Positions 1 to 64,000 of a DNA stretch of 64,000 bases are shown here, in pieces. The DNA comes from Acutalibacteraceae bacterium (lineage in GTDB: Bacteria > Bacillota > Clostridia > Oscillospirales > Acutalibacteraceae). The position numbers were made by a program, and so were the translations under genes. How positions within the stretch are numbered: the stretch's first letter is position 1; the number at the start of each line of letters is the position of its first letter. Under the pieces are notes generated by a model. The model worked only from the letters and a program-made list of their open reading frames with translations. It did no database searches and had not been told where the DNA came from. The stretch spans positions 629 to 64,628 of the forward strand of contig JAZOCW010000032.1 in NCBI GenBank assembly GCA_045596705.1. The letters run 5' to 3'.

Positions 1-1555
1 AAACTGCGATTTCTTCGGTTTTGCCGTCGCAAAGGCGATATTTCTTCTCGCCGCCGAACTCAACGCAAAGCGAGTCGTTTTTATAATAAACGCGCTCAAC
101 CGCCGAGTTTTTATAGCCGTATTTCTTCCAGATGGGATAGGATGTTATGTGCTTGCCGGTGAGCCCCATCGGGTTTTGCGACATAAACACACCGAAAGCT
201 CTTGTGTAGTCCTCGAAGTTCTGAACGCCAACATATTGGCGGTCGAACTCCTCATCACCATAGGGGTAAACTTCCTTCGAGTTTTCAATATGGAGATAGT
301 TAAGCACATCGTAAGAAAGGGGCGTTTCCTCACTATCTTCATTCAAATCATAGTCGAGTTTTTCGAGCTCGCGAAGGTCTACAGAGAACATACCCGGAAC
401 GTCAAAATGGTGGTTTCCGCTGGTCATATAGAGAATGCCGTCGTGATAGTGCATTTCGGCGAGAATGTTTATTGTGCGCTCCTTGGAGCCAACAAGTCCC
501 ATGTTGCGCGGCTTTTCGCCCTTTAATATATCCCAGCGGATGAGATAGGCCGCGGTCCAGTCGTGCCACTCGGTAAGACAGCAAAGCGAATACCACAAAA
601 CGCCGTTTTCATCCGAGATAAGTCCGTAAAGCTGGTTGGGCTCGGTAAGTTCAAGTCCCTCGGGGCGACCATCGCCAACGCTTTCAAGCTTGTTTTCCTT
701 TATGTTATAGCGATAAAGGTCATATCCGTAAATAAAATGCAGATAGATATTACCATCGGCACCATCGGTTATGTAGTCAAGCTGAACGTGCCTTAGGGTC
801 GAATAGGGCTCATAATCTCTCGGGAAGAAAACTCCGAGCTCCTCGATTTCCTGCGTGTCGGTGTTTATGCGATAGAAATATCCGCTGCGGTTTGCGCTGT
901 AGATATTTCCATCAATTTTAGAAAGGTGGAGGCGGAAAGAGGCAAACTCGGTTACCTTGCCGTAGTCGGTTATCTCTCCGCTGTCAACATCATAACGATA
1001 GAGATGACCGCGGAGATAACCCGTGAAATAAAAGGCGTTGCGCTTAGGGTCGTAAACGCCGCCGTATATCGATTCGTGCGGAATCGGAACACCGCGATTT
1101 TCAAGCGCGCCCGTTTCGGGGTCGTATATCAAAATATTAGAGCCCTGATAACCTTCGAAAACGTGGTTATAAAACGGCTCGGGATACCAATAGGGGTGAA
1201 CACGTGACTGCGAGGTAGTGTGGGTGGTCATTATAAGTCTGCCGTCGTTCATTTCAGACATAGAGGTATGAATTTTGCTCGGCATAATAGCGTCCTTTGC
1301 ATAGCAAACCATCTTATCGAGCTCGAAACAGCACTTAACCTCGCCGGTTTCGTGAACATATTCGTAAAGGCCCGCCGAACGGTGAACGTAAAGTTCGGCG
1401 CATGCCGAGAAGAAGCAGCGACCCGACTTGGTAACATACATATCCCAAATAGCGTTGCGCTCATCGCTTTTATCCATAAAGCCGCAGTGAACAACGCTTT
1501 GCGGAAGGAGCTTCAGGTTCCTTTTTTCGATGGTTTTCAGCTTTGTGCATTTCAT
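1..1555 (-). CDS. hypothetical cytoplasmic protein (>=518 aa, C-terminus cut by the window edge), repeat-rich, possibly beta-propeller-like
   Basis: Absent from the supplied ORF track because it has no stop inside the window. My own minus-strand translation from ATG 1555..1553 (MKCTKLKTIEKRNLKLLPQSVVHCGF...) runs stop-free to position 2. GGAGG lies 7 nt upstream. The + strand ORFs at 149-1573 are its shadows. Confidence 0.65.
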   Translation of the reverse strand, partial: MKCTKLKTIEKRNLKLLPQSVVHCGFMDKSDERNAIWDMYVTKSGRCFFSACAELYVHRSAGLYEYVHETGEVKCCFELDKMVCYAKDAIMPSKIHTSMSEMNDGRLIMTTHTTSQSRVHPYWYPEPFYNHVFEGYQGSNILIYDPETGALENRGVPIPHESIYGGVYDPKRNAFYFTGYLRGHLYRYDVDSGEITDYGKVTEFASFRLHLSKIDGNIYSANRSGYFYRINTDTQEIEELGVFFPRDYEPYSTLRHVQLDYITDGADGNIYLHFIYGYDLYRYNIKENKLESVGDGRPEGLELTEPNQLYGLISDENGVLWYSLCCLTEWHDWTAAYLIRWDILKGEKPRNMGLVGSKERTINILAEMHYHDGILYMTSGNHHFDVPGMFSVDLRELEKLDYDLNEDSEETPLSYDVLNYLHIENSKEVYPYGDEEFDRQYVGVQNFEDYTRAFGVFMSQNPMGLTGKHITSYPIWKKYGYKNSAVERVYYKNDSLCVEFGGEKKYRLCDGKTEEIAV

Positions 1556-1588
1556 AAAGCATACCTCCGTTAGAGCATTTTCAAGCGC

Positions 1589-1617
1589 ATTATATCACGC
1601 GTTTCTCGACTTGTCAA
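1589..1617 (-). promoter_or_regulatory. sigma-A type promoter, perfect consensus TTGACA-17 nt-TATAAT
   Basis: Minus-strand TTGACA at 1617..1612, a 17-nt spacer, then TATAAT at 1594..1589. This is about 35 nt upstream of the start at 1555. Confidence 0.6.
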
Positions 1618-1682
1618 CAGCAGTTTTTCCGTCCCCGAAATTCAAAAAAAGCAGAAAGGGATTTCAGCAAAAAACAATTATT

Positions 1683-2663
1683 CTATTCCCACTCAATCGT
1701 GCCGATGGGCTTCGGAGTAAGGTCGTAAAGCACACGGTTGATACCGTCTACCTCTGCCGTGATGCGGCTTGTTATGCGATGAAGCAATTCATAAGGAATT
1801 TCTTCAATGGTAGCCGACATAGCATCAGTAGTGTTGACTGCACGGATAATTGCAGGCCAACCCTCATAACGCTTGCCATCCTTAACGCCGACACTCTTCA
1901 TATCCGGCACCGCGATAAAGTACTGCCAAACCTTTTCGGCAAGACCTGATCTATCAAATTCCTCACGCAGTATTGCATCTGCCTCACGCAAAGCGTGGAG
2001 ACGGTCGCGCGTGATGGCGCCGAGGCAACGAACGCCCAGACCCGGTCCCGGGAAGGGCTGACGGTATACCATACCGTGAGGCAGGCCCAACGCCTCGCCC
2101 ACAACGCGAACCTCGTCCTTATAAAGCAGTTTTACCGGCTCAACCAGTTCAAACTGCATATCCTCCGGCAGACCGCCGACATTGTGATGAGCCTTTACGC
2201 CGTCGCTTTCCAAAATATCGGGATAGATAGTTCCCTGTGCTAAGAATTTAATATCCTTAAGTTTACCGGCTTCTTCATCAAACACCTTAATGAACTCGCC
2301 GCCTATGATCTTGCGCTTTTTCTCCGGCTCGCTCACACCTTTAAGCAGGTCAAGGAAACGATCGGTTGCATCTATATATATCAGGTTGGCATCGAGTTCC
2401 TTGCCGAAGACCTCAATAACCTGCTCGCTTTCGCCCTTGCGCATAAGACCGTGGTTTACGTGAACACAAACAAGCTGTTTACCGATAGCCTTTATCAGCA
2501 ATGCGGCAACAACAGAGGAGTCTACACCGCCGGAAAGCGCGAGAAGCACCTTGTTTTCGCCTACCTGAGCCTTTATCTCAGCTACCTGCTCGGCGATAAA
2601 TGCGTCGGCAAGCTCTTTTGTATTGATACGTGCCATAGAATCGGGACGTTTGATATTTTCCAT
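1683..2663 (-). CDS. guaA: GMP synthase, ATP-pyrophosphatase (PP-loop) and dimerisation domains only; no glutamine amidotransferase domain
   Basis: 326 aa with the PP-loop SGGVDSSV, KRKIIG, and the canonical GuaA C-terminal end IGTIEWE. The N-terminus starts directly before the PP-loop region. Confidence 0.85.
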   Translation of the reverse strand: MENIKRPDSMARINTKELADAFIAEQVAEIKAQVGENKVLLALSGGVDSSVVAALLIKAIGKQLVCVHVNHGLMRKGESEQVIEVFGKELDANLIYIDATDRFLDLLKGVSEPEKKRKIIGGEFIKVFDEEAGKLKDIKFLAQGTIYPDILESDGVKAHHNVGGLPEDMQFELVEPVKLLYKDEVRVVGEALGLPHGMVYRQPFPGPGLGVRCLGAITRDRLHALREADAILREEFDRSGLAEKVWQYFIAVPDMKSVGVKDGKRYEGWPAIIRAVNTTDAMSATIEEIPYELLHRITSRITAEVDGINRVLYDLTPKPIGTIEWE

Positions 2664-2682
2664 TACGCTTTCCTCCCCAAGC

Positions 2683-3882
2683 TTAGTTAGTGTAGTTATC
2701 GAAATAGCCCTGAACGAGAACGACGGGGGTTCCCTTGTCGCCCGAACCGCTGGTCAGATCACACAGTGAGCCGATAAGGTCGGTCAACTGGCGAGGTGTG
2801 GTACCCTGAGCCGCCATGTTTCCTACGAGGCTGCCGTTCTTGGCGCGGATCTGATCTGAGATGGCTTTTTTAAGCTCTTCACCGCTCAGGTCTTTAAAAT
2901 CATTATCAGCAAGATACTTCAGCTTAAGCTCGTTAGGCGTACCTACAAGTCCGTCGGTAAATGCCGGAGAAACTACCGGATCGGCAAGTTCCCAAATCTT
3001 GCCCTTGGGATCCTTAAACGCACCGTCGCCGTAGACCATTACCTCTACGTGCTTGCCGGTTGCTTTAAGGACGCGCTCCTGAATGTCAAGCACAAGATCC
3101 TTACACTCACGCGGGAAAAGCTTTACCTTGTCCTCGGTCGACTTGTTAGATCCAAGCAGACCGTAGTTTTCGTTACAGCCACTGCCGTCTATCGGTGCGG
3201 TCATAATATCGTCAAGTCCGCAAACAACCTTTGCGCCTGCGGCTTTTAAAATGCGCTTGGTACGTGCGCGTGTATGGATGTCACAGGTGAGCACGCAATC
3301 GGTATAATCAAGTATTGCCTTTGCCTGATTTGCAAAGATTATCTCAACCTCTGCTCCGCAAGACTTAATAAGCTCGCCGTAATATTCTACATAGTCAACA
3401 CCGGTGAACTCATGCTTGTTCTCACCGAAAAGTTCACGGTAACGCTCCAGAGTCAGCACATCACTGTAAGGATTAATCCCCGCCTCGTCTATCTTATCAA
3501 GGCTTACAAGCTCGTTTCCTACCTCATCAGACGGATAACTCAGCATAAGGACGACCTTTTTTGCGCCCTTAGCTATGCCGCGCAGACATATAGCAAAACG
3601 GTTGCGCGAAAGGATCGGGAATATAACTCCTACAGTTTCGCCGCCAAGCTTTGCTTTTATATCAGCGGCAATATTGTCAACCGTAACATAATTTCCCTGT
3701 GCTCTCGCTACTATTGATTCGGTCAACGCTATTACATCGCGGTCATTAAGCTCGAAACCTTCGCACTCTGCCGCTTCAAGCACGCTGTCTGTAACGATTG
3801 CCGCAAGGTCATCGCCTTCACGTATGATCGGGCAACGGATACCTCTTGAAACTGTTCCTGTTCTGCGTTCTTTGACTTCCAT
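2683..3882 (-). CDS. CofE-like (F420-0:gamma-glutamyl ligase family) protein with an inserted domain
   Basis: I chose the internal start MEVKERR. PIIREGDDLAAIV...ALTESIVARAQG resembles the CofE N-terminus, and DKGTPVVLVQG resembles the CofE C-terminus. It lies 19 nt upstream of guaA on the same strand. Confidence 0.5.
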   Translation of the reverse strand: MEVKERRTGTVSRGIRCPIIREGDDLAAIVTDSVLEAAECEGFELNDRDVIALTESIVARAQGNYVTVDNIAADIKAKLGGETVGVIFPILSRNRFAICLRGIAKGAKKVVLMLSYPSDEVGNELVSLDKIDEAGINPYSDVLTLERYRELFGENKHEFTGVDYVEYYGELIKSCGAEVEIIFANQAKAILDYTDCVLTCDIHTRARTKRILKAAGAKVVCGLDDIMTAPIDGSGCNENYGLLGSNKSTEDKVKLFPRECKDLVLDIQERVLKATGKHVEVMVYGDGAFKDPKGKIWELADPVVSPAFTDGLVGTPNELKLKYLADNDFKDLSGEELKKAISDQIRAKNGSLVGNMAAQGTTPRQLTDLIGSLCDLTSGSGDKGTPVVLVQGYFDNYTN

Positions 3883-4052
3883 TGATTTTTTGTTCCCTTC
3901 ATAATAAAATATGAGAAAAATATCACTGTTTAATTCTATACGAATTTTATGCATAAATCAAGAGTTAATCCGCTCTTAACAGAAAAATTTTTACATTTTT
4001 TTGACCATATATGGAAAGATTTTACTTGATTGGTATTCTGCTCATTGTTTTA

Positions 4053-4081
4053 TTGAAAAATAATCATTTTTTCAGTATAAT
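4053..4081 (+). promoter_or_regulatory. sigma-A type promoter TTGAAA-17-TATAAT
   Basis: TTGAAA at 4053-4058 and TATAAT at 4076-4081, upstream of the antiporter gene. Confidence 0.5.
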
Positions 4082-4113
4082 AGAATATATTATTTTAGTT
4101 AGGAGGTGCCGAC

Positions 4114-5718
4114 TTGGAAACAACTGTTTTGTTAATTGCTGTAGTTATTTTAGTCTGTGTTTTATGCAACAAAATTTCGGGCAAGTTGGGTGTTCCGGTA
4201 TTACTTGCCTTTATACTGCTCGGTATGCTGTTCGGTTCGGACGGGCTATTTAAAATACCGTTCGACAACTATGATTTTGCAAACAGCATTTGTTCGGTAG
4301 CGCTTATATTCATAATGTTTTACGGCGGATTCGGCACCAAATGGAGCGCGGCACGTCCCGTTGCAGCAAAGGCATTACTGCTTTCGTCTATAGGAACGGT
4401 GTTTACCGCTGTACTAACCGCGGCATTTTGTCATTATGCTTTAAAATTTTCTTTTCTGCAAAGCATGTTACTTGGCTCGGTAATCAGCTCGACTGACGCG
4501 GCTTCGGTGTTCTCGATCCTACGTTCCAAAAAACTGGGTCTTAAGGGCGGAACCGACTCGCTGCTGGAGGTTGAAAGCGGAAGTAACGACCCGTTTTCAT
4601 ATATGCTTACTATACTTTCTCTCTCGCTTATCGAAGGCAGTGCTTCCACCGGCGGACTTATATATATGATTTTTGCACAGCTCTTCTTCGGTGCATTGTG
4701 TGGCGTTATACTGGCCGGTGCCGTACTGCTTTTGCTCCGCCGATTTCGCCTGCCCCAAAACGGATTTGATGCTGTATTTATCGTTGGCATAGCCATGCTG
4801 TCATATGCAGTGGCATCAGCATTCGGCGGCAACGGATATCTAAGCGTTTACATAACCGGGATAATACTGGGCAATGCCCATCTCGGCAGAAAGCGTTCGC
4901 TCGTTCACTTCTTTGACGGTATGACTAGTCTTATGCAAATGTTGCTTTTCTTCCTGCTCGGACTGCTGTGTTTCCCCTCTAAGCTTCCGGCAGTCGCACC
5001 GGTTGCCCTGTTTACAGCCCTGTTTTTGACCTTTGTCGCAAGGCCCCTTGCGGTATCGGTCTTGCTTGCGCCTTTAAGGTCTAACCTACGGCAGATAGCG
5101 CTTGTTTCATTTTCCGGTATGCGCGGTGCCGCTTCGATAGTTTTTGCTATTATCGCAGTATGCCATCCTGCGCAGGTTGACAACGATATATTCCATATAG
5201 TCTTTTTTATTGTCCTATTCTCTATCCTGTTTCAAGGCACCCTGTTACCACACGTTGCAAGAGGGCTGCAGATGATAGATGAGAATACCGATGTTATGAA
5301 AACCTTTACAGACTATTCTGACCGAGCGCCCGTGCAATTCATACAGTTTAAAGTGTCAGCACAACACCCATGGGCAGAAAAACACCTTCGTGAAATAGTT
5401 CTTCCGCCCGAATCTTTGCTTGTTTTGCTGATGCGAGACGGCAAACGAATTGCACCGAACGGCAATACCGTACTGCGCGAAGGCGACACTCTGGTGCTGA
5501 GCGGCCACGCAGGAGAAACCGTCGACGGGGTCAAGCTCTATGAAAAGCAAATCTGCTCAGACGATAAGTGGATAGGACTTCACCTTTCCGATATACCCAA
5601 AGACAGCGGACTGATCATAATGATACAGCGCGGCAGAAATGTACTTATACCACGCGGCAACACCGTTATAAAAGAAAACGACGTTCTGGTCATTAACGAT
5701 ACTCAGTTTGAAGATTAA
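4114..5718 (+). CDS. K+/H+ antiporter, CPA1 (NhaP2/CvrA-like) with C-terminal TrkA-C type domains
   Basis: 534 aa with a TTG start 6 nt after AGGAGGTG. The N-terminal two thirds are polytopic membrane segments. The soluble C-terminus has duplicated ...REGDTLVLSG... / ...ENDVLVIN... motifs. Confidence 0.8.
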   Translation: METTVLLIAVVILVCVLCNKISGKLGVPVLLAFILLGMLFGSDGLFKIPFDNYDFANSICSVALIFIMFYGGFGTKWSAARPVAAKALLLSSIGTVFTAVLTAAFCHYALKFSFLQSMLLGSVISSTDAASVFSILRSKKLGLKGGTDSLLEVESGSNDPFSYMLTILSLSLIEGSASTGGLIYMIFAQLFFGALCGVILAGAVLLLLRRFRLPQNGFDAVFIVGIAMLSYAVASAFGGNGYLSVYITGIILGNAHLGRKRSLVHFFDGMTSLMQMLLFFLLGLLCFPSKLPAVAPVALFTALFLTFVARPLAVSVLLAPLRSNLRQIALVSFSGMRGAASIVFAIIAVCHPAQVDNDIFHIVFFIVLFSILFQGTLLPHVARGLQMIDENTDVMKTFTDYSDRAPVQFIQFKVSAQHPWAEKHLREIVLPPESLLVLLMRDGKRIAPNGNTVLREGDTLVLSGHAGETVDGVKLYEKQICSDDKWIGLHLSDIPKDSGLIIMIQRGRNVLIPRGNTVIKENDVLVINDTQFED

Positions 5719-5736
5719 AAATAAACTCTTCTGTTT

Positions 5737-5777
5737 AAAAAGAGCCGACTCACTTTTTCTGTGAGTCGGCTCTTTTT
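5737..5777. terminator. bidirectional intrinsic terminator
   Basis: 13-bp perfect stem agagccgactcac/gtgagtcggctct, flanked by an A-run and a T-run. Confidence 0.8.
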
Positions 5778-5788
5778 CTATTAAGTCA

Positions 5789-6031
5789 TTATTTTATTTC
5801 TTGTTCCAAATTTCTAAACTCTTCAGTATCAAAAAAATCTGTTATTGTAATGTCAAGTCCATCACACAGTTTTTTGATCGTTGCAATACCCGGATTCTTA
5901 CTTTGATTATAAAATATAGATTTTACCGTTGTATATGGAACGCCCGATATGCTTGCCAGTTTACAAAAATTCATATCTTTTTGATAGCATAGTTGTTCAA
6001 ATCTTTTCTTAACCGCTTCTGTGATGTTCAT
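5789..6031 (-). CDS. XRE-family helix-turn-helix transcriptional regulator (80 aa)
   Basis: I chose the start MNITEAVKKRF, with GGAG upstream. The HTH core is ...FCKLASISGVPYTTVKSI.... The gene is AT-rich. Confidence 0.75.
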   Translation of the reverse strand: MNITEAVKKRFEQLCYQKDMNFCKLASISGVPYTTVKSIFYNQSKNPGIATIKKLCDGLDITITDFFDTEEFRNLEQEIK

Positions 6032-6035
6032 TTTT

Positions 6036-6079
6036 ATCACTCCTAACAAAATTATTTTATAATTTTTATTAGGAGTGAT
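6036..6079. promoter_or_regulatory. 11-bp perfect inverted repeat ATCACTCCTAA-N22-TTAGGAGTGAT covering the XRE gene RBS
   Basis: The arms at 6036-6046 and 6069-6079 are exact reverse complements. The left arm contains the RBS of the XRE gene. Confidence 0.5.
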
Positions 6080-6148
6080 TAGACGATATATTATACCTTA
6101 ATACTATATATAGTCTATCGAAATTTGTCATAATAAGACATTTGTAAC

Positions 6149-6189
6149 AAAAAACTGCCCAAATTGTCTTAAAAACAACTTGGGCAGTT
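6149..6189 (-). terminator. intrinsic terminator after metA
   Basis: Stem aactgcccaa/ttgggcagtt, followed on the minus strand by a T-run. Confidence 0.7.
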
Positions 6190-6190
6190 T

Positions 6191-7117
6191 CTATTCTCCT
6201 ACCTGTAAGGTTTCGATTTCGTATGGGGTGGTCTGGTAGACGTAATAATTCAACCAGTTGGAAAACAGCAGATGCGCACTTGAGCGCCAAGAGACCACCG
6301 GAGGATTGTCGGGGTTATCATCACGGTAGTAGTTTTCAGGCATCTTAATATCTATGCCCGCCGCTATATCCCTGCGATATTCGCGATCAAGCGTATAGGC
6401 ATCGTATTCCGAATGGCCCGTTATAAAGATTCGGCTGCCGCTTCTGTTTGATACGGCATATATTCCTGCCTTTTCGGATGAGGCAAGTATCTGCAGTTTT
6501 TCCACCTTTTCGATATCCTCGCGCGAAACGGTGGTGTTGCGCGAATGAGGTATCATAAACACATCGTCAAAGCCGCGGAAAAGCTGGATACGCTCGCGCT
6601 CGACCGAGTGAGCATAAACACCCGAAAGCTTTTGCGGCAGGAGTTGCTTGTTGACTCCGTAGTGATAGTAAAGTCCCGCCTGTGCACCCCAACAAATGTG
6701 TAACGTGCTGTGTACGTGGGTGCGGCTCCACTCCATTATTTCGCAAAGCTCTTCCCAATAATCGACCTCTTCAAAGCTCATCTGCTCGACCGGAGCACCC
6801 GTTATTATAAAACCGTCAAAATAACGGTTCTTTATCTCATCGAAAGTAACATAAAAGGTTTTGAGGTGTTCTGCGGCAATGTTTTTCGACTGATACGAGC
6901 TCGTATTCATAAGCGTGAGATCGACCTGAAGCGGTGAGTTTCCGAGCAGCCGGCATAGCTGGGTCTCGGTGTCGATCTTGGTCGGCATCAGGTTGAGGAC
7001 GAGTATCTTCAAAGGGCGAATATCCTGAGAAAGCGCCCTTGTTTCGGTCATTACAAAGATATTTTCATCGGTCAGCGTTTTGGTAGCCGGAAGTTCGTTT
7101 GGTATTTTTATAGGCAT
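6191..7117 (-). CDS. metA: homoserine O-acyltransferase (MetA family)
   Basis: 308 aa. [11 protein letters not shown]...[10 protein letters not shown]...[11 protein letters not shown] is characteristic of MetA. Confidence 0.9.
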
Positions 7118-7138
7118 AAAAGCATTACATCCTAAAAC

Positions 7139-8419
7139 TTAAATTTTAGCAAGTGCCTGCTCAATATCGGCAATAAGATCTTCTGCGCCCTCGATTCCGC
7201 AGGAAAGACGGATAAGGTCGGGAGAAACGCCTGCCGCAGCAAGCTCTGCATCGCTCAACTGGCGATGAGTAGCACTTGCCGGATGCAGACAACAAGAGCG
7301 TGCGTCTGCAACGTGGGTCTCAATTGCGATAAGGCGAAGTGAGTTCATAAAGCGTTCGGCCGCTTCTCTTCCGCCCTTAACGCCGAAGCTTACAACGCCG
7401 CATCCGCCGTTAGGGAGATACTTTTGTGCAAGCTCATAGTATTTGTTGCCCTCAAGTCCTGAGTAGTTGACCCAGGCTATCTTTTCGTTACTTTCAAGAT
7501 ACTTTGCAACCGCCATCGAATTCTCGCAATGCTTCTTCATACGCAGATGCAGACTTTCAAGTCCGAGGTTCAAAAGATATGCACTCTGGGGCGACTGGGT
7601 CGAACCGAAGTCGCGCATAAGCTGTGCGGTAGCCTTAGTGATAAATGCGCCGCCAAGTCCAAAGCGCTCGGTGTATACTACGCCGTGATAACTGTCGTCG
7701 GGGGTGCAAAGGCCGGGGAATTTATCAGCGTGTGCAGTCCAGTCAAAATTACCTGAATCTACTATACAACCACCGACGGCAGAGCCGTGACCGTCCATAT
7801 ACTTGGTGGTTGAATGGGTAACTATGTCGGCGCCCCATTCAAACGGGCGGCAATTTACAGGTGTTGCAAAGGTGTTGTCTATGATAAGCGGAACACCGTT
7901 TTTATGTGCTACTCGAGCAAACTTTTCAATATCCAGCACGGTCAGTGACGGATTTGAAATAGTTTCTCCGAATACCGCCTTTGTATTCTCGCGGAATGCC
8001 GCCTGAAGCTCTTCTTCGGTGCAGTCGGGCGAGACAAAGGTAAACTCTATGCCCATCTTACGCATGGTAACATTAAAAAGATTGAAGGTACCACCATATA
8101 CCTCGGAGCTTGATACTATATGATCACCGCAGGATGCAATGTTGAATATAGAAAAGAGGTTGGCCGCTTGACCCGATGAGGTAAGCATTGCGGCAGTACC
8201 GCCCTCAAGCTCACATATCTTAGCCGCAACGGTGTCACAGGTAGGATTCTGCAAACGCGAATAAAAATATCCCGAAGCTTCAAGATCAAAAAGCTTTGCC
8301 ATTCCCTCGCTGGTTTCATATTTAAAGGTCGTGCTCTGTACTATCGGGATCTGGCGCGGTTCGCCGTTCCCCGGAGTATAGCCGCCTTGAACGCATTTGG
8401 TTTCTATAGTTCTGCTCAT
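7139..8419 (-). CDS. metY: O-acetylhomoserine sulfhydrylase (PLP-dependent Cys/Met metabolism family)
   Basis: 426 aa with QNPT, SSGQAA and HSTTKYMDGHG (PLP-lysine region). It lies 21 nt upstream of metA on the same strand. Confidence 0.9.
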   Translation of the reverse strand: MSRTIETKCVQGGYTPGNGEPRQIPIVQSTTFKYETSEGMAKLFDLEASGYFYSRLQNPTCDTVAAKICELEGGTAAMLTSSGQAANLFSIFNIASCGDHIVSSSEVYGGTFNLFNVTMRKMGIEFTFVSPDCTEEELQAAFRENTKAVFGETISNPSLTVLDIEKFARVAHKNGVPLIIDNTFATPVNCRPFEWGADIVTHSTTKYMDGHGSAVGGCIVDSGNFDWTAHADKFPGLCTPDDSYHGVVYTERFGLGGAFITKATAQLMRDFGSTQSPQSAYLLNLGLESLHLRMKKHCENSMAVAKYLESNEKIAWVNYSGLEGNKYYELAQKYLPNGGCGVVSFGVKGGREAAERFMNSLRLIAIETHVADARSCCLHPASATHRQLSDAELAAAGVSPDLIRLSCGIEGAEDLIADIEQALAKI

Positions 8420-8491
8420 ACTGTTACCTCCGTATTAAAGTTACATTTTATTTTATATCTTATATATATTAAAGTCAAGTTTTTTAAGGTA

Positions 8492-8520
8492 CAAACCCCG
8501 ACGCGTTGCGTCGGGGTTTG
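8492..8520 (-). terminator. GC-rich hairpin after the ATPase gene
   Basis: 13-bp stem caaaccccgacgc/gcgtcggggtttg. The U-tract is short. Confidence 0.55.
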
Positions 8521-8528
8521 AATAGATG

Positions 8529-11159
8529 TTAAACCTTTGCAGTCTTGCGCTGAATAAGCTTGACGATCTCTACGATCGGAATGGTCAAGAATGCAAGAAC
8601 CACTGCAACTCCGTACTCTGCAAGCGAGACAGGTGTAAATCCAAAAGCATTTGCTAAGAAGGGTATCTCACAAACAAGCGTTGTGGCAAGAACACTGCCG
8701 ATAGCGGCAAACATAAGTGTTTTATTATTGCTGCCTAATGTGAACAGACTGCCGCGCTGAGAACGCATATTAAAGCTGTGGAATATCTCGGCAAGACTCA
8801 TTGTAAGGAATGCCATTGTCATACCGTCAGCACTGTTTTCAATTGCAAATCTGCCGTGCTCAATAAAGTCACCGATAAAGTAAGACGCCAGGGTGAGTAT
8901 TGATACCATTATTCCCTGATAAGCAATATCAAAGCCCATACCGCCGGAGAAAATTCCTGCCTTTGCGTCACGCGGGCGGCGTTTCATTATTCCGGGCTCT
9001 GCTTTTTCCATTCCGAGTGCCAAAGCGGGGAAGCAATCGGTTACAAGATTTATCCAAAGAAGGTGTACCGGCTCAAGAATTGTAAAGCCGAGCAGGGTCG
9101 CAACGAATATCGAAATGACCTCACTCATATTAGAGCCAAGCAGGAACTGAATCGCCTTACGAATGTTGTCATATATTCGGCGGCCCTCTTCAACAGCACC
9201 TACGATGGTAGCAAAGTTGTCATCTGCAAGCACCATATCGGCAACGTTTTTAGTTACGTCGGTTCCGGTGATGCCCATTCCTACGCCGATATCGGCTGAT
9301 TTTATGGACGGTGCATCGTTTACACCGTCGCCTGTCATAGCGGTAACATAGCCCTCTGAACGCCAGGCATTTACTATTCGGGTCTTGTGCTCGGGCTGAA
9401 CACGGGCGTATACCGATATATCCTTAAAGCAGGCGGCAAACTCTTCGTCGCTCATCTTTGAAAGTTCGGTACCGGTTATAGCACGGCGGCCATCTTGAAG
9501 AATACCGAGTTCCTTAGCTATTGCCGTAGCGGTATCGATGTGGTCACCTGTTATCATTATAGCACGCACACCCGCCGAGTTGCACTGCTCTATAGCCGCC
9601 TTGACCTCGGGACGAACGGGGTCTATCATACCGGTAAGTCCCACAAAGCACAATTTCTCTTCAAGTGACGCAGGCGAGGTGTCCTCGGGAGCCTCATCAT
9701 AATATCTGACCGCGGCGGCAAGCACACGAAGCGCTCTGTCCGCCATACCCTTGTTGGCAGCCAATATCTGAGCACGGTAATCGTCGGTCATAGGAACTAT
9801 TTTACCATCCGATAAATAGCTTTCGCAACGGGCAAGCACCTCGTCGGGAGCGCCCTTGGTATACTGAACTGCCTTGCCGTCAACAGCGTGAACTGTCGAC
9901 ATCATTTTACGGTTGCTGTCAAACGGGGCTTCGCCGATTCTCGGAGTAGCCGCCGCAAGCTCGAACTTCTTAAGTCCGAGTGTATTTGCATAGGCAACGA
10001 GGGCAGCCTCGGTAGGCTCACCTGTTACGGTACCGTCATTTTTCAGCTCTGCATCCGAACAAAGTGCCATTGCGGTGGCAAGCAGTTTTTCATCGGTTGA
10101 GAAATGCTCAACTACCGTCATCTTATTCTGTGTAAGCGTACCTGTTTTATCAGAGCATATTATCTGAGCACAACCAAGTGTTTCGACAGCTGTAAGCCGA
10201 CGGATTATAGCGTTGCGCTTGGACATATTGGTAACGCCTATTGAAAGCACTACGGTAACAACGGCGGCAAGTCCCTCGGGAATTGCGGCAACCGCAAGCG
10301 ATACTGCTACCATAAAAGAATTGAGCACGGTTGAAAACTCGAGACCGTAGCGTATAAGCTGAACGCCGAAGATAACTACGCAGATTCCCAAAACAAGATA
10401 GGTCAGTATCTTTGAAAGCTGAGAAAGCTTCTTCTGCAACGGAGTCTGACCCTCTGCCGCGGTGTTGAGAGCATCAGCTATCTTGCCCATTTCGGTCTCC
10501 ATTCCGGTGCCGGTAACGACATATATACCGCGTCCGTAAACAACGGTACTACCCATATAGACCATGTTTTTACGGTCTCCCAGCGGAACCTCTGAAGAAT
10601 CCTTAAGATTGATTATGTCTATAAACTTGTCGACAGGTACACTCTCACCCGTCAACGCCGCTTCCTCTATTTTCAGGCTGGCGCTCTCTAAAATACGTCC
10701 GTCGGCAGGAACCGAATCGCCCGCTTCGAGTATAACTATGTCACCTACGACAAGATCCTCACTCTTTATCTGGGTGATCTGGCCGTCGCGCAGCACCTTC
10801 GAGGTCGCCGCACTCATCTGCTGTAATGCCTCGAGGGCCCGTTCTGCCTTGTTTTCCTGATAAACGCCGAGCACAGCGTTGACCACTACAACGAAGAGTA
10901 TGATTATAACATCTGTAAAGCCTTCGTTGCTGATAGCAGCCGTAACCGCGCTGATGGCCGCTGCCGCCAGCAGTATTATGGTCATGGGGTCAGCCATTTG
11001 GGCAAAAAACTGCTGTATGAGAGAGGGTTTTTTTGCCTCTTTCAGTTTGTTTTTGCCGTTTTTCTCGAGTCGCTTTGCCGCCTCGTCAGAGGAAAGCCCT
11101 CCCCTGTCAGAGCAAGTTTCCCTCAAAGTCTCCTCAATGCTGTCAGAGTAGAATTTCAT
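8529..11159 (-). CDS. calcium-translocating P-type ATPase (P2A/PMCA-SERCA-like)
   Basis: 876 aa with the DKTGTLT phosphorylation motif, TGES, MITGD, TGDGVNDAPS and 10 predicted TM segments. Confidence 0.9.
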   Translation of the reverse strand: MKFYSDSIEETLRETCSDRGGLSSDEAAKRLEKNGKNKLKEAKKPSLIQQFFAQMADPMTIILLAAAAISAVTAAISNEGFTDVIIILFVVVVNAVLGVYQENKAERALEALQQMSAATSKVLRDGQITQIKSEDLVVGDIVILEAGDSVPADGRILESASLKIEEAALTGESVPVDKFIDIINLKDSSEVPLGDRKNMVYMGSTVVYGRGIYVVTGTGMETEMGKIADALNTAAEGQTPLQKKLSQLSKILTYLVLGICVVIFGVQLIRYGLEFSTVLNSFMVAVSLAVAAIPEGLAAVVTVVLSIGVTNMSKRNAIIRRLTAVETLGCAQIICSDKTGTLTQNKMTVVEHFSTDEKLLATAMALCSDAELKNDGTVTGEPTEAALVAYANTLGLKKFELAAATPRIGEAPFDSNRKMMSTVHAVDGKAVQYTKGAPDEVLARCESYLSDGKIVPMTDDYRAQILAANKGMADRALRVLAAAVRYYDEAPEDTSPASLEEKLCFVGLTGMIDPVRPEVKAAIEQCNSAGVRAIMITGDHIDTATAIAKELGILQDGRRAITGTELSKMSDEEFAACFKDISVYARVQPEHKTRIVNAWRSEGYVTAMTGDGVNDAPSIKSADIGVGMGITGTDVTKNVADMVLADDNFATIVGAVEEGRRIYDNIRKAIQFLLGSNMSEVISIFVATLLGFTILEPVHLLWINLVTDCFPALALGMEKAEPGIMKRRPRDAKAGIFSGGMGFDIAYQGIMVSILTLASYFIGDFIEHGRFAIENSADGMTMAFLTMSLAEIFHSFNMRSQRGSLFTLGSNNKTLMFAAIGSVLATTLVCEIPFLANAFGFTPVSLAEYGVAVVLAFLTIPIVEIVKLIQRKTAKV

Positions 11160-11341
11160 TTCTGTTTCTTCCTTTTTTGTTTTTTAAGGCCTGTAGGTTT
11201 ATAAAAAAAGCGAACAGAAAGCGGATTCGCCCGTTTTCCGTCCGCAAGTCTTATCATTTAATTCAGTCCAGAACTACGTTCGTGTGTTGGACATGAAGCG
11301 CAAGCGCCGATTACTCCCTTACAGAACCTTTATTTACCATT

Positions 11342-11370
11342 ATTTTATTCCTAACAGAAACATTTGTCAA
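11342..11370 (-). promoter_or_regulatory. sigma-A type promoter TTGACA-17-TAAAAT
   Basis: Minus-strand TTGACA at 11370..11365 and TAAAAT at 11347..11342. This is about 180 nt upstream of the ATPase start. Confidence 0.45.
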
Positions 11371-11385
11371 GTAAAACTTATCGAA

Positions 11386-11985
11386 CTAGTGAGCGGTATA
11401 GGGTGCAAGCTCCAAACGTATGAAATATCCTCTGTCGTGACTGCATACGGGACAGATCGGCGGCGCCTGCTTAAGCGACATAATATTGCCGCAATTAAGA
11501 CACATCCATTTGCACTCGCTGTCGGATACAAATAATTTATCCTGTTTTATCAGATCTGCAAGCTGTGCAAAGCGTTCTCCGTGGGTCTTTTCTATCTCGG
11601 CAATGCTGTAAAAAAGGTTTGCAATTGGTAAAAACTCCTCCTGCTTTGCGGTGTCGCCGAAATATTTATAAACATCGCCGTACTCCTCCATCTCGTTATG
11701 AGCGGCAAAACGCAACAGGTCCTCGACCGAATTTGAGATATCAACAGGATAACCTCCGTCGATCTCAATAGTCTCGCCCGCCGACTCGGTCAGTTTTTCA
11801 TAAAACACCTTAGCGTGCGCCAACTCCTGCTCAGCGGTAAAACGGAAGACCGCCTCTACCACATAAAGCTTCTGTGAACGTGCCTGTTCAGCCGCAAAAG
11901 TATAGCGGTTGCGCGCCTGGCTCTCACCCGCAAAGGCTCTCATCAAATTTTCTTTTGTTTTGCTTTCTTTAAAATTAACCGGCAT
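11386..11985 (-). CDS. rbr: rubrerythrin
   Basis: 199 aa with a ferritin-like diiron domain (E..H motifs) and a C-terminal rubredoxin-type CLNC...CPVC. Confidence 0.9.
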   Translation of the reverse strand: MPVNFKESKTKENLMRAFAGESQARNRYTFAAEQARSQKLYVVEAVFRFTAEQELAHAKVFYEKLTESAGETIEIDGGYPVDISNSVEDLLRFAAHNEMEEYGDVYKYFGDTAKQEEFLPIANLFYSIAEIEKTHGERFAQLADLIKQDKLFVSDSECKWMCLNCGNIMSLKQAPPICPVCSHDRGYFIRLELAPYTAH

Positions 11986-12039
11986 TTATATTCTCCCTTT
12001 CTTTTTTTACTATTTTTACCTGTGAAAGGGAAAATATAC

Positions 12040-12071
12040 AAAAAGCCTTTCACTAATTTGTGAAAGGCTTT
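12040..12071 (-). terminator. intrinsic terminator after the thioesterase gene
   Basis: 12-bp stem aaagcctttcac/gtgaaaggcttt with a T-run on the minus strand. Confidence 0.75.
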
Positions 12072-12075
12072 CTCA

Positions 12076-12798
12076 TTATTTCAAATCCATCTTACACATA
12101 AACATCACGGTCCCGTCATCAGCGGTACCCTTTGCAAGAATTTCTTTGCCGTTACGCTCGGTAAATATGCTGAGTGCTGTACCGTCCTTTACCTCGTGAC
12201 GGTAGTCTATCTGAACCGTTTCTATTTCGTCCGCAACGTTAGGCTCCAGTGCATCGAGCACGAAATTAGCATATTTTGTATTATTGACATGCCCGTTTAT
12301 ATCCAGCTGGGAAAAACCCGCCTGCAATGAATACCCTTTACCGACCGTCTCGAAATCTGCAACCTTCCGCAACTTTCCTTCAAATGACTGCTGTGTTAAA
12401 AACTCCAAGCCCTCGGGATAAACATCTTGCACAGGAACAAGACATCGGTTTTCACTATGCATCATAACCCAGTCGGACGAGCCTTTTACTACGGGGGTTC
12501 CGTCCTCTTTCTCTATAAGATATTCGCGGCGAAAGCCGACGCGCGAGGGAGCAAGCGGCCAGGTGTGCACCCGCACCTTATCAAACATATGCACCTTTGA
12601 CAATACCTGATACTTGACCCTGACAAGCACCCACATCAGCTTGCGGCTTATGAGATCGTCAAACCCGCATCCGAGTTGCTTTGCGTGGATACCCGCTACA
12701 TCCTGAAACAGGTCGAGCACCGAAGCCGGCTGCAGTCTTCCAAAGCAATCAAAATCCGATGTTCGCATATAATATTCACGCTGAAATTCGGGTTCCAT
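12076..12798 (-). CDS. acyl-ACP thioesterase
   Basis: I chose the start MEPEFQREYY, with GAGGTG upstream. It is a double hot-dog family protein with the typical FDCFGRLQPASVLDLFQDVAG. Confidence 0.8.
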   Translation of the reverse strand: MEPEFQREYYMRTSDFDCFGRLQPASVLDLFQDVAGIHAKQLGCGFDDLISRKLMWVLVRVKYQVLSKVHMFDKVRVHTWPLAPSRVGFRREYLIEKEDGTPVVKGSSDWVMMHSENRCLVPVQDVYPEGLEFLTQQSFEGKLRKVADFETVGKGYSLQAGFSQLDINGHVNNTKYANFVLDALEPNVADEIETVQIDYRHEVKDGTALSIFTERNGKEILAKGTADDGTVMFMCKMDLK

Positions 12799-12944
12799 TT
12801 TTTTCACCTCAATGACTTGACAAACCCTAATTCCACTCCTATGGTGAGAATTGTGGGCTGAAAATATGAATACATTATACCACCCTCCACCCGATATTTT
12901 CAACCACCTAAAACGACCAAATATAATTTTTAAGAGGAGAAAAA

Positions 12945-14003
12945 ATGGAAATCAAATATATACCCGTACATTTCAGCGACGGCTCAGCCGACTGCTCACC
13001 CGTCGTTACACAATGGGACAGAGGACAGATGCTTAAAATAACAGGGCTTTCTCTCCCGTCTGCCGCCGAATTTCATTTCGGCAATGCGACAACCGAACAG
13101 CTTTTGATGGTTGCAGGTATAACCGAAAACGGCGTTACCACGGTGCAAATACCTAACGCTCTGCTTTGTGAGCCTCACAACATATATTTATATATCTACG
13201 CCTGTGACGGTGACATCGGACGTACCGTATACCGAATAGATTTAAATATGCGGACCCGTCTGTGTCCAGAGGAGATATCTTCCGACCCGAACGATCCACA
13301 CTATTTAAACGGTCTTTCCGAGCTTATTCAGTCGGTATCGGACGCTACCGAAAATATTAATGCCGCCAAAGCACAGATAGATGAGGCCGCGGCGACCGCA
13401 ACCGAACAAATAGAAGCAGCGGCGGCTCAGGCTCAGGCAATAGCCGATACACTATCACCTGCCGACCCGCACTATGATCCCGAAAGCTGGGTTGCACAAA
13501 GCGGTACAGCCGTTGCAGAGGCTATAGCCGAAGCTAACGATTACACCGACGGACAGATCCGCAACCTTTGCATAATGGGCAAAGGCGTACCCGAAGACAC
13601 AAATTCCGGCCTAACGCTGGACGGGGATTTCGTCGGACAGTTTTATCTCGATACGCTTACAGGCGACCTGTATCAATTTTGTTTCCCCGATAAGCCATAT
13701 AACGAACGCTGGCTAAGGGTAATAAACCAAAACGGTATAGAAGAACTGAAGTATGAGCACAACTCCCAGGCCGGTCTTGTTACCAACGCAAAAGAAGCTC
13801 TTGACCTTTTGCTCGGCGACGTAGTCAATCAGGTGTACGAAAACTTTAACAAAGTAACCGACCTAGAAGGTACAGTCCCTGCACTCTACTACAACAAAGA
13901 AGAGATAGACGAATACCGCCAAAACACCATAGGCAGTATTGAAACCGCTCTTGACAGTATTATAGCAATCCAAAATTCGCTTATAGGCGGTGATAGTGAA
14001 TGA
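12945..14003 (+). CDS. phage tail fibre / baseplate upper protein-like (BppU-N-like N-terminus, Ala-rich coiled coil)
   Basis: 352 aa. The N-terminal VVTQWDRGQMLKITGL...AEFHFGN resembles BppU_N-type domains. The central part is AAKAQIDEAAATATEQIEAAAAQAQAIA. Confidence 0.55.
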   Translation: MEIKYIPVHFSDGSADCSPVVTQWDRGQMLKITGLSLPSAAEFHFGNATTEQLLMVAGITENGVTTVQIPNALLCEPHNIYLYIYACDGDIGRTVYRIDLNMRTRLCPEEISSDPNDPHYLNGLSELIQSVSDATENINAAKAQIDEAAATATEQIEAAAAQAQAIADTLSPADPHYDPESWVAQSGTAVAEAIAEANDYTDGQIRNLCIMGKGVPEDTNSGLTLDGDFVGQFYLDTLTGDLYQFCFPDKPYNERWLRVINQNGIEELKYEHNSQAGLVTNAKEALDLLLGDVVNQVYENFNKVTDLEGTVPALYYNKEEIDEYRQNTIGSIETALDSIIAIQNSLIGGDSE

Positions 14004-14779
14004 GTATAGAAGAAAAGCTCACAACCATTGCCGAGAACGAGCAAAAGGTCTATGATGCCGGTTTTGCGGCAGGGCAAGCACAGGGCGGCGGTGAAGATTC
14101 CCAGTGGTGGCTTGATTGGTTTGAATCTAAGACTGATATTAAGAATTTATTTCTTGGTTCAGCAATAACGTATATCCCTGAATTTTTAGATTTCAGTCAT
14201 ATTACAAATGCTAATTTCGCTTTTAGACAATGCCTTAATATTCAGCAGGAGTCTTTTTATATGAATAGCTGTAATGCTAAAGATTTAGGTTATTTATTTT
14301 ATCAAAGCAATTGTGGACTAAAAGAACTGACTATTGATGTTAGTAACGCTGAAAATATAAGTGGATTGGTTGGTCAAGACTGCTCTATTCAAAGGGTTAA
14401 CTTCATAGGAAATTGCAGTAAAGTTAAGGAATCTACAAACCTTGCTCTTTGGGGAGCATTAAAAGAAATTCATTGCTATACCGACGAAACAATGACAGAG
14501 GAAATACCTTTAGATTTCAGTAACAATACATCAGCAAATACGTTTTATTATGCGCCTTCATTAAAAAGTATCAGCTTTGCTCCTGAATGCATTAAGGTTT
14601 CTATGGTTATTAATTCAAGTGTTTTAACAAATGAATCTATACAAAGCGTTATCGACGGTCTTGCAGATTTAACAGGCGGTACAACACAGACACTTACGGT
14701 GCATTCTACCGTAGGGAATAATCTAACCGACACACAAAAGGCAACTATAACGGCCAAAAATTGGACTTTGGTATATTAA
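14000..14779 (+). CDS. phage-associated leucine-rich-repeat (BspA-type) protein, putative receptor-binding accessory
   Basis: 259 aa with an ATGA overlap onto the previous gene. The N-terminal EKLTTIAENEQKVYDAGFAAGQ is typical of Firmicutes phage fibre-associated proteins. The C-terminal end is ...TAKNWTLVY. Confidence 0.5.
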   Translation: MSIEEKLTTIAENEQKVYDAGFAAGQAQGGGEDSQWWLDWFESKTDIKNLFLGSAITYIPEFLDFSHITNANFAFRQCLNIQQESFYMNSCNAKDLGYLFYQSNCGLKELTIDVSNAENISGLVGQDCSIQRVNFIGNCSKVKESTNLALWGALKEIHCYTDETMTEEIPLDFSNNTSANTFYYAPSLKSISFAPECIKVSMVINSSVLTNESIQSVIDGLADLTGGTTQTLTVHSTVGNNLTDTQKATITAKNWTLVY

Positions 14780-14790
14780 GGAGGAACTTA

Positions 14791-14961
14791 ATGAAAACAG
14801 AAACTATTAAACAAATTATCTTAACCGCAGACGAGGGTATGTATATTACCAATGGCAAAACCTTCGGCAAAACGATAATATTACCCGACGGCGCCGATGT
14901 TGATGTCTGGTATGAGATAACCGAAGCTGAATACTCACAAAGCTTAAAGGAGGCAAATTAA
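14791..14961 (+). CDS. small phage protein (56 aa)
   Basis: ATG 5 nt after AAGGAGG. The position between the fibre genes and the endolysin is typical of prophage modules. Confidence 0.4.
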   Translation: MKTETIKQIILTADEGMYITNGKTFGKTIILPDGADVDVWYEITEAEYSQSLKEAN

Positions 14962-15912
14962 ATGTTTAAAATCGCACTCAACGCAGGTCACGGACTTTAT
15001 ACAGCAGGCAAACGCTGTTTAGCGGCGCTTGACCCGAATGAAACAAGGGAATGGACACTCAACTCCCGAATCTGTAACAAGATAGAGGAAAAGCTTAGAT
15101 CCTATACCGGCTACGAGCTTTTAAGGCTTGACGACCCCACGGGACAGACCGATGTAGCGCTCAAGGCTCGCACCGATAAGGCTAACGGCTTCGGGGCCGA
15201 CTTCTATCTGTCTATACATCACAACGCGGGTATAGGCGGCGGCACGGGCGGCGGTGTTATAGCATTTGTTTATCCAAACGTAGATAGTGTTACACTCAGC
15301 TGGCAGCAGGCACTTTACAACGCCGTTGTAGAAAAGGGAGGACTTAGGGGCAACCGCTCTACCCCGCTTGCTAAAAAGGATCTGCACGAGCTGAGAGAAA
15401 GCAATATGCCTGCCGTACTTATAGAATGCGGCTTTATGGACAGCGCCACGGACGTACCCGTAATACTGACCGATGACTATGCCGACAAGGTAGCGTCAGC
15501 CTGTGTAGATGTCTTGGCACAAAAGGGCGGGCTTTCAAAAACAGCCCCACCGGCTCCCGCGGAAAAGAGTATTGACGATATTGCCTATGAGGTAATACGA
15601 GGTGACTGGGGCAACGGTGCCGACCGTGTAAACCGACTGACCGCCGCAGGTTATAACGCAAGTGAGATTCAGGCAAGGGTAAACGCTATAAAGGGTACTG
15701 CCCCTGCAGCACCTTCTGTTTCATACTTTTCAGCATACACCGGCAATTCGGGAAGCATCGTTACTGCGCTTAACTCTTTAGGCGTTACCTCGACCTTTGC
15801 ATACCGCAAACAGATAGCGGTCGCAAACGGTATTTCCTCTTATACGGGAACTGCGGCACAGAATATAAGACTGCTGAATCTTTTAAAGCAGGGTATGTTA
15901 ATAAAACCGTAG
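14962..15912 (+). CDS. N-acetylmuramoyl-L-alanine amidase endolysin (Amidase_3 plus CW_7-like repeat)
   Basis: 316 aa with NAGHG, LSIHHNAG and IECGFMDS. The CW_7/Cpl-7-like motif is VIRGDWGNGADRVNRLTAAGYNASEIQARVNAI. Confidence 0.85.
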   Translation: MFKIALNAGHGLYTAGKRCLAALDPNETREWTLNSRICNKIEEKLRSYTGYELLRLDDPTGQTDVALKARTDKANGFGADFYLSIHHNAGIGGGTGGGVIAFVYPNVDSVTLSWQQALYNAVVEKGGLRGNRSTPLAKKDLHELRESNMPAVLIECGFMDSATDVPVILTDDYADKVASACVDVLAQKGGLSKTAPPAPAEKSIDDIAYEVIRGDWGNGADRVNRLTAAGYNASEIQARVNAIKGTAPAAPSVSYFSAYTGNSGSIVTALNSLGVTSTFAYRKQIAVANGISSYTGTAAQNIRLLNLLKQGMLIKP

Positions 15913-15921
15913 GGGGACGTT

Positions 15922-16206
15922 ATGGAGCAGATACTTGCCGTTGCCGGAGGAATAACCGGCATTGCTGCAGCTGCTGTAATAGTATGGAAGGTAATAACCT
16001 GGATGCGCAGACTTGTAGAAAGTGAACGCTGTCAGCTGAGAAGTCTTATGCTTCGCACCTATTACAACCATCACGCAACAAAGCAGGTGCGGCAGTATGA
16101 ATATGAGAACTTTGAAAAATCCTATGCCGCGTACAAAGCCTTAAACGGCAACTCGTTTATAGATAAGATATACGATGAGGTACGCGAATGGGAAATAGTA
16201 ACGTAA
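15922..16206 (+). CDS. single-pass membrane protein of the lysis module (94 aa)
   Basis: N-terminal TM segment AVAGGITGIAAAAVIVW. It lies between the endolysin and the holin. Confidence 0.45.
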   Translation: MEQILAVAGGITGIAAAAVIVWKVITWMRRLVESERCQLRSLMLRTYYNHHATKQVRQYEYENFEKSYAAYKALNGNSFIDKIYDEVREWEIVT

Positions 16207-16219
16207 AGGAGGTTGAAAA

Positions 16220-16471
16220 ATGGAGTTTTTACAGGATTATGTTGTAGTAATAGTGCTGGGCATCTGCCTTTGTGTCGGTTACATAATAAAGCACGTAATA
16301 CCCGGCGAGACTGTCAACAGGTTCATACCGCTTATAATGGGTGTGCTGGGGATAGGTCTTAACATATGGATAAACCTGTCTGTAACACCCGCTATCGTGC
16401 TCGGCGGTCTTGTTTCGGGCCTTGCGTCCACAGGTATGCACGAGGCGTTTAAGCAGGTTATTAAGAAATAA
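16220..16471 (+). CDS. phage holin (phiLC3 / Phage_holin_5-like)
   Basis: 83 aa with AAGGAGG upstream, 2-3 TM segments and a charged C-terminal end KQVIKK. Confidence 0.65.
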   Translation: MEFLQDYVVVIVLGICLCVGYIIKHVIPGETVNRFIPLIMGVLGIGLNIWINLSVTPAIVLGGLVSGLASTGMHEAFKQVIKK

Positions 16472-16474
16472 TAT

Positions 16475-16509
16475 AAAAAAGGATTCCCTCATCCGAGGGA
16501 ATCCTTTTT
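16475..16509. terminator. bidirectional intrinsic terminator
   Basis: 10-bp stem ggattccctc/gagggaatcc, flanked by an A-run and a T-run. Confidence 0.8.
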
Positions 16510-17923
16510 ATTTTTTGCTGTTATCTGTTATCTTCTTGCTGTCCTCTGCCGAAAAGCCTTCTGTGCTCTCACGCATAAACATTATCTTTACGGTCATAAG
16601 CAACAGACGGATATCAAGAAAGAATGAATAGTTTTGAATATACATCAGATCAAGTTGGAGCTTATCATACGGAGTAGTGTTATACTTTCCGTAAAGCTGG
16701 GCATATCCGGTTATGCCTCCGCGAACCTTTAGTCTGTAATGGAACTCGGGGATCTGCTCGGTATACTGCTTTACGTGTTCGACCCTTTCGGGGCGCGGGC
16801 CTACGATACTCATATCACCCACAAGCACGTCAATAAGCTGAGGAAGCTCGTCCATGCGCGTTGCCCGCAAGATACGGCCGACAGGAGTAAGCCTTGGGTC
16901 GGATTTCTCCGTCGGGTGGGGTGCTCCGTCCTTTTCAGCATCCACTATCATACTTCTGAACTTATGGATCCTGAAAACCTTGCCGTCAAGGGTGCACCTC
17001 TCCTGCCTGAAGAACACGGGTCCGCCGTCACAAAGCTTTATCGCAATTGCAGAAATCAAAAATATCGGTGAAGTCAGTATGAGCATCACAAACGAAACGA
17101 TTATATCGAAGCCTCGTTTGAGCAGTTGCTGTTCAACGGTAAGCCCTATGTTGCGGTAAAGCAGAAGCGGAGTATCAAACATATGCAGGCACTCTGATCC
17201 GCGAATCAGTATATCCGAGATCTTCGTGGTAGCATAGGTGCGGATGTTATTCTCAAAGCAGATCTTCAATATCTTATTTCTTGTTTCAGCATGAACGTCG
17301 TATATTATTACACATTCGGACTCTTTTATAAGCTCTTCAAGTCCGGTTATTCCGAGCGAAACATTTACTATCTTGTTAACAACGAACTTGTCCTTACGCT
17401 TTGATATCTTGTGTAAAAACACGTCCGGAGAATATCTGTCGTATATAATAAGCGTGTGTTTTGCGGGGAATATCCATCGAAGCAGACCGTCGCCGACAAG
17501 CGTTATTAACACTATAACTATAACATCGGCCGCCAGCATCCACAAAAGCGGAAAAACAGTTACAAATCTTGCCGCCATCAGCACTATCTGCAAATAGATT
17601 ATAAACGCAGTCGCCGCAGCCGCAAGGGTCTGTCCTATAATTATGTTTGCTTTCCTATAACGGCCGTATTTCAGTCCGTCAAAGGTATTGAGAAATACAA
17701 TAAATAAGATTGCATAAACCGCAAAGAAAAACCAGTGTCCCTTTTGAACAAACGGCAGTACTATGTAATTGTTATATTCGGTCAACCAAGCGTGCGCAAA
17801 AATTGCTGTATTTGATAATACTAATACAACACTTAAAAAAAACTTGAATATCTTTTTGTATTTTTCGTAGTTCTGCTTCAAAGAATCACTTCCCTGATTT
17901 CCTAACTTCCGTCCGATATACAT
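16508..17923 (-). CDS. polyprenyl-phosphate glycosyl-1-phosphate transferase (WbaP/EpsL-type bacterial sugar transferase)
   Basis: 471 aa with an N-terminal TM bundle and the C-terminal conserved RPGITGYAQ-like GGITGYAQL, DELPQL and VGPRP. Confidence 0.85.
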   Translation of the reverse strand: MYIGRKLGNQGSDSLKQNYEKYKKIFKFFLSVVLVLSNTAIFAHAWLTEYNNYIVLPFVQKGHWFFFAVYAILFIVFLNTFDGLKYGRYRKANIIIGQTLAAAATAFIIYLQIVLMAARFVTVFPLLWMLAADVIVIVLITLVGDGLLRWIFPAKHTLIIYDRYSPDVFLHKISKRKDKFVVNKIVNVSLGITGLEELIKESECVIIYDVHAETRNKILKICFENNIRTYATTKISDILIRGSECLHMFDTPLLLYRNIGLTVEQQLLKRGFDIIVSFVMLILTSPIFLISAIAIKLCDGGPVFFRQERCTLDGKVFRIHKFRSMIVDAEKDGAPHPTEKSDPRLTPVGRILRATRMDELPQLIDVLVGDMSIVGPRPERVEHVKQYTEQIPEFHYRLKVRGGITGYAQLYGKYNTTPYDKLQLDLMYIQNYSFFLDIRLLLMTVKIMFMRESTEGFSAEDSKKITDNSKK

Positions 17924-17934
17924 AGAACGTAAAA

Positions 17935-18666
17935 TTACTTTTTGACTTGCCTGCTGCGGTTGTCTTTCATAAGTTTTAAGATAAACTTAATATTATTATC
18001 GTAAAACCGTTTTATTCTTTTCGGTTCCTTCATTATACGGTAAAGCCACTCAAGGTTATATTCTATAAAAAACTTCGGCGCACGGGCCTTTTGCCCGCTA
18101 AGCACATCAAAGCTGCCGCCTACGCCGACAAAAATACCTTTTTTAAAATCGTTATAATGCCGGTAGATCAGTTTTTCCTGCGCGGGCATCCCAAGCGCGA
18201 CCAAAACTATATCGGGACTGCTTTGCTTTATTTTTTCAAAGACGGCATCCTTGTCCTCGGTATAGCCGTCAACCGCTCCGCAAAGAGTAATATTAGGGTA
18301 GTCACCTGCTATTCGCTCACAAAGCGTATCAAGCACCTCGCGCTTCGCTCCCAGCAAAAACACCGAGCCGGACGATTCGTCCGCAAACTCTAACAGTTTT
18401 TTTGCAAGCTCGACCCCGGGGATGCGCTCCGCGACGTCCACACCCACCATACGTGCACCCTTTACGATACCGATGCCGTCGGCGATCACCGTCGTGTCCT
18501 CATCACACAGCAGTGCCGCCATATCCTCTTCCCGTTCGCCGAGCATGAAAGCTTCGGGATTGGCTGTTACTATGAACATCTTTTTGCCCTTGATTAAGTT
18601 TTCTTTTACCTGTGCAAAAAAGGCAGCCGCGCCGCCCTTATATATCTTGTCAAAAAAAGCTTTCAT
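17935..18666 (-). CDS. WecB/TagA/CpsF-family glycosyltransferase
   Basis: I chose the start MKAFFDKIYKGG, which lies downstream of the predicted promoter. Family-typical motifs are ...GVGGSFDVLSG....EWLYR. Confidence 0.8.
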   Translation of the reverse strand: MKAFFDKIYKGGAAAFFAQVKENLIKGKKMFIVTANPEAFMLGEREEDMAALLCDEDTTVIADGIGIVKGARMVGVDVAERIPGVELAKKLLEFADESSGSVFLLGAKREVLDTLCERIAGDYPNITLCGAVDGYTEDKDAVFEKIKQSSPDIVLVALGMPAQEKLIYRHYNDFKKGIFVGVGGSFDVLSGQKARAPKFFIEYNLEWLYRIMKEPKRIKRFYDNNIKFILKLMKDNRSRQVKK

Positions 18667-18710
18667 TACTCTTCGGCTCTCTTCACCGTTTTTATTCTTT
18701 TTGTAACAAC

Positions 18711-18739
18711 AGTATACCAAATCCTACTATTTAAGTCAA
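18711..18739 (-). promoter_or_regulatory. sigma-A type promoter TTGACT-17-TATACT
   Basis: Minus-strand TTGACT at 18739..18734 and TATACT at 18716..18711. It lies inside the over-extended ORF-track start, which supports the start at 18666. Confidence 0.5.
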
Positions 18740-18947
18740 CCTAAACCCTACCCTATGTGTTATTCGTCACCAAAAGCTTTTATTGCAGAGTGCCTATCCC
18801 CTTCGCGCCTATATACTTAAAAAACAAACAACACCAACCGATGTTAGTGTTGTTTGTATAAAGATTGACTCTAATTCTATAAATGCACCCCTTTTGAAAT
18901 AAAGGGATGCTTTTTGGAAACGGTTGTGCATTATTAGATAAAATTAA

Positions 18948-19469
18948 TTACTGTGGACGGTTTTGACCATAATAAAACTTCACCTTATCATATTTGTAAT
19001 CTTCTTGTAATATATCAATCAAGGCATCTGTATTCTCAATATAGCGTCCTTCTTCAAGAATTGTCCAACTTTTTGTCTTTAAATCATATTCTTTAACGGA
19101 AATCCACAGCCCTTTTTGTGTTTCAGTACGACAACAAGCACGCTTAAATTCGTTATGGTCAAAAACAAGAAATTCTGTATCTAAATCTATATCTGAAAAT
19201 TTCTTGTTTGTTACGTAATCGATTAAGACAGGGTACATCCATATTAGCGGAATTATTATAATTAGCGAAAAAACCAAAGTGGAAACGCCTGAAACTATTA
19301 TAATTGAAAGAGGTAATATAGCAACCGACCAATCATCGTGAGTATATTCCGAAAATTCTTTATCTCCAAGCAAGCCATCTGTCGCATAGAACACGATTAA
19401 TAATATAGCCAAACTAATTAACATTCCTAAAAGACAAATTTTTGATTTTTTAGTTTTTAAGTTGAACAT
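18948..19469 (-). CDS. orphan membrane protein (173 aa; 3 TM segments plus a soluble C-terminal domain), AT-rich
   Basis: I chose the start MFNLKTKKSK, with GGAG upstream. The ORF-track start at 19646 would run through tRNA-Ser and its terminator. An extended -10 TGgTATAAT sits at 19512..19504 on the minus strand. Confidence 0.5.
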   Translation of the reverse strand: MFNLKTKKSKICLLGMLISLAILLIVFYATDGLLGDKEFSEYTHDDWSVAILPLSIIIVSGVSTLVFSLIIIIPLIWMYPVLIDYVTNKKFSDIDLDTEFLVFDHNEFKRACCRTETQKGLWISVKEYDLKTKSWTILEEGRYIENTDALIDILQEDYKYDKVKFYYGQNRPQ

Positions 19470-19524
19470 ATTCTTTTCATCTCCAACAGCTTTAATTAAA
19501 ATAATTATACCATAAAAAGAAACC

Positions 19525-19552
19525 AACCGCAACTTTGCTAAAAGTTGCGGTT
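19525..19552 (-). terminator. intrinsic terminator after tRNA-Ser
   Basis: 11-bp stem aaccgcaactt/aagttgcggtt, followed on the minus strand by a T-rich run. Confidence 0.7.
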
Positions 19553-19558
19553 GTTCTT

Positions 19559-19647
19559 TGGCGGTGACGGTGAGATTCGAACTCACGTGCGATTTCTCGC
19601 AAACGCATTTCGAGTGCGCCCCGTTATGACCACTTCGATACGTCACC
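19559..19647 (-). tRNA. tRNA-Ser (anticodon CGA), long variable arm, encoded CCA
   Basis: The reverse complement reads GGTGACG...GCGCA-CTCGAAA-TGCGT...GTGAGTTCGAATCTCAC-CGTCACC-G-CCA. The acceptor stem is 7 bp and the T-loop is TTCGAAT. Confidence 0.9.
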
Positions 19648-19706
19648 GTATATATTAAACTCGCACAGGCGAGATTAATGCAAATTTTAGGTTGTATAAC
19701 GGGTTA

Positions 19707-19738
19707 CCCCTGTTATGTCCCCGCTTTGATATATCACC
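19707..19738 (-). pseudogene. degenerate copy of the tRNA-Ser 5' half (acceptor plus D-arm)
   Basis: The reverse complement GGTGATATATCAAAGCGGGGACATAACAGGGG compares with the tRNA 5' end GGTGACGTATCGAAGTGGTCATAACGGGG. About three quarters of positions match by eye. Confidence 0.4.
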
Positions 19739-19871
19739 GTGTTCGGTTCGTGCGCAGAGAACCGCGCTAGATAATTATATGTTTTATAAGGGTGGTTGTC
19801 AAGAAAAATTTGTTGCTAAGGGGGAAAGTATGTTATATAATTAAATATAATTGTTTTAAGGAGCGAGCGGA

Positions 19872-21398
19872 ATGTTTACACGGATAAACAGCTTTGGATT
19901 GTTTGGAATAGAATCTTTTCGTGTGCTGGTAGAGGCTGATATTTCCACCGGTCTGCCCGCTTTTGATATAGTCGGACTTGCTGACACCGCCGTTAAGGAA
20001 TCCCGTGACAGGGTGCGTTCAGCGCTTAAAAACAGCGGCTTTAAGTTCCCTGTCGGTCGAATTACGGTCAACCTCGCACCTGCGGACAAGCGTAAAGAAG
20101 GTTCACTTTATGACCTGCCCGTGCTTGTTGCTCTGCTCAAAGCTTCGGGGCAATTGGAAGCAGAGCTTGACGACTGCGCTTTTTTAGGAGAGGTCTCGCT
20201 CGACGGTCACGTTCGTCCGATAAACGGTCTGCTTGCGATGGCTATCGAAGCAAAACGTATAGGCGTTCGCCGCTTGTTCGTGCCTGCGCCTAACTCGGGC
20301 GAGGGCGCCGTTGTAGACGGCATAGATATCTACGGTATTGAAACCGTAGCACAGCTTTATAAATTCCTTTTAGGGGAAGCAAATCTTTCCCCCGCAATGC
20401 CGCCTAAGACAAGCTTTGTAGATTACACTTCACCGCTTGATTTTGCCGATGTAAAGGGGCAAACCGTTGCTAAAAAGGCTCTCGAGGTTGCTGCCGCAGG
20501 CGGACACAATGTTATGCTGATCGGTCCTCCGGGTGCAGGTAAAAGTATGCTGGCAAAGCGCCTGCCCACTATTCTTCCCGAAATGACCCACGAGGAATCC
20601 ATCGACGCCACAAAAATACACTCTATCGCAGGCACTCTGTCGCCCGACACGCCGCTTATTCGCACCCGTCCTTTTCGCGCTCCGCACCATACGATCTCAG
20701 CTGCGGGAATGACCGGCGGAGGTGCCGTTCCGCGGCCGGGAGAAATATCCCTCGCACACAACGGTGTGCTGTTTTTAGACGAGCTGCCTGAATTCCACCG
20801 CGATGTTATGGAGGCTTTGCGCCAACCGATCGAAGACGGACGCGTCACTATTTCGCGCGTTGCAGGCACGCTTACATATCCCAGCGCGCTAACTCTTGTC
20901 GCCGCGATGAACCCCTGCCCCTGCGGCTATTTCGGTCATCCCAAAAAGCAATGCACCTGCACGCAGACCCAGGTTTCACGGTATCTTTCAAAGGTGTCCG
21001 GTCCTATGCTCGACCGTCTTGATATTCATGTTGAGGTTCCGCCTATTGATTTTGAGTCACTTAAATCCAAGGGCGGAGAGGAGACCTCGGCACAGATACG
21101 CGAGCGCGTATCCCGCGCACGCAAGATACAGACCGAACGCTACAAGGGCACCGGTATAACCTGTAACGCACGGTTGCTGCCTTCGATGCTCGGCACCTAC
21201 TGTGCACTGACCGAGGACGCCGAAAACACGCTGCGCTTTGCCTTTGACCGTCTTGGTCTTTCGGGCCGCGCATACGACAGAATACTGAAGGTCTCGCGCA
21301 CCGTGGCCGACCTGTCGGGAGATGAAAAGATCAACACCGACCACATCCTGCAGGCCATCCAATTCCGCAGTTTGGACCGGAAATACTGGGGAAATTAA
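19872..21398 (+). CDS. comM: YifB/ComM-family Mg-chelatase-like AAA+ ATPase
   Basis: 508 aa with a Lon-like N-terminal domain, Walker A GPPGAGKS, and LFLDELPEF. Confidence 0.9.
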   Translation: MFTRINSFGLFGIESFRVLVEADISTGLPAFDIVGLADTAVKESRDRVRSALKNSGFKFPVGRITVNLAPADKRKEGSLYDLPVLVALLKASGQLEAELDDCAFLGEVSLDGHVRPINGLLAMAIEAKRIGVRRLFVPAPNSGEGAVVDGIDIYGIETVAQLYKFLLGEANLSPAMPPKTSFVDYTSPLDFADVKGQTVAKKALEVAAAGGHNVMLIGPPGAGKSMLAKRLPTILPEMTHEESIDATKIHSIAGTLSPDTPLIRTRPFRAPHHTISAAGMTGGGAVPRPGEISLAHNGVLFLDELPEFHRDVMEALRQPIEDGRVTISRVAGTLTYPSALTLVAAMNPCPCGYFGHPKKQCTCTQTQVSRYLSKVSGPMLDRLDIHVEVPPIDFESLKSKGGEETSAQIRERVSRARKIQTERYKGTGITCNARLLPSMLGTYCALTEDAENTLRFAFDRLGLSGRAYDRILKVSRTVADLSGDEKINTDHILQAIQFRSLDRKYWGN

Positions 21399-21428
21399 AC
21401 CTTGACAGAAGGGAAGCAAAAGAGTAAA

Positions 21429-21974
21429 ATGAGAAAAGTCAGCGAAGTATTTTCAGGCCGTCCTGAGAGTGCTGATGGCAGGCTTGAAAAGGAGCTTGCA
21501 GTATACGATTTTCTTGACTCGCTCGGCATCTCGTACGAGCGTGTGGATCATCCGCCAGCCGACACGATCGAAGACTGCCTTGAGGTGGAAAAGGTCATAG
21601 GCGTTGGAATTTGTAAAAATCTCTTTGTATGCAATCGCACAAAGACCGAATATTATATGATAATGATGTCGGGACACAAGAGCTTTCGCACAGCCGAGGT
21701 TTCCAAAAAACTCGGCACATCGCGACTGTCCTTTGCGAGCGCAGAGGATATGGAAAAGCTTTTGGGCGTCACGCCCGGCTCGGTAACGGTTATGGCGCTG
21801 AAAAACGAAAGCGCGCGACGTGTACAGCTGGTCATTGACCGCGACATAATTAACGGTGATTATATCCGTTGCCACCCCTGCATCAACACATCAACACTTA
21901 AAATAAAGACCGAAGATCTGTTGCGCGTGTTTCTTATGAAGGTAGGTCATACGCCGCGGATAATTGATATTTAA
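21429..21974 (+). CDS. YbaK/ProX-type aminoacyl-tRNA deacylase domain protein
   Basis: I chose the ATG at 21429. It shows prolyl-tRNA-synthetase-associated editing domain features (...CKNLF...TPGSV...). Confidence 0.7.
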   Translation: MRKVSEVFSGRPESADGRLEKELAVYDFLDSLGISYERVDHPPADTIEDCLEVEKVIGVGICKNLFVCNRTKTEYYMIMMSGHKSFRTAEVSKKLGTSRLSFASAEDMEKLLGVTPGSVTVMALKNESARRVQLVIDRDIINGDYIRCHPCINTSTLKIKTEDLLRVFLMKVGHTPRIIDI

Positions 21975-21999
21975 AATTCAGCGCTATGCGCTGATATAC

Positions 22000-22075
22000 G
22001 GGGGCGTAGCTCATCTGGTAGAGCGCTACATTCGCATTGTAGAGGTAGTGGGTTCGAGTCCCATCGTCTCCACCA
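22000..22075 (+). tRNA. tRNA-Ala (anticodon CGC), encoded CCA
   Basis: GGGGGCGTAGCTCA... has the G3:U70 identity pair. The anticodon arm is CTACA-TTCGCAT-TGTAG and the T-loop is GGTTCGAGTCC. Confidence 0.9.
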
Positions 22076-22077
22076 AA

Positions 22078-22111
22078 ATCGACAAGGTTCGATAGAGCCT
22101 TGTCGATTTTA
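22078..22111 (+). terminator. intrinsic terminator after tRNA-Ala
   Basis: 10-bp stem atcgacaagg/ccttgtcgat plus TTTT. Confidence 0.75.
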
Positions 22112-22270
22112 CTTGTTACCTCTTCACTCTTCCCCTTAGTCGATTTTGGTGAAAGTAATAAGTAATAGTGAATAGCGAAGAAGTGAAAGGGGTCCGCTTT
22201 GCGGATATGTTGCATTTTCGAATATTCAGTCTTATACAGATTGGAATTCTATTCTATATTATCTTTCGAG

Positions 22271-22302
22271 AAAAAGCGACTCGCGTTTTGCGAGTCGCTT
22301 TT
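22271..22302. terminator. bidirectional terminator
   Basis: 9-bp stem gcgactcgc/gcgagtcgc, flanked by A5 and T4. Confidence 0.7.
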
Positions 22303-22321
22303 CTTAAAAGGAATAAATTTT

Positions 22322-22972
22322 CTAATTCAAATAATCCAAAAAAGAAATATCATATGTGCAATTTTCAAAATCTCTATATATCGAAAAATCTTCATCCAAA
22401 AGATACAATTCATTAGGAGTAATCTCATAAGAAGAGTGTTCCTCAATTGAATCAAGTTCACTCATTGTATAAACAAAAACTGCAGTACGGTTTTCCTCAT
22501 CAAGCATAACATACTCGAAAAGTTCCCATTTTTCGCCGATATCCTTCCACTGCAAAATGTAGGCGGGCAACGAAAAATTGCTATCATTGTATAACGGTTC
22601 TAAGACGTCTTGTCCGTTGACAATTTTGAAATTCTTTAGACCTGCAGCAAAGTTTTGGTAGTTGTCTTCGCTTAATTGGCAGGTAAAATATATAGCATAC
22701 CCATCTGTATCAACTCCCGGAACCCAACGAACATAAAACTCCTTTAGTGTGGAAGGCGTTTCACGCGGAAACAACACCAGTTGAGAATTGTACAAATATT
22801 CTCCAAAACCCAACAAGCTTTCCCGTTTACATCCGTTCGTTGCTTGTTTATTCCAATCTTTCACGATTCCGCTGTAGATATATTGATAATCAGAAACTTC
22901 GGTTTTTTCCTTGCTGCATCCGCAAAGTATAATAATTAAAAAAGCCACCAATAAAGCAATTGCTTTTCTCAT
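22322..22972 (-). CDS. orphan lipoprotein (216 aa), AT-rich
   Basis: Signal peptide plus lipobox MRKAIALLVAFLIIILCGC. I recognise no family. Confidence 0.6.
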   Translation of the reverse strand: MRKAIALLVAFLIIILCGCSKEKTEVSDYQYIYSGIVKDWNKQATNGCKRESLLGFGEYLYNSQLVLFPRETPSTLKEFYVRWVPGVDTDGYAIYFTCQLSEDNYQNFAAGLKNFKIVNGQDVLEPLYNDSNFSLPAYILQWKDIGEKWELFEYVMLDEENRTAVFVYTMSELDSIEEHSSYEITPNELYLLDEDFSIYRDFENCTYDISFLDYLN

Positions 22973-22986
22973 TCATAATCCCCTCG

Positions 22987-23484
22987 TCATTCCTTTAATA
23001 TACTGTCAAGCACTGCCTTTACACATTCTTCGACCTCAAGGTTTGCGCAGTCGACCGTAATATCGGCACAACGCTCATAAAGCGGAGCTCGCTCGGCATA
23101 CAGGTCGGCTATAGTACAGCCGTCCTTCATTGCGATTCCACGGGTCTTTATGTTCTTGATACGATGCTCTATCTCCTCAGGAGAGAGCTTTAAGTACACG
23201 GTTTTTCCGTTTTTGCGAAGCGCATCCATCGCCCGGTCACCATAAACGGCACTGCCGCCCGTAGCGATGACCGAGTTTTCAAACGTCATTTCACAAAGCA
23301 CGTCATTTTCTATTTTTTTGAATTGTTCGAGTCCGTATTCGTCAATTATCTCACACAGGCTTTTGCCGTATTTACTCTGTATCAATAGGTCAGTATCGAC
23401 GAAGTGAAAAAGCATTGCCTTTGCCAGCAAAACGCCTATCGTGCTCTTGCCGCAACCCGGCATACCTATTAAAACTATATTCAT
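22987..23484 (-). CDS. aroK: shikimate kinase
   Basis: I chose the start MNIVLIGMPGCGKST (Walker A). The protein is 165 aa. Confidence 0.85.
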   Translation of the reverse strand: MNIVLIGMPGCGKSTIGVLLAKAMLFHFVDTDLLIQSKYGKSLCEIIDEYGLEQFKKIENDVLCEMTFENSVIATGGSAVYGDRAMDALRKNGKTVYLKLSPEEIEHRIKNIKTRGIAMKDGCTIADLYAERAPLYERCADITVDCANLEVEECVKAVLDSILKE

Positions 23485-23524
23485 TTTCTTTCCCCCTGCC
23501 TTTATTATAAACAACATTTACGAT

Positions 23525-23833
23525 TCATTCAACCCAGACAGCATACTTTTTCAGGTCTATCCTGCCGTCGGGCAAAAAGATTATACCCTCTTGCTCTAGC
23601 AATCTGCGCTGTACGTCCTCGCCGCCGAAGGCAAAGGCGGATGAAGTTTCGCCGAAACGGTTTACAACACGGTGACAAGGTATGACGCCGGGCTGTGGAT
23701 TCACGTGCAACGCATAGCCAACCACCTGTGACCAGTGGGGATTGCCAGCCATTGTTGCGACCCAACCATAGGTTGCAACACGGCCTTTTGGTATGGTTTT
23801 TACTACCTCATATATCTTCTCGAATGTGTTCAT
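23525..23833 (-). CDS. MGMT-family DNA-binding domain protein (methylated-DNA-protein-cysteine methyltransferase-like)
   Basis: I chose the start MNTFEKIYE, with GGAGGA upstream. The PCHRVV active-site motif is present. Confidence 0.8.
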   Translation of the reverse strand: MNTFEKIYEVVKTIPKGRVATYGWVATMAGNPHWSQVVGYALHVNPQPGVIPCHRVVNRFGETSSAFAFGGEDVQRRLLEQEGIIFLPDGRIDLKKYAVWVE

Positions 23834-23870
23834 TTTATCCTCCGCAAACAGTTTTACTCTTAGTATAACC

Positions 23871-23899
23871 AAAAAGACCTTCCCGCGGGAAGGTCTTTT
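23871..23899 (-). terminator. intrinsic terminator after asnA
   Basis: Palindrome agaccttccc-gc-gggaaggtct with a T-run on the minus strand. Confidence 0.75.
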
Positions 23900-23901
23900 A
23901 A

Positions 23902-24903
23902 TTACAGCAATACTATTCCCTTTTCCTCGCAGTCACGAACTACCGCTTCGGGCCAGACAGAGGACTGTACTTCTCCTATATGTGCCTTGCGCAAAAAGAA
24001 CATACACATACGCGACTGACCTATGCCGCCGCCGATGGTATAGGGCAGCTCGCCCGCAAGCAGACGCTTGTGGAAATCGAGCTGGGCACGCTCCTCTACG
24101 CCGCGGATCTTAAGCTGACGCATAAGACTTTCCTCGTCAACACGGATACCCATAGACGAAAGCTCCAGCGCGATGTCAAGTACAGGATAGTACACCAGCA
24201 CATCGCCGTTCAGGCTCCAGTCATCGTAGTCAGGCGCACGGCCGTCGTGTATTTTGCCCGATCTAAGCACGCCGCCTATCTGCATTAAAAATACCGCACC
24301 GTGCTTTTTGGTTATTTCATATTCGCGCTCTTTCGCGGTCAGGTCGGGATACATATCCTCAAGCTCCTGTGCAGTGACAAAGGTTATCTTTTCGGGTAAG
24401 AACTTATGAACGAACTCGTACTCGTCGGCTATATAGTTTTCGGTGTGCTTTAGCGAATTATAAACACATTTTACTGCACTTTTAAGTGTTTTTTCTGTGC
24501 GGTCTTCCTTGTTTATTACCTTTTCCCAGTCCCATTGGTCAACAAGAGCGGAATGAATATTATCCAGATCTTCGTCGCGGCGGATAGCGTTCATATCAGT
24601 ATAAAGTCCCTCGCCGGGACGGAAACCGTAGCGGCCGAGTGCATCGCGCTTCCACTTTGCAAGCGACTGTACTACCTCATACATTCCGTCTTGACCCTTT
24701 ATGTCAAAAGCAACCGGACGCTCAACACCGTTCAGCGTATCGTTAAGGCCCGACTCACGACTGACAAACAGCGGCGCGGAAACACGGGTAAGATTAAGCT
24801 GAATTGCAAGATCTCTTTCAAAAAAATCCTTGACTTTTTTTATGGCTATCTCGGTCTGGCGCGTATCCAGCAAAGATTTATAGCCGTTTTGAAGTTGATT
24901 CAT
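23902..24903 (-). CDS. asnA: aspartate-ammonia ligase (asparagine synthetase A)
   Basis: 333 aa. The typical AsnA N-terminus is [16 protein letters not shown]...[10 protein letters not shown], followed by a class II aaRS-like core. Confidence 0.9.
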
Positions 24904-25035
24904 AGCAATTCTCCTCCGGTAATAAAAACATTTAGGAAATTATATCACATTTTTATTTCTAATTCAATAATAATAATTAATATTATGCACAACTTTCCAA
25001 GTGTTTTTTCGGTCAATCTGACAGCCAACAATTCC

Positions 25036-25064
25036 TTTACTTTTGGCGGTTTGTCTGTTACAAT
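25036..25064 (+). promoter_or_regulatory. extended -10 promoter TTTACT-17-(TGt)TACAAT
   Basis: TTTACT at 25036-25041, TG at 25056-25057 and TACAAT at 25059-25064. This is 31 nt upstream of the first paralogue start. Confidence 0.5.
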
Positions 25065-25095
25065 CGGGGTGACTTGAAATATAGGAGGAATACCT

Positions 25096-26562
25096 ATGGA
25101 AAAGAACCTTAAAGTATGGTTTACCACACCCGAAAAGAAGATCCTTCCAAAATCTCATCTGACCTGGGGCAAGGTCGAGGATTACCACATCTACGTTGCC
25201 AAAAACGCAACAGAGGGATGTCAGGTATCGCTTAAATCCCCCACTGCCAGAAAGAACTTTACTATTGAGGTCGTCGGCGACAGCGCGACCCCGAATTTTG
25301 AAGTAGAGCTTCTGCGTGAGCACTATGTAAGCTGCGCCGGAGCGCTTTACCCCGATCCGGTCGTACCGGATGACGGTCATTTCGACCTTGAAGAGGAGTG
25401 CAACGTTACATACCTCATCAATATCATAACAAATAATGACACCGTTGCCGGCGAATATGCTTTCAAGGTAGTCATTAAGGAGGACGGCGAGCTTTACGGT
25501 GAGTATGACCTGACCGTAACTGTTTGGAATTTTGCCATTAATCCTAAAAAGCATATGGATACTGCTTTCGGTATGGAAAAAAAGAATATTCAGAGAGTGC
25601 AGCCGACCGACGATATTGACGCGCTTTATAAAAAATATTATGATATGCTGCTTAACCGCTATCGCATCTGCGGCTATTACCTGCCGTACGATATTCTTGA
25701 TCCGCGCGCCGACGAATATCTCGACAATCCCAAGGTTACCACCTTTATTATACCCTATGAAGCAGACGATGAAACCATCGTTAAATATTACGAAAAATTA
25801 AGCCGTAAGCCTGAGTGGCTAAAGAAGGGCTTCTTCTATGTTGTTGACGAGCCCTGCAATATGGAGGCTTATAAAAAGATAGAAGCATCACACGAGCGTC
25901 TTAAGAAGCTCTTCCCCGGATATCAGGCGGTTTCTCCCTTCTTTAAGGACCCGACCGACGAAAACGGCAAGCCTGCAGGGGTTCGCGCTGTTGACCTGCT
26001 TGAAAAGTTCTGCAGCGTTTGGTGCCCGAAGATAAACCTTTTCAAGGATCAGTGGTTTGTTGACTACATGCACGACCGCGACAAAAAAGGTGACCGTGCT
26101 TGGTGGTATGTATGCTGGGAGCCGGGACTTCCCTACAGCAACGTATTTATTGATATGGACGGTTTCCATCATAGAGTTTTGCTTTGGCAACAGTATCTGC
26201 ACGATGTACGCGGACTGCTTTATTGGAGCACTACCTGGTGGGGAAAGGTCAATCCGTGGGATTGTTCATCTACCGTAGCAGGCCTTTCATACTACTGCTT
26301 TGGCGACGGCTCTATGTTCTACCCCGGCAACCGCGTAGGTATCGACGGACCGGTAGGTTCCTTGCGTTTTGAGATACTCCGCTACGGTATTGAAGACTTC
26401 TATATGCTGCAGATGGCTGAAGAGGCCTTCGGACGCGAATGGGTCGATGAGCTTGTCAAGAACGTTTCGCCCAATGTGCGTGAATATAACGACGACCACG
26501 ACGAGCTTGACCGTACCAGAATAATTATAGGAAACAAGCTGAGCGAACACTACAGCAAATAG
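25096..26562 (+). CDS. DUF4091 / GH123-like glycoside-hydrolase-family protein, copy A (488 aa, no signal peptide)
   Basis: AGGAGG RBS. Motifs are AKNATEGCQVS, WWYVCWEPGLPY, IDMDGFHHR, YWSTTWW, GDGSMFYPG and GPVGSLRFE. Confidence 0.6.
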   Translation: MEKNLKVWFTTPEKKILPKSHLTWGKVEDYHIYVAKNATEGCQVSLKSPTARKNFTIEVVGDSATPNFEVELLREHYVSCAGALYPDPVVPDDGHFDLEEECNVTYLINIITNNDTVAGEYAFKVVIKEDGELYGEYDLTVTVWNFAINPKKHMDTAFGMEKKNIQRVQPTDDIDALYKKYYDMLLNRYRICGYYLPYDILDPRADEYLDNPKVTTFIIPYEADDETIVKYYEKLSRKPEWLKKGFFYVVDEPCNMEAYKKIEASHERLKKLFPGYQAVSPFFKDPTDENGKPAGVRAVDLLEKFCSVWCPKINLFKDQWFVDYMHDRDKKGDRAWWYVCWEPGLPYSNVFIDMDGFHHRVLLWQQYLHDVRGLLYWSTTWWGKVNPWDCSSTVAGLSYYCFGDGSMFYPGNRVGIDGPVGSLRFEILRYGIEDFYMLQMAEEAFGREWVDELVKNVSPNVREYNDDHDELDRTRIIIGNKLSEHYSK

Positions 26563-26573
26563 GAGACCTTCTT

Positions 26574-28025
26574 ATGGATAAAAATCTTAAAGTGTGGTTT
26601 ACCACACCCGAAAAAAAGATCCTTCCCAAATCTCATCTGACCTGGGGAAAGGTTGAGGATTACCACATCTATGTTGCCAAAAATGCAACAGAGGGATGTC
26701 AGGTGTCCATAATGGCGCCCGATGACCGCCGCGATATGAAGATCGAGGTTTTGGGCGCGGATGACAGCTTCACGGTTTCGCTTTTAAAGGAACATTATGT
26801 TGACTGTGAGGGCGCAAAGTGGCCCGACCCCGTTGTTCCCGATAACGGAAATTTCTCGTTAGAAGCGGGCATCAACACCACTTATCTTATAAACATAAAA
26901 ACCACACCTGAAACGGTAGCGGGCGAGTATAATTTAAAGGCCGTGCTTTATGAACAGGGCGAAATATACGGAGAATATCCCATAACGGTTACCGTATGGA
27001 ACTTTTCTATATCAAATGATGACCGCACCTATATGCTCTCTGATATCAATAAGCAATTTGTGCTAAAGCATCAAAAGACCGATGACCCTGAAGGGCTGAT
27101 CAAAAAGTATTATGATTTTCTGCTTTATGAATATCATACCTGTCCGTATTTATTGCCGTATGATTTTTCCGATTCGAGGATCGATGAGTATTTAGATGAT
27201 CCGCGTGTTAAGGCTTTCTGCTTGCACAGCGCCCGTTACACCGATGAACAATTATCGGCAATACATAAAAAACTTTCTGCGAAAAAAGAATGGCTTGATA
27301 AATGTTTTATAGAGGTTACGGATGAACCTTGTGTTATGGCACATTATGAAAAGCAAAAGGAAGAATACGCACGTGTTTCCAAAGCTTTCCCGAATCCGCC
27401 GGTATACACAGCATTTTTCAAGGACCCGGACGACGGAAACGGAGCAAAAGCCACCGATCTGCTTTCATATTCCAGCAAGATATGGATCCCCAAGAGCACC
27501 CTTTTCAAAACTGCCGAATTCAGAGACTGCATGGAAATGCACCGCTCGCACGGTGACAATATACTTTGGTACGTCTGCTGGGAACCGGGACTTCCGTATG
27601 CCAATATGTTTGTTGATATGGACGGCTTCTATCACAGAGCGCTTTTCTGGCAACAATATATGTATAAGGCTTCGGCCCTTTGCTACTGGACTACTACCTG
27701 GTGGCGCGACTGCAATCCGTGGGACAGCGCTTCCACAGTCCGCGATCTATCAATGTATTGCTTCGGTGACGGCAGTTTGCTTTATCCGGGCGACCGTGTG
27801 GGTATAGACGGTCCTGTGGGAAGTCTTCGCCTTGAGATCGCAAGAAGCGCTATGGAGGACTTCGCCATGCTCAAAATGGCTGAAAGGGCCTTCGGCAGAG
27901 CTTGGGTAGAAGAAAATATAACGTGTGTAACGCCCTCTGTTCGTGAGTACAACGACGACCACAATGAGCTTGACCGCACAAGAATAATTATAGGTAATAA
28001 GCTGAGTGAATACTACAGCAAATAG
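26574..28025 (+). CDS. DUF4091 / GH123-like protein, copy B (483 aa, divergent)
   Basis: 11-nt spacer with a GGAG RBS. It has the same motif set as copy A, and the middle is strongly diverged. Confidence 0.6.
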   Translation: MDKNLKVWFTTPEKKILPKSHLTWGKVEDYHIYVAKNATEGCQVSIMAPDDRRDMKIEVLGADDSFTVSLLKEHYVDCEGAKWPDPVVPDNGNFSLEAGINTTYLINIKTTPETVAGEYNLKAVLYEQGEIYGEYPITVTVWNFSISNDDRTYMLSDINKQFVLKHQKTDDPEGLIKKYYDFLLYEYHTCPYLLPYDFSDSRIDEYLDDPRVKAFCLHSARYTDEQLSAIHKKLSAKKEWLDKCFIEVTDEPCVMAHYEKQKEEYARVSKAFPNPPVYTAFFKDPDDGNGAKATDLLSYSSKIWIPKSTLFKTAEFRDCMEMHRSHGDNILWYVCWEPGLPYANMFVDMDGFYHRALFWQQYMYKASALCYWTTTWWRDCNPWDSASTVRDLSMYCFGDGSLLYPGDRVGIDGPVGSLRLEIARSAMEDFAMLKMAERAFGRAWVEENITCVTPSVREYNDDHNELDRTRIIIGNKLSEYYSK

Positions 28026-28036
28026 GAGGAATTTCC

Positions 28037-29503
28037 ATGGAAAAGAACCTTAAAGTGTGGTTTACCACACCCGAAAAGAAGATCCTTCCAAAATCTCATC
28101 TGACCTGGGGCAAGGTTGAGGATTACCATATCTATGTTGCAAAAAATGCAACAGAGGGATGTCAGGTATCGCTTAAATCCCCCACAGCCAGAAAGAACTT
28201 TTCTATTGAGGTAGTCGGCGACAGCGCGACCCCGAATTTTGAAGTGGAGCTTCTGCGTGAGCACTATGTAAGCTGCGAAGGTGCACTTTATCCCGATCCG
28301 GTCGTACCGGATAACGGTCATTTTGACCTCGAAGAGGAATGCAACGTTACATACCTCATCAATATCATAACAAATAATGACACGGTTGCCGGCGAATATG
28401 CTTTCAAGGTAGTCATTAAGGAGGACGGCGAGCTTTACGGTGAGTATGACCTGACCGTCACTGTTTGGAATTTTGCCATTAATCCTAAAAAGCATATGGA
28501 TACCGCCTTCGGAATCGAGAAGAAATTCCTCTATCTCCGTCAGCCGTCCGATGATCCCGATGCACTTTATAAAAAATATTACGATATGATGCTTGACCGT
28601 TATCGTATTTGCGGCTATGACCTTCCGTACGATATTCTCGACCCGCGCGCCGATGAGTATCTTAATGACCCGAGGGTCACTACCTTTATCATCCCATACA
28701 ACGTTGAGGATGAAAAGATAGTTGCTTACTATAACAAGCTCAGCAGTAATCCCGATTGGTTAAAGAAGGGCTTCTTCTATGTTGTTGACGAGCCCTGCAA
28801 TATGGAGGCTTATAAAAAGATCGAGGCATCACACGAGCGTCTTAAGAAGCTCTTCCCCGGATATCAGGCGGTTTCTCCCTTCTTTAAGGACCCGACCGAC
28901 GAAAACGGCAAGCCTGTAGGGGTTCGCGCTGTTGACCTGCTTGAAAAGTTCTGCAGCGTTTGGTGCCCGAAGATAAACCTTTTCAAGGATCAGTGGTTTG
29001 TTGACTACATGCACGACCGCGACAGAAAGGGTGACCGTGCTTGGTGGTATGTATGCTGGGAGCCGGGTCTTCCCTACAGCAATCTGTTTGTAGATATGGA
29101 CGGTTTCCATCATAGAGTTTTGCTTTGGCAGCAGTATCTGCACGATGTACGCGGACTGCTTTACTGGACCACTACCTGGTGGCGTGATTGCAACCCGTGG
29201 GACAGCGCCTCTACCGTTCGCGACCTTTCCTATTACTGCTTCGGCGACGGCTCGCTCTTCTACACGGGCGACCGCATAGGTATCGACGGACCGGTAGGTT
29301 CCTTACGTTTCGAGATTCTCCGCTACGGTATTGAAGACTTCTATATGCTGCAGATGGCAGAAGAGGCCTTCGGACGCGAATGGGTCGACGAGCTTGTAAA
29401 GAACGTTTCGCCCAATGTACGCGAATATAACGACGACCATGACGAGCTTGACCGCACCAGAATAATCATTGGTAATAAACTCAGCGAGTATTACAATAAA
29501 TAA
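28037..29503 (+). CDS. DUF4091 / GH123-like protein, copy C (488 aa)
   Basis: 11-nt spacer with an AGGAGG RBS. It is close to copy A except for a central cassette and a B-like patch. Confidence 0.6.
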   Translation: MEKNLKVWFTTPEKKILPKSHLTWGKVEDYHIYVAKNATEGCQVSLKSPTARKNFSIEVVGDSATPNFEVELLREHYVSCEGALYPDPVVPDNGHFDLEEECNVTYLINIITNNDTVAGEYAFKVVIKEDGELYGEYDLTVTVWNFAINPKKHMDTAFGIEKKFLYLRQPSDDPDALYKKYYDMMLDRYRICGYDLPYDILDPRADEYLNDPRVTTFIIPYNVEDEKIVAYYNKLSSNPDWLKKGFFYVVDEPCNMEAYKKIEASHERLKKLFPGYQAVSPFFKDPTDENGKPVGVRAVDLLEKFCSVWCPKINLFKDQWFVDYMHDRDRKGDRAWWYVCWEPGLPYSNLFVDMDGFHHRVLLWQQYLHDVRGLLYWTTTWWRDCNPWDSASTVRDLSYYCFGDGSLFYTGDRIGIDGPVGSLRFEILRYGIEDFYMLQMAEEAFGREWVDELVKNVSPNVREYNDDHDELDRTRIIIGNKLSEYYNK

Positions 29504-29516
29504 AAGGGGTATTAAA

Positions 29517-30473
29517 ATGATCAAAAAAGACGCAACAAGAATTTTCAAGCGCTATGAAGGCAACCCGATCCTTGACGTTAAGGATTTTCCCGGTGTTGCA
29601 CAGCTCTACAACCCGTCTCCTGTAATGTACGGCGATGAGACCATACTTCTCATCTCGGTCGTTGACCATGCCGCAACCCGCGGCTACGGACGTGACGTTG
29701 GACAGACCCGTATCGCCCGCAGTAAGGATGGCATCAACTTCACGCTTAGTGATGAAGATTTCATTAAGCTTGATGATAGCCAGTATCCCAACAAGCTGTT
29801 CCATCACTTTATCGACAACCGTACTACCAAGATCGACGATACATACTATATGGTAACCCCCGTAATGGTACACGGCTACGGCACACCTCTCGGATACCTC
29901 GGTAAGACCAAGGATTTCGAGACCTATACCCCCATCGCCGCCATCACCGCACCTGCAAACCGCGGCGCATCACTCTTCCCTGAGAAGATCGGCGGCAAAT
30001 ACTACAAGCTTGACCGTCCGTCTACACCGACCTCTGCCGGCGATATCTGGATCTCGGCAAGCGAAGACCTCGTTCACTGGGGCGAATTTAAACCGGTAAT
30101 AGCACACGGCTACCGTTTCTGGAACAGCCAGAAGATGGGCCCCACTCCCCCAATCAAGACCGACAAGGGCTGGCTCGTTATTGTTCACGGCGTATTCGAT
30201 CCGGCAGGCGGCGACCAGTATTACCTCGGCGCTATACTGCTTGACCTCGAAGAGCCCTGGAAGGTTATCGGCAAAACAAACAGCTACATCCTCGGACCGG
30301 AGGAAGAGTACGAGCTCCACGGCAACAGCGACAATACCTGCTTTGCCTGCGGCGCAATTGCCGACTATGATAAGGATCAGATCAGACTTTACTACGGCGG
30401 AACAGATAAGTATATCTGTCTTGCAACCGGATGTCTTTCCGAACTCGTTCAAGCCTGTATTGACCAGATCTAA
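29517..30473 (+). CDS. GH130-family glycoside phosphorylase (beta-mannoside phosphorylase-like)
   Basis: I chose the ATG at 29517 (MIKKDATRIFKRYEGNPIL). Motifs are RGASLFPEKIGGKYY..DRP, DIWIS.S.DL.HW, GPTPPIKT.KGWL..HGV, Y.LGA.LLDLE.PWKV and RLYYGG.D. Confidence 0.75.
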   Translation: MIKKDATRIFKRYEGNPILDVKDFPGVAQLYNPSPVMYGDETILLISVVDHAATRGYGRDVGQTRIARSKDGINFTLSDEDFIKLDDSQYPNKLFHHFIDNRTTKIDDTYYMVTPVMVHGYGTPLGYLGKTKDFETYTPIAAITAPANRGASLFPEKIGGKYYKLDRPSTPTSAGDIWISASEDLVHWGEFKPVIAHGYRFWNSQKMGPTPPIKTDKGWLVIVHGVFDPAGGDQYYLGAILLDLEEPWKVIGKTNSYILGPEEEYELHGNSDNTCFACGAIADYDKDQIRLYYGGTDKYICLATGCLSELVQACIDQI

Positions 30474-30476
30474 CAT

Positions 30477-30508
30477 AAAAACCCCTGCCATACGGCAGGG
30501 GTTTTTTA
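30477..30508. terminator. bidirectional intrinsic terminator
   Basis: 9-bp stem acccctgcc/ggcaggggt, flanked by A4 and T6. Confidence 0.85.
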
Positions 30509-30520
30509 TGTTATTCTATT

Positions 30521-31435
30521 TTAACCTAATTCATCAAAAAGTCCGAGGACAACTATGCCTACTACGGCAAGTCCTATCATAATATAATGCTTTACAGAAA
30601 GCTTTTCTTTCAAGAAGATTCTTCCCCATACAACCGATGCAAGGCAATATGCCGAGATGATGGGTGCACTCATTACAAGATGCTCGCTGTCAGATATAGC
30701 GTATATATAAGAGAACTGACCTGCAGTCTCAAACAATGCGCCGACATACTTCGGTGCCTCGCGACCCGGCAAGAACTTTGCCTTTTTAACAAACTTAAGC
30801 CAAATGAAGCTTATAACACCGCAAAGCAGGAATGTAAGCTCATAGGCGACGTTTGCGCTATCCTCATCGAGTGTTTCGAGCACAAGGCTGTCTGCAAAGG
30901 TGCCTGCGGCATCAAGCACACAGTAGAGTATGGGCAGCAGCAACGCAAGGACTGATTTTGAATACTTGTAGTTCGACTTTTCCTGACGCAGAGCGCGCTT
31001 TTCATCATCCTCAAAGTGTTCAACAAGGCCGAGACCTATTACGGCAACGCAGACCAGCGCAACCGCACCTAACTGCCAACCGTTTATACTGCCGAGGCCA
31101 AAGAATATAAGCGAAAGAATAGCGACTAATGCACCTGAGGAATTACATACCGGCGAAGAAACCGAAAGCTCGATATAACGCAGACCTAAATATCCGAGCG
31201 TCATCGAGAATATGTAAAGCAACGATACGGGCAGATATTTTAGCATAACTTCCCACGATATTGCTGTTCCGCCTATGAATATCTCATATGCGGCGTGCAG
31301 ACCCATTACGGTACCGACAGCAGTCACCATTTTAAGGTGGCTGTTTTTATCATCAGCATCACGACAGCCTATCTTTGAAAACAAGTCCGATCCGCTCCAA
31401 CAAAGAAGCGTTATAATTGATAACCAAAACCACAT
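30521..31435 (-). CDS. DMT-superfamily (EamA-like) permease
   Basis: 304 aa with about 10 TM segments in two EamA-like halves. Confidence 0.7.
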   Translation of the reverse strand: MWFWLSIITLLCWSGSDLFSKIGCRDADDKNSHLKMVTAVGTVMGLHAAYEIFIGGTAISWEVMLKYLPVSLLYIFSMTLGYLGLRYIELSVSSPVCNSSGALVAILSLIFFGLGSINGWQLGAVALVCVAVIGLGLVEHFEDDEKRALRQEKSNYKYSKSVLALLLPILYCVLDAAGTFADSLVLETLDEDSANVAYELTFLLCGVISFIWLKFVKKAKFLPGREAPKYVGALFETAGQFSYIYAISDSEHLVMSAPIISAYCLASVVWGRIFLKEKLSVKHYIMIGLAVVGIVVLGLFDELG

Positions 31436-31447
31436 AATTTATCCTCC

Positions 31448-32722
31448 TTAAATTTCTACAAGTCCTTTTTCATACAACTTCTGAAGTGAAAGTATTACAC
31501 CTAACTTAGCATGCGGCCAAGTAAGTCCTCCCTGGAAATATACCGCATAGGGAGGGCGTATCGGTCCGTCTGCCGACAGCTCGATAGACGAGCCCTGAAC
31601 AAACGCTCCCGCCGCCATTACGACCTTTGCGTCATAGCCGGGCATATCACCTGCTACGGGTGTTACATAGCTATCGACCGGTGCGGCGGCTTGAATACCT
31701 TCACAAAATGCGAGCATTCTCTCCTCGCTGCCAAGCACTACCGACTGAATTATATCGTGACGGGATTCTCCGCTTGAAGGAACCACCTTAAAGCCACAGC
31801 TTTCATAAAGGCGGGCGGCGAATATTGCACCCTTAAGTGCCGCCGCGGTAACCGTCGGAGCAAGGAAAAAGCCCTGATAAAATGACGTCATAATGCCAAG
31901 GTTAGCACCGACCTCTTGCCCAAGTCCAGGCGCGCTTAGACGATAGGCACAGCGCTCAACACAACTGCGGGTTCCGCAGATATATCCGCCCGAGGGCGCG
32001 AGTCCTCCGCCCGGATTCTTGATAAGCGAGCCGACTATCATATCAGCGCCGACGTTTGACGGTTCATATCTTTCAACAAACTCACCATAGCAATTATCCA
32101 CCATGCATATAACATCGGGCTTGATACCTTTTACAAAACGTATAAGCTCACCTATTTGTTCTACCGAAAAGGATGGGCGGGTATCGTAACCCTTGGAGCG
32201 TTGAATCTCTACCAGTTTGGTTTTTTCGTTTATTGCCGCCTTTATTCCTTCATAATCAAAACTACCGTCAGCAAGCAGGTCTACCTGTCGGTAGGAAACA
32301 CCGTATTCCTTAAGAGAACAGGGCGAAGAACGGATGCCTATGACCTCCTCAAGCGTATCATACGGTTTGCCTACGGGAGCTAATATTTCATCTCCCGGCA
32401 ACAAGTTAGCCGAAAGCGCTATTGCCAACGCGTGGGTTCCACAGGTTATCTGCGGACGGACAAGCGCCGCCTCGGTTGAGAAGCAGTCGGCGTAGACACG
32501 CTCAAGCGTATCGCGTCCGTTATCGTCATAACCGTAGCCGTTAGATGCGGCAAAATGGGTCGCATTAACTCGGTTTTTCTGCATTGCGGCGATAACCTTG
32601 CACTGGTTATATTCTGCGTTGCCGTCGATCTCTTTAAAGGTCTCTGCCAGGCCGTCAAGTGTCTTCTCACACAAAGCGGCAACCTTTTCGTCTATTTTGA
32701 ACATTTGGTATATATTGTCCAT
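31448..32722 (-). CDS. PLP-dependent YnbB / aluminium-resistance family protein (Cys/Met metabolism fold)
   Basis: I chose the ATG at 32722 (MDNIYQMF), with GGTGAG upstream. The family-typical motif is ...HFAASNGYGYDDNGRDTLE.... Confidence 0.7.
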   Translation of the reverse strand: MDNIYQMFKIDEKVAALCEKTLDGLAETFKEIDGNAEYNQCKVIAAMQKNRVNATHFAASNGYGYDDNGRDTLERVYADCFSTEAALVRPQITCGTHALAIALSANLLPGDEILAPVGKPYDTLEEVIGIRSSPCSLKEYGVSYRQVDLLADGSFDYEGIKAAINEKTKLVEIQRSKGYDTRPSFSVEQIGELIRFVKGIKPDVICMVDNCYGEFVERYEPSNVGADMIVGSLIKNPGGGLAPSGGYICGTRSCVERCAYRLSAPGLGQEVGANLGIMTSFYQGFFLAPTVTAAALKGAIFAARLYESCGFKVVPSSGESRHDIIQSVVLGSEERMLAFCEGIQAAAPVDSYVTPVAGDMPGYDAKVVMAAGAFVQGSSIELSADGPIRPPYAVYFQGGLTWPHAKLGVILSLQKLYEKGLVEI

Positions 32723-32850
32723 CTTCTCACCCAAAGAAAAAATTATTGATTATTTTACCACAAACTGTATATCTCGGTCAATATTTAGCAAAAAAATACT
32801 TTTCAAAAATAAAAAAAATATTACGCTCATACACTTTATTGGTGATAAAA

Positions 32851-34362
32851 TTGAAGCTTGTTAAGTTTTTAATTCATTTAAACGATACTGTGGGTAATTT
32901 CCTTTGGGAGGGGCCGGGGCTCATACTGCTTCTCGGTACGGGAGTTTACCTTTCCTTTAAGACTCATTTTTTTCAGCTTTCACAAATGAGGCACTGGCTT
33001 TCGACGACGGTCGGCAGCATTTTCTGCCGCAGAACGAGCGCACACAAGGCAGACGGTACGTCTATATCGCAGTTCCAATCGCTGTGCACCGTGCTCGCCG
33101 CCACGTTGGGAGTAGGAAATATTGCAGGCATTTCGACAGCCATAGCCTTAGGCGGCCCGGGCTCGATCTTTTGGATGTGGGTCGCGGCTTTTTTCGGTAT
33201 GATAACCGCATACTGTGAAAACCTGCTCGGTATTTTTTATAGGCGCCGAAACGAACGCGGTGAATGGGCAGGCGGAGCAATGTACTATCTGCGCGACGGA
33301 CTCGGCGGCAAAAAAGGGTGCCGTCGAGTCGGTGCCGTGCTTGGTGCGTTTTTTTCGCTTTTTTGCGTGTTTGCATCTTTTGGTATGGGCAACGCAAGTC
33401 AGATAAACTCGATAGTCACCAATATAACCGAGGTGTTCTCGGTGCCTTTGCTACAAGGTAAAGAACTGCTCGGTACCGATATGTACTCAGCACTTATCGG
33501 CGCAGTGCTGACCGTAGCCATAGGGGGTGTAATACTCGGCGGCATAAAACGCATAGCGTCAGTAACCGAAAAATTAGTCCCGTTTATGGTGGTCGGTTAT
33601 ACTGTCGGTTCTCTGATAATAATTTTTTGTAATATCCGAGATCTACCCGAAGCATTTATCTCGATCTTTCGCCACGCGTTCGGTAGCCGTGCGGCAGCAG
33701 GCGGTCTTACAGGATATACGCTGAGAAAGGTTGTGAACTGGGGACTTAGACGCGGGGTATTTTCCAACGAGGCAGGCCTTGGTTCATCGGTTGCCGCGGG
33801 TGCGGCATCCAATGTACGTGAGCCTGCGGTTCAAGGAATGTGGGGAATATTTGAAGTGTTTACCGACACGATAGTCGTCTGCACCGTTACCGCGCTTGTA
33901 ATATTAAGTTCCGGACTGGTGGATCTTAAAAGCGGACGCGTACTCGCGACATCGGGGTCTACCCTCGTGTCGCAGGCTTTCTCGTTACAGTTCGGCAAAG
34001 CCGGCGGTATATTTATTGCCGTGGCGGTTTTGCTGTTCGCTTTTTCCACGGTACTCGGATGGTCATACTTTGGCGAAAAAGCGTGGGAATACCTTTTCGG
34101 CACAAAAACCGTAATTATTTATAAGATCCTGTTTGTGCTGTTTATAATGCCGGGTGCTTTGATGAGCCTTGACCTAGTATGGAGTCTTGCCGACACAGCC
34201 AACGCACTTATGATGCTGCCGAATCTAGTCGGCGTACTTTCGCTTTCAGGCGTTGTTATCAAGGTTACAGACAACTACTGCGAGCGAATTTTCCACGGCA
34301 AAAAAATACGGCCGATGCTTTCTTTTGACCGCGAGATCCAGCGCTATCAGGAAACAACGTAA
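32851..34362 (+). CDS. alanine/glycine:cation symporter (AGCS family)
   Basis: No in-frame ATG lies near the conserved N-terminus. The start is probably TTG at 32851 (GGTGA 5 nt upstream) or GTG at 32842. The GPG...WMW...FSNEAGLGS motifs are present. Confidence 0.8.
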   Translation: MKLVKFLIHLNDTVGNFLWEGPGLILLLGTGVYLSFKTHFFQLSQMRHWLSTTVGSIFCRRTSAHKADGTSISQFQSLCTVLAATLGVGNIAGISTAIALGGPGSIFWMWVAAFFGMITAYCENLLGIFYRRRNERGEWAGGAMYYLRDGLGGKKGCRRVGAVLGAFFSLFCVFASFGMGNASQINSIVTNITEVFSVPLLQGKELLGTDMYSALIGAVLTVAIGGVILGGIKRIASVTEKLVPFMVVGYTVGSLIIIFCNIRDLPEAFISIFRHAFGSRAAAGGLTGYTLRKVVNWGLRRGVFSNEAGLGSSVAAGAASNVREPAVQGMWGIFEVFTDTIVVCTVTALVILSSGLVDLKSGRVLATSGSTLVSQAFSLQFGKAGGIFIAVAVLLFAFSTVLGWSYFGEKAWEYLFGTKTVIIYKILFVLFIMPGALMSLDLVWSLADTANALMMLPNLVGVLSLSGVVIKVTDNYCERIFHGKKIRPMLSFDREIQRYQETT

Positions 34363-34392
34363 AACAAGGCGCACAATTGTGCGCCTTGTTTT
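34362..34392 (+). terminator. intrinsic terminator
   Basis: Perfect palindrome acaaggcgcac-aatt-gtgcgccttgt plus TTTT. Confidence 0.8.
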
Positions 34393-34445
34393 GCAGAACA
34401 ATATCGGAACATTTAATTGATTTCGGACAGATAATAATATATAAT

Positions 34446-35348
34446 TTACATAATGGCAGAGAGAACTAAAATATCCCGAACATTCCTATAAAGTTGCGGC
34501 AGATCGGCAGTCGGCAAAGGGTTTTTCCCTTTTCCTATCTCAACCGTAAACCCCGGTCTTGAAAACTCTGTGATAAACCAGTCCTTAAAGCCGCCGCCAA
34601 CCGCAAGTCCGGTCGGCACTTCAAGTGCGTAACCGCTCTCTGCTGCAAGTATTTGCGCCATTTTAGCACTGCGCTTTGGCTGACAGTCGCCGTAGGTCCA
34701 ATATATGACCTCTCCCTGTGTATGCAATGCCATAACATGCCGAATAGGTACACGGCGGCACAGCTCGGTAAGCGCCAGCGTTTCGGGCTCACTTTCAGGA
34801 GTGAAACCGCCGAACCGCGTAGGTCCTGGGCCATATATCCCCGCCTCTTTTTCCAGCTTCCTGAGTTCATCCCAACCGGCATCGAAATTATGATTAATAT
34901 CCACACCGCGCAAATTTGCATTCCAATGAGTAAAATCTCCGTTGCAGAGTCTTCTTATCTTACCCGCCATATATCCCGCGCCGAGCTCCCCTTTTATGGA
35001 TATCTCGCATCCGTCGGGATTAACGAGCGGCACTACCATAACACCTCTGCCGTAAAAGGCCCGGCGTGCGTCAAGACCCGCTATTTCATCTCCCCTGCTC
35101 AGCGCATCGCAAAGCTCTTCCACAAAGCGCAACGCAATATTACAGGTTATGTGCTCACTACCGTGAAACGCCGCGGCATACAGTACGTATTCATCGGCCT
35201 CGCCGACCGTCAGGCAATATATATCCCTGCCGGCACAACTTCTGCCTACCGATTTGCATTTTAAAAAACTGTATCTTTCAAGCAGCCTGTCTATAAGTCT
35301 TTTAACCTCTAAATACTCATAGTCAACTGCAGATATTATACTTCTCAT
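34446..35348 (-). CDS. M14-family zinc carboxypeptidase (gamma-D-glutamyl-meso-diaminopimelate peptidase-like)
   Basis: 300 aa with HGSEH (Zn ligands), NPDG and HTQG. It has no signal peptide. Confidence 0.75.
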   Translation of the reverse strand: MRSIISAVDYEYLEVKRLIDRLLERYSFLKCKSVGRSCAGRDIYCLTVGEADEYVLYAAAFHGSEHITCNIALRFVEELCDALSRGDEIAGLDARRAFYGRGVMVVPLVNPDGCEISIKGELGAGYMAGKIRRLCNGDFTHWNANLRGVDINHNFDAGWDELRKLEKEAGIYGPGPTRFGGFTPESEPETLALTELCRRVPIRHVMALHTQGEVIYWTYGDCQPKRSAKMAQILAAESGYALEVPTGLAVGGGFKDWFITEFSRPGFTVEIGKGKNPLPTADLPQLYRNVRDILVLSAIM

Positions 35349-35401
35349 ACACTTCGCCCCTTTATCTAAATTATATATATTAAAAAACGGGAGGAAATAT
35401 T

Positions 35402-35950
35402 ATGGATATGACCGAAAAGACCCTGTCGGGTGAATATAAATACGAGGGCAGGATAATCAAACTGAGGGTAGATAAGGCTCTGCTCCCTGACGGAAGCACC
35501 GCCAGCCGTGAGATAGTCGAACATAACGGCGGCGTTTGCGTTGCCGCCCTGACCGGCGAGGGTGAAGTGCTGATGGTGAGGCAGTTCCGCTATCCCTACG
35601 GTGAGATAATCCCCGAAATACCTGCCGGAAAACGCGACAGCGCCGACGAGGATCCACTCGAATGCGGACGGCGCGAATTAAAAGAGGAAACCGGCGCCAG
35701 CGCCGACGAATTTAAGTTTTTAGGCAAGCTTTACCCCTCCCCCGGATACTGCGGAGAAATAATCTGGATGTATGCTGCCAAGGGTCTGCACTACGGACAG
35801 CAACAGACCGACGAGGATGAATTTTTGACCGTAGAAAAAATACCGCTCGACACCCTGACAGACATGGTGCTTAGCGGTGAGATAACAGACGCAAAAACAC
35901 AAACCGCTCTGTTAAAGCTAAAGTTGCTTGTAGATAAAGGAGAATTTTAA
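35402..35950 (+). CDS. NUDIX hydrolase (ADP-ribose pyrophosphatase-like)
   Basis: The Nudix box is GKRDSADEDPLECGRRELKEETG. Confidence 0.85.
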   Translation: MDMTEKTLSGEYKYEGRIIKLRVDKALLPDGSTASREIVEHNGGVCVAALTGEGEVLMVRQFRYPYGEIIPEIPAGKRDSADEDPLECGRRELKEETGASADEFKFLGKLYPSPGYCGEIIWMYAAKGLHYGQQQTDEDEFLTVEKIPLDTLTDMVLSGEITDAKTQTALLKLKLLVDKGEF

Positions 35951-36690
35951 TGCTTTTATATATAATCCGCCACGGCGATCCGATATACGATCCCGACAGT
36001 CTTACCGAGCTTGGTCACAAGCAAGCCCGGGCGCTCGCGCCGAGACTGGCACCGCTCGGCTTTGACAAAATATATGTTTCGCCCATGATACGCGCAAAAC
36101 AAACCGCCGAGCCCACCTGTAAAGCACTGGGAATAGAGCCTGAGGTAAAAGATTTTCTTTCGGAAAACGACCTTTTTTCAAAAATGTCTATGATGCTGCC
36201 ACCCGACACCCCTAATTTTGAAGGGAAACCTGTCGAGCGTCTTCGTTGGTGCTTTCACCAACAGATAACCAATTTCCGAACAGCCGAGAGCTACCATATG
36301 ACCGACAACTGGCATACCCTGCCCGCCTTTAGTGAGTGCAAGACCTTAAAGCCGGCATATGATGAATTTATAAAGGGCTCGGACGCACTTTTGAGCGAGC
36401 TCGGCTATGTTAACGAGGGCGACCACTACCGTATAACGAATCCAAAATACGAACGCGTAGCGGTATTCTGCCATCAGGGTGTGGGACTTACCTGGATATC
36501 CCATATGCTTCACCTGCCTCCGCACATAATTTGGGGCAGCTTTGACATTACCCACAGCGGTATATCGGTTTTAGAGTTTAAAAACTACAAAAACGGAATA
36601 ACTCTGCCGCTGTGTCTCTGTCTCTCGGACACATCACATCTTTTCCACGCCGACCTGCCGCTGAAATATCAAGGCATTATGCCGTTTTAA
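35950..36690 (+). CDS. histidine phosphatase (phosphoglycerate-mutase-like) family protein
   Basis: The RHG motif is LYIIRHGDP. The ATG overlaps the previous stop. Confidence 0.8.
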   Translation: MLLYIIRHGDPIYDPDSLTELGHKQARALAPRLAPLGFDKIYVSPMIRAKQTAEPTCKALGIEPEVKDFLSENDLFSKMSMMLPPDTPNFEGKPVERLRWCFHQQITNFRTAESYHMTDNWHTLPAFSECKTLKPAYDEFIKGSDALLSELGYVNEGDHYRITNPKYERVAVFCHQGVGLTWISHMLHLPPHIIWGSFDITHSGISVLEFKNYKNGITLPLCLCLSDTSHLFHADLPLKYQGIMPF

Positions 36691-36775
36691 AAAATATCCA
36701 CGTATGAGGGGGGATTTCATTTTCGGGCACAGCCTAAACGATACCGTCTACACGTAAACGGTTTTCTATAGAAAG

Positions 36776-36911
36776 CCTTCCTCCGGGAGGAAGGTGGCAA
36801 AACCGCAGGTTTTGACGGAAGGAGAAAGCGCTTCTAATATAAATTTTCTGTTTTTCCTTTCTCCCTCAGTCTTTTTGCTTCGCAAAAATCCAGCTCCCTC
36901 CCGGAGGGAGC
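36776..36911. repeat. nested palindrome: two ~55-nt inverted arms, each containing two short hairpins
   Basis: The hairpins are at 36776-36794, 36798-36814, 36872-36888 and 36893-36911. The left arm 36776-36830 resembles the reverse complement of the right arm 36856-36911. Confidence 0.7.
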
Positions 36912-37078
36912 CTTTTTTACGCGCACCTTTTCACGTGGTTTTCTTGATACAATCATGACTACCGGCCGTGCCGGTAGTATGCACTGCCCCCTTAGGGCAC
37001 AAGACCGGCTGAGCCTATAGGCTCGTCGAAAGGTTTGCCAACCGCAACTCTTTCACCGGCCGCCCCTAAAGGGGCTTT

Positions 37079-37555
37079 TTATTTGCCTTCTTTTACCTGC
37101 TTACCCGTGAACGGGTCTATATACTCTACCAATGACATTTGATCGTAAGATATATCTTCCTGTAATTGATTTCGTATGTATTCTGCAATTGCTTTTTTAT
37201 TTCTTCCTACTGTATCTACATAATATCCTCTACACCAAAAATGCCGGTTTCCGTATTTATATTTCATGTTGGCATATTTCTCAAAAATCATTAAACTGCT
37301 TTTTCCTTTGAGATATCCCATTATTTGTGATACACTATACTTAGGCGGTATGGATACCAGCATATGTATGTGGTCTTTGCAGGCTTCTGCTTCTATTATT
37401 TCTACCTGCTTATACTCACATAATTTCCTAAGCATTATTCCTATATCTGCCTTTATCTTTCCATAGATTACTTGGCGGCGGTATTTTGGTGCAAAAACTA
37501 TGTGATATTTGCAATTCCATTTTGTGTGTGCTAAACTATCTGTGTCAAGTTTCAT
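37079..37555 (-). CDS. tnpA: IS200/IS605-family Y1 (HUH) transposase TnpA
   Basis: 158 aa. MKLDTDSLAHTKWNCKYHIVFAPKYRR carries the HUH-type HIV motif, and a second H.H is in DHIHMLVSIPP. Confidence 0.9.
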   Translation of the reverse strand: MKLDTDSLAHTKWNCKYHIVFAPKYRRQVIYGKIKADIGIMLRKLCEYKQVEIIEAEACKDHIHMLVSIPPKYSVSQIMGYLKGKSSLMIFEKYANMKYKYGNRHFWCRGYYVDTVGRNKKAIAEYIRNQLQEDISYDQMSLVEYIDPFTGKQVKEGK

Positions 37556-37563
37556 ACTTGATT

Positions 37564-37620
37564 CCTCCTTCGTCTTTTTGTTGTGGTTGGCAAACCCTCT
37601 TCTATTTTAGACGAAGGAGG
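37564..37620 (-). promoter_or_regulatory. 12-bp perfect hairpin sequestering the tnpA RBS
   Basis: cctccttcgtct at 37564-37575 pairs with agacgaaggagg at 37609-37620. On the mRNA the 3' arm contains GAAGGAGG, 8 nt before the ATG. Confidence 0.7.
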
Positions 37621-37693
37621 ATTCTTTTGCTACTCATAGCTAAAGCTTTTTGGAACTACCGGCATTGCCGGTAGTATTCGTTACACAATAAAA

Positions 37694-37721
37694 TAAAAAA
37701 ACCGCCTTTCGGCGGTTTTTT
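37694..37721 (-). terminator. intrinsic terminator overlapping the dehydrogenase stop codon
   Basis: Stem aaccgcc/ggcggtt with long flanking A and T runs. Confidence 0.8.
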
Positions 37722-38751
37722 AAAAGCATCTTTCCAATCTTTGTTTTTTACAGTGGTCTATCTTTCCGCAATGGTAACAAAGCTCATTTTTTGCGGTGCC
37801 TGAAGATTCTATTTCACATAGATTTTCTATTGTGGTTTCTGCAATGTTTTCAAGCGCTTCTTCGGTCAAAAAGGCTTGGTGAGAAGTTACTATAACATTG
37901 GGCATTGAGATAAGACGGGCAAGAATATCATCATTTATTATATGACCCGAAAAATCTTCAAAAAAGACATCTGATTCTTCTTCGTAAACATCAAGGCAGG
38001 CGGCACCTATCCGGCGTTGCTTTATACCTTCAAGCAGAGCCTCGGCATCGATCAGCGCACCGCGCGAGGTGTTTATTATTACCACACCTTTTTTTAGAGT
38101 TTTTATAGTTTCGGTATTTATCATATGCCGAGTTTCCTTGGTCAGCGGGCAGTGAAGAGAAATTATATCACTTTCTTTAAGCAGCTGCTCGAGCGAAACA
38201 TAATTAATGTCGCTGTCCGTCACAGGATATTTGTCATATGCAATAACGTTAATTCCGAAACCGCGGCAGATATCAATAAACACCCTGCCTATTTTTCCGG
38301 TACCGATAACACCTACAGTCTTGCCGTGCAGGTCAAAGCCGGTCATTCCGTTAAGACTGAAATTAAAGTCTCTTGTGCGGATATATGCCTTGTGTATACG
38401 GCGTATGGAGGTCAGCAGCATTGCCATTGCATGCTCTGCAACGGCGTAGGGAGAATATGCAGGAACATGAACAACGTGCACCTTTTTGAAGCAGTGCTTA
38501 ATATCTACATTATTATATCCTGCACAGCGAAGTGCAATAACACCTATTCCCATTTCATAAAGCTTGTCTATAACGTTGGCATTTACGGTATCGTTTACAA
38601 AAACGCAGACCCCGTCACAGCCTGCTGCCAGACCTACTGTGTCTTCATTCAGTTTGGTCTCGTAAAACTTGAAAGTAATTCCCTTTTCCTTGCTTAATTT
38701 TTCAAAAGAAGGGATATCATAAGGTTTGGTATCAAAAAAAGCAATTTTCAT
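37720..38751 (-). CDS. D-isomer-specific 2-hydroxyacid dehydrogenase (D-lactate dehydrogenase-like) with a Cys/His-rich C-terminal tail
   Basis: 343 aa with the NAD-binding motif GVIGTGKIGRVF and the R...E...H catalytic pattern (TSHQAF). The last ~20 aa are ELCYHCGKIDHCKKQRLERCF. Confidence 0.8.
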   Translation of the reverse strand: MKIAFFDTKPYDIPSFEKLSKEKGITFKFYETKLNEDTVGLAAGCDGVCVFVNDTVNANVIDKLYEMGIGVIALRCAGYNNVDIKHCFKKVHVVHVPAYSPYAVAEHAMAMLLTSIRRIHKAYIRTRDFNFSLNGMTGFDLHGKTVGVIGTGKIGRVFIDICRGFGINVIAYDKYPVTDSDINYVSLEQLLKESDIISLHCPLTKETRHMINTETIKTLKKGVVIINTSRGALIDAEALLEGIKQRRIGAACLDVYEEESDVFFEDFSGHIINDDILARLISMPNVIVTSHQAFLTEEALENIAETTIENLCEIESSGTAKNELCYHCGKIDHCKKQRLERCF

Positions 38752-38765
38752 AATTTTCTCCGGTC

Positions 38766-39080
38766 TTAGTTTTTAAGAAGATCTAAAAGTGCATTCTTAG
38801 GCTTAAAGCCGATAGAAGTTCCGACTATCTTTCCGTTTTTAAAAGCTAAAACGGTAGGAATACTTTCTATGCCGAAGGCGTTAGCGAGCTGCGGCTCATC
38901 GTCGACATTTACCTTGCCTACCTTTATTTTACCCTCGTTTTCGGAAGAAATTTCTGCAAGTGTCGGGGCGAGCATACGGCAGGGGCCGCACCAATCAGCC
39001 CAAAAATCGAGCAAAACGGGTGTTTGGGAATTGATAACTTCATTTTCAAAATTTGCCTGTGTTACGGTGATCTCAGCCAT
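38766..39080 (-). CDS. trxA: thioredoxin
   Basis: 104 aa with the WCGPC active site. Confidence 0.9.
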   Translation of the reverse strand: MAEITVTQANFENEVINSQTPVLLDFWADWCGPCRMLAPTLAEISSENEGKIKVGKVNVDDEPQLANAFGIESIPTVLAFKNGKIVGTSIGFKPKNALLDLLKN

Positions 39081-39092
39081 AATAATTCTCCT

Positions 39093-39290
39093 TTATTTTG
39101 ATTTATAGTATAGTAAGCAGTGGCAAAAGCCTTCAAAATCTGCATCCTTTATTTGTTCGCGAAATTCTTTGCACATACATTTGTTATCTTCGGTTTTTTC
39201 GCGCCTGCAGGGGCAGTATCCGCCGGATTTTTTAAGCCCCTCTTTTATAACCTTTACGATCTCTTTATCGGGGTTAAGGGTAACCTTCAT
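39093..39290 (-). CDS. ferredoxin-thioredoxin-reductase catalytic-subunit-like small protein (65 aa)
   Basis: Three CxC pairs are present as CPC-x9-CMC-x15-CHC, reminiscent of the FTR beta chain (CPC..CPC..CHC). An extended -10 TGtTATAAT and an RBS lie upstream. Confidence 0.6.
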   Translation of the reverse strand: MKVTLNPDKEIVKVIKEGLKKSGGYCPCRREKTEDNKCMCKEFREQIKDADFEGFCHCLLYYKSK

Positions 39291-39384
39291 ATTTTTATCC
39301 TCTCTTATTTTTACTACAATATATATTATAACACAAAAGTTATAAAAAAGGAAAAAATTATATTATAAAAATGATAGGTTTGCC

Positions 39385-39413
39385 TTGAATTATTAAAGCT
39401 AATATACTATAAT
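39385..39413 (+). promoter_or_regulatory. sigma-A type promoter TTGAAT-17-TATAAT
   Basis: TTGAAT at 39385-39390 and TATAAT at 39408-39413. Confidence 0.5.
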
Positions 39414-39509
39414 TATAAAAACGCGGGCGAAGGGACACACTTTATAGGGAAGTTTCGCTTAAAATGTGTCCCAAATCTGTCGCATTTTTATTTTTTGGAG
39501 GAAAAAACG

Positions 39510-40586
39510 ATGTTTAAAAGAAATTTGGCAATAATTTGTTGCCTTGTGCTGGTTTTGGCGCTGGGCGGCTGCGAAAAAAATACGACAGATAACAGCAGTT
39601 CCGATTCACTTCCCGCAGTTGTAGAGAAGGATGATTCTATTCCAAATCCTCTTACCGGACTTAAGATGGAGCCTGAGCTTGAAAACAACAAGCCTGTTGC
39701 TGTAATGATAAATAATATAAGAACTGCACAGCCGGTTCAAACCGGTCTTAACAGCTTTGATATCATATATGAGACCGAAGTTGAGGGCGGTATTACCCGA
39801 ATGATGGGTGTAACAAAGGATATTGCAAATATGCCGCAGATCGGAACCGTTCGCTCGGCAAGATATGTTTATCTTGATCTCGCACTCGGACATGACGCGC
39901 AGTATGTCCATGCAGGACTTGATGTTGTATATTTTGCTCCTTATAGAGAAAGTCTCGGCTTTAAGTCTTTTGATATCAATACCGGCGCAACCTCTGCCTA
40001 CGGATTCAGAGTTAAGAACGGTCTTGCAAGTGAACATACGATGTATACCACCGGCCAGAAGATCGACGAGGGTCTTGACAAGCTTGGATACAGCCGTACG
40101 ACTACAAAGAACGAGTGGATAAAGTTTAACGAAGAGGACAAACCTGCAACCCTCACCTCTTCCTGTGTTAAAGCTACCATACCGTTCTCTAACAGTTATA
40201 CCACCGGTTTTATTTTTGATGAGGAATCGGGCAAATACATAAAGAACTGCAACGGAACCGAGCGCACTGATTATCTGACCGGCGAAAAGCTTGCCGTTAC
40301 CAATATATTCGTTCTCTACACCCCGATGAACCACTATCCTGACGGATATCATATGAAGGTCTCGCTCAACGGCGGCACGGGATACTATATCTCCAACGGC
40401 AGCTATGAGGAGATCAAGTGGCAAAAGGGCGACGCGCACGAGCCGCTTACCTTCCTTAAGGCGGACGGAAGTGAATTTACCGCAAACGCAGGTAACAGTT
40501 ATATTTGTATAGTCAGAAACGATATGCGCTCATCGCTTACTCTTACTCCTGCGGCAACTACCGCTACAACATCGTCAGAACAATAA
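39510..40586 (+). CDS. DUF3048 (YerB-like) lipoprotein
   Basis: I chose the ATG at 39510, after GGAGGA. The lipobox is LALGGC. The family-typical motif is ...PVAVMINN...RPQ.GL..ADI.YE..VEGGITR. Confidence 0.7.
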   Translation: MFKRNLAIICCLVLVLALGGCEKNTTDNSSSDSLPAVVEKDDSIPNPLTGLKMEPELENNKPVAVMINNIRTAQPVQTGLNSFDIIYETEVEGGITRMMGVTKDIANMPQIGTVRSARYVYLDLALGHDAQYVHAGLDVVYFAPYRESLGFKSFDINTGATSAYGFRVKNGLASEHTMYTTGQKIDEGLDKLGYSRTTTKNEWIKFNEEDKPATLTSSCVKATIPFSNSYTTGFIFDEESGKYIKNCNGTERTDYLTGEKLAVTNIFVLYTPMNHYPDGYHMKVSLNGGTGYYISNGSYEEIKWQKGDAHEPLTFLKADGSEFTANAGNSYICIVRNDMRSSLTLTPAATTATTSSEQ

Positions 40587-40684
40587 TATTATTAATCGAC
40601 CTGTAACATATAATTATATTGCAGGTCGAAACGACCCGGATACGAAATATTGTATCCGGGTATATATTTGGAGGGAAAAAAAGG

Positions 40685-41269
40685 ATGCAATGGAGCTTTG
40701 TTTTCTTTTTCAACAGCATAATGCTCGGAGCGGGGCTGGCAATGGATGCCTTTTCGGTGTCAATGGCAAACGGATTGAGCGAGCCTACTATGAGCCGAAG
40801 AAAAATGTATATCGTGGCGGGGACATTCGGCGTGTTTCAGGCACTTATGCCGCTTCTCGGCTGGATATGTATACATACGATAGTTCAGTGCTTTAAGGCA
40901 TTTGAAGCCTTTATACCTTGGATAGCACTTATACTGCTTTTGTTTATCGGAGGCAAAATGCTGTTGGACGGAATCAAGAAAAAAGAGGAAAGCGGGGAGA
41001 AAACAAAACTTGGAGCAACGGCGTTGCTGTTGCAGGGTGTTGCCACCTCTATAGATGCGCTTTCGGTCGGATTTACCATTGCTGAATATGACCTGTTTAT
41101 GGCGCTTTGCTGTGCAGTAATTATTGCCGTCGTTACTTTTATGATATGTATGCTGGGTCTGCTTATAGGCAGGCGCTTCGGCACCGCACTTTCTAACAAG
41201 GCGCAGATATTCGGCGGTTTGATACTCATTTTTATAGGAATAGAAATTTTTATAACCGGAGTATTTTAA
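40685..41269 (+). CDS. mntP: manganese efflux pump MntP
   Basis: I chose the ATG at 40685. The motif is duplicated as AMDAFSVS...G / SIDALSVG... Confidence 0.8.
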   Translation: MQWSFVFFFNSIMLGAGLAMDAFSVSMANGLSEPTMSRRKMYIVAGTFGVFQALMPLLGWICIHTIVQCFKAFEAFIPWIALILLLFIGGKMLLDGIKKKEESGEKTKLGATALLLQGVATSIDALSVGFTIAEYDLFMALCCAVIIAVVTFMICMLGLLIGRRFGTALSNKAQIFGGLILIFIGIEIFITGVF

Positions 41270-41308
41270 AAAGAGAACAGACAGTGAGTATCGCTGAGTT
41301 TATTGGAG

Positions 41309-41341
41309 AAAAAACAGAGTTGTTTTGCAACTCTGTTTTTT
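41309..41341 (+). terminator. intrinsic terminator
   Basis: Stem acagagttg/caactctgt plus T6. Confidence 0.8.
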
Positions 41342-41464
41342 ATATGTGCAAAAAATTTTTTGTGTTAACAAAAAAGTGTTTAAATTTAAAAGTCTATATG
41401 CTATAATCTATCTGTATAGTTATATAATTTTATATAATACATATCTAGGTCGGGAGGTGCTGTC

Positions 41465-42787
41465 TTGAAAAAACTGAAAATTCTGCTGTGTGCGGTGCTT
41501 ATCTTCGCGCTTTCGGGAATACTTTCCGGATGCCGCCTTTTTTCCGCAAGTGAAGACCTGCTTATCCCCCCGCGACCTCAAGGAGAACTTTCGGAAATAC
41601 AGGAAAGACTGCGCGAATCATTTGGCAGTTCTATCAAGCTTAAATATCCGACCGACGGTGATTACCGTTCAGCAATAATCAGTTACGATCTGACCGGTAA
41701 CGGAGTTAATGATGCAATAGCCTTTTACAGCACCGAAAGCGATAACATTTCGGCAATGCACATTTCTGTGGTGACAAAGCGCGACGGAGAATGGGAAGCC
41801 TCAAAAGACATAGCGGTTTTGGCAAGCGGGGTCGAGCGAGTGCGGTTTGACGATCTGGACGGCGACGGAGTAAGCGAGATAATCGTAGGATGGAACATAT
41901 ACGGCAAGGTTGACAAAGAGGTTGCGGTATACAGCTTTGACGGTGAACTGCTTACCCAGCGAATAAACGAAAAATACAGCGAGTTTTTGTGTTGCGACCT
42001 TGACACAAACCAAAAGAAGGAGCTGTTTGTGCTCCACCTCAACTCGACCGACAAAAAAGCAACCGCAAAGTTGTTAGAGCTTAATGAAGGCACCGGTGCG
42101 ACCGAACTGTCATCCTGCCGATCGGACGGAAACGTTTCGGGATATTCGTCGGTGGTTGAATCAAAATTGCTTAACGGAAAGCCGGCAATATTCGTTGACG
42201 GACAAAAAGGCGGTTCTACATTGACCGAGATAATGTATCTCGAAAACGGAAGTCTTGTAAATCCGTTTTGCGATATTCAGACCTTTGTGACTACGGTCAC
42301 TGAGCGAGCATCGGGCGTTTTAGCACAGGACATAAACGGCGACGGCTCTCTCGACATACCTATGATACAGCTTCTGCCGGGGTATGAACAGGCTGCTGAA
42401 AAAGACAAACTTTACGTTACAAAGTGGTGTGCCTACGACGGTGCAAAGCTTGTAGTTACCATGACGGCGGTCATGAACTATACGGACGGGTATTACTTCA
42501 CCGTGCCGAAAGCACTTGACGGAAGAATAACGGTTGATAAAAACGTAGAATCGCGTACGCGTACAATATATTTGTACGACAGTGTTACAGCCGCACGGGT
42601 GGGCGAGCTGTTCAGGATACGCACGGTTAATATAAACAACTGGGAATCCTCCCCTGCCGACTATGCCGACTGGCAGGAGATCGCCAGCAACGAATCGGTG
42701 GTTTACGCGGTCAGGTTGGGCGACTATACAGGAGAGAGCGCTCTCACACTCGACCAGATCAAAGCAGAATTTAAGCTTATCGGATAA
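41465..42787 (+). CDS. lipoprotein with FG-GAP/VCBS-like D-x-D/N-G-D/N-G repeats
   Basis: TTG start 6 nt after GGAGGTG, with lipobox LSGILSGC. The repeats are DLTGNGVNDAI, DLDGDGVSEIIVGW and DINGDGSLDIPM. Confidence 0.6.
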   Translation: MKKLKILLCAVLIFALSGILSGCRLFSASEDLLIPPRPQGELSEIQERLRESFGSSIKLKYPTDGDYRSAIISYDLTGNGVNDAIAFYSTESDNISAMHISVVTKRDGEWEASKDIAVLASGVERVRFDDLDGDGVSEIIVGWNIYGKVDKEVAVYSFDGELLTQRINEKYSEFLCCDLDTNQKKELFVLHLNSTDKKATAKLLELNEGTGATELSSCRSDGNVSGYSSVVESKLLNGKPAIFVDGQKGGSTLTEIMYLENGSLVNPFCDIQTFVTTVTERASGVLAQDINGDGSLDIPMIQLLPGYEQAAEKDKLYVTKWCAYDGAKLVVTMTAVMNYTDGYYFTVPKALDGRITVDKNVESRTRTIYLYDSVTAARVGELFRIRTVNINNWESSPADYADWQEIASNESVVYAVRLGDYTGESALTLDQIKAEFKLIG

Positions 42788-42802
42788 GGAGTATAACAGT
42801 AA

Positions 42803-43507
42803 ATGAAAAAAATACTTATAGTAGAAGATGAAGCGGCTATACGCGGATTTGAAGCGATCAACCTTAACCGTGCGGGATATATCACGGTAGAGGCCGGATC
42901 TGCAGAAGAGGCTATAGAGATATTTGAAAGTGATGATTCTTTTGATATTGCCCTGCTCGATATCTCCCTGCCGGGAATGGACGGGTTCGACCTGTGCAGA
43001 CATCTGCGCGGTCGGTCCAATTCTCTCGGAATAATAATGCTTACTGCCCGCACACAGGAGATGGACAAGGTCAACGGACTAATGCTCGGTGCAGACGATT
43101 ATATTACAAAGCCGTTCAGCCCGAGCGAATTGCTCGCCCGTGTGGACTCACTTTACCGCCGAGTCGAGTTGCATTCAGGCGGAGCAAAGGTGCAGAACAC
43201 CGATGAGGTTCAGCTTGGCGAGTTTACCCTTAACATTCGTCGCAGGACTTTAAGTAAAAATGACAAAAACATCGAACTCACGCAGGTAGAGTTCCAAATA
43301 ATAGAATATTTCTTCCTTAATCCCGATACAGCGCTTTCCCGCAGCGATATCCTTGTTAAGGTCTGGGGCGAGGCTTATTACGGAGAGGAAAAGATCGTTG
43401 ACGTAAATATCCGCAGACTGCGTATGAAGATAGAAGAGGATCCCTCGTCGCCCAAGCATCTTGTAACGGTCTGGGGTCTTGGATACAAGTGGAACACTGT
43501 TGAATAA
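42803..43507 (+). CDS. OmpR-family response regulator
   Basis: The receiver domain has DD...D...K features (LLDISLPGMDG), followed by a winged-helix C-terminus. Confidence 0.9.
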   Translation: MKKILIVEDEAAIRGFEAINLNRAGYITVEAGSAEEAIEIFESDDSFDIALLDISLPGMDGFDLCRHLRGRSNSLGIIMLTARTQEMDKVNGLMLGADDYITKPFSPSELLARVDSLYRRVELHSGGAKVQNTDEVQLGEFTLNIRRRTLSKNDKNIELTQVEFQIIEYFFLNPDTALSRSDILVKVWGEAYYGEEKIVDVNIRRLRMKIEEDPSSPKHLVTVWGLGYKWNTVE

Positions 43508-43524
43508 AAAAGCGGAGGAAAAAG

Positions 43525-45027
43525 ATGCAACTTGAGATCAGGTCTGCTAAAAAAAGTATTTCGTCCCGCTGGTTCTTTAATGTCTTTCTTGTAATGGCGG
43601 CTATTGTTGCCGTTCTTGAGATACTTGTGTGTATTATTATACAGAGCCGATATTATAACTCGGTATATGAAACGGCGGCCGGATACAGTAAGGGGCTTTC
43701 TTTGCTTGCTACCTGTGATGCAGCAGATTTTCCCGATGTGGCAAAGGAATATGTTGAGCAGTTTGAACACAAGGAAAAGATCGAGATCCAGATAATCGAC
43801 AGCCGCGGCAGGGTGTTTATAACCTCAAACGGTTTTGCGCCTACGGCAGAGGAAATGCCTGACTATAAGCTGGCGGTGCAGAACGGCGACCCAACCAGAT
43901 GGTCCGGAAAGAACGCAAACGGTGAGTCTATAATGGCCGAGACCACGATTTTGACCGATTTCGGCAACGGCTCAAACGGAGCGGTCAGATGGGTAGTGTC
44001 ACTCGCTCCCGTTAATCGCCGAATAATGATAACCAATATTATCTGCATACTGGCAGGCATTGGAGTTTTGGCGCTTTTCTGGCTTTCGGGCGGTTATTTT
44101 ATCCGTTCTATCGTACGTCCTGTGCAAGAACTCAGCAAAATGGCACGTAAGATCGCAATGGGAGACTTTGATTCGCGCATAGAAACAAAGAACGAAAGCG
44201 AGATAGGCGAGCTTTGCGATTCAATAAACTATATGGCGAGCGAGCTTAAATCGGCAGAACAGCTTAAAAATGATTTTATATCCTCTGTGTCGCACGAGCT
44301 CCGAACCCCCCTGACCGCGATTCGCGGCTGGGGCGAAACGGCAAAAATGTCGGTCGGCACGGATGATGAGATAGTAAAAAAGGGATTGGACGTAGTGCTC
44401 GGAGAGGCGGAGCGCCTTTCCGGTCTTGTGGAGGAACTACTGGATTTCTCGCGTATGCAGTCGGGCAGACTATCGCTTGATATCGGAATTATAAACGTAA
44501 AAGATATTCTGTGTGACGCGGTGGATATGTATATCGAGCTTGCAAAGCAGCAGGAAATAGAGCTTACCTTCCTGCCCGCACCGCGCGATCTCTTTGTTGA
44601 GGGCGACCGCGACAGACTTAAGCAGGTATATATAAATATCGTTGATAACGCTATAAAATATACCGAAAAGGGCGGTCACGTAATAGTTTCACAGTACGAG
44701 GAAGAGGGCGTCGTGCTCACCAAGGTCAATGATACCGGTGTGGGCATTCCGGCGCAGGATGTCGACCGCGTTAAGGAAAAATTCTTCAAATCCAATAAAA
44801 AGGTTCGAGGCTCGGGCATAGGACTTGCAGTTGCTGACGAAATAGTAAAACAGCATAACGGACTGCTCTTTATCGAAAGTAAGGAGGGCGTCGGTACTAC
44901 GGTAACCATTGCCCTGCCGATATGCGAACAGCAACCCGAGATAACCGAGGAGATAATTCCCCCTGCAAGCGAGCAGGACACAATCGCTACCGAAACAGAA
45001 AACAAGGAGACTTTATCCGATGAGTAA
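43525..45027 (+). CDS. sensor histidine kinase (2 TM segments, HAMP, HisKA, HATPase_c)
   Basis: H-box SHELRTPLT, N-box NAIKYT and G-boxes DTGVGI / GSGIGL. Confidence 0.9.
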   Translation: MQLEIRSAKKSISSRWFFNVFLVMAAIVAVLEILVCIIIQSRYYNSVYETAAGYSKGLSLLATCDAADFPDVAKEYVEQFEHKEKIEIQIIDSRGRVFITSNGFAPTAEEMPDYKLAVQNGDPTRWSGKNANGESIMAETTILTDFGNGSNGAVRWVVSLAPVNRRIMITNIICILAGIGVLALFWLSGGYFIRSIVRPVQELSKMARKIAMGDFDSRIETKNESEIGELCDSINYMASELKSAEQLKNDFISSVSHELRTPLTAIRGWGETAKMSVGTDDEIVKKGLDVVLGEAERLSGLVEELLDFSRMQSGRLSLDIGIINVKDILCDAVDMYIELAKQQEIELTFLPAPRDLFVEGDRDRLKQVYINIVDNAIKYTEKGGHVIVSQYEEEGVVLTKVNDTGVGIPAQDVDRVKEKFFKSNKKVRGSGIGLAVADEIVKQHNGLLFIESKEGVGTTVTIALPICEQQPEITEEIIPPASEQDTIATETENKETLSDE

Positions 45028-45973
45028 AAAAACATCTATCGGCGGACAGGCGCTCATTGAGGGCATTATGATGAAGGGCCCGCGAAAGACAGCTATGGCT
45101 GTCCGTCTGCCCGACGGCGGAATAGATATAAGCTATTTAGAGGAAAAGAAATTAAAAGACCGCTTCCCCGTTTTCGGTTGGCCGATAATACGCGGAGTCG
45201 TTAATTTTGTCGAATCAATGCTCACAGGCTACAAGGCACTTATGCTTTCGGCAGATAAATCGGGTTACACCTCGATAGAAGAGGAACAGCCGGACGGAGA
45301 AAAGAAGACCACAAAGCTGTCAGACAAGCTTATGGCAGCGGTAATGGTGGTCGGAATGGTGCTGGGAGTCGGATTGGCAGTAGTACTGTTTATGTTGTTG
45401 CCGCGCCTTGCCGTAGGCGGCTTGCGTGTGCTTTTTGATACAGAGTTTACACCGGTTGTGCGTTCCTCAATCGAACAGCTTATAAAGCTGGAGGTTTTCG
45501 TTTTATATGTATGGCTTGTGTCTTTTATGCAGGATATAAGACGGGTGTTTATGTACCACGGCGCTGAGCATAAGACCATTTTCTGCTATGAAAGCGGACT
45601 TCCTCTGACTATTGAGAACATAAAAAAGCAAAGTCGTTTCCATCCGCGTTGCGGAACCTCGTTTATGATACTTATGATAATAGTAAGTCTGCTGTTTTCC
45701 ACAATAGCACAGATGATATTTCCGCAGGTATATAACATCGCATGGCTTTGGGTAATTGTTAAGATCCTTATGGTTCCGCTGGTTTGCGGTGCAGGCTATG
45801 AGGTGCTCAAGATTTGCGGCAGACACGATAACATATTAACAAGAATAATATCGGCGCCGGGACTTTGGCTGCAAAGAATAACAACTAAAGAGCCTGACGA
45901 GGGTATGATGGAAATTGCCGCCGAGGCGGTGAAGGCCGTGTTGCCCGAGGACCCCGATGAGGACAGGTGGTAA
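45020..45973 (+). CDS. DUF1385 family membrane protein (YqhQ-like)
   Basis: GGQALIEGIMMKG and HGAEHK motifs. It overlaps the kinase stop by 8 nt. Confidence 0.8.
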   Translation: MSKKTSIGGQALIEGIMMKGPRKTAMAVRLPDGGIDISYLEEKKLKDRFPVFGWPIIRGVVNFVESMLTGYKALMLSADKSGYTSIEEEQPDGEKKTTKLSDKLMAAVMVVGMVLGVGLAVVLFMLLPRLAVGGLRVLFDTEFTPVVRSSIEQLIKLEVFVLYVWLVSFMQDIRRVFMYHGAEHKTIFCYESGLPLTIENIKKQSRFHPRCGTSFMILMIIVSLLFSTIAQMIFPQVYNIAWLWVIVKILMVPLVCGAGYEVLKICGRHDNILTRIISAPGLWLQRITTKEPDEGMMEIAAEAVKAVLPEDPDEDRW

Positions 45974-45974
45974 T

Positions 45975-46739
45975 ATGACCGAAAAGCAAGCAAGGGATAT
46001 GCTTTGCGATGCAGGTGTTGAGTCTGCGGCTTTTGAGGCGCGTCAGCTTTTCGCGTTTGCAAAAGGCGACGATAAAAAACTGCTTGAACTTATTCATCGA
46101 CGTGCAGACGGCGAGCCGTTGCAGTATTTGCTAGGCGAGTGGGAATTTTACGGACTCCCCTTTTATGTCGGCAGCGGCGTGCTTATTCCACGCCCCGATA
46201 CCGAAACACTTGCCGACCTGGCGATAGAGTTTTTACAGGACAGAAAGGCAGACTGCATCGACCTGTGCTCAGGCAGCGGATGCTTAGCAGTAAGTGTAGA
46301 AAAAAACTGCAAAAACACGGACGTTACGGCGATAGAAAAGTCGGACGAGGCGTATGATTTTCTTATAAAAAACATAGCGCTAAATAAAAGCCGTGTTAAA
46401 GCGGTAAAAGGAGATATCACAAAGGATATTTTCGGTAGGTATGATCTTATAATAAGCAACCCGCCGTACATAAAAACCGAAGACCTCGAAACGCTTCAGC
46501 GTGAGGTGCATCACGAACCGAAAGCCGCGCTTGACGGCGGCGAGGACGGACTTTTATTTTACAGAGAAATTGCAGACAAATGGATACCCCGTTTGAAGGC
46601 GGGCGGTATGCTTGCGGTAGAGATAGGAATCGGTCAGCAGGACGATGTAAAAAAACTGTTTCGCGAGTCGGGATTAAAAAATATAGGCGAGCGAAAAGAC
46701 CTTTGCGGGGTCGTGAGGGTGGTTTTCGGGACTTTGTAA
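45975..46739 (+). CDS. prmC: peptide chain release factor N5-glutamine methyltransferase
   Basis: I chose the ATG at 45975. The SAM motif is DLCSGSG and the NPPY motif is present. Confidence 0.85.
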   Translation: MTEKQARDMLCDAGVESAAFEARQLFAFAKGDDKKLLELIHRRADGEPLQYLLGEWEFYGLPFYVGSGVLIPRPDTETLADLAIEFLQDRKADCIDLCSGSGCLAVSVEKNCKNTDVTAIEKSDEAYDFLIKNIALNKSRVKAVKGDITKDIFGRYDLIISNPPYIKTEDLETLQREVHHEPKAALDGGEDGLLFYREIADKWIPRLKAGGMLAVEIGIGQQDDVKKLFRESGLKNIGERKDLCGVVRVVFGTL

Positions 46740-46780
46740 ATGGTATAGTATAACCGTAATAAATATAAAGGAGAATTATT

Positions 46781-47872
46781 ATGGCAGATGATAAGAACAA
46801 GGCGTTGCAAACAGCCCTCGGACAGATCGAAAAGCAGTTCGGTAAGGGTGCGATAATGCGTCTGGGCGAGAATGTCGGAATGGAGGTAGAGCACATACCG
46901 ACGGGTTCGGTTTCGCTGGATATGGCGCTGGGAATCGGCGGACTGCCGCGCGGCAGAATAGTCGAGATCTACGGACCGGAATCTTCCGGTAAGACCACGC
47001 TTGCGCTCCACGCAATAGCCGAAACACAGAAAAAGGGCGGAACAGCCGCGTTTATCGACGTAGAGCACGCGCTCGACCCTGTATATTCCAAAAATCTCGG
47101 AGTAGATATTGATTCGCTGTTGGTATCTCAGCCCGATACCGGTGAGCAGGCGCTCGAAATTACCGAGGCGCTTGTGCGTTCGGGAGCTATCGATATAGTA
47201 GTAATCGACTCGGTTGCCGCACTTGTTCCGCGCGCTGAGATAGAGGGCGAAATGGGTGATTCGCACGTAGGTCTGCATGCAAGGCTTATGTCACAGGCAC
47301 TCAGAAAGCTGGCGGGCGCGATTTCAAAATCTAACTGTATTGCGATATTTATAAACCAGCTGCGCGAAAAGGTCGGCGTTATCTACGGACCGACCGAAAC
47401 GACAACGGGCGGACGTGCGCTTAAGTTTTACGCCTCTGTGCGTATAGATGTTCGCAGGACCGAAACAATAAAGGTAAACGGCGAGATGATTGGCTCACGC
47501 ACCAAGGCGAAGATAGTTAAAAATAAGGTTGCTCCCCCATTCCGTGAGGCTATGTTTGATATTATGTACGGAACAGGAATTTCCCGTGAAGGCGAGATAG
47601 TTGATCTCGGCGTTGAATATGAGGTCATTAAGCGTTCGGGCGCGTGGTTCTATTACGGAGAGACCCGCTTAGGACAGGGCCGCGACAACGTAAAAATACT
47701 GCTTGCCGACAACCCCGAGCTTGCAACCGAGATCGAACAGAAAATATTTGCCGCCGCTAAGATAAACGGCGGAGAAGATGACGCGATCGTATCGACTGTT
47801 ACGCCTCCCACGCCCGCAGATGAGGCTCCCAAGAAGCGAAAGATCAACATCGACGTAGCGGTTGACGAATAA
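46781..47872 (+). CDS. recA: recombinase RecA
   Basis: GPESSGKTT Walker A and an unmistakable RecA core. Confidence 0.97.
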
Positions 47873-48489
47873 TGAAGATAACCGGAATAGAGCAACGCCG
47901 TAAAGGGCTTTGCTGTGTGAAGGCTGACGGCGAGGAGTTTTTGATAAACAGCGACACCGTCGCGAAAGCGGCACTTAAAGAGGGCGATGAGATCAGCGGT
48001 GAGCAAATGGAACAACTGTTGAGGGAGTCGGATTATCAGCGCGCAAAATCGCGAGCGCTATGGTATCTCTCCCGCGGAGATCACACCTGCCACGCGCTGT
48101 ATACAAAGCTTTGCCGCGCCTTTCCGCCGCAGGCGGCACAATCGGCAGTTGACCGCATGTGTGAGCTGGGACTCTTAGACGATCTTCGCTATGCGCGCAA
48201 TGCGGCCGAGACGCTTGCGGCTGCCAACATATCCGGGCGAGAGATTTTACGAAAACTTTTCGCAAAGGGTGTTCCGAACGAAATTGCGAAGCAGGCGGTA
48301 GAGGAGCTTTCCCCCGATGCGGCATCGCAGATAGCGGCACTTTTACAGCACAAATACTTTCGCCGGCTTGAAAGCGAGGACGGTGTGCAAAAGGTCTACG
48401 CTGCGCTGTTGAGAAAAGGCTTTTCATATTCGGATGTTAAGAGCGCGTTGCGCGAATATTCGGAAAAATTAGATAATTGCGAGGAATAA
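47872..48489 (+). CDS. recX: recombination regulator RecX
   Basis: It lies immediately after recA (its ATG follows the recA TAA directly). Three-helix repeat pattern. Confidence 0.8.
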   Translation: MKITGIEQRRKGLCCVKADGEEFLINSDTVAKAALKEGDEISGEQMEQLLRESDYQRAKSRALWYLSRGDHTCHALYTKLCRAFPPQAAQSAVDRMCELGLLDDLRYARNAAETLAAANISGREILRKLFAKGVPNEIAKQAVEELSPDAASQIAALLQHKYFRRLESEDGVQKVYAALLRKGFSYSDVKSALREYSEKLDNCEE

Positions 48490-48492
48490 TTA

Positions 48493-49833
48493 ATGGCATA
48501 TAAGGTTGCAATGGTATCGCTCGGATGCCCTAAAAATCAGGTTGATGCCGAGCAGATGCTCTATACGCTGAAGACCGCCGGATACGAGCTTGTGTCAGAG
48601 GAGGCACAGGCGGATGTTATAATTATAAACACCTGCGGTTTTATAGAGGATGCAAAGCGTGAGGCTATTGAAAATATAATCGAGGCGGCGCAGTATAAAA
48701 AAGAAGGCGCACTGAAACTGCTCGTGGTGACGGGTTGCCTTGCCGAACGCTACCGTGACGACATAACCGAGGAAATACCCGAGGTAGATATGGTGGTCGG
48801 CATAGGAAGCAACGGCAAAATCGCCGAGCTTATAAGAACCGCACTGGAAAGCGGAGCTGAAAATTCATATGGCGAAAAATTTTCGTTAGACCTTGACGGC
48901 AAACGTATTCTGGGCGGAGCTCCATACACAGCGTATGTAAAAATTGCTGACGGATGCGATAACTGTTGTACCTACTGTGCGATTCCTTCCATACGCGGAC
49001 GCTTTCGTTCCCGCACGCAGGAAAGCATCATATCCGAGGTAAGAGAGCTGGCAGAAAACGGAGTAAGTGAGATAATAGTTGTTGCACAGGATACCACCGC
49101 ATACGGCATTGATATTTACGGTGAGTATGCGCTTGCAAAGCTTCTCAGAGAGCTTTGCAAAATAGACGGAATCAGATGGATACGAACCCTTTATACCTAT
49201 CCTGATAAGATAACCGATGAGTTGCTGTGCGCACTTCGCGAAGAGCCGAAGCTTTGTAAATATCTCGACATACCGTTACAGCATTGCAATGATGAAATAT
49301 TAAAACGTATGAACCGTAAGGGAACAAAATCGGATATAGAAAAAACGCTTTCTCACATACGAAAAGAGGTTCCCGAAATTACACTGCGCACCACACTTAT
49401 AACCGGCTTCCCCGGTGAGAGCGAAGCGCAATACGAGGAGCTTTGTGAGTTTGTAAAGGAGCAACGGTTTGACCGACTGGGTTGCTTTGCCTATTCTGCC
49501 GAGGAGGATACTCCGGCGGCACTGTTCCCTGACCAGATAGACGAACAGGTAAAGCTTGACCGAGCTGAGCATATTATGACCGATCAGCTTACCATAGCAG
49601 GCGAGAAAAACGCCGAGCGCATCGGCACCGATACCGAGGTGCTTATCGAGGGGTATGACAGCTATATCCGCTGTTATTACGGACGCAGTCCTGCCGAGGC
49701 ACCCGAAGTTGACGGAAAGATATTCTTTATAGCCGACCGACCGCTGGTTATCGGCGATTACGTTAAAGTACATATAAATGACAGCATTGAATACGATTTG
49801 TTAGGAGAGATGATAAATGAATCTGCCGAATAA
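48493..49833 (+). CDS. rimO: ribosomal protein S12 methylthiotransferase RimO
   Basis: N-terminal UPF0004 Cys triad, radical-SAM CDNCCTYC and a C-terminal TRAM domain. Confidence 0.85.
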   Translation: MAYKVAMVSLGCPKNQVDAEQMLYTLKTAGYELVSEEAQADVIIINTCGFIEDAKREAIENIIEAAQYKKEGALKLLVVTGCLAERYRDDITEEIPEVDMVVGIGSNGKIAELIRTALESGAENSYGEKFSLDLDGKRILGGAPYTAYVKIADGCDNCCTYCAIPSIRGRFRSRTQESIISEVRELAENGVSEIIVVAQDTTAYGIDIYGEYALAKLLRELCKIDGIRWIRTLYTYPDKITDELLCALREEPKLCKYLDIPLQHCNDEILKRMNRKGTKSDIEKTLSHIRKEVPEITLRTTLITGFPGESEAQYEELCEFVKEQRFDRLGCFAYSAEEDTPAALFPDQIDEQVKLDRAEHIMTDQLTIAGEKNAERIGTDTEVLIEGYDSYIRCYYGRSPAEAPEVDGKIFFIADRPLVIGDYVKVHINDSIEYDLLGEMINESAE

Positions 49834-50392
49834 GCTGACCGTTGCACGAATAATAGCAACACCTATATTTATGTTTACGATGATCTGTAACTTCAAGGGT
49901 CATTACCTTGTTGCACTGATAATCTTTATACTTGCTTCGCTTACAGATATGCTTGACGGAAATATCGCCCGTAAACGCGGACTTGTTACCGATTTCGGTA
50001 AGTTTTTAGACCCTCTTGCCGATAAAATGCTGACAACAGCTGCATACCTCGGACTGCTTGCGGCAAACGCCTGCAGAGGCATCACTTGGATAGTGTTTAT
50101 CGTTCTCTTCCGCGAGTTTATGATAACCTCGCTGCGGTTGGTTGCAGTACAAAGCGGCAGAGTTATCGCCGCCAATATGTGGGGCAAGGCTAAGACCGTC
50201 AGCCAGATGGCGGCAATTATCGTAACGCTCTTTATTGCAAGTATACTTTCGTTTGTTTCCTTGTCGGATACGGCGGCATGGATCGCAAGCCTTATAATAA
50301 CGCTTATGCTTTGGGCAAGTGCGATTTTGACTGTGATTTCGGGCGTTATCTATATTATCGACAATAAGGATTGCATTGTTTCATCTAAATAA
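49817..50392 (+). CDS. pgsA: CDP-diacylglycerol-glycerol-3-phosphate 3-phosphatidyltransferase
   Basis: CDP-alcohol phosphotransferase motif DMLDGNIAR....G.FLDPLADK. Confidence 0.9.
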   Translation: MNLPNKLTVARIIATPIFMFTMICNFKGHYLVALIIFILASLTDMLDGNIARKRGLVTDFGKFLDPLADKMLTTAAYLGLLAANACRGITWIVFIVLFREFMITSLRLVAVQSGRVIAANMWGKAKTVSQMAAIIVTLFIASILSFVSLSDTAAWIASLIITLMLWASAILTVISGVIYIIDNKDCIVSSK

Positions 50393-50395
50393 AAG

Positions 50396-50424
50396 TAGAC
50401 AAAACAGAAAAACTGTAATATAAT
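50396..50424 (+). promoter_or_regulatory. sigma-A type promoter TAGACA-17-TATAAT
   Basis: TAGACA at 50396-50401 and TATAAT at 50419-50424, directly upstream of the T-box leader. Confidence 0.6.
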
Positions 50425-50447
50425 GTAGTATATTCTAAATGCGTTTA

Positions 50448-50651
50448 TCGGGAAAAGTAACTGCGAAACCGAGCTAAGAGAGGATCCGGTAGGTGAAAGG
50501 ATCAGGAGGGGTTGCAGTGAAAATTGCATCCCGACAGCACGCCGTAGGAAATGACGGCGCGGTTGGCACCGTTATATGCTTTTAAGTTATAAACAGGAGT
50601 GGAACCGTGGATAAAACCGCCTCCGTTGCGTAAGCAGCGGAGGCTTTTTTT
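50448..50651 (+). promoter_or_regulatory. T-box leader (Cys specifier UGC) with terminator/antiterminator
   Basis: Stem I base is tcggga/tcccga (50448-53 / 50529-34). AGAGAG is at 50477-82 and the distal loop GGTAGGTGAAA at 50488-98. The specifier TGC at 50525-27 is followed by A. The T-box is GGAG-UGGAACC-GUGG at 50596-50610. The terminator is at 50619-50651. Confidence 0.8.
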
Positions 50652-50665
50652 ATAGGAGTGATAGT

Positions 50666-51301
50666 ATGTTTGACAGATTACGCGAGGATATAGCCGCCTT
50701 TCGTGAGCGCGATCCTGCGGCACGAAGCGGGCTGGAGATATTCTTTCTCTATCCGGGCTTTAGGGCGGTTAGAATGTATCGCAAGGCGAACTGGTTTTAC
50801 CGTCATAATATGAAGTTTATCGCTCGCTTTATTTCACAGCGCGCAGTCAGAAAAACCGGAATAGAAATACACCCTGCGGCAACGATAGGCCGCCGTCTGG
50901 TCATCGACCACGGAACGGGTGTCGTTATAGGTGAGACTGCAGAAATAGGCGATGACGTTTTGATATATCAGGGCGTGACCCTTGGGGGCACGGGAAAACA
51001 AAAAGGCAAACGCCATCCCACTATCGGAAACGGCGTTATGATAAGTAGCGGCGCAAAGGTGCTCGGCTCCTTCAAGGTAGGCGATAATGCGCGAATAGCG
51101 GCGGGTGCCGTGGTGCTTGAAGAAGTACCGCCCGACAGCACGGCGGTCGGCGTGCCGGCGCGTGTTGTTAAACGAAGCGGTATACGCGTTACCCCGATGG
51201 ATCAGGTGCACATACCCGACCCCGTTGCACAGGAGATATGCAGACTGGATATGAAAATAAAGGAACTGGAAGGAAGACTTGCTGAATATGAAGATCTTTA
51301 A
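50666..51301 (+). CDS. cysE: serine O-acetyltransferase
   Basis: Hexapeptide repeats and the typical N-terminus FRERDPAARS.LE....YPGF. Confidence 0.9.
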   Translation: MFDRLREDIAAFRERDPAARSGLEIFFLYPGFRAVRMYRKANWFYRHNMKFIARFISQRAVRKTGIEIHPAATIGRRLVIDHGTGVVIGETAEIGDDVLIYQGVTLGGTGKQKGKRHPTIGNGVMISSGAKVLGSFKVGDNARIAAGAVVLEEVPPDSTAVGVPARVVKRSGIRVTPMDQVHIPDPVAQEICRLDMKIKELEGRLAEYEDL

Positions 51302-52667
51302 TACTCTGACCCGACAAAAGGAAGAACTCATCCCAATAACCGAGGGCGAATATAAGATATACGCCTGCGGACCTACGGTATACAACTTTATCCATATAGG
51401 AAACGCAAGACCGCTGTGCGTGTTTGACGTGCTTCGCCGATATCTTGAATGGCGCGGCAACAAGGTCAGCTTTGTTCAGAATTTTACCGATATTGACGAC
51501 AAGCTTATCCGCAAGGCAAACGAAAACGGCATAACCGTGCCGCAGGTTGCCGAGCAATTTATAAAAGAATATTGGACCGACGCCGACGGACTGAATATCC
51601 GCCGCGCTACGGTGCACCCCAAGGCAACAGAAAACATAGATGCTATTCAAGGCATAATAGCCTCACTCATAGAAAAGGGATATGCCTACGAATCGCAGGG
51701 TGACGTATATTTCCGCGCCCGCAAATTTGACGAGTACGGAAAGCTTTCGCATCAGCCGCTCGATGAACTGGAGGCGGGAGCGAGAATCGATGTTACAGAT
51801 ATAAAGGAAGACCCGATGGACTTCTGCTTGTGGAAATCTGCCAAACCCGGTGAGCCGTTTTGGCCCTCACCGTGGGGCGACGGAAGACCCGGCTGGCATA
51901 TTGAGTGTTCGGCAATGGCAGGCAAATATCTCGGCAACACGATAGATATTCACTGCGGCGGACAGGATCTTATCTTCCCCCACCACGAAAATGAAATTGC
52001 ACAGAGCGAGTGCGCCAACGGCTGTGATTTTGCTCACTATTGGATGCATAACGGATATATCAACGTTGACAACCGCAAGATGTCCAAGTCGCTGAACAAC
52101 TTCTTTACTGTCCGTGAGGTGGCGCAGGTCTACGGCTACGAGCCGATCAGATTTATTATGATCTCATCTCACTACCGCAGTCCTATAAACTACTCTGCAG
52201 AAATAATTGAACAGAGCAAAAACGCGCTCGAACGTATGTATACCTGCCGCGAAGCGCTCACCTTTGCCATTGAAAAAGCTAATGACGGCGGCACCGCGCC
52301 CGAGTTTATAAAGACCCGTCGCGAGGAGTTTATCGCCGCAATGGATGATGACCTCAACACCGCCGATGCGCTCGGAACGGTATTTAGCCTCATAAAGGAT
52401 ATAAATCTGCTTATAGCGTCGGGAGCCGAAAAGGAGACACTTTCGGCTGCGCTCGCCGCATATGATGAGCTTTGCGGTGTTTTGGGTCTCGTTTACAATG
52501 TAAAGGAAGACTCACTTGACGCCGAGATCGAGGAGCTCATTGAAAAGCGCACCGCGGCACGCAAGGCAAAGGATTTTGCCGCCGCCGACGCAATACGCGA
52601 CCAACTGAAGGATATGGGAATAATACTCGAGGATACACCGCAGGGTGTAAAATGGAGCAGAAAATGA
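51288..52667 (+). CDS. cysS: cysteine-tRNA ligase
   Basis: I chose the ATG at 51288 (MKIFNTLTR). HIGN and KMSKS motifs are present. Confidence 0.95.
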   Translation: MKIFNTLTRQKEELIPITEGEYKIYACGPTVYNFIHIGNARPLCVFDVLRRYLEWRGNKVSFVQNFTDIDDKLIRKANENGITVPQVAEQFIKEYWTDADGLNIRRATVHPKATENIDAIQGIIASLIEKGYAYESQGDVYFRARKFDEYGKLSHQPLDELEAGARIDVTDIKEDPMDFCLWKSAKPGEPFWPSPWGDGRPGWHIECSAMAGKYLGNTIDIHCGGQDLIFPHHENEIAQSECANGCDFAHYWMHNGYINVDNRKMSKSLNNFFTVREVAQVYGYEPIRFIMISSHYRSPINYSAEIIEQSKNALERMYTCREALTFAIEKANDGGTAPEFIKTRREEFIAAMDDDLNTADALGTVFSLIKDINLLIASGAEKETLSAALAAYDELCGVLGLVYNVKEDSLDAEIEELIEKRTAARKAKDFAAADAIRDQLKDMGIILEDTPQGVKWSRK

Positions 52668-53389
52668 TAAAAAAAGAGCCGATAGGCGAAGGCATAGAAA
52701 TATATGTATCGGATAATCATTGCTTTGGCACCGATGCAATATTGCTTTCAAACTTTGCCGCCCCCCGTAAAACCGATAAAGCGTGCGATCTCGGCACAGG
52801 CTGCGGCATAATACCGCTGTTGTGGTGCCGTACCGATGCGCCCAAGATAGCGGTCGGGGTGGACATTCAGCCTGAGGCGTGCGAGCTTGCACAAAAAACG
52901 ATTGATGAAAACAGACTCAACGAAAAATTTTCGGTAATTTGCAGCGACTTGCTAAAATTAAAAGGCAAGGTAGAGTTCGGCAGTTTTCAGCTTGTCACCT
53001 GCAATCCGCCGTATAAGGCTCCCGGCGCGGGGATCGCCAGTCGCGGCTCGGCTGACCTTATTGCGCGGCATGAGACCGCCTGCACGTTGGAGGATATTAT
53101 AGCTGTTTCGGCAAAGCTTTTGCAGACCTCGGGCAGGCTGTGTATGTGCAACCGTCCTGAACGGCTTGCCGATATGATGGCGCTTATGCGAAAACACAAG
53201 CTGGAGCCCAAGCGTATGCGGCTTGTGTGTCAGCGTCTCGGCACCGAGCCATGGCTGGTCTTGCTTGAAGGCAGGCGGTGCGGAAACAGCGGTTTAAGGA
53301 TAATGCCGCCGCTTTATATTGAGGATGGCGAAAATTTTTCGAAAGAAATGCTGGAGATTTACGGAAGTTATAAGGAGAACAGAGGATGA
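52664..53389 (+). CDS. tRNA (adenine-N6)-methyltransferase-like (TrmN6/YfiC family)
   Basis: ATGA overlap with the cysS stop. SAM motif DLGTGCG and NPPY motif. Confidence 0.75.
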   Translation: MIKKEPIGEGIEIYVSDNHCFGTDAILLSNFAAPRKTDKACDLGTGCGIIPLLWCRTDAPKIAVGVDIQPEACELAQKTIDENRLNEKFSVICSDLLKLKGKVEFGSFQLVTCNPPYKAPGAGIASRGSADLIARHETACTLEDIIAVSAKLLQTSGRLCMCNRPERLADMMALMRKHKLEPKRMRLVCQRLGTEPWLVLLEGRRCGNSGLRIMPPLYIEDGENFSKEMLEIYGSYKENRG

Positions 53390-54219
53390 GCGGAAAGCTT
53401 TATGTGGTCGGAACGCCTATAGGTAATCTGGGCGATATGTCCCCCCGCGCTATTGAAACTCTCAGTAGTGTCGATTTTATTGCCGCTGAGGATACAAGGG
53501 TTACAATGAAACTGCTCAACCATTTTGATATACGTAAACCCCTTGTCAGCTATTTTGAACACAACAAGGCGGAAAAGACCGAAAAATTACTTAATAGGTT
53601 GCAAAACGGAGAAAATTGTGCTATTGTAACAGATGCAGGAATGCCTGCAATATCTGACCCCGGTGAGGACCTTGTCCGCGCCTGCCGAGAAAACGGTGTT
53701 GAGGTCGAGTCGGTTCCCGGACCCAGCGCTGTCATAACTGCGCTTTCGGTCTGCGGATTGAGCACAGGCAGATTCTGCTTCGAGGGCTTTTTGTCGGTCA
53801 ACAAGCAAAGCAGAAAAAGACATCTCGATTTGCTTAAGGACGAAACAAGGACAATGATATTTTACGAGGCGCCTCACAAGCTTCCTGCAACGCTCAAGGA
53901 TATGCTTGCGGCGTTCGGCGACAGGCAGATAGCGCTTTGTCGCGAGCTGACAAAGCTCCACGAAGAGGTGCGCAGGACAAGCCTTAGCGAGGCGGCAGAG
54001 TTTTATTTGCAAAACCCGCCGAGAGGCGAATTTGTACTTATAATTGAGGGAAAGAAAGAACAAGAGGCTGAGAAATTCACACTCGAACAGGCGGCAGAGC
54101 TTGCAATACAGCTGGTTTCGGGCGGCAGCAGCGCGTCGGCGGCGGCAAAAGAGGCTGCCGCAATAAGCGGACTGAAAAAAGGCGATATATACAGAATGAT
54201 TATTGAAAAGGAAGAGTAA
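53386..54219 (+). CDS. rsmI: 16S rRNA (cytidine1402-2'-O)-methyltransferase
   Basis: LYVVGTPIGNLGD and EDTR motifs of the tetrapyrrole-methylase-like RsmI family. Confidence 0.9.
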   Translation: MSGKLYVVGTPIGNLGDMSPRAIETLSSVDFIAAEDTRVTMKLLNHFDIRKPLVSYFEHNKAEKTEKLLNRLQNGENCAIVTDAGMPAISDPGEDLVRACRENGVEVESVPGPSAVITALSVCGLSTGRFCFEGFLSVNKQSRKRHLDLLKDETRTMIFYEAPHKLPATLKDMLAAFGDRQIALCRELTKLHEEVRRTSLSEAAEFYLQNPPRGEFVLIIEGKKEQEAEKFTLEQAAELAIQLVSGGSSASAAAKEAAAISGLKKGDIYRMIIEKEE

Positions 54220-54220
54220 A

Positions 54221-55327
54221 ATGGGAAAGCACGAGGAGATACGTTCCGAGTCGGTCGATATTTACAGCAGTGCCAAAAAGGTGAAAAAGGCTAAAAGGAA
54301 AAAGAAAAAAACCTCTGTCGGAAAGAGGATTGCAATAGCGATCCTGTCGGTATTTATCTGCATTATGCTGGTCGCTACCGGCGGATTGATTTTCCTTATG
54401 AATTATTTTGATTATAACAAGACCGAGGTCGATCTTGGCGCACTCGGTGTTAACAGCGAGGATTCGGAAGACCACATTGTAAATATTGCGCTTTTCGGAA
54501 TCGATACGAGAAATACCGCTTCAATGAAGGGTCTTTCCGATTCGATAATGATACTCAGCGTTAATAAGGAAACCAAGCAGTTAAAGCTTATTTCAGTAAT
54601 GCGTGACAGCGTTGTAATGGTTGACGGAAAGGCCGCCAAGATAAACTCTGCCTACAGCAAGGGCGGCGCGGAGCTTGCAATACGCACATTAAACGAAAAC
54701 TTCGGGTTGGATATAACCGATTACGCAACGGTAAACTTTGTAGGAATGGCAGAGCTTATTGATGTTGTCGGCGGAATAGACGCGGAGGTAACGCAGGCAG
54801 AGATAAATGACTCACTGCACGGAGTTAACTATCAAATACTGGAACAGTCAAATATGCTCGGAATTGAGCCTGAATATGTAAAGAATCCCGGACTGCAGAC
54901 CCTTAACGGAATACAGGCAGTCAGCTGGGCAAGAATACGCTATCAGCCCACTGCGGCTGGAGAGCGCGATGACTACGGCAGAACAGCCCGTCAGCGCCAC
55001 GTTATTAATCAGCTTTTCCAAAAGGCAAAGGAAATGAGCCTTTTTGAATATCCAAAGTTCATCAAAACGATGATACCCTATGTTGAGACCTCGCTTGACG
55101 AGAAGGAGATAGTATCGCTTGCTTATGCGGTTATAAAGGGCGGTACGCTCAACAGTACCCGCATACCGTACGATAACTGTTTGATAGGCGGTAACGGCGG
55201 TGTTGCAGGCGGCGTATATTACAATCTTGATTTCGCATCTGAGCTAATAAAGTCATATGTATATGACGACATCACCTTTGATGCGTATATTGAGGCAAAC
55301 GGAATAGATAAAACGCCCTGGCGTTAA
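54221..55327 (+). CDS. LytR-CpsA-Psr (LCP) family protein
   Basis: I chose the ATG at 54221. It has a basic N-terminus, one TM segment, and NIALFGIDTR...SDSIMILS.... Confidence 0.85.
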   Translation: MGKHEEIRSESVDIYSSAKKVKKAKRKKKKTSVGKRIAIAILSVFICIMLVATGGLIFLMNYFDYNKTEVDLGALGVNSEDSEDHIVNIALFGIDTRNTASMKGLSDSIMILSVNKETKQLKLISVMRDSVVMVDGKAAKINSAYSKGGAELAIRTLNENFGLDITDYATVNFVGMAELIDVVGGIDAEVTQAEINDSLHGVNYQILEQSNMLGIEPEYVKNPGLQTLNGIQAVSWARIRYQPTAAGERDDYGRTARQRHVINQLFQKAKEMSLFEYPKFIKTMIPYVETSLDEKEIVSLAYAVIKGGTLNSTRIPYDNCLIGGNGGVAGGVYYNLDFASELIKSYVYDDITFDAYIEANGIDKTPWR

Positions 55328-55394
55328 GAATATAAACTAACCGGTCATTATCCGGCTTCCGTCTTTCATATATTGAACAGATGGGGGTGGGGAG

Positions 55395-56375
55395 ATGACC
55401 GGTTTTTTTGCGCCTCATTTTTTGTTGACGGCGGCTGTTATATCGGCAGTGATATTTGTAAACGGATGGACCGATGCGCCTAACGCGGTTGCTACCTGTA
55501 TCGGCAGTGGGGCTATGAAGCCGCGCAGCGCAATAAATATGGCGGCAGTATTCAACCTTCTCGGCTTGCTTGTTATGTATGCGGTAAACGATTCGGTGGC
55601 GCGTAACATCGGTGAGTCGGTCAATCTGGGCGAGGAGAACAGGTTGACGGCTCTGTGCTCCGCAATGATAGCCATCGTGGTGTTTGCCGTTGCGGCATGG
55701 TTTTTCGGAATACCTACAAGCGAGGGGCACGCATTACTGGCGGCACTTGCAGGCTCGGCAGCGGCACAGGGAAACGGCGCGGGAATGGACGTTGGCTTTT
55801 GGGCATCGGTTATAGCGGGATTGCTTATAACCTCGGGCGCAGGGTTTGCGCTCGGTTTTCTCGGCAAACGGCTGTTAGGTAAAACGCGATTTGCCGAAAA
55901 AAGACGCTTTTTACGCCTGGGCGAGATAATTTCAGCCGCGTTGCTCGCTTTTATACACGGCGCGCAGGACGGACAGAAGTTTACTGCAGTACTGATACTG
56001 GGGTTGGGGCTTGCGGCACCCGAGAGCCGACCGCCGCGCTTGCCGGCTATACTTTACTGTGCCGCACTTATGGCGGCGGGAACGGCGGTAGGTGGAATGA
56101 GGATAATAAAAAAAGTCGGCAGTGGTATTACCACTGTCGACGAATGCGGCGGGCTTTGCTGTGACGTTGCCGCGTTTGTTTCATTGCTTGTATGTACCTT
56201 GCTCGGTATGCCGGTAAGCACTACCCACACAAAGACCACCGCCGTGCTTGGAGTAGGCGTTGCAAACCGAAGGGTAAATTTTCGCGCCTATGGGGCAATG
56301 GCGGTCACCTGGTTGCTGACTTTTCCGGTCTGCTTCGCGATAAGCTTTTTTATAACCAAGCTTTGTATCAGTTAG
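55395..56375 (+). CDS. inorganic phosphate transporter, PiT family
   Basis: GWTDAPNAVAT and GMPVSTTH signature repeats. Confidence 0.85.
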   Translation: MTGFFAPHFLLTAAVISAVIFVNGWTDAPNAVATCIGSGAMKPRSAINMAAVFNLLGLLVMYAVNDSVARNIGESVNLGEENRLTALCSAMIAIVVFAVAAWFFGIPTSEGHALLAALAGSAAAQGNGAGMDVGFWASVIAGLLITSGAGFALGFLGKRLLGKTRFAEKRRFLRLGEIISAALLAFIHGAQDGQKFTAVLILGLGLAAPESRPPRLPAILYCAALMAAGTAVGGMRIIKKVGSGITTVDECGGLCCDVAAFVSLLVCTLLGMPVSTTHTKTTAVLGVGVANRRVNFRAYGAMAVTWLLTFPVCFAISFFITKLCIS

Positions 56376-56832
56376 TGTCACCGCTCAGTGCGTTTATATC
56401 AACACCGCGCGGCTCTTGTGGGGTCGAAAAGACTATCTGTGTTTCGGTACTGCCGAACTTTTGCAGATTGCCTATAAATGTGTCGAGATTTTCGGTCGAA
56501 TCAAAGGCAACTTTTATGTGCATGGCAAAATGCCCCGTTACACAACTGCATTCCAACACATTGGGGTGCGAGCAGATAAAAGGGTAAAATTCCGGCTTTT
56601 GATCGGGACGCAGCTCAAGATTTATAAAAGCAATTACCGGAAACCCCAGTTTTTTAAGATTTATATCGGCGCGGTAGCCGGATATTACGCCCGCCTTTTC
56701 AAGATGTTCAATGCGAGCCGCGGCGGCGGGTGATGACAGAAAAACGCTCTGCGCTATTTGTTTAAGCGGCATACGAGCATTTTGTTGCAGCAGACTTAAA
56801 ATCTTTAAATCTATTTTATCCATTTGCTTCAC
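56368..56832 (-). CDS. Lrp/AsnC-family transcriptional regulator
   Basis: MDKIDLKILSLLQQNARMPLKQIA HTH plus a RAM domain. Its stop overlaps the convergent PiT gene by 8 nt. Confidence 0.85.
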   Translation of the reverse strand: MKQMDKIDLKILSLLQQNARMPLKQIAQSVFLSSPAAAARIEHLEKAGVISGYRADINLKKLGFPVIAFINLELRPDQKPEFYPFICSHPNVLECSCVTGHFAMHIKVAFDSTENLDTFIGNLQKFGSTETQIVFSTPQEPRGVDINALSGDTN

Positions 56833-56969
56833 CTCTTAATAATAATAACTCTAAAGCCTAAAAAAGTCAACAAACCGGCATGTGAGAACTAATATTTTAA
56901 AGTAGACCGGCTTGACAAGCATAGTATTAGGTAATAAAATATAAATAAGATTTTTTCGGGAGGGATCAT

Positions 56970-57503
56970 ATGAAAGCTTGCTGCTTTACCGGCTACCGAC
57001 CCGAGAAAAGTCCATTCCCGTATGACACACGAAATGCCGAATACATACGTTTTGAAAACAAGCTGCTCGAAGCAATAGGACAGACAATTTCCGACGGATA
57101 TGATACTTTTTATTGCGGCGGAGCAATGGGGTTTGATCTTCTTGCCGCTGAGCTGTTGCTTATAATGCGCCCTCTGCATAATTTCCGTTTGGTGGTTGCG
57201 GTTCCGTATGTCGGACAGGAAAACGGGTTCAGTGATGACTGGAAGGCACGCTACAAAAAGGTGCTGTCGAAAGCCGACGAGATCGTATATGTGTCGCAAG
57301 AGTATCACATGCGATGCTTTGCCGAACGGAACGAATACATGGTGGATAACAGCGAACGGATCATCGCGTTTTGTGACGGCAAAAAGGGTGGAACGCTTAA
57401 CACGTTGCGATATGCGAGAAGAAAAAATCGCGAAATAATAAACATAGCCGAGACACCTGCCGAAAAATTCAATTTTACTTTATTTGAGGTAATAGAAGAA
57501 TAA
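56970..57503 (+). CDS. DUF1273 / YpsA-like SLOG family protein
   Basis: CCFTGYRP...GYDTFYCGGAMGFDLLAAE is typical of the family. Confidence 0.7.
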   Translation: MKACCFTGYRPEKSPFPYDTRNAEYIRFENKLLEAIGQTISDGYDTFYCGGAMGFDLLAAELLLIMRPLHNFRLVVAVPYVGQENGFSDDWKARYKKVLSKADEIVYVSQEYHMRCFAERNEYMVDNSERIIAFCDGKKGGTLNTLRYARRKNREIINIAETPAEKFNFTLFEVIEE

Positions 57504-57534
57504 AAGCCTAACGAAAAGTTTTCGTTAGGCTTTT
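57502..57534. terminator. bidirectional terminator
   Basis: 12-bp stem agcctaacgaaa/tttcgttaggct, flanked by A and T runs. Confidence 0.8.
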
Positions 57535-57545
57535 AATGTAGCTGA

Positions 57546-59306
57546 TTAATTTGCTGTGACACAGGAGCAATCTTCGGTTATAAGCTTATCGTCGTGGGAA
57601 AAGACTCCTATCCATTCGTTATCTGCGATTTCGGCATTGCTGCAGAACCTTAACTTTATGCGGTAACCGCCGCACGGTCTGTTTTCTGTGGCGGGACTTT
57701 TGAAAATGCGGTTTTTTGCAAAGGACAACCCATCGCAGGAAAACGCATAAAGCACAGGTGTATCGGCACAGTCAAATATGTTGTTGTGAATATATATGTT
57801 TTTGTGGTATGGCTTTTTTATGTCGGGATCCGGGACTATGGGGCAAACACTTATGACCCCTTCACAGAACTGATACATAGAGGAAAGACAGGCGTCTGTA
57901 AAGATGTTGTTGCAGATCTCAACGTCGTGGCATTCGCCGGACTCGAACCAATAGTTTGAATCCCCGGCGACCAGAACAGCCGAGCCGGAAGAAGCAAAAT
58001 AGTTGTCGGATATTTTTACCGGTTTGGGAGTAGAAACAAGTATACCTCTGGCGCGGCAGCTGCCGAAACGGTTTTTGGTACAAACAAAGGCGGCAGTATG
58101 GGTGAGGTTGTCAAGCGCAAGCATTTCACCCTGCTCTGCCAAGGAAATTATCTCCTGAGCGAGGGGGCGGTCGAAACGGAGCACAAAGGTGTCCATATCC
58201 TCAAGAGTATAGGAAAGCACCTTTGCAGTTCCCGCGGGGGACATGCTTCTACGGTCGATAAATACGATCTCGTCGCCCTTTTCCGCCCAGTAGAGAAAAC
58301 CGCGCGCCTGCTCGTGGCGGTATTTACAGCGCAAAGAATATTCGTCCGCAACCTCATTTGCGGTCACACAGCAGCCGTGAACGTTTATCGGGTCGTCCAT
58401 AAGCCCTAAAAAAGCGCACTCGGTTATCGTTACCGTGCCACAGCAGCAGGTTATGTGCATTCCGTCGTCGCGTCCGCCGGAAATTCTGCGCCCCGAGGAT
58501 GTGTCGGGAATGAAGTGAACCCGACGGTATGTAAGGTCGCGGCAGAACTGCGCAAGACAGCCGAGTCCGCCGCAGGAATGGACCGTTACGTCCTCAAACG
58601 TGAGGTCTTCGCACTTTTCGGAGAAAATTCCGGCGTGCTTACGTTTATTGTGACGCAAAACAAATATGTTTCCAACGGCACAGTCTACATCGCAACCGAA
58701 GTGAAAGCGGTAGAGTGAATTATCCAGAGCCTCTATTTTTTGCGGAGTGAAACAGTCTCCCGTGCCCGCGCGGACACAGCAGTTGTTTGAATCGAATTGG
58801 ATCTGTCCGCGTCGCTCAAGGGGATACCACTCATCGTTGCCTATACAAAACTCAAGCCAGTCGTCTGCAAACCGGTGCGGGAAGGCGGCGGGATCAATAT
58901 AAAGATCTACGGTTTTTTCAGAAAAATCGGTAACCACACCTTCTGCTGTCAACGGCATTTTCCAGTTTATCGAAAAACCGCAAAACAAAATATTACGGCA
59001 GTGGTCCAGTGTCACGGGCTGCATATGACCCGAAAACCAAAGCTTTGCACCGTTGCCTCTAAACGCACAGTTTTGCATATTCTTCATCCAAAGGCCGAGC
59101 GTTCTGAAAGGAGCAACATCCGAATTGGAGATTCGGTAGTCTGCGCGCATCTCCTCTTTCGGCGAGAAATAGTAATCGCCGTTTTCAAAGATAAACTCGG
59201 TGTCGGAGGGGTGTTTTTTAAACAGTTCATATAGCGGGAGAGTGACGTCATTTCCGGGGAGTATGCCGTAATCTGATAGCCTGACGGAGTTTTTAAACGT
59301 AAGCAT
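57546..59306 (-). CDS. right-handed parallel beta-helix repeat protein (putative cytoplasmic glycosidase), Cys-rich
   Basis: 586 aa with no signal peptide. It has periodic ...N.F/I...G... beta-helix-like repeats, and I counted 33 Cys. Confidence 0.5.
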   Translation of the reverse strand: MLTFKNSVRLSDYGILPGNDVTLPLYELFKKHPSDTEFIFENGDYYFSPKEEMRADYRISNSDVAPFRTLGLWMKNMQNCAFRGNGAKLWFSGHMQPVTLDHCRNILFCGFSINWKMPLTAEGVVTDFSEKTVDLYIDPAAFPHRFADDWLEFCIGNDEWYPLERRGQIQFDSNNCCVRAGTGDCFTPQKIEALDNSLYRFHFGCDVDCAVGNIFVLRHNKRKHAGIFSEKCEDLTFEDVTVHSCGGLGCLAQFCRDLTYRRVHFIPDTSSGRRISGGRDDGMHITCCCGTVTITECAFLGLMDDPINVHGCCVTANEVADEYSLRCKYRHEQARGFLYWAEKGDEIVFIDRRSMSPAGTAKVLSYTLEDMDTFVLRFDRPLAQEIISLAEQGEMLALDNLTHTAAFVCTKNRFGSCRARGILVSTPKPVKISDNYFASSGSAVLVAGDSNYWFESGECHDVEICNNIFTDACLSSMYQFCEGVISVCPIVPDPDIKKPYHKNIYIHNNIFDCADTPVLYAFSCDGLSFAKNRIFKSPATENRPCGGYRIKLRFCSNAEIADNEWIGVFSHDDKLITEDCSCVTAN

Positions 59307-59321
59307 TATATCGTCCTTTCA

Positions 59322-61055
59322 TCAGTCATCTTCTCTAAACTGCAGAGAGTACAGGTGTGCATAGGTGCCGTCCAGTTTTATCAGTTCTTCGTGCGAGCCT
59401 TCTTCGGTAACCTTGCCATCGGAAATTACGGCAATGCGGTCAGCATTTTTAACGGTTGAAAGGCGGTGTGCGACAACTATGGTAGTGCGGCCTTTACAAA
59501 GCTCGTCAAGCGACTGCTGAATAAGTATCTCGGTTGTATTATCGAGCGCGCTGGTTGCTTCGTCAAGGATAAGGAGCGGAGGATCTTTAAGAAAGACCCG
59601 CGCAATGCTCAGTCTTTGTTTTTGTCCGCCCGAAAGGCGCACTCCCCGCTCGCCGATCTCGGTGTCGTATCCGTTGGGCAGAGACATAATGTAATCGTGA
59701 ATGTTGGCGCGTTTCGCCGCCTCCATCACGCTCTGCTCGTCGGCGTCGGGTCTGCCGTAGAGAATGTTGTCGCGAACGGTTGAATTGAAGAGATAAATAT
59801 CCTGCTGGACAATACCGATGTTCTTTCTGAGAGATGCCATCTGAATGTCGTTGATATTGGTCCCGTCTATCAGTATCTCGCCTGCATCAACTCCGTAAAA
59901 GCGGGGGATAAGGTGGCAAATGGTGGTCTTGCCTCCACCGCTGGGACCGACGAGTGCAAAGGTCTCACCCTGCTTTATGTCAAGGTTTATGTTGTGGAGC
60001 ACCTCTTTATCGCTGTTGTAGCCGTAGGAAACGTTTTTAAACTGAATATGTCCCGAAATACGCTCGACAGGTTTTGCGTCGGGCAGGTCGGCTTCGGACG
60101 GAGTGTCCATAATTTCGACAAATCGGGAGAAACCCGTAGCGCCATCCTGAAACTGCTCAACAAAGCCTATGAGCATACGGACGGGGGAGAGGAAGACATT
60201 GACCGAAACAAAAAAGGCGGAATAGTCGGCAAAGTCGATACTGCCGTTGTAGAGAAAAAGTCCGCCCGCTATGAGTATAACAACATTAAAAACATCGGTC
60301 ACAAACGACGTAGAGGAATGGAATTTACCCATAGCATCATAGGCGTCGCGTCGGGCTTCGACAAACTCGCTGTTTCCGGCCTCAAACTTGTCCTGTTCGC
60401 TTTTCGAGTTGGTAAACGCCTTTGTAACGCGAATGCCCGAAATGCTGTTTTCCAGTGCGGCATTGATGCGGGCTATAGACTGCCTGCTGCGCATAAATGC
60501 ATCATGCATACGCTTGCGAAGCATAGCCGAGATGAGTATAAGCAACGGAACGCAGACAAAAATTATCAGCGTCAACCAAATATTGATATAAGCGAGGTAA
60601 ATAAATGAAGCAACTATTGAAATAGAGGAAATAATGAGGTTTTCGGGACCGTGGTGAGCAAGCTCGCTTACCTGCATAAGGTCGTTGGTAAGACGCGACA
60701 TTATTTTTCCTGTTTCGTGGTTATCATAGAAGCTGTAGGGAAGCGTTTGAAGATGTGCAAACATCTCGCTGCGCATCTGTGCCTGCATCTTAACACCCAT
60801 CATATGTCCTTGGTACTGTATATAGTAGTTAAGCAGCATACGAATAAAATAAAGCAACAAAAGCCCCAAACCAAAGGAAAGTATCATCATATACTTTTGG
60901 TTGGGGATAAGGTCGTTTAACATATGCCGCGTTACCATCGGGTAGACGATACCGATCATAGAAACAAAAAAAGACGCCAGCATATCCAGCGCGAAAACCT
61001 TTTTGTGAGGTCGGTAGTAGCTTAAAAATCGTTTAAGCAAGAAAGGCACCTCCAT
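59322..61055 (-). CDS. ABC exporter, fused permease/ATPase (MsbA-like)
   Basis: I chose the start MEVPFLLKRF. It has 6 TM segments, Walker A GPSGGGKT, LSGGQKQR and Walker B LILDEATS. Confidence 0.85.
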   Translation of the reverse strand: MEVPFLLKRFLSYYRPHKKVFALDMLASFFVSMIGIVYPMVTRHMLNDLIPNQKYMMILSFGLGLLLLYFIRMLLNYYIQYQGHMMGVKMQAQMRSEMFAHLQTLPYSFYDNHETGKIMSRLTNDLMQVSELAHHGPENLIISSISIVASFIYLAYINIWLTLIIFVCVPLLILISAMLRKRMHDAFMRSRQSIARINAALENSISGIRVTKAFTNSKSEQDKFEAGNSEFVEARRDAYDAMGKFHSSTSFVTDVFNVVILIAGGLFLYNGSIDFADYSAFFVSVNVFLSPVRMLIGFVEQFQDGATGFSRFVEIMDTPSEADLPDAKPVERISGHIQFKNVSYGYNSDKEVLHNINLDIKQGETFALVGPSGGGKTTICHLIPRFYGVDAGEILIDGTNINDIQMASLRKNIGIVQQDIYLFNSTVRDNILYGRPDADEQSVMEAAKRANIHDYIMSLPNGYDTEIGERGVRLSGGQKQRLSIARVFLKDPPLLILDEATSALDNTTEILIQQSLDELCKGRTTIVVAHRLSTVKNADRIAVISDGKVTEEGSHEELIKLDGTYAHLYSLQFREDD

Positions 61056-61170
61056 AGCCGTTTGGGCAGTGTTTATTTTCAAATATTTAACAATTGAATG
61101 GTAACATATAAATTGATTTGTGTCAACTTTTCTGCTATAATATAAAAAATATTCCAAGAAAGGAAAAGCA

Positions 61171-62532
61171 ATGAAAAAATCCTACTCTGAAATCACTCCG
61201 TATATTGAGAAAATGGCGGCATTTTCTTGCAAAAACAATAATATAGAACCTGCTATGTATGAGCAGCATAAGGTCAATCGCGGTTTGCGCGATATGAACG
61301 GCAACGGCGTCGTAACGGGACTTACCGAAATATCAATGGTAAAGGCAAAGGAAAAACTTCCCGACGGAACTACAGCGCCCTGCCACGGAAAGCTTTGCTA
61401 CCGCGGAATAGACGTGCGAGATCTCGTTTCGGGGTTTACATCCGAAAACCGTTTCGGCTTTGAGGAAACGGCGTATCTTTTGCTGTTTTCAGAGCTTCCC
61501 GATAAAGCCGAGCTCGCCCGCTTTAATGAGCAGCTTTCGGAATACCGCAGTTTGCCTACTTCCTTTGTGCGCGATATGATACTCAAGGCCCCCGGCAAGG
61601 ATATGATGAACGTCCTGTCGCGCAGTGTGCTCGCACTTTACGCGTATGATGAAAATCCCGACGATATATCGGTCGCCAACGTATTACGCCAGAGCCTTCA
61701 GCTCATAGCATTGTTCCCAATGCTCGCGGTGTACGGTTATCAGTCGTTCCAGCATTATCATCAGGGAAAGAGCCTGTTTATACATCTGCCAAAGCCAGGG
61801 CTTTCAACGGCAGAAACGTTGCTTAATATCCTGCGTGAGAGTGGCGAATACACCCCGCTTGAGGCAAAGATACTTGACCTTGCGATGGTGTTACACGCCG
61901 AGCACGGCGGCGGTAACAACTCGACCTTTACGACCCACGTTGTCACATCGTCGGGAACCGACACGTATTCGTCGGTCGCGGCGGCGCTCGGTTCGCTTAA
62001 GGGTCCGCGCCACGGAGGGGCTAATATCAAGGTCGTCCGCATGTTTGATGATATGAAACAGAGCATAAACACTAAGGACAAAGGCGAAATTAAAGATTAC
62101 CTTGTCCGTTTGCTTGAAAAACAGGCGTTCGACAGGGCGGGCCTTATCTACGGTATGGGTCACGCCATATACTCTCTTTCCGATCCGCGCTCCGATATTC
62201 TTATGAAATACGCAAAGGATCTGTCGGTGGCAAAGGGCTATGAAGAGGAGTTTTCGCTTTATGAAACGGTCGCCGAAATGGCACCTGAAATAATCGCTGA
62301 AAAACGTAAGATGTATAAGGGTGTCAGCGCGAACGTTGACTTCTATTCGGGGCTTATTTATAAGATGCTCGAGCTGCCGTGTGAGCTTTATACACCGTTG
62401 TTTGCTATTTCACGCATAGCGGGCTGGAGTGCCCACCGAATTGAGGAGATACAAAATTCGGGCAAGATAATCCGCCCCGCATATATAAATGTCAAGCAGG
62501 AAAGAGGGTACAAGCGTCTTGAAGAAAGATAA
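61171..62532 (+). CDS. citrate synthase family protein (citrate/2-methylcitrate synthase)
   Basis: 453 aa with HAEHGGGNNSTF, GPRHGGAN and GMGHAIY motifs. Confidence 0.85.
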   Translation: MKKSYSEITPYIEKMAAFSCKNNNIEPAMYEQHKVNRGLRDMNGNGVVTGLTEISMVKAKEKLPDGTTAPCHGKLCYRGIDVRDLVSGFTSENRFGFEETAYLLLFSELPDKAELARFNEQLSEYRSLPTSFVRDMILKAPGKDMMNVLSRSVLALYAYDENPDDISVANVLRQSLQLIALFPMLAVYGYQSFQHYHQGKSLFIHLPKPGLSTAETLLNILRESGEYTPLEAKILDLAMVLHAEHGGGNNSTFTTHVVTSSGTDTYSSVAAALGSLKGPRHGGANIKVVRMFDDMKQSINTKDKGEIKDYLVRLLEKQAFDRAGLIYGMGHAIYSLSDPRSDILMKYAKDLSVAKGYEEEFSLYETVAEMAPEIIAEKRKMYKGVSANVDFYSGLIYKMLELPCELYTPLFAISRIAGWSAHRIEEIQNSGKIIRPAYINVKQERGYKRLEER

Positions 62533-63082
62533 CGGTAAAAACCTGCTCGCCCTGTTTTCTACTTTTTTTAAAATAGGTGCGTTTACCTTCGGCGGCGGCT
62601 ACGCTATGATACCGCTTATCCAACGCGAGGCCGCCGAGAAAAAAGGTTGGATAACCGAAGATGATATACTTGAAATAATCGCTATTGCCGAGTCCACCCC
62701 CGGACCTATTGCAATAAACGCCGCCACTTTTGTGGGGTACCGAGTCGGCGGAGTTTTGGGCGCAGTGTGCGCAACGCTGGGCGTGGTGTTGCCCTCGTTT
62801 GTTGTTATTTCCGCAATATCATTTGTTTTGCGTCAGTTTCAGTCAATACGGGCGGTGCAATACGCCTTTTTCGGTATACGTGCCGGCGTGCTTGCCTTGG
62901 TGCTCAAGGGGCTTTGGACGATGTATAAAAAGCTTAAAAAGTCTGCGCTTTCATACATCGTTGCAGGAGGCTCACTGCTTGCCGCAACGCTGTTGGATGT
63001 AAATGTGATCTTTGTCATAATCGGCTGTGCCGCGGTTGGGCTTATTTGGTCCCTCGCCGCAGAGAGGAGGGCAAAGAAATGA
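62489..63082 (+). CDS. chromate transporter family protein (short CHR, half 1)
   Basis: FFKIGAFTFGGGYAMIPL motif. The true start may be TTG at 62519 (GGAAAGAGGG upstream) rather than ATG at 62489. Confidence 0.75.
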   Translation: MSSRKEGTSVLKKDNGKNLLALFSTFFKIGAFTFGGGYAMIPLIQREAAEKKGWITEDDILEIIAIAESTPGPIAINAATFVGYRVGGVLGAVCATLGVVLPSFVVISAISFVLRQFQSIRAVQYAFFGIRAGVLALVLKGLWTMYKKLKKSALSYIVAGGSLLAATLLDVNVIFVIIGCAAVGLIWSLAAERRAKK

Positions 63083-63651
63083 TCTTTTTAGAGCTTTTCT
63101 GGACCTTCTTTAAGATAGGCCTTTTTACCTTCGGCGGCGGCTATGCGATGTTGCCTCTTATTCAAGCGGAGGTTCAGGCGCACGGCTGGATAGAAAGCGA
63201 AGCGCTGCTTAACTTCGTCGCCGTCAGCGAGTCTACCCCCGGCCCGTTTGCTATCAATATGGCAACCTATGTAGGATGTGAGATGGGCGGCATCTTCGGT
63301 GCGTTTTGTGCGACGTTTGGTGTTGTGTTACCCTCGTTTGTGATAATTCTGATCGTTGCCAAATGCTACGAAAAATTCAAGACCAACCGCATCGTTGCCG
63401 GATGTATGGCAGGGCTTAAGCCCGCTGTGATCGGTCTTATGGGTGCGGCTGTCATCTCGATTGCCACAACGGTATTTTTCTCGGGCGGGGTTTCAGCTGC
63501 GGTGCTTTCAGCCCCCGAAACCTACGTGTCGCTTGCGACCTTTGCGCTTATGACAGTGCTTGCGTTTAAAAAAGCGCACCCGATATTGATCGTGTGCTTA
63601 TCGGCGGTTATCGGTATCGCCGCAGGCTATGCGCTTCAGTTGCCAATATAA
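63079..63651 (+). CDS. chromate transporter family protein (short CHR, half 2)
   Basis: I chose the ATG at 63079, which overlaps the previous stop (ATGA). FFKIGLFTFGGGYAMLPL motif. Confidence 0.8.
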   Translation: MIFLELFWTFFKIGLFTFGGGYAMLPLIQAEVQAHGWIESEALLNFVAVSESTPGPFAINMATYVGCEMGGIFGAFCATFGVVLPSFVIILIVAKCYEKFKTNRIVAGCMAGLKPAVIGLMGAAVISIATTVFFSGGVSAAVLSAPETYVSLATFALMTVLAFKKAHPILIVCLSAVIGIAAGYALQLPI

Positions 63652-63750
63652 CAAATATCCCCTCGTATAACGGGGGGAATATTTCATTCCAAAAATCGAC
63701 TTAAAGAGAATGATGAAAAGTGAAGAGTGAAGAGGTAATAGAGAAAAAGT

Positions 63751-63782
63751 AAAAATCCTCGTACGAGAGTACGAGGATTTTT
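63751..63782 (-). terminator. intrinsic terminator at the end of the tRNA-Glu transcription unit
   Basis: 10-bp stem atcctcgtac/gtacgaggat, flanked by A5 and T-rich sequence. Confidence 0.7.
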
Positions 63783-63802
63783 GGTGACCCGGACGGGATT
63801 CG
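63781..63802 (-). repeat. 22-nt exact duplicate of the tRNA-Glu 3' end (att-like scar / tRNA fragment)
   Basis: ttggtgacccggacgggattcg is identical at 63781-63802 and 63953-63974. Similarity stops inside the T-loop. Confidence 0.8.
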
Positions 63803-63953
63803 CCACGGCGCTTTGCGCCTACACGCCCACGTCGGCAAAAACAGTCCACCGGACTGTTTTTTTCCGCAAGCAGGCTTGCTCCCTCCTGTTCGAATCCCTG
63901 TGCAGATAAAAAACAAAGAAGAAACCACCCGCAAGGGGTAATTTCTTCTTTAT

Positions 63954-64000
63954 TGGTGACCCGGACGGGATTCGAACCCGTGTTACCGCCGTGAAAGGGC
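63954..64000 (-). tRNA. tRNA-Glu (anticodon UUC), 3' part only (5' part lies beyond the window)
   Basis: The reverse complement is GCC-CTTTCAC-GGCGG TAACACGGGTTCGAATCCCGTCCGGGTCACCA. It contains the anticodon loop, T-arm, acceptor 3' strand and CCA. Confidence 0.85.

Follow-up and report, generated by a model that had tools for sequence, protein, structure and literature searches.

Characterised relatives of the two enzyme families

Enzymes of Groups 1-4 were shown by Sumida et al. 2024 to be beta-N-acetylgalactosaminidases or beta-N-acetylhexosaminidases, and CAZy has merged the four groups into GH123 (PMC11087588), so that the statement in an earlier note on this DNA that stand-alone DUF4091 proteins lack an established activity is outdated. 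Group 1 enzymes release Gal-beta1,3-GalNAc and NgaAt cleaves Gal-beta1,4-GlcNAc-pNP; activity of NgaMg, a Group 1 enzyme, was not detectable (PMC11087588). NgaAt (Arabidopsis AT1G45150; PDB 8k2h/8k2i) is a 'Group 2' beta-N-acetylhexosaminidase that releases oligosaccharides/monosaccharides (PMC11087588), and NgaCa, from Cohnella abietis (516 aa; PDB 8k2f/8k2g), is a 'Group 1', strictly oligosaccharide-releasing beta-N-acetylgalactosaminidase of minimal, 'prototype' architecture. The classic GH123 exo-beta-N-acetylgalactosaminidases (NgaP, CpNga123, BvGH123, Uhgb_GH123) act on glycosphingolipid or ganglioside glycans; extra hairpins/loops shut their -2 subsite, so that they are exo enzymes of the pocket type. 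In GH130, the closest solved relatives of the phosphorylase described below are the GH130_2 beta-1,4-mannoside phosphorylases (TM1225, Uhgb_MP, RaMP2, BT1033). Li et al. 2020 also singled out a GH130 sequence-similarity meta-node, 'UC6', whose linkage specificity may be new; U6, the protein representing it, proved insoluble and hence was never characterised (PMC7660257). Both families are known, and it is their pairing and the exact sugars that are uncharacterised.

A four-gene unit with operon-like anatomy

The window, that is the whole 64-kb stretch of DNA that was analysed, contains the following features:

25036..25064, + strand: predicted sigma-70-type promoter with an extended -10 (TTTACT, 17 nt, TG-n-TACAAT)
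25096..26562, + strand: ORF1, 488 aa, GH123-family (PF13320), beta-N-acetylhexosaminidase-like, B-type (Pfam E = 3.7e-20)
26574..28025, + strand: ORF2, 483 aa, GH123-family paralogue of the 'A' lineage (Pfam E = 6.6e-17)
28037..29503, + strand: ORF3, 488 aa, GH123-family, B-type (Pfam E = 2.6e-17)
29517..30473, + strand: ORF4, 318 aa, GH130 inverting glycoside phosphorylase (Pfam PF04041, E = 3.9e-42)
30477..30506, both directions: intrinsic terminator (A-run, 13-bp GC-rich stem, 4-nt loop, T-run)
30521-31435, convergent: EamA/DMT gene

The four ORFs lie in tandem with gaps of 11, 11 and 13 nt, which confirms the layout noted earlier (the length of ORF4 counts from an ATG, the mechanical ORF beginning at a TTG at 29469). 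A GGAG-type ribosome-binding site had been assigned to each; this holds for ORF1 and ORF3 (AGGAGG) and for ORF2 (AGGAGA), but ORF4 has a weaker AAAGGGG. The predicted promoter (TTTACT-17-TGTTACAAT) sits between the divergent asnA and ORF1, whose intergenic region measures 192 nt. It scores just 9/12 against the consensus, plus the TG, and matches of this grade are by themselves common (18 observed vs 10.6 expected), but the -35/-10 boxes recur at the same spacing and position 5' of the first gene in six orthologous loci (L003, L004, L005, L007, L008 and L027), which supports the predicted extended -10 promoter. The strong bidirectional terminator likewise stood (RNA fold dG -27.9 kcal/mol, z = -8.9, none of 200 shuffles being as stable) and is common to the four genes and the convergent EamA gene. 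Together these elements support an operon-like anatomy, and we infer that the four genes are co-transcribed.

As had been noticed, none of the four proteins has a signal peptide: they show no hydrophobic N-terminal segment (maximal Kyte-Doolittle 12-residue means of 0.07-0.57) and no lipobox. A hydrophobic N-terminus is absent in 80/80 homologues of at most 510 aa, as against 36/40 homologues above 510 aa that have one, with a lipobox in 20/40; relatives at 36-42% identity are lipoproteins, unlike the window proteins. This supports the view that all four proteins would be cytoplasmic.

ORF1-3 are GH123-family enzymes that retain the catalytic pair

The matches of ORF1-3 to PF13320 (GH123_cat) and of ORF4 to GH130 listed above had been expected, and all the DUF4091/GH123-like motifs quoted for ORF1-3 (AKNATEGCQVS, WYVCWEPGLPY, DMDGFxHR, YWxTTWW, GDGSxxYxG and GPVGSLRxE) are present and invariant in the alignment of the three copies. 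The AlphaFold2 model of ORF1 (pLDDT 90, pTM 0.91) has a minimal architecture of an N-terminal beta-sandwich, a (beta/alpha)8 barrel and C-terminal helices. By Foldseek it superposes on NgaAt 8k2h with a TM of 0.85 (E = 7e-35), on NgaCa with 0.77, and on Group 4 and classic GH123 enzymes with 0.67-0.77.

ORF1-3 are nearest to NgaAt and NgaCa, although the closest characterised GH123 enzymes are just 20-23% identical. NgaAt is the top match in both sequence (profile E = 8.6e-45) and structure (TM 0.85 at 22% identity): its DE motif, its GDG, Y and R pillar residues and Leu555 (L397 in ORF1) all align. It is, however, a 646-aa plant protein with a far longer N-terminal region, whereas ORF1-3 are bacterial proteins of 483-488 aa, tandemly multiplied and linked to GH130; its extended beta2 element is also a point of difference. 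NgaCa is closer in size and shares the minimal architecture (profile E = 5.8e-42), the alignment running from residue ~4 in the N-terminal sandwich and, in the C-terminal DUF4091 region, to the very end; yet identity is only ~20%, the central barrel is unaligned in sequence, the three NgaCa subsite tryptophans W197, W218 and W249 are unmappable, and its genomic context differs, with no GH130 reported. The classic enzymes have the same fold, DE pair and Pfam family, but are larger (~560-600 aa) and 12-15% identical.

D251-E252 of ORF1 aligns with the DE pair of NgaAt, the DE motif is invariant in ORF1-3 and the DEP motif of ORF2 is intact. D87, W144, G403-G405, Y409 and R424 are invariant too, being conserved family-wide, and most visibly match identical residues in NgaCa or NgaAt. 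These results confirm that ORF1-3 are GH123-family enzymes with the catalytic Asp-Glu pair retained in each copy. To judge by their length and by the gaps in the alignments, all three are without the insertions that shut off the -2 subsite of exo-only GH123 enzymes, among them the NgaAt insertion in which the extended beta2 element bears Trp329. A cleft-type site is therefore more likely, and ORF1-3 could release oligosaccharides or tolerate HexNAc substituents.

Two old paralogue lineages

The three paralogues had been described as a triplicated set, and three paralogues there are, but not equal ones. ORF2 is 60% identical to ORF1 and clusters, in a neighbour-joining tree, with the copies that lie upstream in L004, L006, L007, L008 and L027: it represents an old 'A' lineage. 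ORF1 and ORF3 are 'B'-type copies, and ORF3 lies directly 5' of GH130, a place taken by B-type copies in relatives. The A and B lineages are each retained in at least six genomes, and both are old lineages under purifying selection.

ORF1 and ORF3 are 91% identical in protein and 89% in nucleotide sequence, with long stretches at 97-100%, and copy number varies from 1 to 3 in close relatives, so that one B-type copy plus GH130 is evidently enough in some species (L003, L005). Multiplicity could on these grounds be mainly a matter of gene dosage or concerted evolution, with ORF1 and ORF3 as redundant recent duplicates and not part of three specificities. We regard this as unlikely, given the separate A lineage and the mosaic relationship of ORF1 and ORF3. 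Their differences cluster in three divergent patches (dS saturated, dN 0.23), one of which covers the loop after barrel strand beta8; in ORF1 this loop (STTWWGKVNPWDCSSTVAGLS) has diverged, deviating from the family consensus as in the first copies of L003 and L004. Outside the patches dS is 0.27 and dN 0.019 (dN/dS ~0.07), so the duplication is not very recent, and L004 has the identical B-A-B-GH130 order with more divergent B copies.

ORF4 is a GH130 protein with a non-canonical +1 subsite

Mapped against the key-residue table of PMC7660257, ORF4 has the proton donor D100, the phosphate site R167/H224 and the +1-subsite residues I99/R149/D297; the equivalents of D100, R167 and H224 are the published GH130 phosphorylase signature (PMC7660257). 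By sequence, then, ORF4 is a GH130 protein with intact proton donor and phosphate site. Among solved structures TM1225 (1vkd) is its closest relative (6.8e-58), ahead of Uhgb_MP and RaMP2. With GH130_2 it shares membership of the five-bladed propeller family, a proton donor Asp, the phosphate Arg/His, Arg150, Asp304 and the lack of a signal peptide.

The earlier note was right about the family, but the residues that mark a beta-mannoside phosphorylase are not all there. Ile occupies the Tyr103 position, where Tyr or Glu determines linkage specificity, and pairwise alignments place Ser or Val where nearly all members have Arg59; a conserved insertion (ATRGYGRDVGQT) comes next. NCBIfam equivalog scores are far under the cut-offs (202 vs 550). 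Since Ile/Arg replaces the marker Tyr/Arg pair and Arg59 is absent, beta-1,4-mannoside or N-glycan specificity, including the N-glycan-core substrates that had been suggested, is not established, and with such a +1 subsite even 'beta-mannoside' is an extrapolation. By the published residue table, ORF4 appears to resemble the uncharacterised UC6 signature at most positions (no signal peptide, Asp donor, no base, phosphate Arg/His, and Ile for Tyr103 with Arg150 and Asp304), although UC6 does have Arg59 in that table. ORF4 falls in a highly conserved 317-aa orthogroup (motif HHFIDNR) whose members in Bacillota, Kiritimatiellota and Sumerlaeota are 70-77% identical; elsewhere, its orthologues lie in sugar loci that include ABC or MFS importers.

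A proposed two-step pathway

We think it reasonably probable that this operon of an uncultured gut Acutalibacteraceae bacterium (Clostridia, Oscillospirales) works inside the cell as a two-step catabolic module for glycans that contain HexNAc, and infer its substrates and order of steps as follows. In oligosaccharides already in the cell, ORF1-3 would hydrolyse the bonds of beta-linked GlcNAc or GalNAc by substrate-assisted retaining catalysis in which Asp251 would orient the 2-acetamido group and Glu252 act as acid/base. The three patches where the copies mainly differ would be the loops that follow strands beta1, beta3 and beta8 of the barrel, and could confer distinct linkage or aglycone preferences. 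The GH130 enzyme would then phosphorolyse the beta-glycoside so produced, a beta-mannoside being the most probable one, which would yield a sugar 1-phosphate and a free sugar and save one ATP.

The GH123-GH130 pairing is conserved in related genomes

A module of one to three GH123-like genes plus GH130 occupies one syntenic position, between MGMT-asnA and a Met-gamma-lyase gene, in ten Acutalibacteraceae genomes including the window. In 9/9 closest loci, whether with 1, 2 or 3 GH123-like copies, GH130 (91-97% identical) lies within ~20 nt 3' of the last of them, and this adjacency is held despite 20-30% protein divergence of the GH123-like genes. Comparative genomics thus supports a functional coupling of the two. 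It seems very improbable that they are neighbours with no common pathway, GH130 being merely co-transcribed and acting on an unrelated, widely available disaccharide. Members of its orthogroup do pair elsewhere with GH5-like, GH42-like, or FAD-oxidoreductase and GH3 genes, or with none upstream, and in a sister clade (55-62% identity) the tandem GH123-like genes come without GH130, so GH123-like proteins do not strictly need it (one paralogue lineage of this clade has lost the catalytic Glu). But the ~10-20 nt gaps persist through changes in copy number, and in other lineages GH130 is also directly 3' of a TIM-barrel glycosidase-like gene, as fits a 'last-step' GH130 fed by a lineage-specific hydrolase.

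No importer or regulator was found in the unit, in agreement with the earlier note, nor any enzyme acting on mannose-1-phosphate, and none of these turned up across the 64-kb window, which is otherwise housekeeping. This setting, with its stable syntenic position, would suit a role other than nutrient foraging, namely recycling of the cell's own envelope glycopolymer: the hydrolases would trim material containing HexNAc and Man(NAc), either intracellular or lipid-linked precursors or what arises from the turnover of a capsule or secondary cell-wall polysaccharide, and GH130 would salvage the sugar 1-phosphate for re-synthesis. In the window, the 16.5-18.7 kb region encodes an undecaprenyl-phosphate sugar transferase along with a WecG/TagA-type glycosyltransferase, and a gene for a LytR-CpsA-Psr ligase lies at 54.2-55.3 kb. 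The sister-clade arrays adjoin hprK-ROK-murB-whiA, interleaved with a YitT membrane protein, and alpha-Man1P recycling was raised by Li et al. for fungal GH130 enzymes. However, the cell-wall genes of the window are at least 7 kb off, with no demonstrated link to the module in other genomes, and relatives carry the module in typical catabolic loci, beside AraC, two GH29 fucosidases, GH13 and a solute-binding protein in L001 and beside AraC and fucose isomerase in L082. GH130 orthologues in other phyla are near ABC/MFS importers, sulfatases and GH3. We consider envelope recycling improbable, and favour glycan catabolism.

The convergent DMT permease, named earlier as the one nearby transport candidate, is a real gene, but it is not conserved with the module. 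It probably lies outside the unit, since it had no match in any fetched relative locus and, in L007, the Met-gamma-lyase gene follows directly 3' of GH130.

Organisation of the operon

The three GH123-like genes (ORF1-3) and the GH130 gene (ORF4) lie on one strand with inter-ORF gaps of 11, 11 and 13 nt, between a putative promoter and a terminator:

25036-25064, forward strand, putative promoter TTTACT-17 nt-TG-n-TACAAT, 9/12 consensus match
25096-26562, forward strand, ORF1, 488 aa
26574-28025, forward strand, ORF2, 483 aa
28037-29503, forward strand, ORF3, 488 aa
29517-30473, forward strand, ORF4, 318 aa, counted from the ATG
30477-30506, both directions, terminator, 13-bp stem, dG -27.9 kcal/mol, z = -8.9

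A purine-rich RBS stands ahead of every ORF. The earlier note had described all four as GGAG-type, which holds for ORF1 and ORF3 (AGGAGG) and ORF2 (AGGAGA) but not for ORF4, where the site is a weaker AAAGGGG. The extended -10 promoter that it had proposed is present; 9/12-type matches are themselves common in the region (18 found vs 10.6 +/- 3.3 expected), and the proposal is supported because -35-like and -10-like boxes with the same spacing occur at a conserved position 5' of the first gene in six orthologous loci, in variable surroundings. The strong bidirectional terminator is likewise borne out, with an A-run on one side and a T-run on the other, so that it can also serve the convergent EamA gene. 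Internal terminator-like matches (at 26347 and 29288) are weak 5-bp stems within coding sequence, and an Rfam search of 24800-30700 at a permissive E-value returned no riboswitch or leader, only two chance matches on the terminator. Closely spaced on one strand, and bounded by a single promoter and a single terminator with no further terminator in between, ORF1-4 are predicted to form a single transcription unit.

Assignment of ORF1-3 to GH123

All three proteins matched PF13320 (GH123_cat, formerly DUF4091), as expected, at 73, 62.3 and 63.6 bits (E-values from 1e-17 to 1e-20) against a gathering cut-off of 23.1, and the motifs quoted in the earlier note are all found and invariant among them. 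An NCBIfam search with ORF1-3 gave zero matches, hence no name. GH123 is used here in the CAZy sense that followed Sumida et al., 2024, with Groups 1-4 merged into it (PMC11087588), and comprises retaining enzymes that hydrolyse beta-GalNAc or beta-GlcNAc glycosides through an oxazolinium intermediate. By sequence, the best solved relative is NgaAt (Group 2, 8k2h; 4.7e-26 with a single sequence, 8.6e-45 with a profile), followed among profile matches by NgaCa (Group 1, 8k2f; 5.8e-42) and NgaDssm (Group 3; 8.4e-32); Group 4 and classic GH123 came next in the sequence search, at about 1e-10 to 1e-13.

ORF1 as modelled by AlphaFold2 (pLDDT 90, pTM 0.91) superposes on NgaAt with a TM of 0.85 and on NgaCa with a TM of 0.77, and the best 22 structures retrieved by Foldseek are all GH123/Group 1-4 (TM 0.67-0.85), the structural match that the earlier note had looked for. 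The modelled protein thus has the predicted GH123 fold, with an N-terminal beta-sandwich, a (beta/alpha)8 barrel and the DUF4091 pillar. The consecutive DE motif with which barrel strand beta4 ends in GH123 enzymes is found in each copy as D251-E252 (VVDEPC / VTDEPC) and aligns to the NgaAt DE pair; loss of the catalytic acid residues from every copy, named beforehand as an argument against the assignment, is therefore not seen in ORF1, ORF2 or ORF3. The nine residues shared by all GH123 groups include, in NgaLy numbering, D95, W115, D327, E328, G427, Y466 and R478. Their likely equivalents (D87, W144, D251, E252, G403-G405, Y409 and R424) do not vary within the family alignment, and most align with identical residues in NgaCa or NgaAt, the two enzymes through which the comparison was made.

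The earlier statement that stand-alone DUF4091 proteins have no established activity is outdated, because Sumida et al. showed that Group 1-4 DUF4091 proteins are beta-N-acetylgalactosaminidases, NgaAt being a beta-N-acetylhexosaminidase that cleaves Gal-beta1,4-GlcNAc-pNP (PMC11087588). The Group 1 'prototype' is small, with an open cleft, and its product is Gal-beta1,3-GalNAc, while Group 4 and classic GH123 are strictly exo-acting through insertions that close the -2 subsite; a biological role of the Group 1/2 'prototype' enzymes could not be identified in that study (PMC11087588). Group 2 is defined by an extended beta2 strand and an extra sheet with Trp329, along with a long plant-specific N-terminal insertion. 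NgaAt has 646 aa vs 483-488 aa in ORF1-3, and its Trp329 lies in an insertion (ckWgesmrv) that is absent from the ORF1-3 family profile, so that the defining Group 2 feature is missing; NgaAt Leu555 corresponds to the conserved L397 of the family. Group 1 (NgaCa type) is marked by a minimal structure with an open cleft, and by Trp residues that occupy subsites -2 and -3. The size of ORF1-3, even smaller than that of NgaCa, and their lack of insertions would fit this type, but the central NgaCa barrel with W197, W218 and W249 does not align to the ORF1-3 sequences. Since they are shorter than NgaCa, lack the Trp329 insertion and share the Leu555 equivalent, we place ORF1-3 as distant members beside Groups 1 and 2 within GH123.

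Predicted cellular location

The remark that all four proteins appear cytoplasmic was valid and informative: a hydrophobic N-terminal segment or lipobox is absent from ORF1, ORF2, ORF3 and ORF4, and the ORF1 N-terminus, which aligns with NgaCa residue ~12, already lies in the beta-sandwich. Among the best 120 homologues, a hydrophobic N-terminus was found in 0/80 proteins of <=510 aa and in 36 of the 40 longer ones, and 20 of these 40 carry a lipobox. A library clustered at 50% identity yielded 3904 matches to ORF1 at E <= 1e-3 and 267 at E <= 1e-30; a single protein (P0053) exceeded 50% identity, and the majority of the other matching proteins extend beyond ORF1 at the N-terminus. Because the short homologues lack an export signal and most relatives are N-terminally extended, the predicted cytoplasmic location is a trait that arose within a narrow lineage. 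A glycosidase family that is normally anchored at the surface would thus have shifted lineage-specifically into the cytoplasm and formed tandem paralogue arrays, which bears on how uncultured gut Oscillospirales divide glycan breakdown between the outside and the inside of the cell.

Conservation of the module

A comparative scan with one genome per species returned 77 loci, nearly all from MAGs of uncultured Acutalibacteraceae, Oscillospiraceae or Clostridia, many of them titled as ruminant or other animal gut samples. In the closest clade (loci L001-L008 and L027, GH123-like identity 68-79%), the comparison of copy number and neighbours that the earlier note had called for revealed one (L003, L005), two (L001, L002, L006, L007, L008, L027) or three (L004, the window) GH123-like copies, and every locus kept an adjacent GH130 gene, about <=20 nt 3' of the last of them. 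The chromosomal position is also constant, with MGMT-asnA on one side and Met-gamma-lyase and alanine-symporter genes on the other. The GH130, at 91-97% identity to ORF4, is more conserved than the flanking asnA (86-90%), and the GH123-like genes (68-79%) evolve faster.

A sister clade (55-62% identity) has two to three tandem GH123-like copies and no GH130. A full-text literature search for the two families together yielded CAZyme inventories only, with no functional link. That the two kinds of gene are merely co-located is less well supported than a functional module, the GH130 being retained in all of the closest loci.

The DMT permease proposed as a nearby importer candidate (EamA; 30521-31435, reverse strand) is matched in none of the loci that were fetched, and the gene straight after the GH130 in L007 is that for Met-gamma-lyase. 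We reject it as the module's importer, as it is not conserved at syntenic loci, and it looks like a lineage-specific insertion.

In the sister clade, a YitT membrane protein gene interrupts the arrays, which adjoin hprK-ROK-murB-whiA. At L079:9113-9982 and L081:11467-12336, this YitT/DUF2179 protein lies between two GH123-like genes, and both arrays are directly 5' of hprK-ROK-murB-whiA-dnaE, a neighbourhood concerned with the cell envelope and carbon control. In this clade, one monophyletic lineage of paralogues has lost the acid/base Glu (DEP to DTP, DVP or DIP) and kept the Asp; these copies may be inactive, glycan-binding or mechanistically altered:

L010:5838-7328, Glu-less GH123-like copy
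L011:7549-9009, Glu-less GH123-like copy
L013:4748-6229, Glu-less GH123-like copy
L016:3315-4796, Glu-less GH123-like copy
L021:2522-3982, Glu-less GH123-like copy
L025:7302-8762, Glu-less GH123-like copy

Divergence of the paralogues

A neighbour-joining tree resolved an 'A' lineage, formed by ORF2 and the upstream copies of six relatives, and a 'B' lineage, formed by the copies beside the GH130 gene and including both ORF1 and ORF3; L004 has the same B-A-B-GH130 order as the window. The nucleotide sequences of ORF1 and ORF3 are 89% identical, in a mosaic of mostly 92-100% identity (dS = 0.27, dN = 0.019) interrupted by three patches at codons ~157-180, ~201-240 and ~378-400 with 62-74% identity, saturated dS and dN = 0.23. 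At patch 378-400, ORF3 has the family consensus TTTWWRDCNPWDSASTVRDLS, as does ORF2; ORF1 has diverged, and so has the first copy in L003 and in L004. In (beta/alpha)8 glycosidases, the loops that bind substrate come after barrel strands. As read from the order of secondary-structure elements in the ORF1 model, the three patches would follow strands beta1, beta3 and beta8.

At the other extreme, identity over the N-terminal 45 residues is 98-100% in the three proteins, and this includes the pair ORF1 and ORF2, whose overall identity is 60%:

25096-25230, forward strand, near-identical N-terminal segment of ORF1
26574-26708, forward strand, near-identical N-terminal segment of ORF2
28037-28171, forward strand, near-identical N-terminal segment of ORF3

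Recent gene conversion was rejected as the sole cause, because dS here is 0.57 with a dN of 0.009, which indicates an N-terminal strand under unusually strong constraint and strong purifying selection. Purifying selection thus acts on ORF1, ORF2 and ORF3 alike, and recent duplication for dosage does not by itself account for the array. That ORF1 and ORF3 are redundant is less well supported than the two-step module proposed below.

ORF4, a GH130 with a non-canonical +1 subsite

As anticipated, ORF4 matched PF04041 (GH130) at 144.8 bits (E = 3.9e-42); it reached no NCBIfam equivalog cut-off, with sub-threshold matches only. Its closest solved relatives are TM1225 and Uhgb_MP, both GH130_2 beta-1,4-mannoside phosphorylases (PMC12814180), and RaMP2, a beta-1,4-mannooligosaccharide phosphorylase (PMC8950772).

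Key residues of ORF4, transferred from the scheme of Li et al., 2020 (PMC7660257) via the Uhgb_MP alignment
Uhgb_MP D104, proton donor: ORF4 D100
Uhgb_MP R168 / H231, phosphate binding: ORF4 R167 / H224
Uhgb_MP R150, +1 subsite: ORF4 R149
Uhgb_MP D304, +1 subsite: ORF4 D297
Uhgb_MP Y103, +1 subsite, sets linkage: ORF4 I99
Uhgb_MP R59, +1 subsite: ORF4 S47 or V48 (no Arg)

With PF04041, the proton-donor Asp, the phosphate-binding Arg/His and no signal peptide, ORF4 counts as a GH130 phosphorylase by the published definition (PMC7660257). Residue 103 tracks linkage, with Tyr in beta-1,4 and Glu in beta-1,2 and beta-1,3 enzymes (PMC7660257). GH130_2 beta-1,4-mannoside phosphorylases combine Tyr103/Arg150 with Arg59, whereas ORF4 has Ile99/Arg149 with Ser47 or Val48 and so does not show the GH130_2 +1 subsite. 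With Ile at the Tyr103 position and no Arg59 equivalent, the beta-1,4-mannoside or N-glycan-core specificity suggested in the earlier note is not to be assumed. A conserved insertion, ATRGYGRDVGQT, follows the Arg59-equivalent position. ORF4 belongs to a 317-aa orthogroup with 70-77% identity across Clostridium, Sumerlaeota and Pontiella, and the HHFIDNR motif is present in 8/8 orthologues read among the 120 listed.

The uncharacterised meta-node UC6 has Ile (or Met) at Tyr103 together with Arg150, Asp304, Arg59 and the phosphorylase residues; Li et al. flagged this type of subsite as a possible new linkage specificity and could not characterise it (PMC7660257). ORF4 agrees with UC6 in the Ile/Arg/Asp and phosphorylase residues but lacks Arg59 in the pairwise alignment, and its membership of UC6 is a lead, not a result. 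The 'GH130 xylanase' AH2 was rejected as a relevant precedent, being GH130_1-like and 79% identical to 3WAS. The 2025 GH130 paper names no further GH130 subfamilies, and a literature search for GH130, phosphorylase and N-acetylgalactosamine found nothing relevant.

A proposed two-step pathway

The best-supported reading is that of an intracellular two-step catabolic module. GH123-type retaining beta-N-acetylhexosaminidases, with ORF1-3 probably cleft-type and differing in their loops, would cut HexNAc linkages in oligosaccharides in the cytoplasm, and the GH130 would then turn a resulting beta-glycoside into a sugar 1-phosphate. In a concrete version, the GH123-like enzymes would cut after a substituted HexNAc, for example between the two GlcNAc residues of Man-beta1,4-GlcNAc-beta1,4-GlcNAc, and the disaccharide would be consumed by the GH130; such a cleavage is attractive because NgaAt cuts Gal-beta1,4-GlcNAc-pNP in an analogous way. 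The unusual +1 subsite argues that the real ORF4 acceptor differs from those characterised so far.

A bolder version, which we consider unlikely, is an undescribed cytoplasmic route in which endo-like cleft-type GH123s free a beta-glycosyl-HexNAc disaccharide from imported glycans, cutting for instance the chitobiose core to Man-beta-HexNAc or a GalNAc-containing equivalent, and a GH130 with a new +1 specificity (UC6-like, with Ile99 and no Arg59) phosphorolyses the disaccharide. If true, this would provide the first physiological substrate for Group 1/2-type GH123s and the first activity for the ORF4-type GH130 subfamily.

As a system this is no new kind, since both enzyme families are known; the four proteins are distant members of them, in a pairing that is conserved but unreported. 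The operon, itself compact and conserved, houses a GH130 orthogroup of high conservation whose acceptor subsite is non-canonical. It narrows the candidate substrates to a short, testable list and offers genetic access to what the 'prototype' Group 1/2 GH123s naturally act on. Its main value is thus as a route to substrate assignment for two poorly understood subfamilies.

Genomic context and substrate clues

The 64-kb window contains no sugar importer, regulator or mannose-phosphate enzyme and is otherwise housekeeping. In relatives, the module adjoins AraC regulators, two GH29 fucosidases, a GH13 and a solute-binding protein (L001), or AraC and a fucose isomerase (L082). GH130 orthologues in other lineages lie in sugar loci with ABC or MFS importers, sulfatases, GH3 and fucosidases, directly preceded by unrelated TIM-barrel glycosidase-like genes. 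That unrelated genes take this place in different lineages suggests a conserved 'last-step' phosphorylase supplied by lineage-specific upstream hydrolases. The very high cross-phylum GH130 identity may reflect horizontal transfer.

In Kiritimatiellota and other uncultured bacteria, GH130s 72-77% identical to ORF4 neighbour proteins of 440-610 aa with weak GH5/GH42 signals or none (L084:6322-7986 and 8954-10789; L093:6648-7979), in surroundings that also hold sulfatases, MFS or ABC importers and AraC. These flanking proteins look like unclassified glycosidases that may supply the same phosphorylase; the Kiritimatiellota ones were rejected as cryptic GH123s on their weak GH5 or absent Pfam matches.

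In at least seven loci of a distant clade, a predicted lipoprotein of 491-495 aa (lipobox IFSC) adjoins secreted, lipoprotein-type GH123-like genes (L028:8356-9843, also L087:1388-2875 and L088:8513-9988; 50-67% identity among themselves). It has no Pfam match and was rejected as a GH123 relative (hhalign probability 0.1 against the GH123-like profile, no similar PDB chain); it could be a divergent solute-binding or glycan-binding partner. Among 86 immediate neighbours of the distant GH123-like genes, a Pfam tally found neither sugar transporters nor glycoside hydrolases enriched; peptidases U32 (8 members) and M29 (7 members) were the most frequent families.

Other genes of the window touch on glycans or mobility:

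16508-18720, reverse strand, undecaprenyl-phosphate sugar transferase (Bac_transf) and WecG/TagA-type glycosyltransferase, about 7 kb 5' of the operon
37079-37555, reverse strand, IS200-type Y1 transposase (PF01797, E = 1e-40), about 6.6 kb 3' of the operon
54203-55327, forward strand, LytR-CpsA-Psr ligase, further downstream of the operon
57546-59306, reverse strand, 586-aa protein with GLAA-B beta-barrel domains I and II and a right-handed beta-helix

The cell-wall genes at 16508-18720 and 54203-55327 are the basis for a reading in which the operon recycles an envelope polymer, which is less well supported than the two-step catabolic module. The domain set of the 57546-59306 protein, which we take to be a GH110 alpha-galactosidase-like architecture, hints at host-glycan use elsewhere in the genome.

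Follow-up and report, generated by a model that had tools for sequence, protein, structure and literature searches.

Gene organization of the locus

[quoted passage not shown] The intergenic spacers are 12 and 14 nt long, and a GGAG or GAGAGG sequence is found ahead of each of the three genes. The TGtTATAAT element upstream of gene 1 was missing from the listing of a consensus promoter scan because its -35 region is weak. Rereading of the window sequence confirmed what a preliminary description had stated about the spacers, the ribosome-binding sites, the -10 element, the terminator, and the cysteine pattern of gene 1, and the co-transcription of the three genes in this lineage is real. A search of the operon region against Rfam revealed no riboswitch or leader RNA family; the sole match in this region was an IS200-associated sRNA that scored under its gathering threshold. 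The genome assembly to which the window belongs is approximately 63% complete.

Table 1. Genes and sequence features of the three-gene locus, with positions in the window.
Feature	Position	Strand	Basis and remarks
Extended -10 element, TGtTATAAT	39325..39333	-	Upstream of gene 1; read from the sequence; promoter role inferred
Gene 1, mini-FDR / FTR-catalytic-like, 65 aa	39093..39290	-	PF02943, family profile, fold
Gene 2, canonical thioredoxin (WCGPC), 104 aa	38766..39080	-	TIGR01068, PF00085
Gene 3, LdhA-type NAD-dependent D-lactate dehydrogenase, 343 aa	37720..38751	-	2-Hacid_dh and 2-Hacid_dh_C
Four-cysteine C-terminal tail of gene 3, residues 325-343, C-x2-C-x5-C-x7-C-F	37723..37779	-	Past the end of all solved homologues
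Intrinsic terminator	37696..37721	-	11-bp stem with 5 GC pairs, then a T-run; overlaps the dehydrogenase TAA stop

The mini-FDR and its probable thioredoxin partner

The product of gene 1, termed mini-FDR below, has the cysteine pattern CPC(26-28)-x9-CMC(38-40)-x15-CHC(56-58) and scored 26 bits against the Pfam family PF02943 (FeThRed_B), for which the cut-off is 22 bits. A six-frame search of the genome with the same profile gave 30.5 bits, and most homologues carry a precomputed PF02943 match. All three CxC pairs are preserved in the family: among 35 sequences, C26, C28, C56, H57, and C58 never vary, and conservation of C38 and C40 reaches at least 90%. The mini-FDR family profile matched the ferredoxin:disulfide reductase (FDR) of M. 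acetivorans (4tpu) with an E-value of 4e-5 and all three CxC pairs aligned, as well as the Grx-FDR fusion of D. psychrophila (7pwe) with an E-value of 0.0035 and the CPC, CxC, and C(H/Y)C pairs aligned. The use of a family profile was required for these matches, as a single-sequence phmmer search with the 65-aa protein against the PDB returned chance matches only. A search of 1.84 billion representative proteins produced 835 matches; the best 150 all come from close relatives, often with a start that was miscalled too far upstream, and contain no distant links.

The AF2 model of gene 1 (pLDDT 95.4) can be superposed on 7pwe and 4tpu with an rmsd of 2.0-2.3 Å over 62 of its 65 residues. The best 10 Foldseek matches of the model are all FDRs or FTR catalytic subunits (TMq 0.56-0.68), and a VIA-align comparison with 48,161 chains gave Z-scores of 6.5 for 7pwe, 6.4 for 4tpu, and 5.4 for the classical FTR 1dj7, the next chain having a Z-score of 2.3. 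The description of gene 1 as FTR-catalytic-like is corroborated by the PF02943 score above the cut-off, with which the fold and the three CxC pairs agree, and we conclude that gene 1 is a member of the FTR-catalytic family that is nearest to the FDR type.

The FDRs 4tpu and 7pwe, which provide the best match to the mini-FDR in both profile and fold, also share with it the absence of a variable subunit and the partnership with a thioredoxin-fold protein. They are, however, 173 and 196 aa long, whereas the mini-FDR has only 65 aa and is not fused to rubredoxin or glutaredoxin, and its partner, unlike that of the FDRs, is a separately encoded canonical WCGPC thioredoxin. The middle cysteine pair is C-M/I-C in the mini-FDR and CPC in FDR, the third pair is CHC (shared with plant FTR) rather than CYC, and the pairs are spaced x9/x15 rather than x14/x13. 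The classical FTR of plants and cyanobacteria belongs to the same Pfam family and has the same core fold, the same six cysteines in three CxC pairs, CHC included, and an equal span of 33 residues from the first to the last pair. In contrast to the mini-FDR, its pairs are spaced as CPC-x16-CPC-x8-CHC, so that the middle pair of the mini-FDR is displaced from the classical position; the profile alignment with the classical catalytic subunit 2pvd is therefore not significant (E 6.8). The mini-FDR is also approximately 45 residues shorter than the classical catalytic subunit, and the 63%-complete genome gave no match to the FTR variable subunit (PF02941) at E <= 1. Gene 1 is a bare catalytic core, from which the second domain and the variable subunit are absent. 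No account of the 65-aa form was found in the literature searched on PF02943/FeThRed_B and on clostridial FTR-like proteins.

Gene 2 scored 127.8 bits against TIGR01068 (cut-off 96.8) and matched PF00085 with an E-value of 6e-31; with W30, C31, P33, and C34 invariant among the thioredoxins of the module, it is the WCGPC thioredoxin that had been described previously. No other PF00085 match occurs in the 63% of the genome that has been assembled. A TrxB-like flavoenzyme is also encoded in the genome and is an alternative potential reductant of this thioredoxin. The mini-FDR was found in 90 of the 301 genomes of the order (~30%), and in 28 of 40 loci sampled across the order (70%) its immediate neighbor on the same strand is a thioredoxin gene, which is not adjacent in the other 12. 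Among 15 close relatives, 4 have a thioredoxin gene immediately downstream, and 2 more have a Trx-like gene nearby. Clustering of the neighbors at the 40 loci, based on crude gene calls, revealed no recurrent neighbor besides thioredoxin. The aligned CxC pairs, the variable subunit not being found, and the thioredoxin gene adjacent in 28 of the 40 loci together conform to the FDR type, and the natural Grx-FDR fusion 7pwe provides a Rosetta-stone precedent for the partnership of mini-FDR and thioredoxin. A complex prediction for the mini-FDR with a [4Fe-4S] cluster and thioredoxin had a median score of 0.24, under the mark of 0.32 needed for a verdict on binding in either direction.

According to a passage in PMC6262447 that cites Kumar 2015 and Wei 2015, FDRs reduce thioredoxin-like partners with ferredoxin. 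The mini-FDR would be a minimal ferredoxin:disulfide reductase, reduced to the catalytic core that FTR and FDR have in common. Homology predicts that Cys26, 38, 40, and 56 hold a [4Fe-4S] cluster and that Cys28/Cys58 form the redox-active disulfide, and reduced ferredoxin would donate single electrons through the mini-FDR to the adjacent canonical thioredoxin, which may then perform general disulfide reduction in this strict anaerobe. The membership in family and fold, the statistics of the gene neighborhood, and the distribution of the dehydrogenase tail are established here; the cluster, the ferredoxin donor, the thioredoxin substrate, and metal binding by the tail are what we infer.

The LdhA-type dehydrogenase and its four-cysteine tail

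Gene 3 matches the 2-Hacid_dh and 2-Hacid_dh_C families, and its closest solved relatives are the fermentative D-lactate dehydrogenases 4cuk, 5z20, 5z1z, and 5z21 (E 1e-104 to 9e-100). The LdhA proteins of E. coli (5z1z), P. aeruginosa (5z20), and F. nucleatum (5z21), as well as 4cuk, align with gene 3 over residues 1 to ~325 and share with it the two 2-Hacid_dh domains, the NAD-binding GxGxxG motif, and Asp173. Residues G150, G152, G155, D173, R230, E259, and H291 are invariant in the gene 3 alignment, as expected for LdhA, and we take Arg230, Glu259, and His291 to be the catalytic triad by homology. These features identify gene 3 as a D-lactate dehydrogenase of the LdhA type, and it would represent the fermentative NADH-dependent enzyme, belonging to a large clostridial clade with a putative C-terminal tetracysteine knuckle.

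The alignment with the solved LdhA-type structures stops at residue 323-327, and gene 3, rather than ending at the canonical C-terminus soon after the '...NEL' motif, runs 19 residues past the usual end of the family, which substantiates the earlier claim that the tail is a genuine extension. The additional residues, which are present in no solved LdhA homologue, include Cys325, 328, 334, and 342 and His327 and 333; the four cysteines and F343 show no variation in an alignment whose rows were selected for the tail. A tail is found in all 120 of the 120 clusters closest to gene 3 and in 73 of the 118 LdhA-type genes of the order, and tail variants are present in 78 of 96 fetched genes, with at least four cysteines in 77 of the 78. 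The spacing is variable, with 5 to ~9 residues between Cys2 and Cys3 and 4 to ~8 between Cys3 and Cys4. Cys2 is lost in 19 tails, 18 of which have an upstream cysteine ('G-x-C-x-N-E-L-C'), but only 26 of the 59 tails that keep Cys2 have the upstream cysteine (these counts include 18 rows read by eye). Tail loss or truncation has occurred repeatedly within the clade. The cysteines of both the mini-FDR and the tail are near-invariant across the aligned homologues, and therefore these features are not due to chance.

An AlphaFold model of the full dehydrogenase, built from a 37-row alignment, had a mean pLDDT of 77.9, with values below 50 for residues 333-343, and no match of the tail to cluster-binding families was found by profile or structure. 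A scan of all ORFs in the window's genome identified no other protein with such a tail, the usual Zn tail of SecA being the only similar case, and a four-cysteine tail of LdhA was not described in the literature searched. In two homologues the first tail cysteine is followed by an in-frame stop; selenocysteine read-through was considered here and rejected, since no tail-like sequence lies beyond this stop. Four conserved cysteines with ligand swapping are also compatible with two regulatory disulfides.

The retention of at least four cysteines in 77 of 78 tails despite the variable spacing favors a metal or cluster site, and 'CxxCG' is a typical knuckle signature. Judging from this conservation pattern, the most probable ligand of the tail is a metal ion (Zn or Fe) or a small Fe-S cluster, and the knuckle may have a structural, oligomerization, or sensing role. 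The metal-binding tail, which the preliminary description had offered as a fallback, is a better reading than a thioredoxin-operated switch. Class II ribonucleotide reductase and SecA, the latter with its Zn tail, likewise end in a short cysteine array although the enzyme does not otherwise depend on a metal. The tail of NrdJd binds Zn and affects oligomerization and electron delivery (Loderer et al., 2017, PMC5704485). Neither tail has sequence similarity to that of gene 3, and the six cysteines of the ribonucleotide reductase tail include a redox-active pair required for turnover, whereas lactate dehydrogenase needs no thiol reductant.

Linkage of the three genes and alternative interpretations

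The preliminary description had united the three genes in a bacterial counterpart of the chloroplast switch, in which electrons would flow from ferredoxin through the FTR-like protein and thioredoxin to the dehydrogenase tail. In such a chain one or two tail disulfides would be reduced, and D-lactate fermentation would be on only when ferredoxin is reduced. The three co-transcribed genes with their short spacers and single terminator are consistent with such a chain, as are the four conserved tail cysteines and the retention of the arrangement in a sister genome with ~83% DNA identity. Tailed enzymes also co-occur with the mini-FDR slightly more often than tail-less ones do (34 of 73 versus 13 of 39 genomes); however, this difference is not significant (Fisher p = 0.23, kinship not accounted for), the two genes simply being enriched in one order of bacteria, and the mini-FDR is absent from 39 of the 73 genomes, all at least 90% complete, that have the tailed enzyme. 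Moreover, the dehydrogenase gene is near the mini-FDR in 0 of the 40 sampled mini-FDR loci, and the two genes share a contig in 0 of the 33 other genomes having both. The repeated loss or truncation of the tail argues against a fixed regulatory device, and in strict anaerobes one would less readily expect the cytoplasm to contain stable regulatory disulfides. Chloroplast NADP-malate dehydrogenase, GAPDH-B, and CP12 likewise involve dehydrogenases with a Cys-containing terminal extension, and in this one lineage the tailed enzyme shares an operon with FTR-like and thioredoxin genes, but the extensions are not homologous to the gene 3 tail, and a conserved association of the extension with ferredoxin, FTR, and thioredoxin, as in the chloroplast NADP-MDH type, was not observed. 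We thus consider the chain improbable. The tail is widespread in LdhA homologues unlinked to thioredoxin or FTR-like genes, an outcome that the preliminary description had itself named as refuting its proposal; what stands of the earlier interpretation is the FTR-like gene 1, the thioredoxin, and the real extension, while the unifying switch does not.

The same operon was found in one sister genome only, where the dehydrogenase is 90% identical, and homologues of gene 3 at 77-80% identity stand alone amid sugar-utilization genes. The dehydrogenase gene may have been set behind the two-gene module in the ancestor of the window's species and this one sister. The operon persists in two genomes whose DNA differs by ~17%, so that co-expression may be under selection in this lineage; the co-transcription is not evidence of a dedicated regulatory chain. 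The reading that we favor, at somewhat better than even probability, is that genes 1 and 2 constitute a conserved module for thiol reduction and that the D-lactate dehydrogenase, its tail being a probable metal or cluster site, is separate from it and transcribed with it in this lineage only.

Among the alternatives, the tail could bind a redox-active Fe-S cluster such as [4Fe-4S], by which the dehydrogenase would sense oxygen, NO, or redox state or gain an electron-transfer contact. This is in line with the four invariant cysteines at the extreme C-terminus, with the ligand substitution between the upstream cysteine and Cys2, and with hosts that are strict anaerobes rich in Fe-S proteins; the first three cysteines, C-x2-C-x5-C, presumably match the cluster loops of WhiB-like proteins and endonuclease III, which is a lead rather than a test. 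However, the spacing varies widely between lineages, which Zn knuckles accommodate more easily than cubane sites; the tail, modeled with low confidence, gave no profile or structure match to a cluster family; and it is not evident why an enzyme of NADH-linked hydride transfer should require a one-electron centre. We regard a redox-active cluster as unlikely. The 65-aa protein, in turn, might be a small Fe-S/thiol protein with another partner, for instance as an electron donor, its adjacency to thioredoxin reflecting a shared oxidative-stress regulon only. The mini-FDR may indeed have other partners, as no thioredoxin gene adjoins it in 12 of the 40 loci, and at 65 aa, compared with 107-196 aa, it is missing all of the FTR/FDR dimerization and ferredoxin-docking regions. 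In contrast, its six catalytic cysteines and the histidine of CHC vary little or not at all, its fold resembles only the disulfide reductases of the FTR/FDR family, and the presence of thioredoxin next to it on the same strand in 70% of loci greatly exceeds what chance would give for a gene with one to three copies per genome, making a different partner rather implausible. Equally hard to credit is a combined reading in which the tail is a redox or oxygen sensor (an Fe-S site or a Trx-reducible dithiol pair) that gates lactate fermentation by the ferredoxin/thioredoxin state, with the mini-FDR serving as the read-out route and being the smallest ferredoxin-dependent thioredoxin reductase in nature, and with the operon joining them for this reason.

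Comparative genomics speaks against a bacterial chloroplast-type switch for the dehydrogenase, which is not supported. The 65-aa protein would be the smallest form known among the FTR/FDR iron-sulfur disulfide reductases; the order in which it occurs is a large one of Clostridia from gut and rumen. If active, the mini-FDR would be one of the main routes by which electrons reach protein thiols from ferredoxin in these anaerobes, and its very small size would make it a useful scaffold for work on the unusual [4Fe-4S]-disulfide chemistry. The tetracysteine tail is widespread and sits on a central fermentation enzyme, and its chemistry, whether Zn, Fe-S, or disulfides, would tell whether lactate formation is under metal or redox control.

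Organization of the operon

Three minus-strand ORFs, spaced by 12 and 14 nt and each preceded by a Shine-Dalgarno sequence, form the operon. These ORFs, their spacers and ribosome-binding sites, the TGtTATAAT element and the terminator overlapping the last stop codon were all present as claimed in the preliminary description. A divergently transcribed DUF3048 gene lies upstream and an IS200 element downstream; the source, a metagenome-assembled genome, spans 1.04 Mb and has a completeness of 63%. In the 5' leader of tnpA (37555..37079) in this element, immediately after the operon, Rfam RF01405 (STnc490) matched minus-strand positions 37567-37676 at a sub-threshold 44 bits (gathering score 56; E 1e-6), which is consistent with a structured IS200 leader or antisense RNA.

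Features of the operon and its flanking signals
Feature	Coordinates	Strand	Basis
Gene 1, mini-protein, 65 aa	39290..39093	minus	ORF read from sequence
Gene 2, thioredoxin, 104 aa	39080..38766	minus	ORF read from sequence
Gene 3, dehydrogenase, 343 aa	38751..37720	minus	ORF read from sequence
-10 element TGtTATAAT	39333..39325	minus	sequence
Terminator, 11-bp stem, overlapping the dehydrogenase stop codon	37721..37696	minus	

The mini-FDR and its probable thioredoxin partner

The proposed likeness of gene 1 to the catalytic subunit of ferredoxin:thioredoxin reductase (FTR) was confirmed by profile and fold. In a profile search, gene 1 scored 26 bits against PF02943 (cut-off 22). Its family profile matched the ferredoxin:disulfide reductase (FDR) 4tpu of M. 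acetivorans (E 4e-5) and the natural glutaredoxin-FDR fusion 7pwe of D. psychrophila (E 0.0035); in both, each of the three CxC pairs fell into register. The plant-type catalytic subunit (FTRc) 2pvd, in contrast, places its middle CxC pair elsewhere and so gave no significant match (E 6.8). For the AlphaFold model of gene 1 (pLDDT 95.4), the best ten Foldseek matches in the PDB were all FDR or FTRc (TMq 0.56-0.68). In an independent structure search against 48,161 chains, only 7pwe (Z 6.5, rmsd 2.0 Å over 62 residues), 4tpu (Z 6.4) and 1dj7 (Z 5.4) exceeded Z 5, the next-ranked chain reaching Z 2.3. The variable subunit (PF02941) was not found in the 63%-complete genome. Taken together, these matches make gene 1 a predicted FDR-type enzyme reduced to its catalytic core, shorter at 65 aa than all solved FTR/FDR members (107 to 196 aa). 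More than 2,100 protein clusters of 65-70 aa, for the most part from Clostridia, are similar to gene 1, and several carry the annotation 'ferredoxin thioredoxin reductase catalytic beta chain'. Conserved in the aligned homologues are the six cysteines, the histidine of CHC and the core GGYCPC...EF...FEG.CHC.LYYK. Annotation places the mini-FDR in a known family, of which it is a minimal form; our literature search found no study of this 65-aa version. In another genome of the same genus (G001), locus L028:1498-1683 encodes a second mini-FDR paralogue, which has diverged to about 44% identity and has CPC in place of CMC as the middle pair and a pre-CHC loop 4 residues shorter; such short-loop forms also occur elsewhere (protein P0384).

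Gene 2 is a canonical WCGPC thioredoxin, as first described (127.8 bits against TIGR01068), and the sole PF00085 match in the assembled genome. The mini-FDR was present in 15 of 41 related genomes, with a thioredoxin gene directly downstream in four and a thioredoxin-like gene close by in two others. Across the order it was found in 90 of 301 genomes, each at least 90% complete; a phylum sample outside the order yielded only 3 of about 400. At 28 of 40 loci drawn from those 90 genomes and spanning many genera, a thioredoxin gene was directly adjacent on the same strand, and nothing else recurred among the neighbours. The partnership is also supported by the existence of the 7pwe fusion and by the reported reduction of thioredoxin-like partners by FDRs with ferredoxin, as stated in PMC6262447 (citing Kumar 2015 and Wei 2015). 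Genes 1 and 2 are best read as a module in which electrons would pass from ferredoxin to the mini-FDR and then to thioredoxin; the Fe-S cluster, ferredoxin as donor and thioredoxin as substrate are inferred. In two genomes (L066:2698-3339 and L083:2692-3342), the mini-FDR lies between a canonical thioredoxin and a protein of 213-216 aa that includes a thioredoxin-like region (27-31% identity to gene 2) and may be a second substrate.

The mini-FDR is not necessarily the sole thioredoxin reductase, since the genome also encodes a TrxB-like flavoenzyme (319 bits, under the TIGR01292 cut-off of 343) whose active site is CAVC and which contains GGGNSA but lacks the HRR NADPH 2'-phosphate motif. At this site, outside the window on contig C21 (L007:1486-3884), the flavoenzyme gene starts 2 nt after the class III ribonucleotide reductase gene nrdD, whose product appears to carry at its C-terminus a fused glutaredoxin/NrdH-like domain containing CPNC. 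This domain and the flavoenzyme look like a redoxin and reductase dedicated to the anaerobic ribonucleotide reductase, the flavoenzyme possibly being ferredoxin- or NADH-dependent.

The dehydrogenase tail and its relation to the module

Gene 3 is an LdhA-type D-lactate dehydrogenase, its best solved relatives being 4cuk, 5z20, 5z1z and 5z21 (E 1e-104 to 9e-100). Alignments of these relatives stop at residue 323-327; therefore, residues 325-343 form a genuine extension past the family end, as proposed. The tail, NELCY[HR]CG..[DE].C[KR]..R..[KR]CF, ends every one of the 120 protein clusters closest to gene 3 (74-100% identity; lengths of 341-356 aa, with nearly all at 341-344), and C325, C328, C334, C342 and F343 were invariant in an alignment of 37 sequences picked for possessing it. 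This tailed form varies on a textbook enzyme, LdhA, and our literature search turned up no account of the tail.

The preliminary description proposed that a chloroplast-like ferredoxin-FTR-thioredoxin chain might regulate the dehydrogenase through this tail, and the survey did not support this. Judged by where the alignment ends, the LdhA-type genes in 118 genomes of the order-wide sample were tailed in 73, tail-less in 39 and ambiguous in 6. The mini-FDR was present in 34 and missing from 39 of the tailed genomes, compared with 13 and 26 of the tail-less ones (Fisher p = 0.23, uncorrected for relatedness). This mild co-occurrence is explained by the fact that close dehydrogenase relatives (E <= 1e-100) and the mini-FDR are concentrated in one and the same order. 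None of the 40 mini-FDR loci had a dehydrogenase within 2.5 kb, and in relatives with both genes these were consistently on separate contigs. The tail is thus common in unlinked LdhA homologues, an outcome named beforehand as refuting the proposal, and it is not tied to the module. Homologues at 77-80% identity are solitary and surrounded by sugar-utilisation genes. The three-gene order recurred only at the closest homologue (90% identity), in a sister genome with the same upstream DUF3048, MntP and FG-GAP genes, where DNA identity to the window (about 83%) breaks off exactly at the dehydrogenase stop codon. In this lineage specifically, a conserved mini-FDR/thioredoxin module lies beside a widespread Cys4-tailed D-lactate dehydrogenase. 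Downstream of the sister-genome dehydrogenase (L046:5035-6066), where synteny with the window ends, are a terminator, an opposite-strand tRNA gene and the apparent beginning of dnaA; the IS200 element occupies this position in the window.

Nature of the tail

A cysteine-rich tail ending in CF was found in 78 of 96 LdhA-type genes fetched from the order. It comes in three forms: long (C-x2-C-x5-C-x7-CF), short (C-x2-C-x5-C-x4-CF, in every case with a further cysteine upstream in G-x-C-x-NELC) and a distant one with longer loops. By tallies that include 18 rows read by eye, at least four cysteines were kept in 77 of the 78; the upstream cysteine was present in 18 of the 19 tails missing the second tail cysteine and in just 26 of the 59 keeping it, a pattern rather than a statistic, since these cases are mutually related. 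We consider a tetrahedral metal site or a small Fe-S cluster likelier than regulatory disulfides, because cysteine number is invariant while loop length varies, the tail has a CxxCG knuckle and an extreme C-terminal position, and the hosts are strictly anaerobic. In function its nearest analogues are two Zn-binding tails, the cysteine-rich C-terminal one of class II ribonucleotide reductases (PMC5704485) and that of SecA. AlphaFold placed the tail at low confidence, and no other ORF of the 63%-complete genome ends in such a tail.

The tail was lost or truncated several times inside the clade and is therefore accessory. Two homologues with 67-70% identity (L149 in G150 and L153 in G324) stop right after the first tail cysteine ('...NEIC*', '...NLLC*'); the sequence past the stop is unrelated to the tail, so read-through or selenocysteine was rejected and these are natural truncations. 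A distant homologue (L171 in G070, 53% identity) has another tail, in which five of the final 17 residues are cysteines and the CF terminus is missing; this suggests that cysteine-rich C-termini arose more than once in the LdhA-type family. The mini-FDR and the tailed D-lactate dehydrogenase are both common, uncharacterised and cheap to test.
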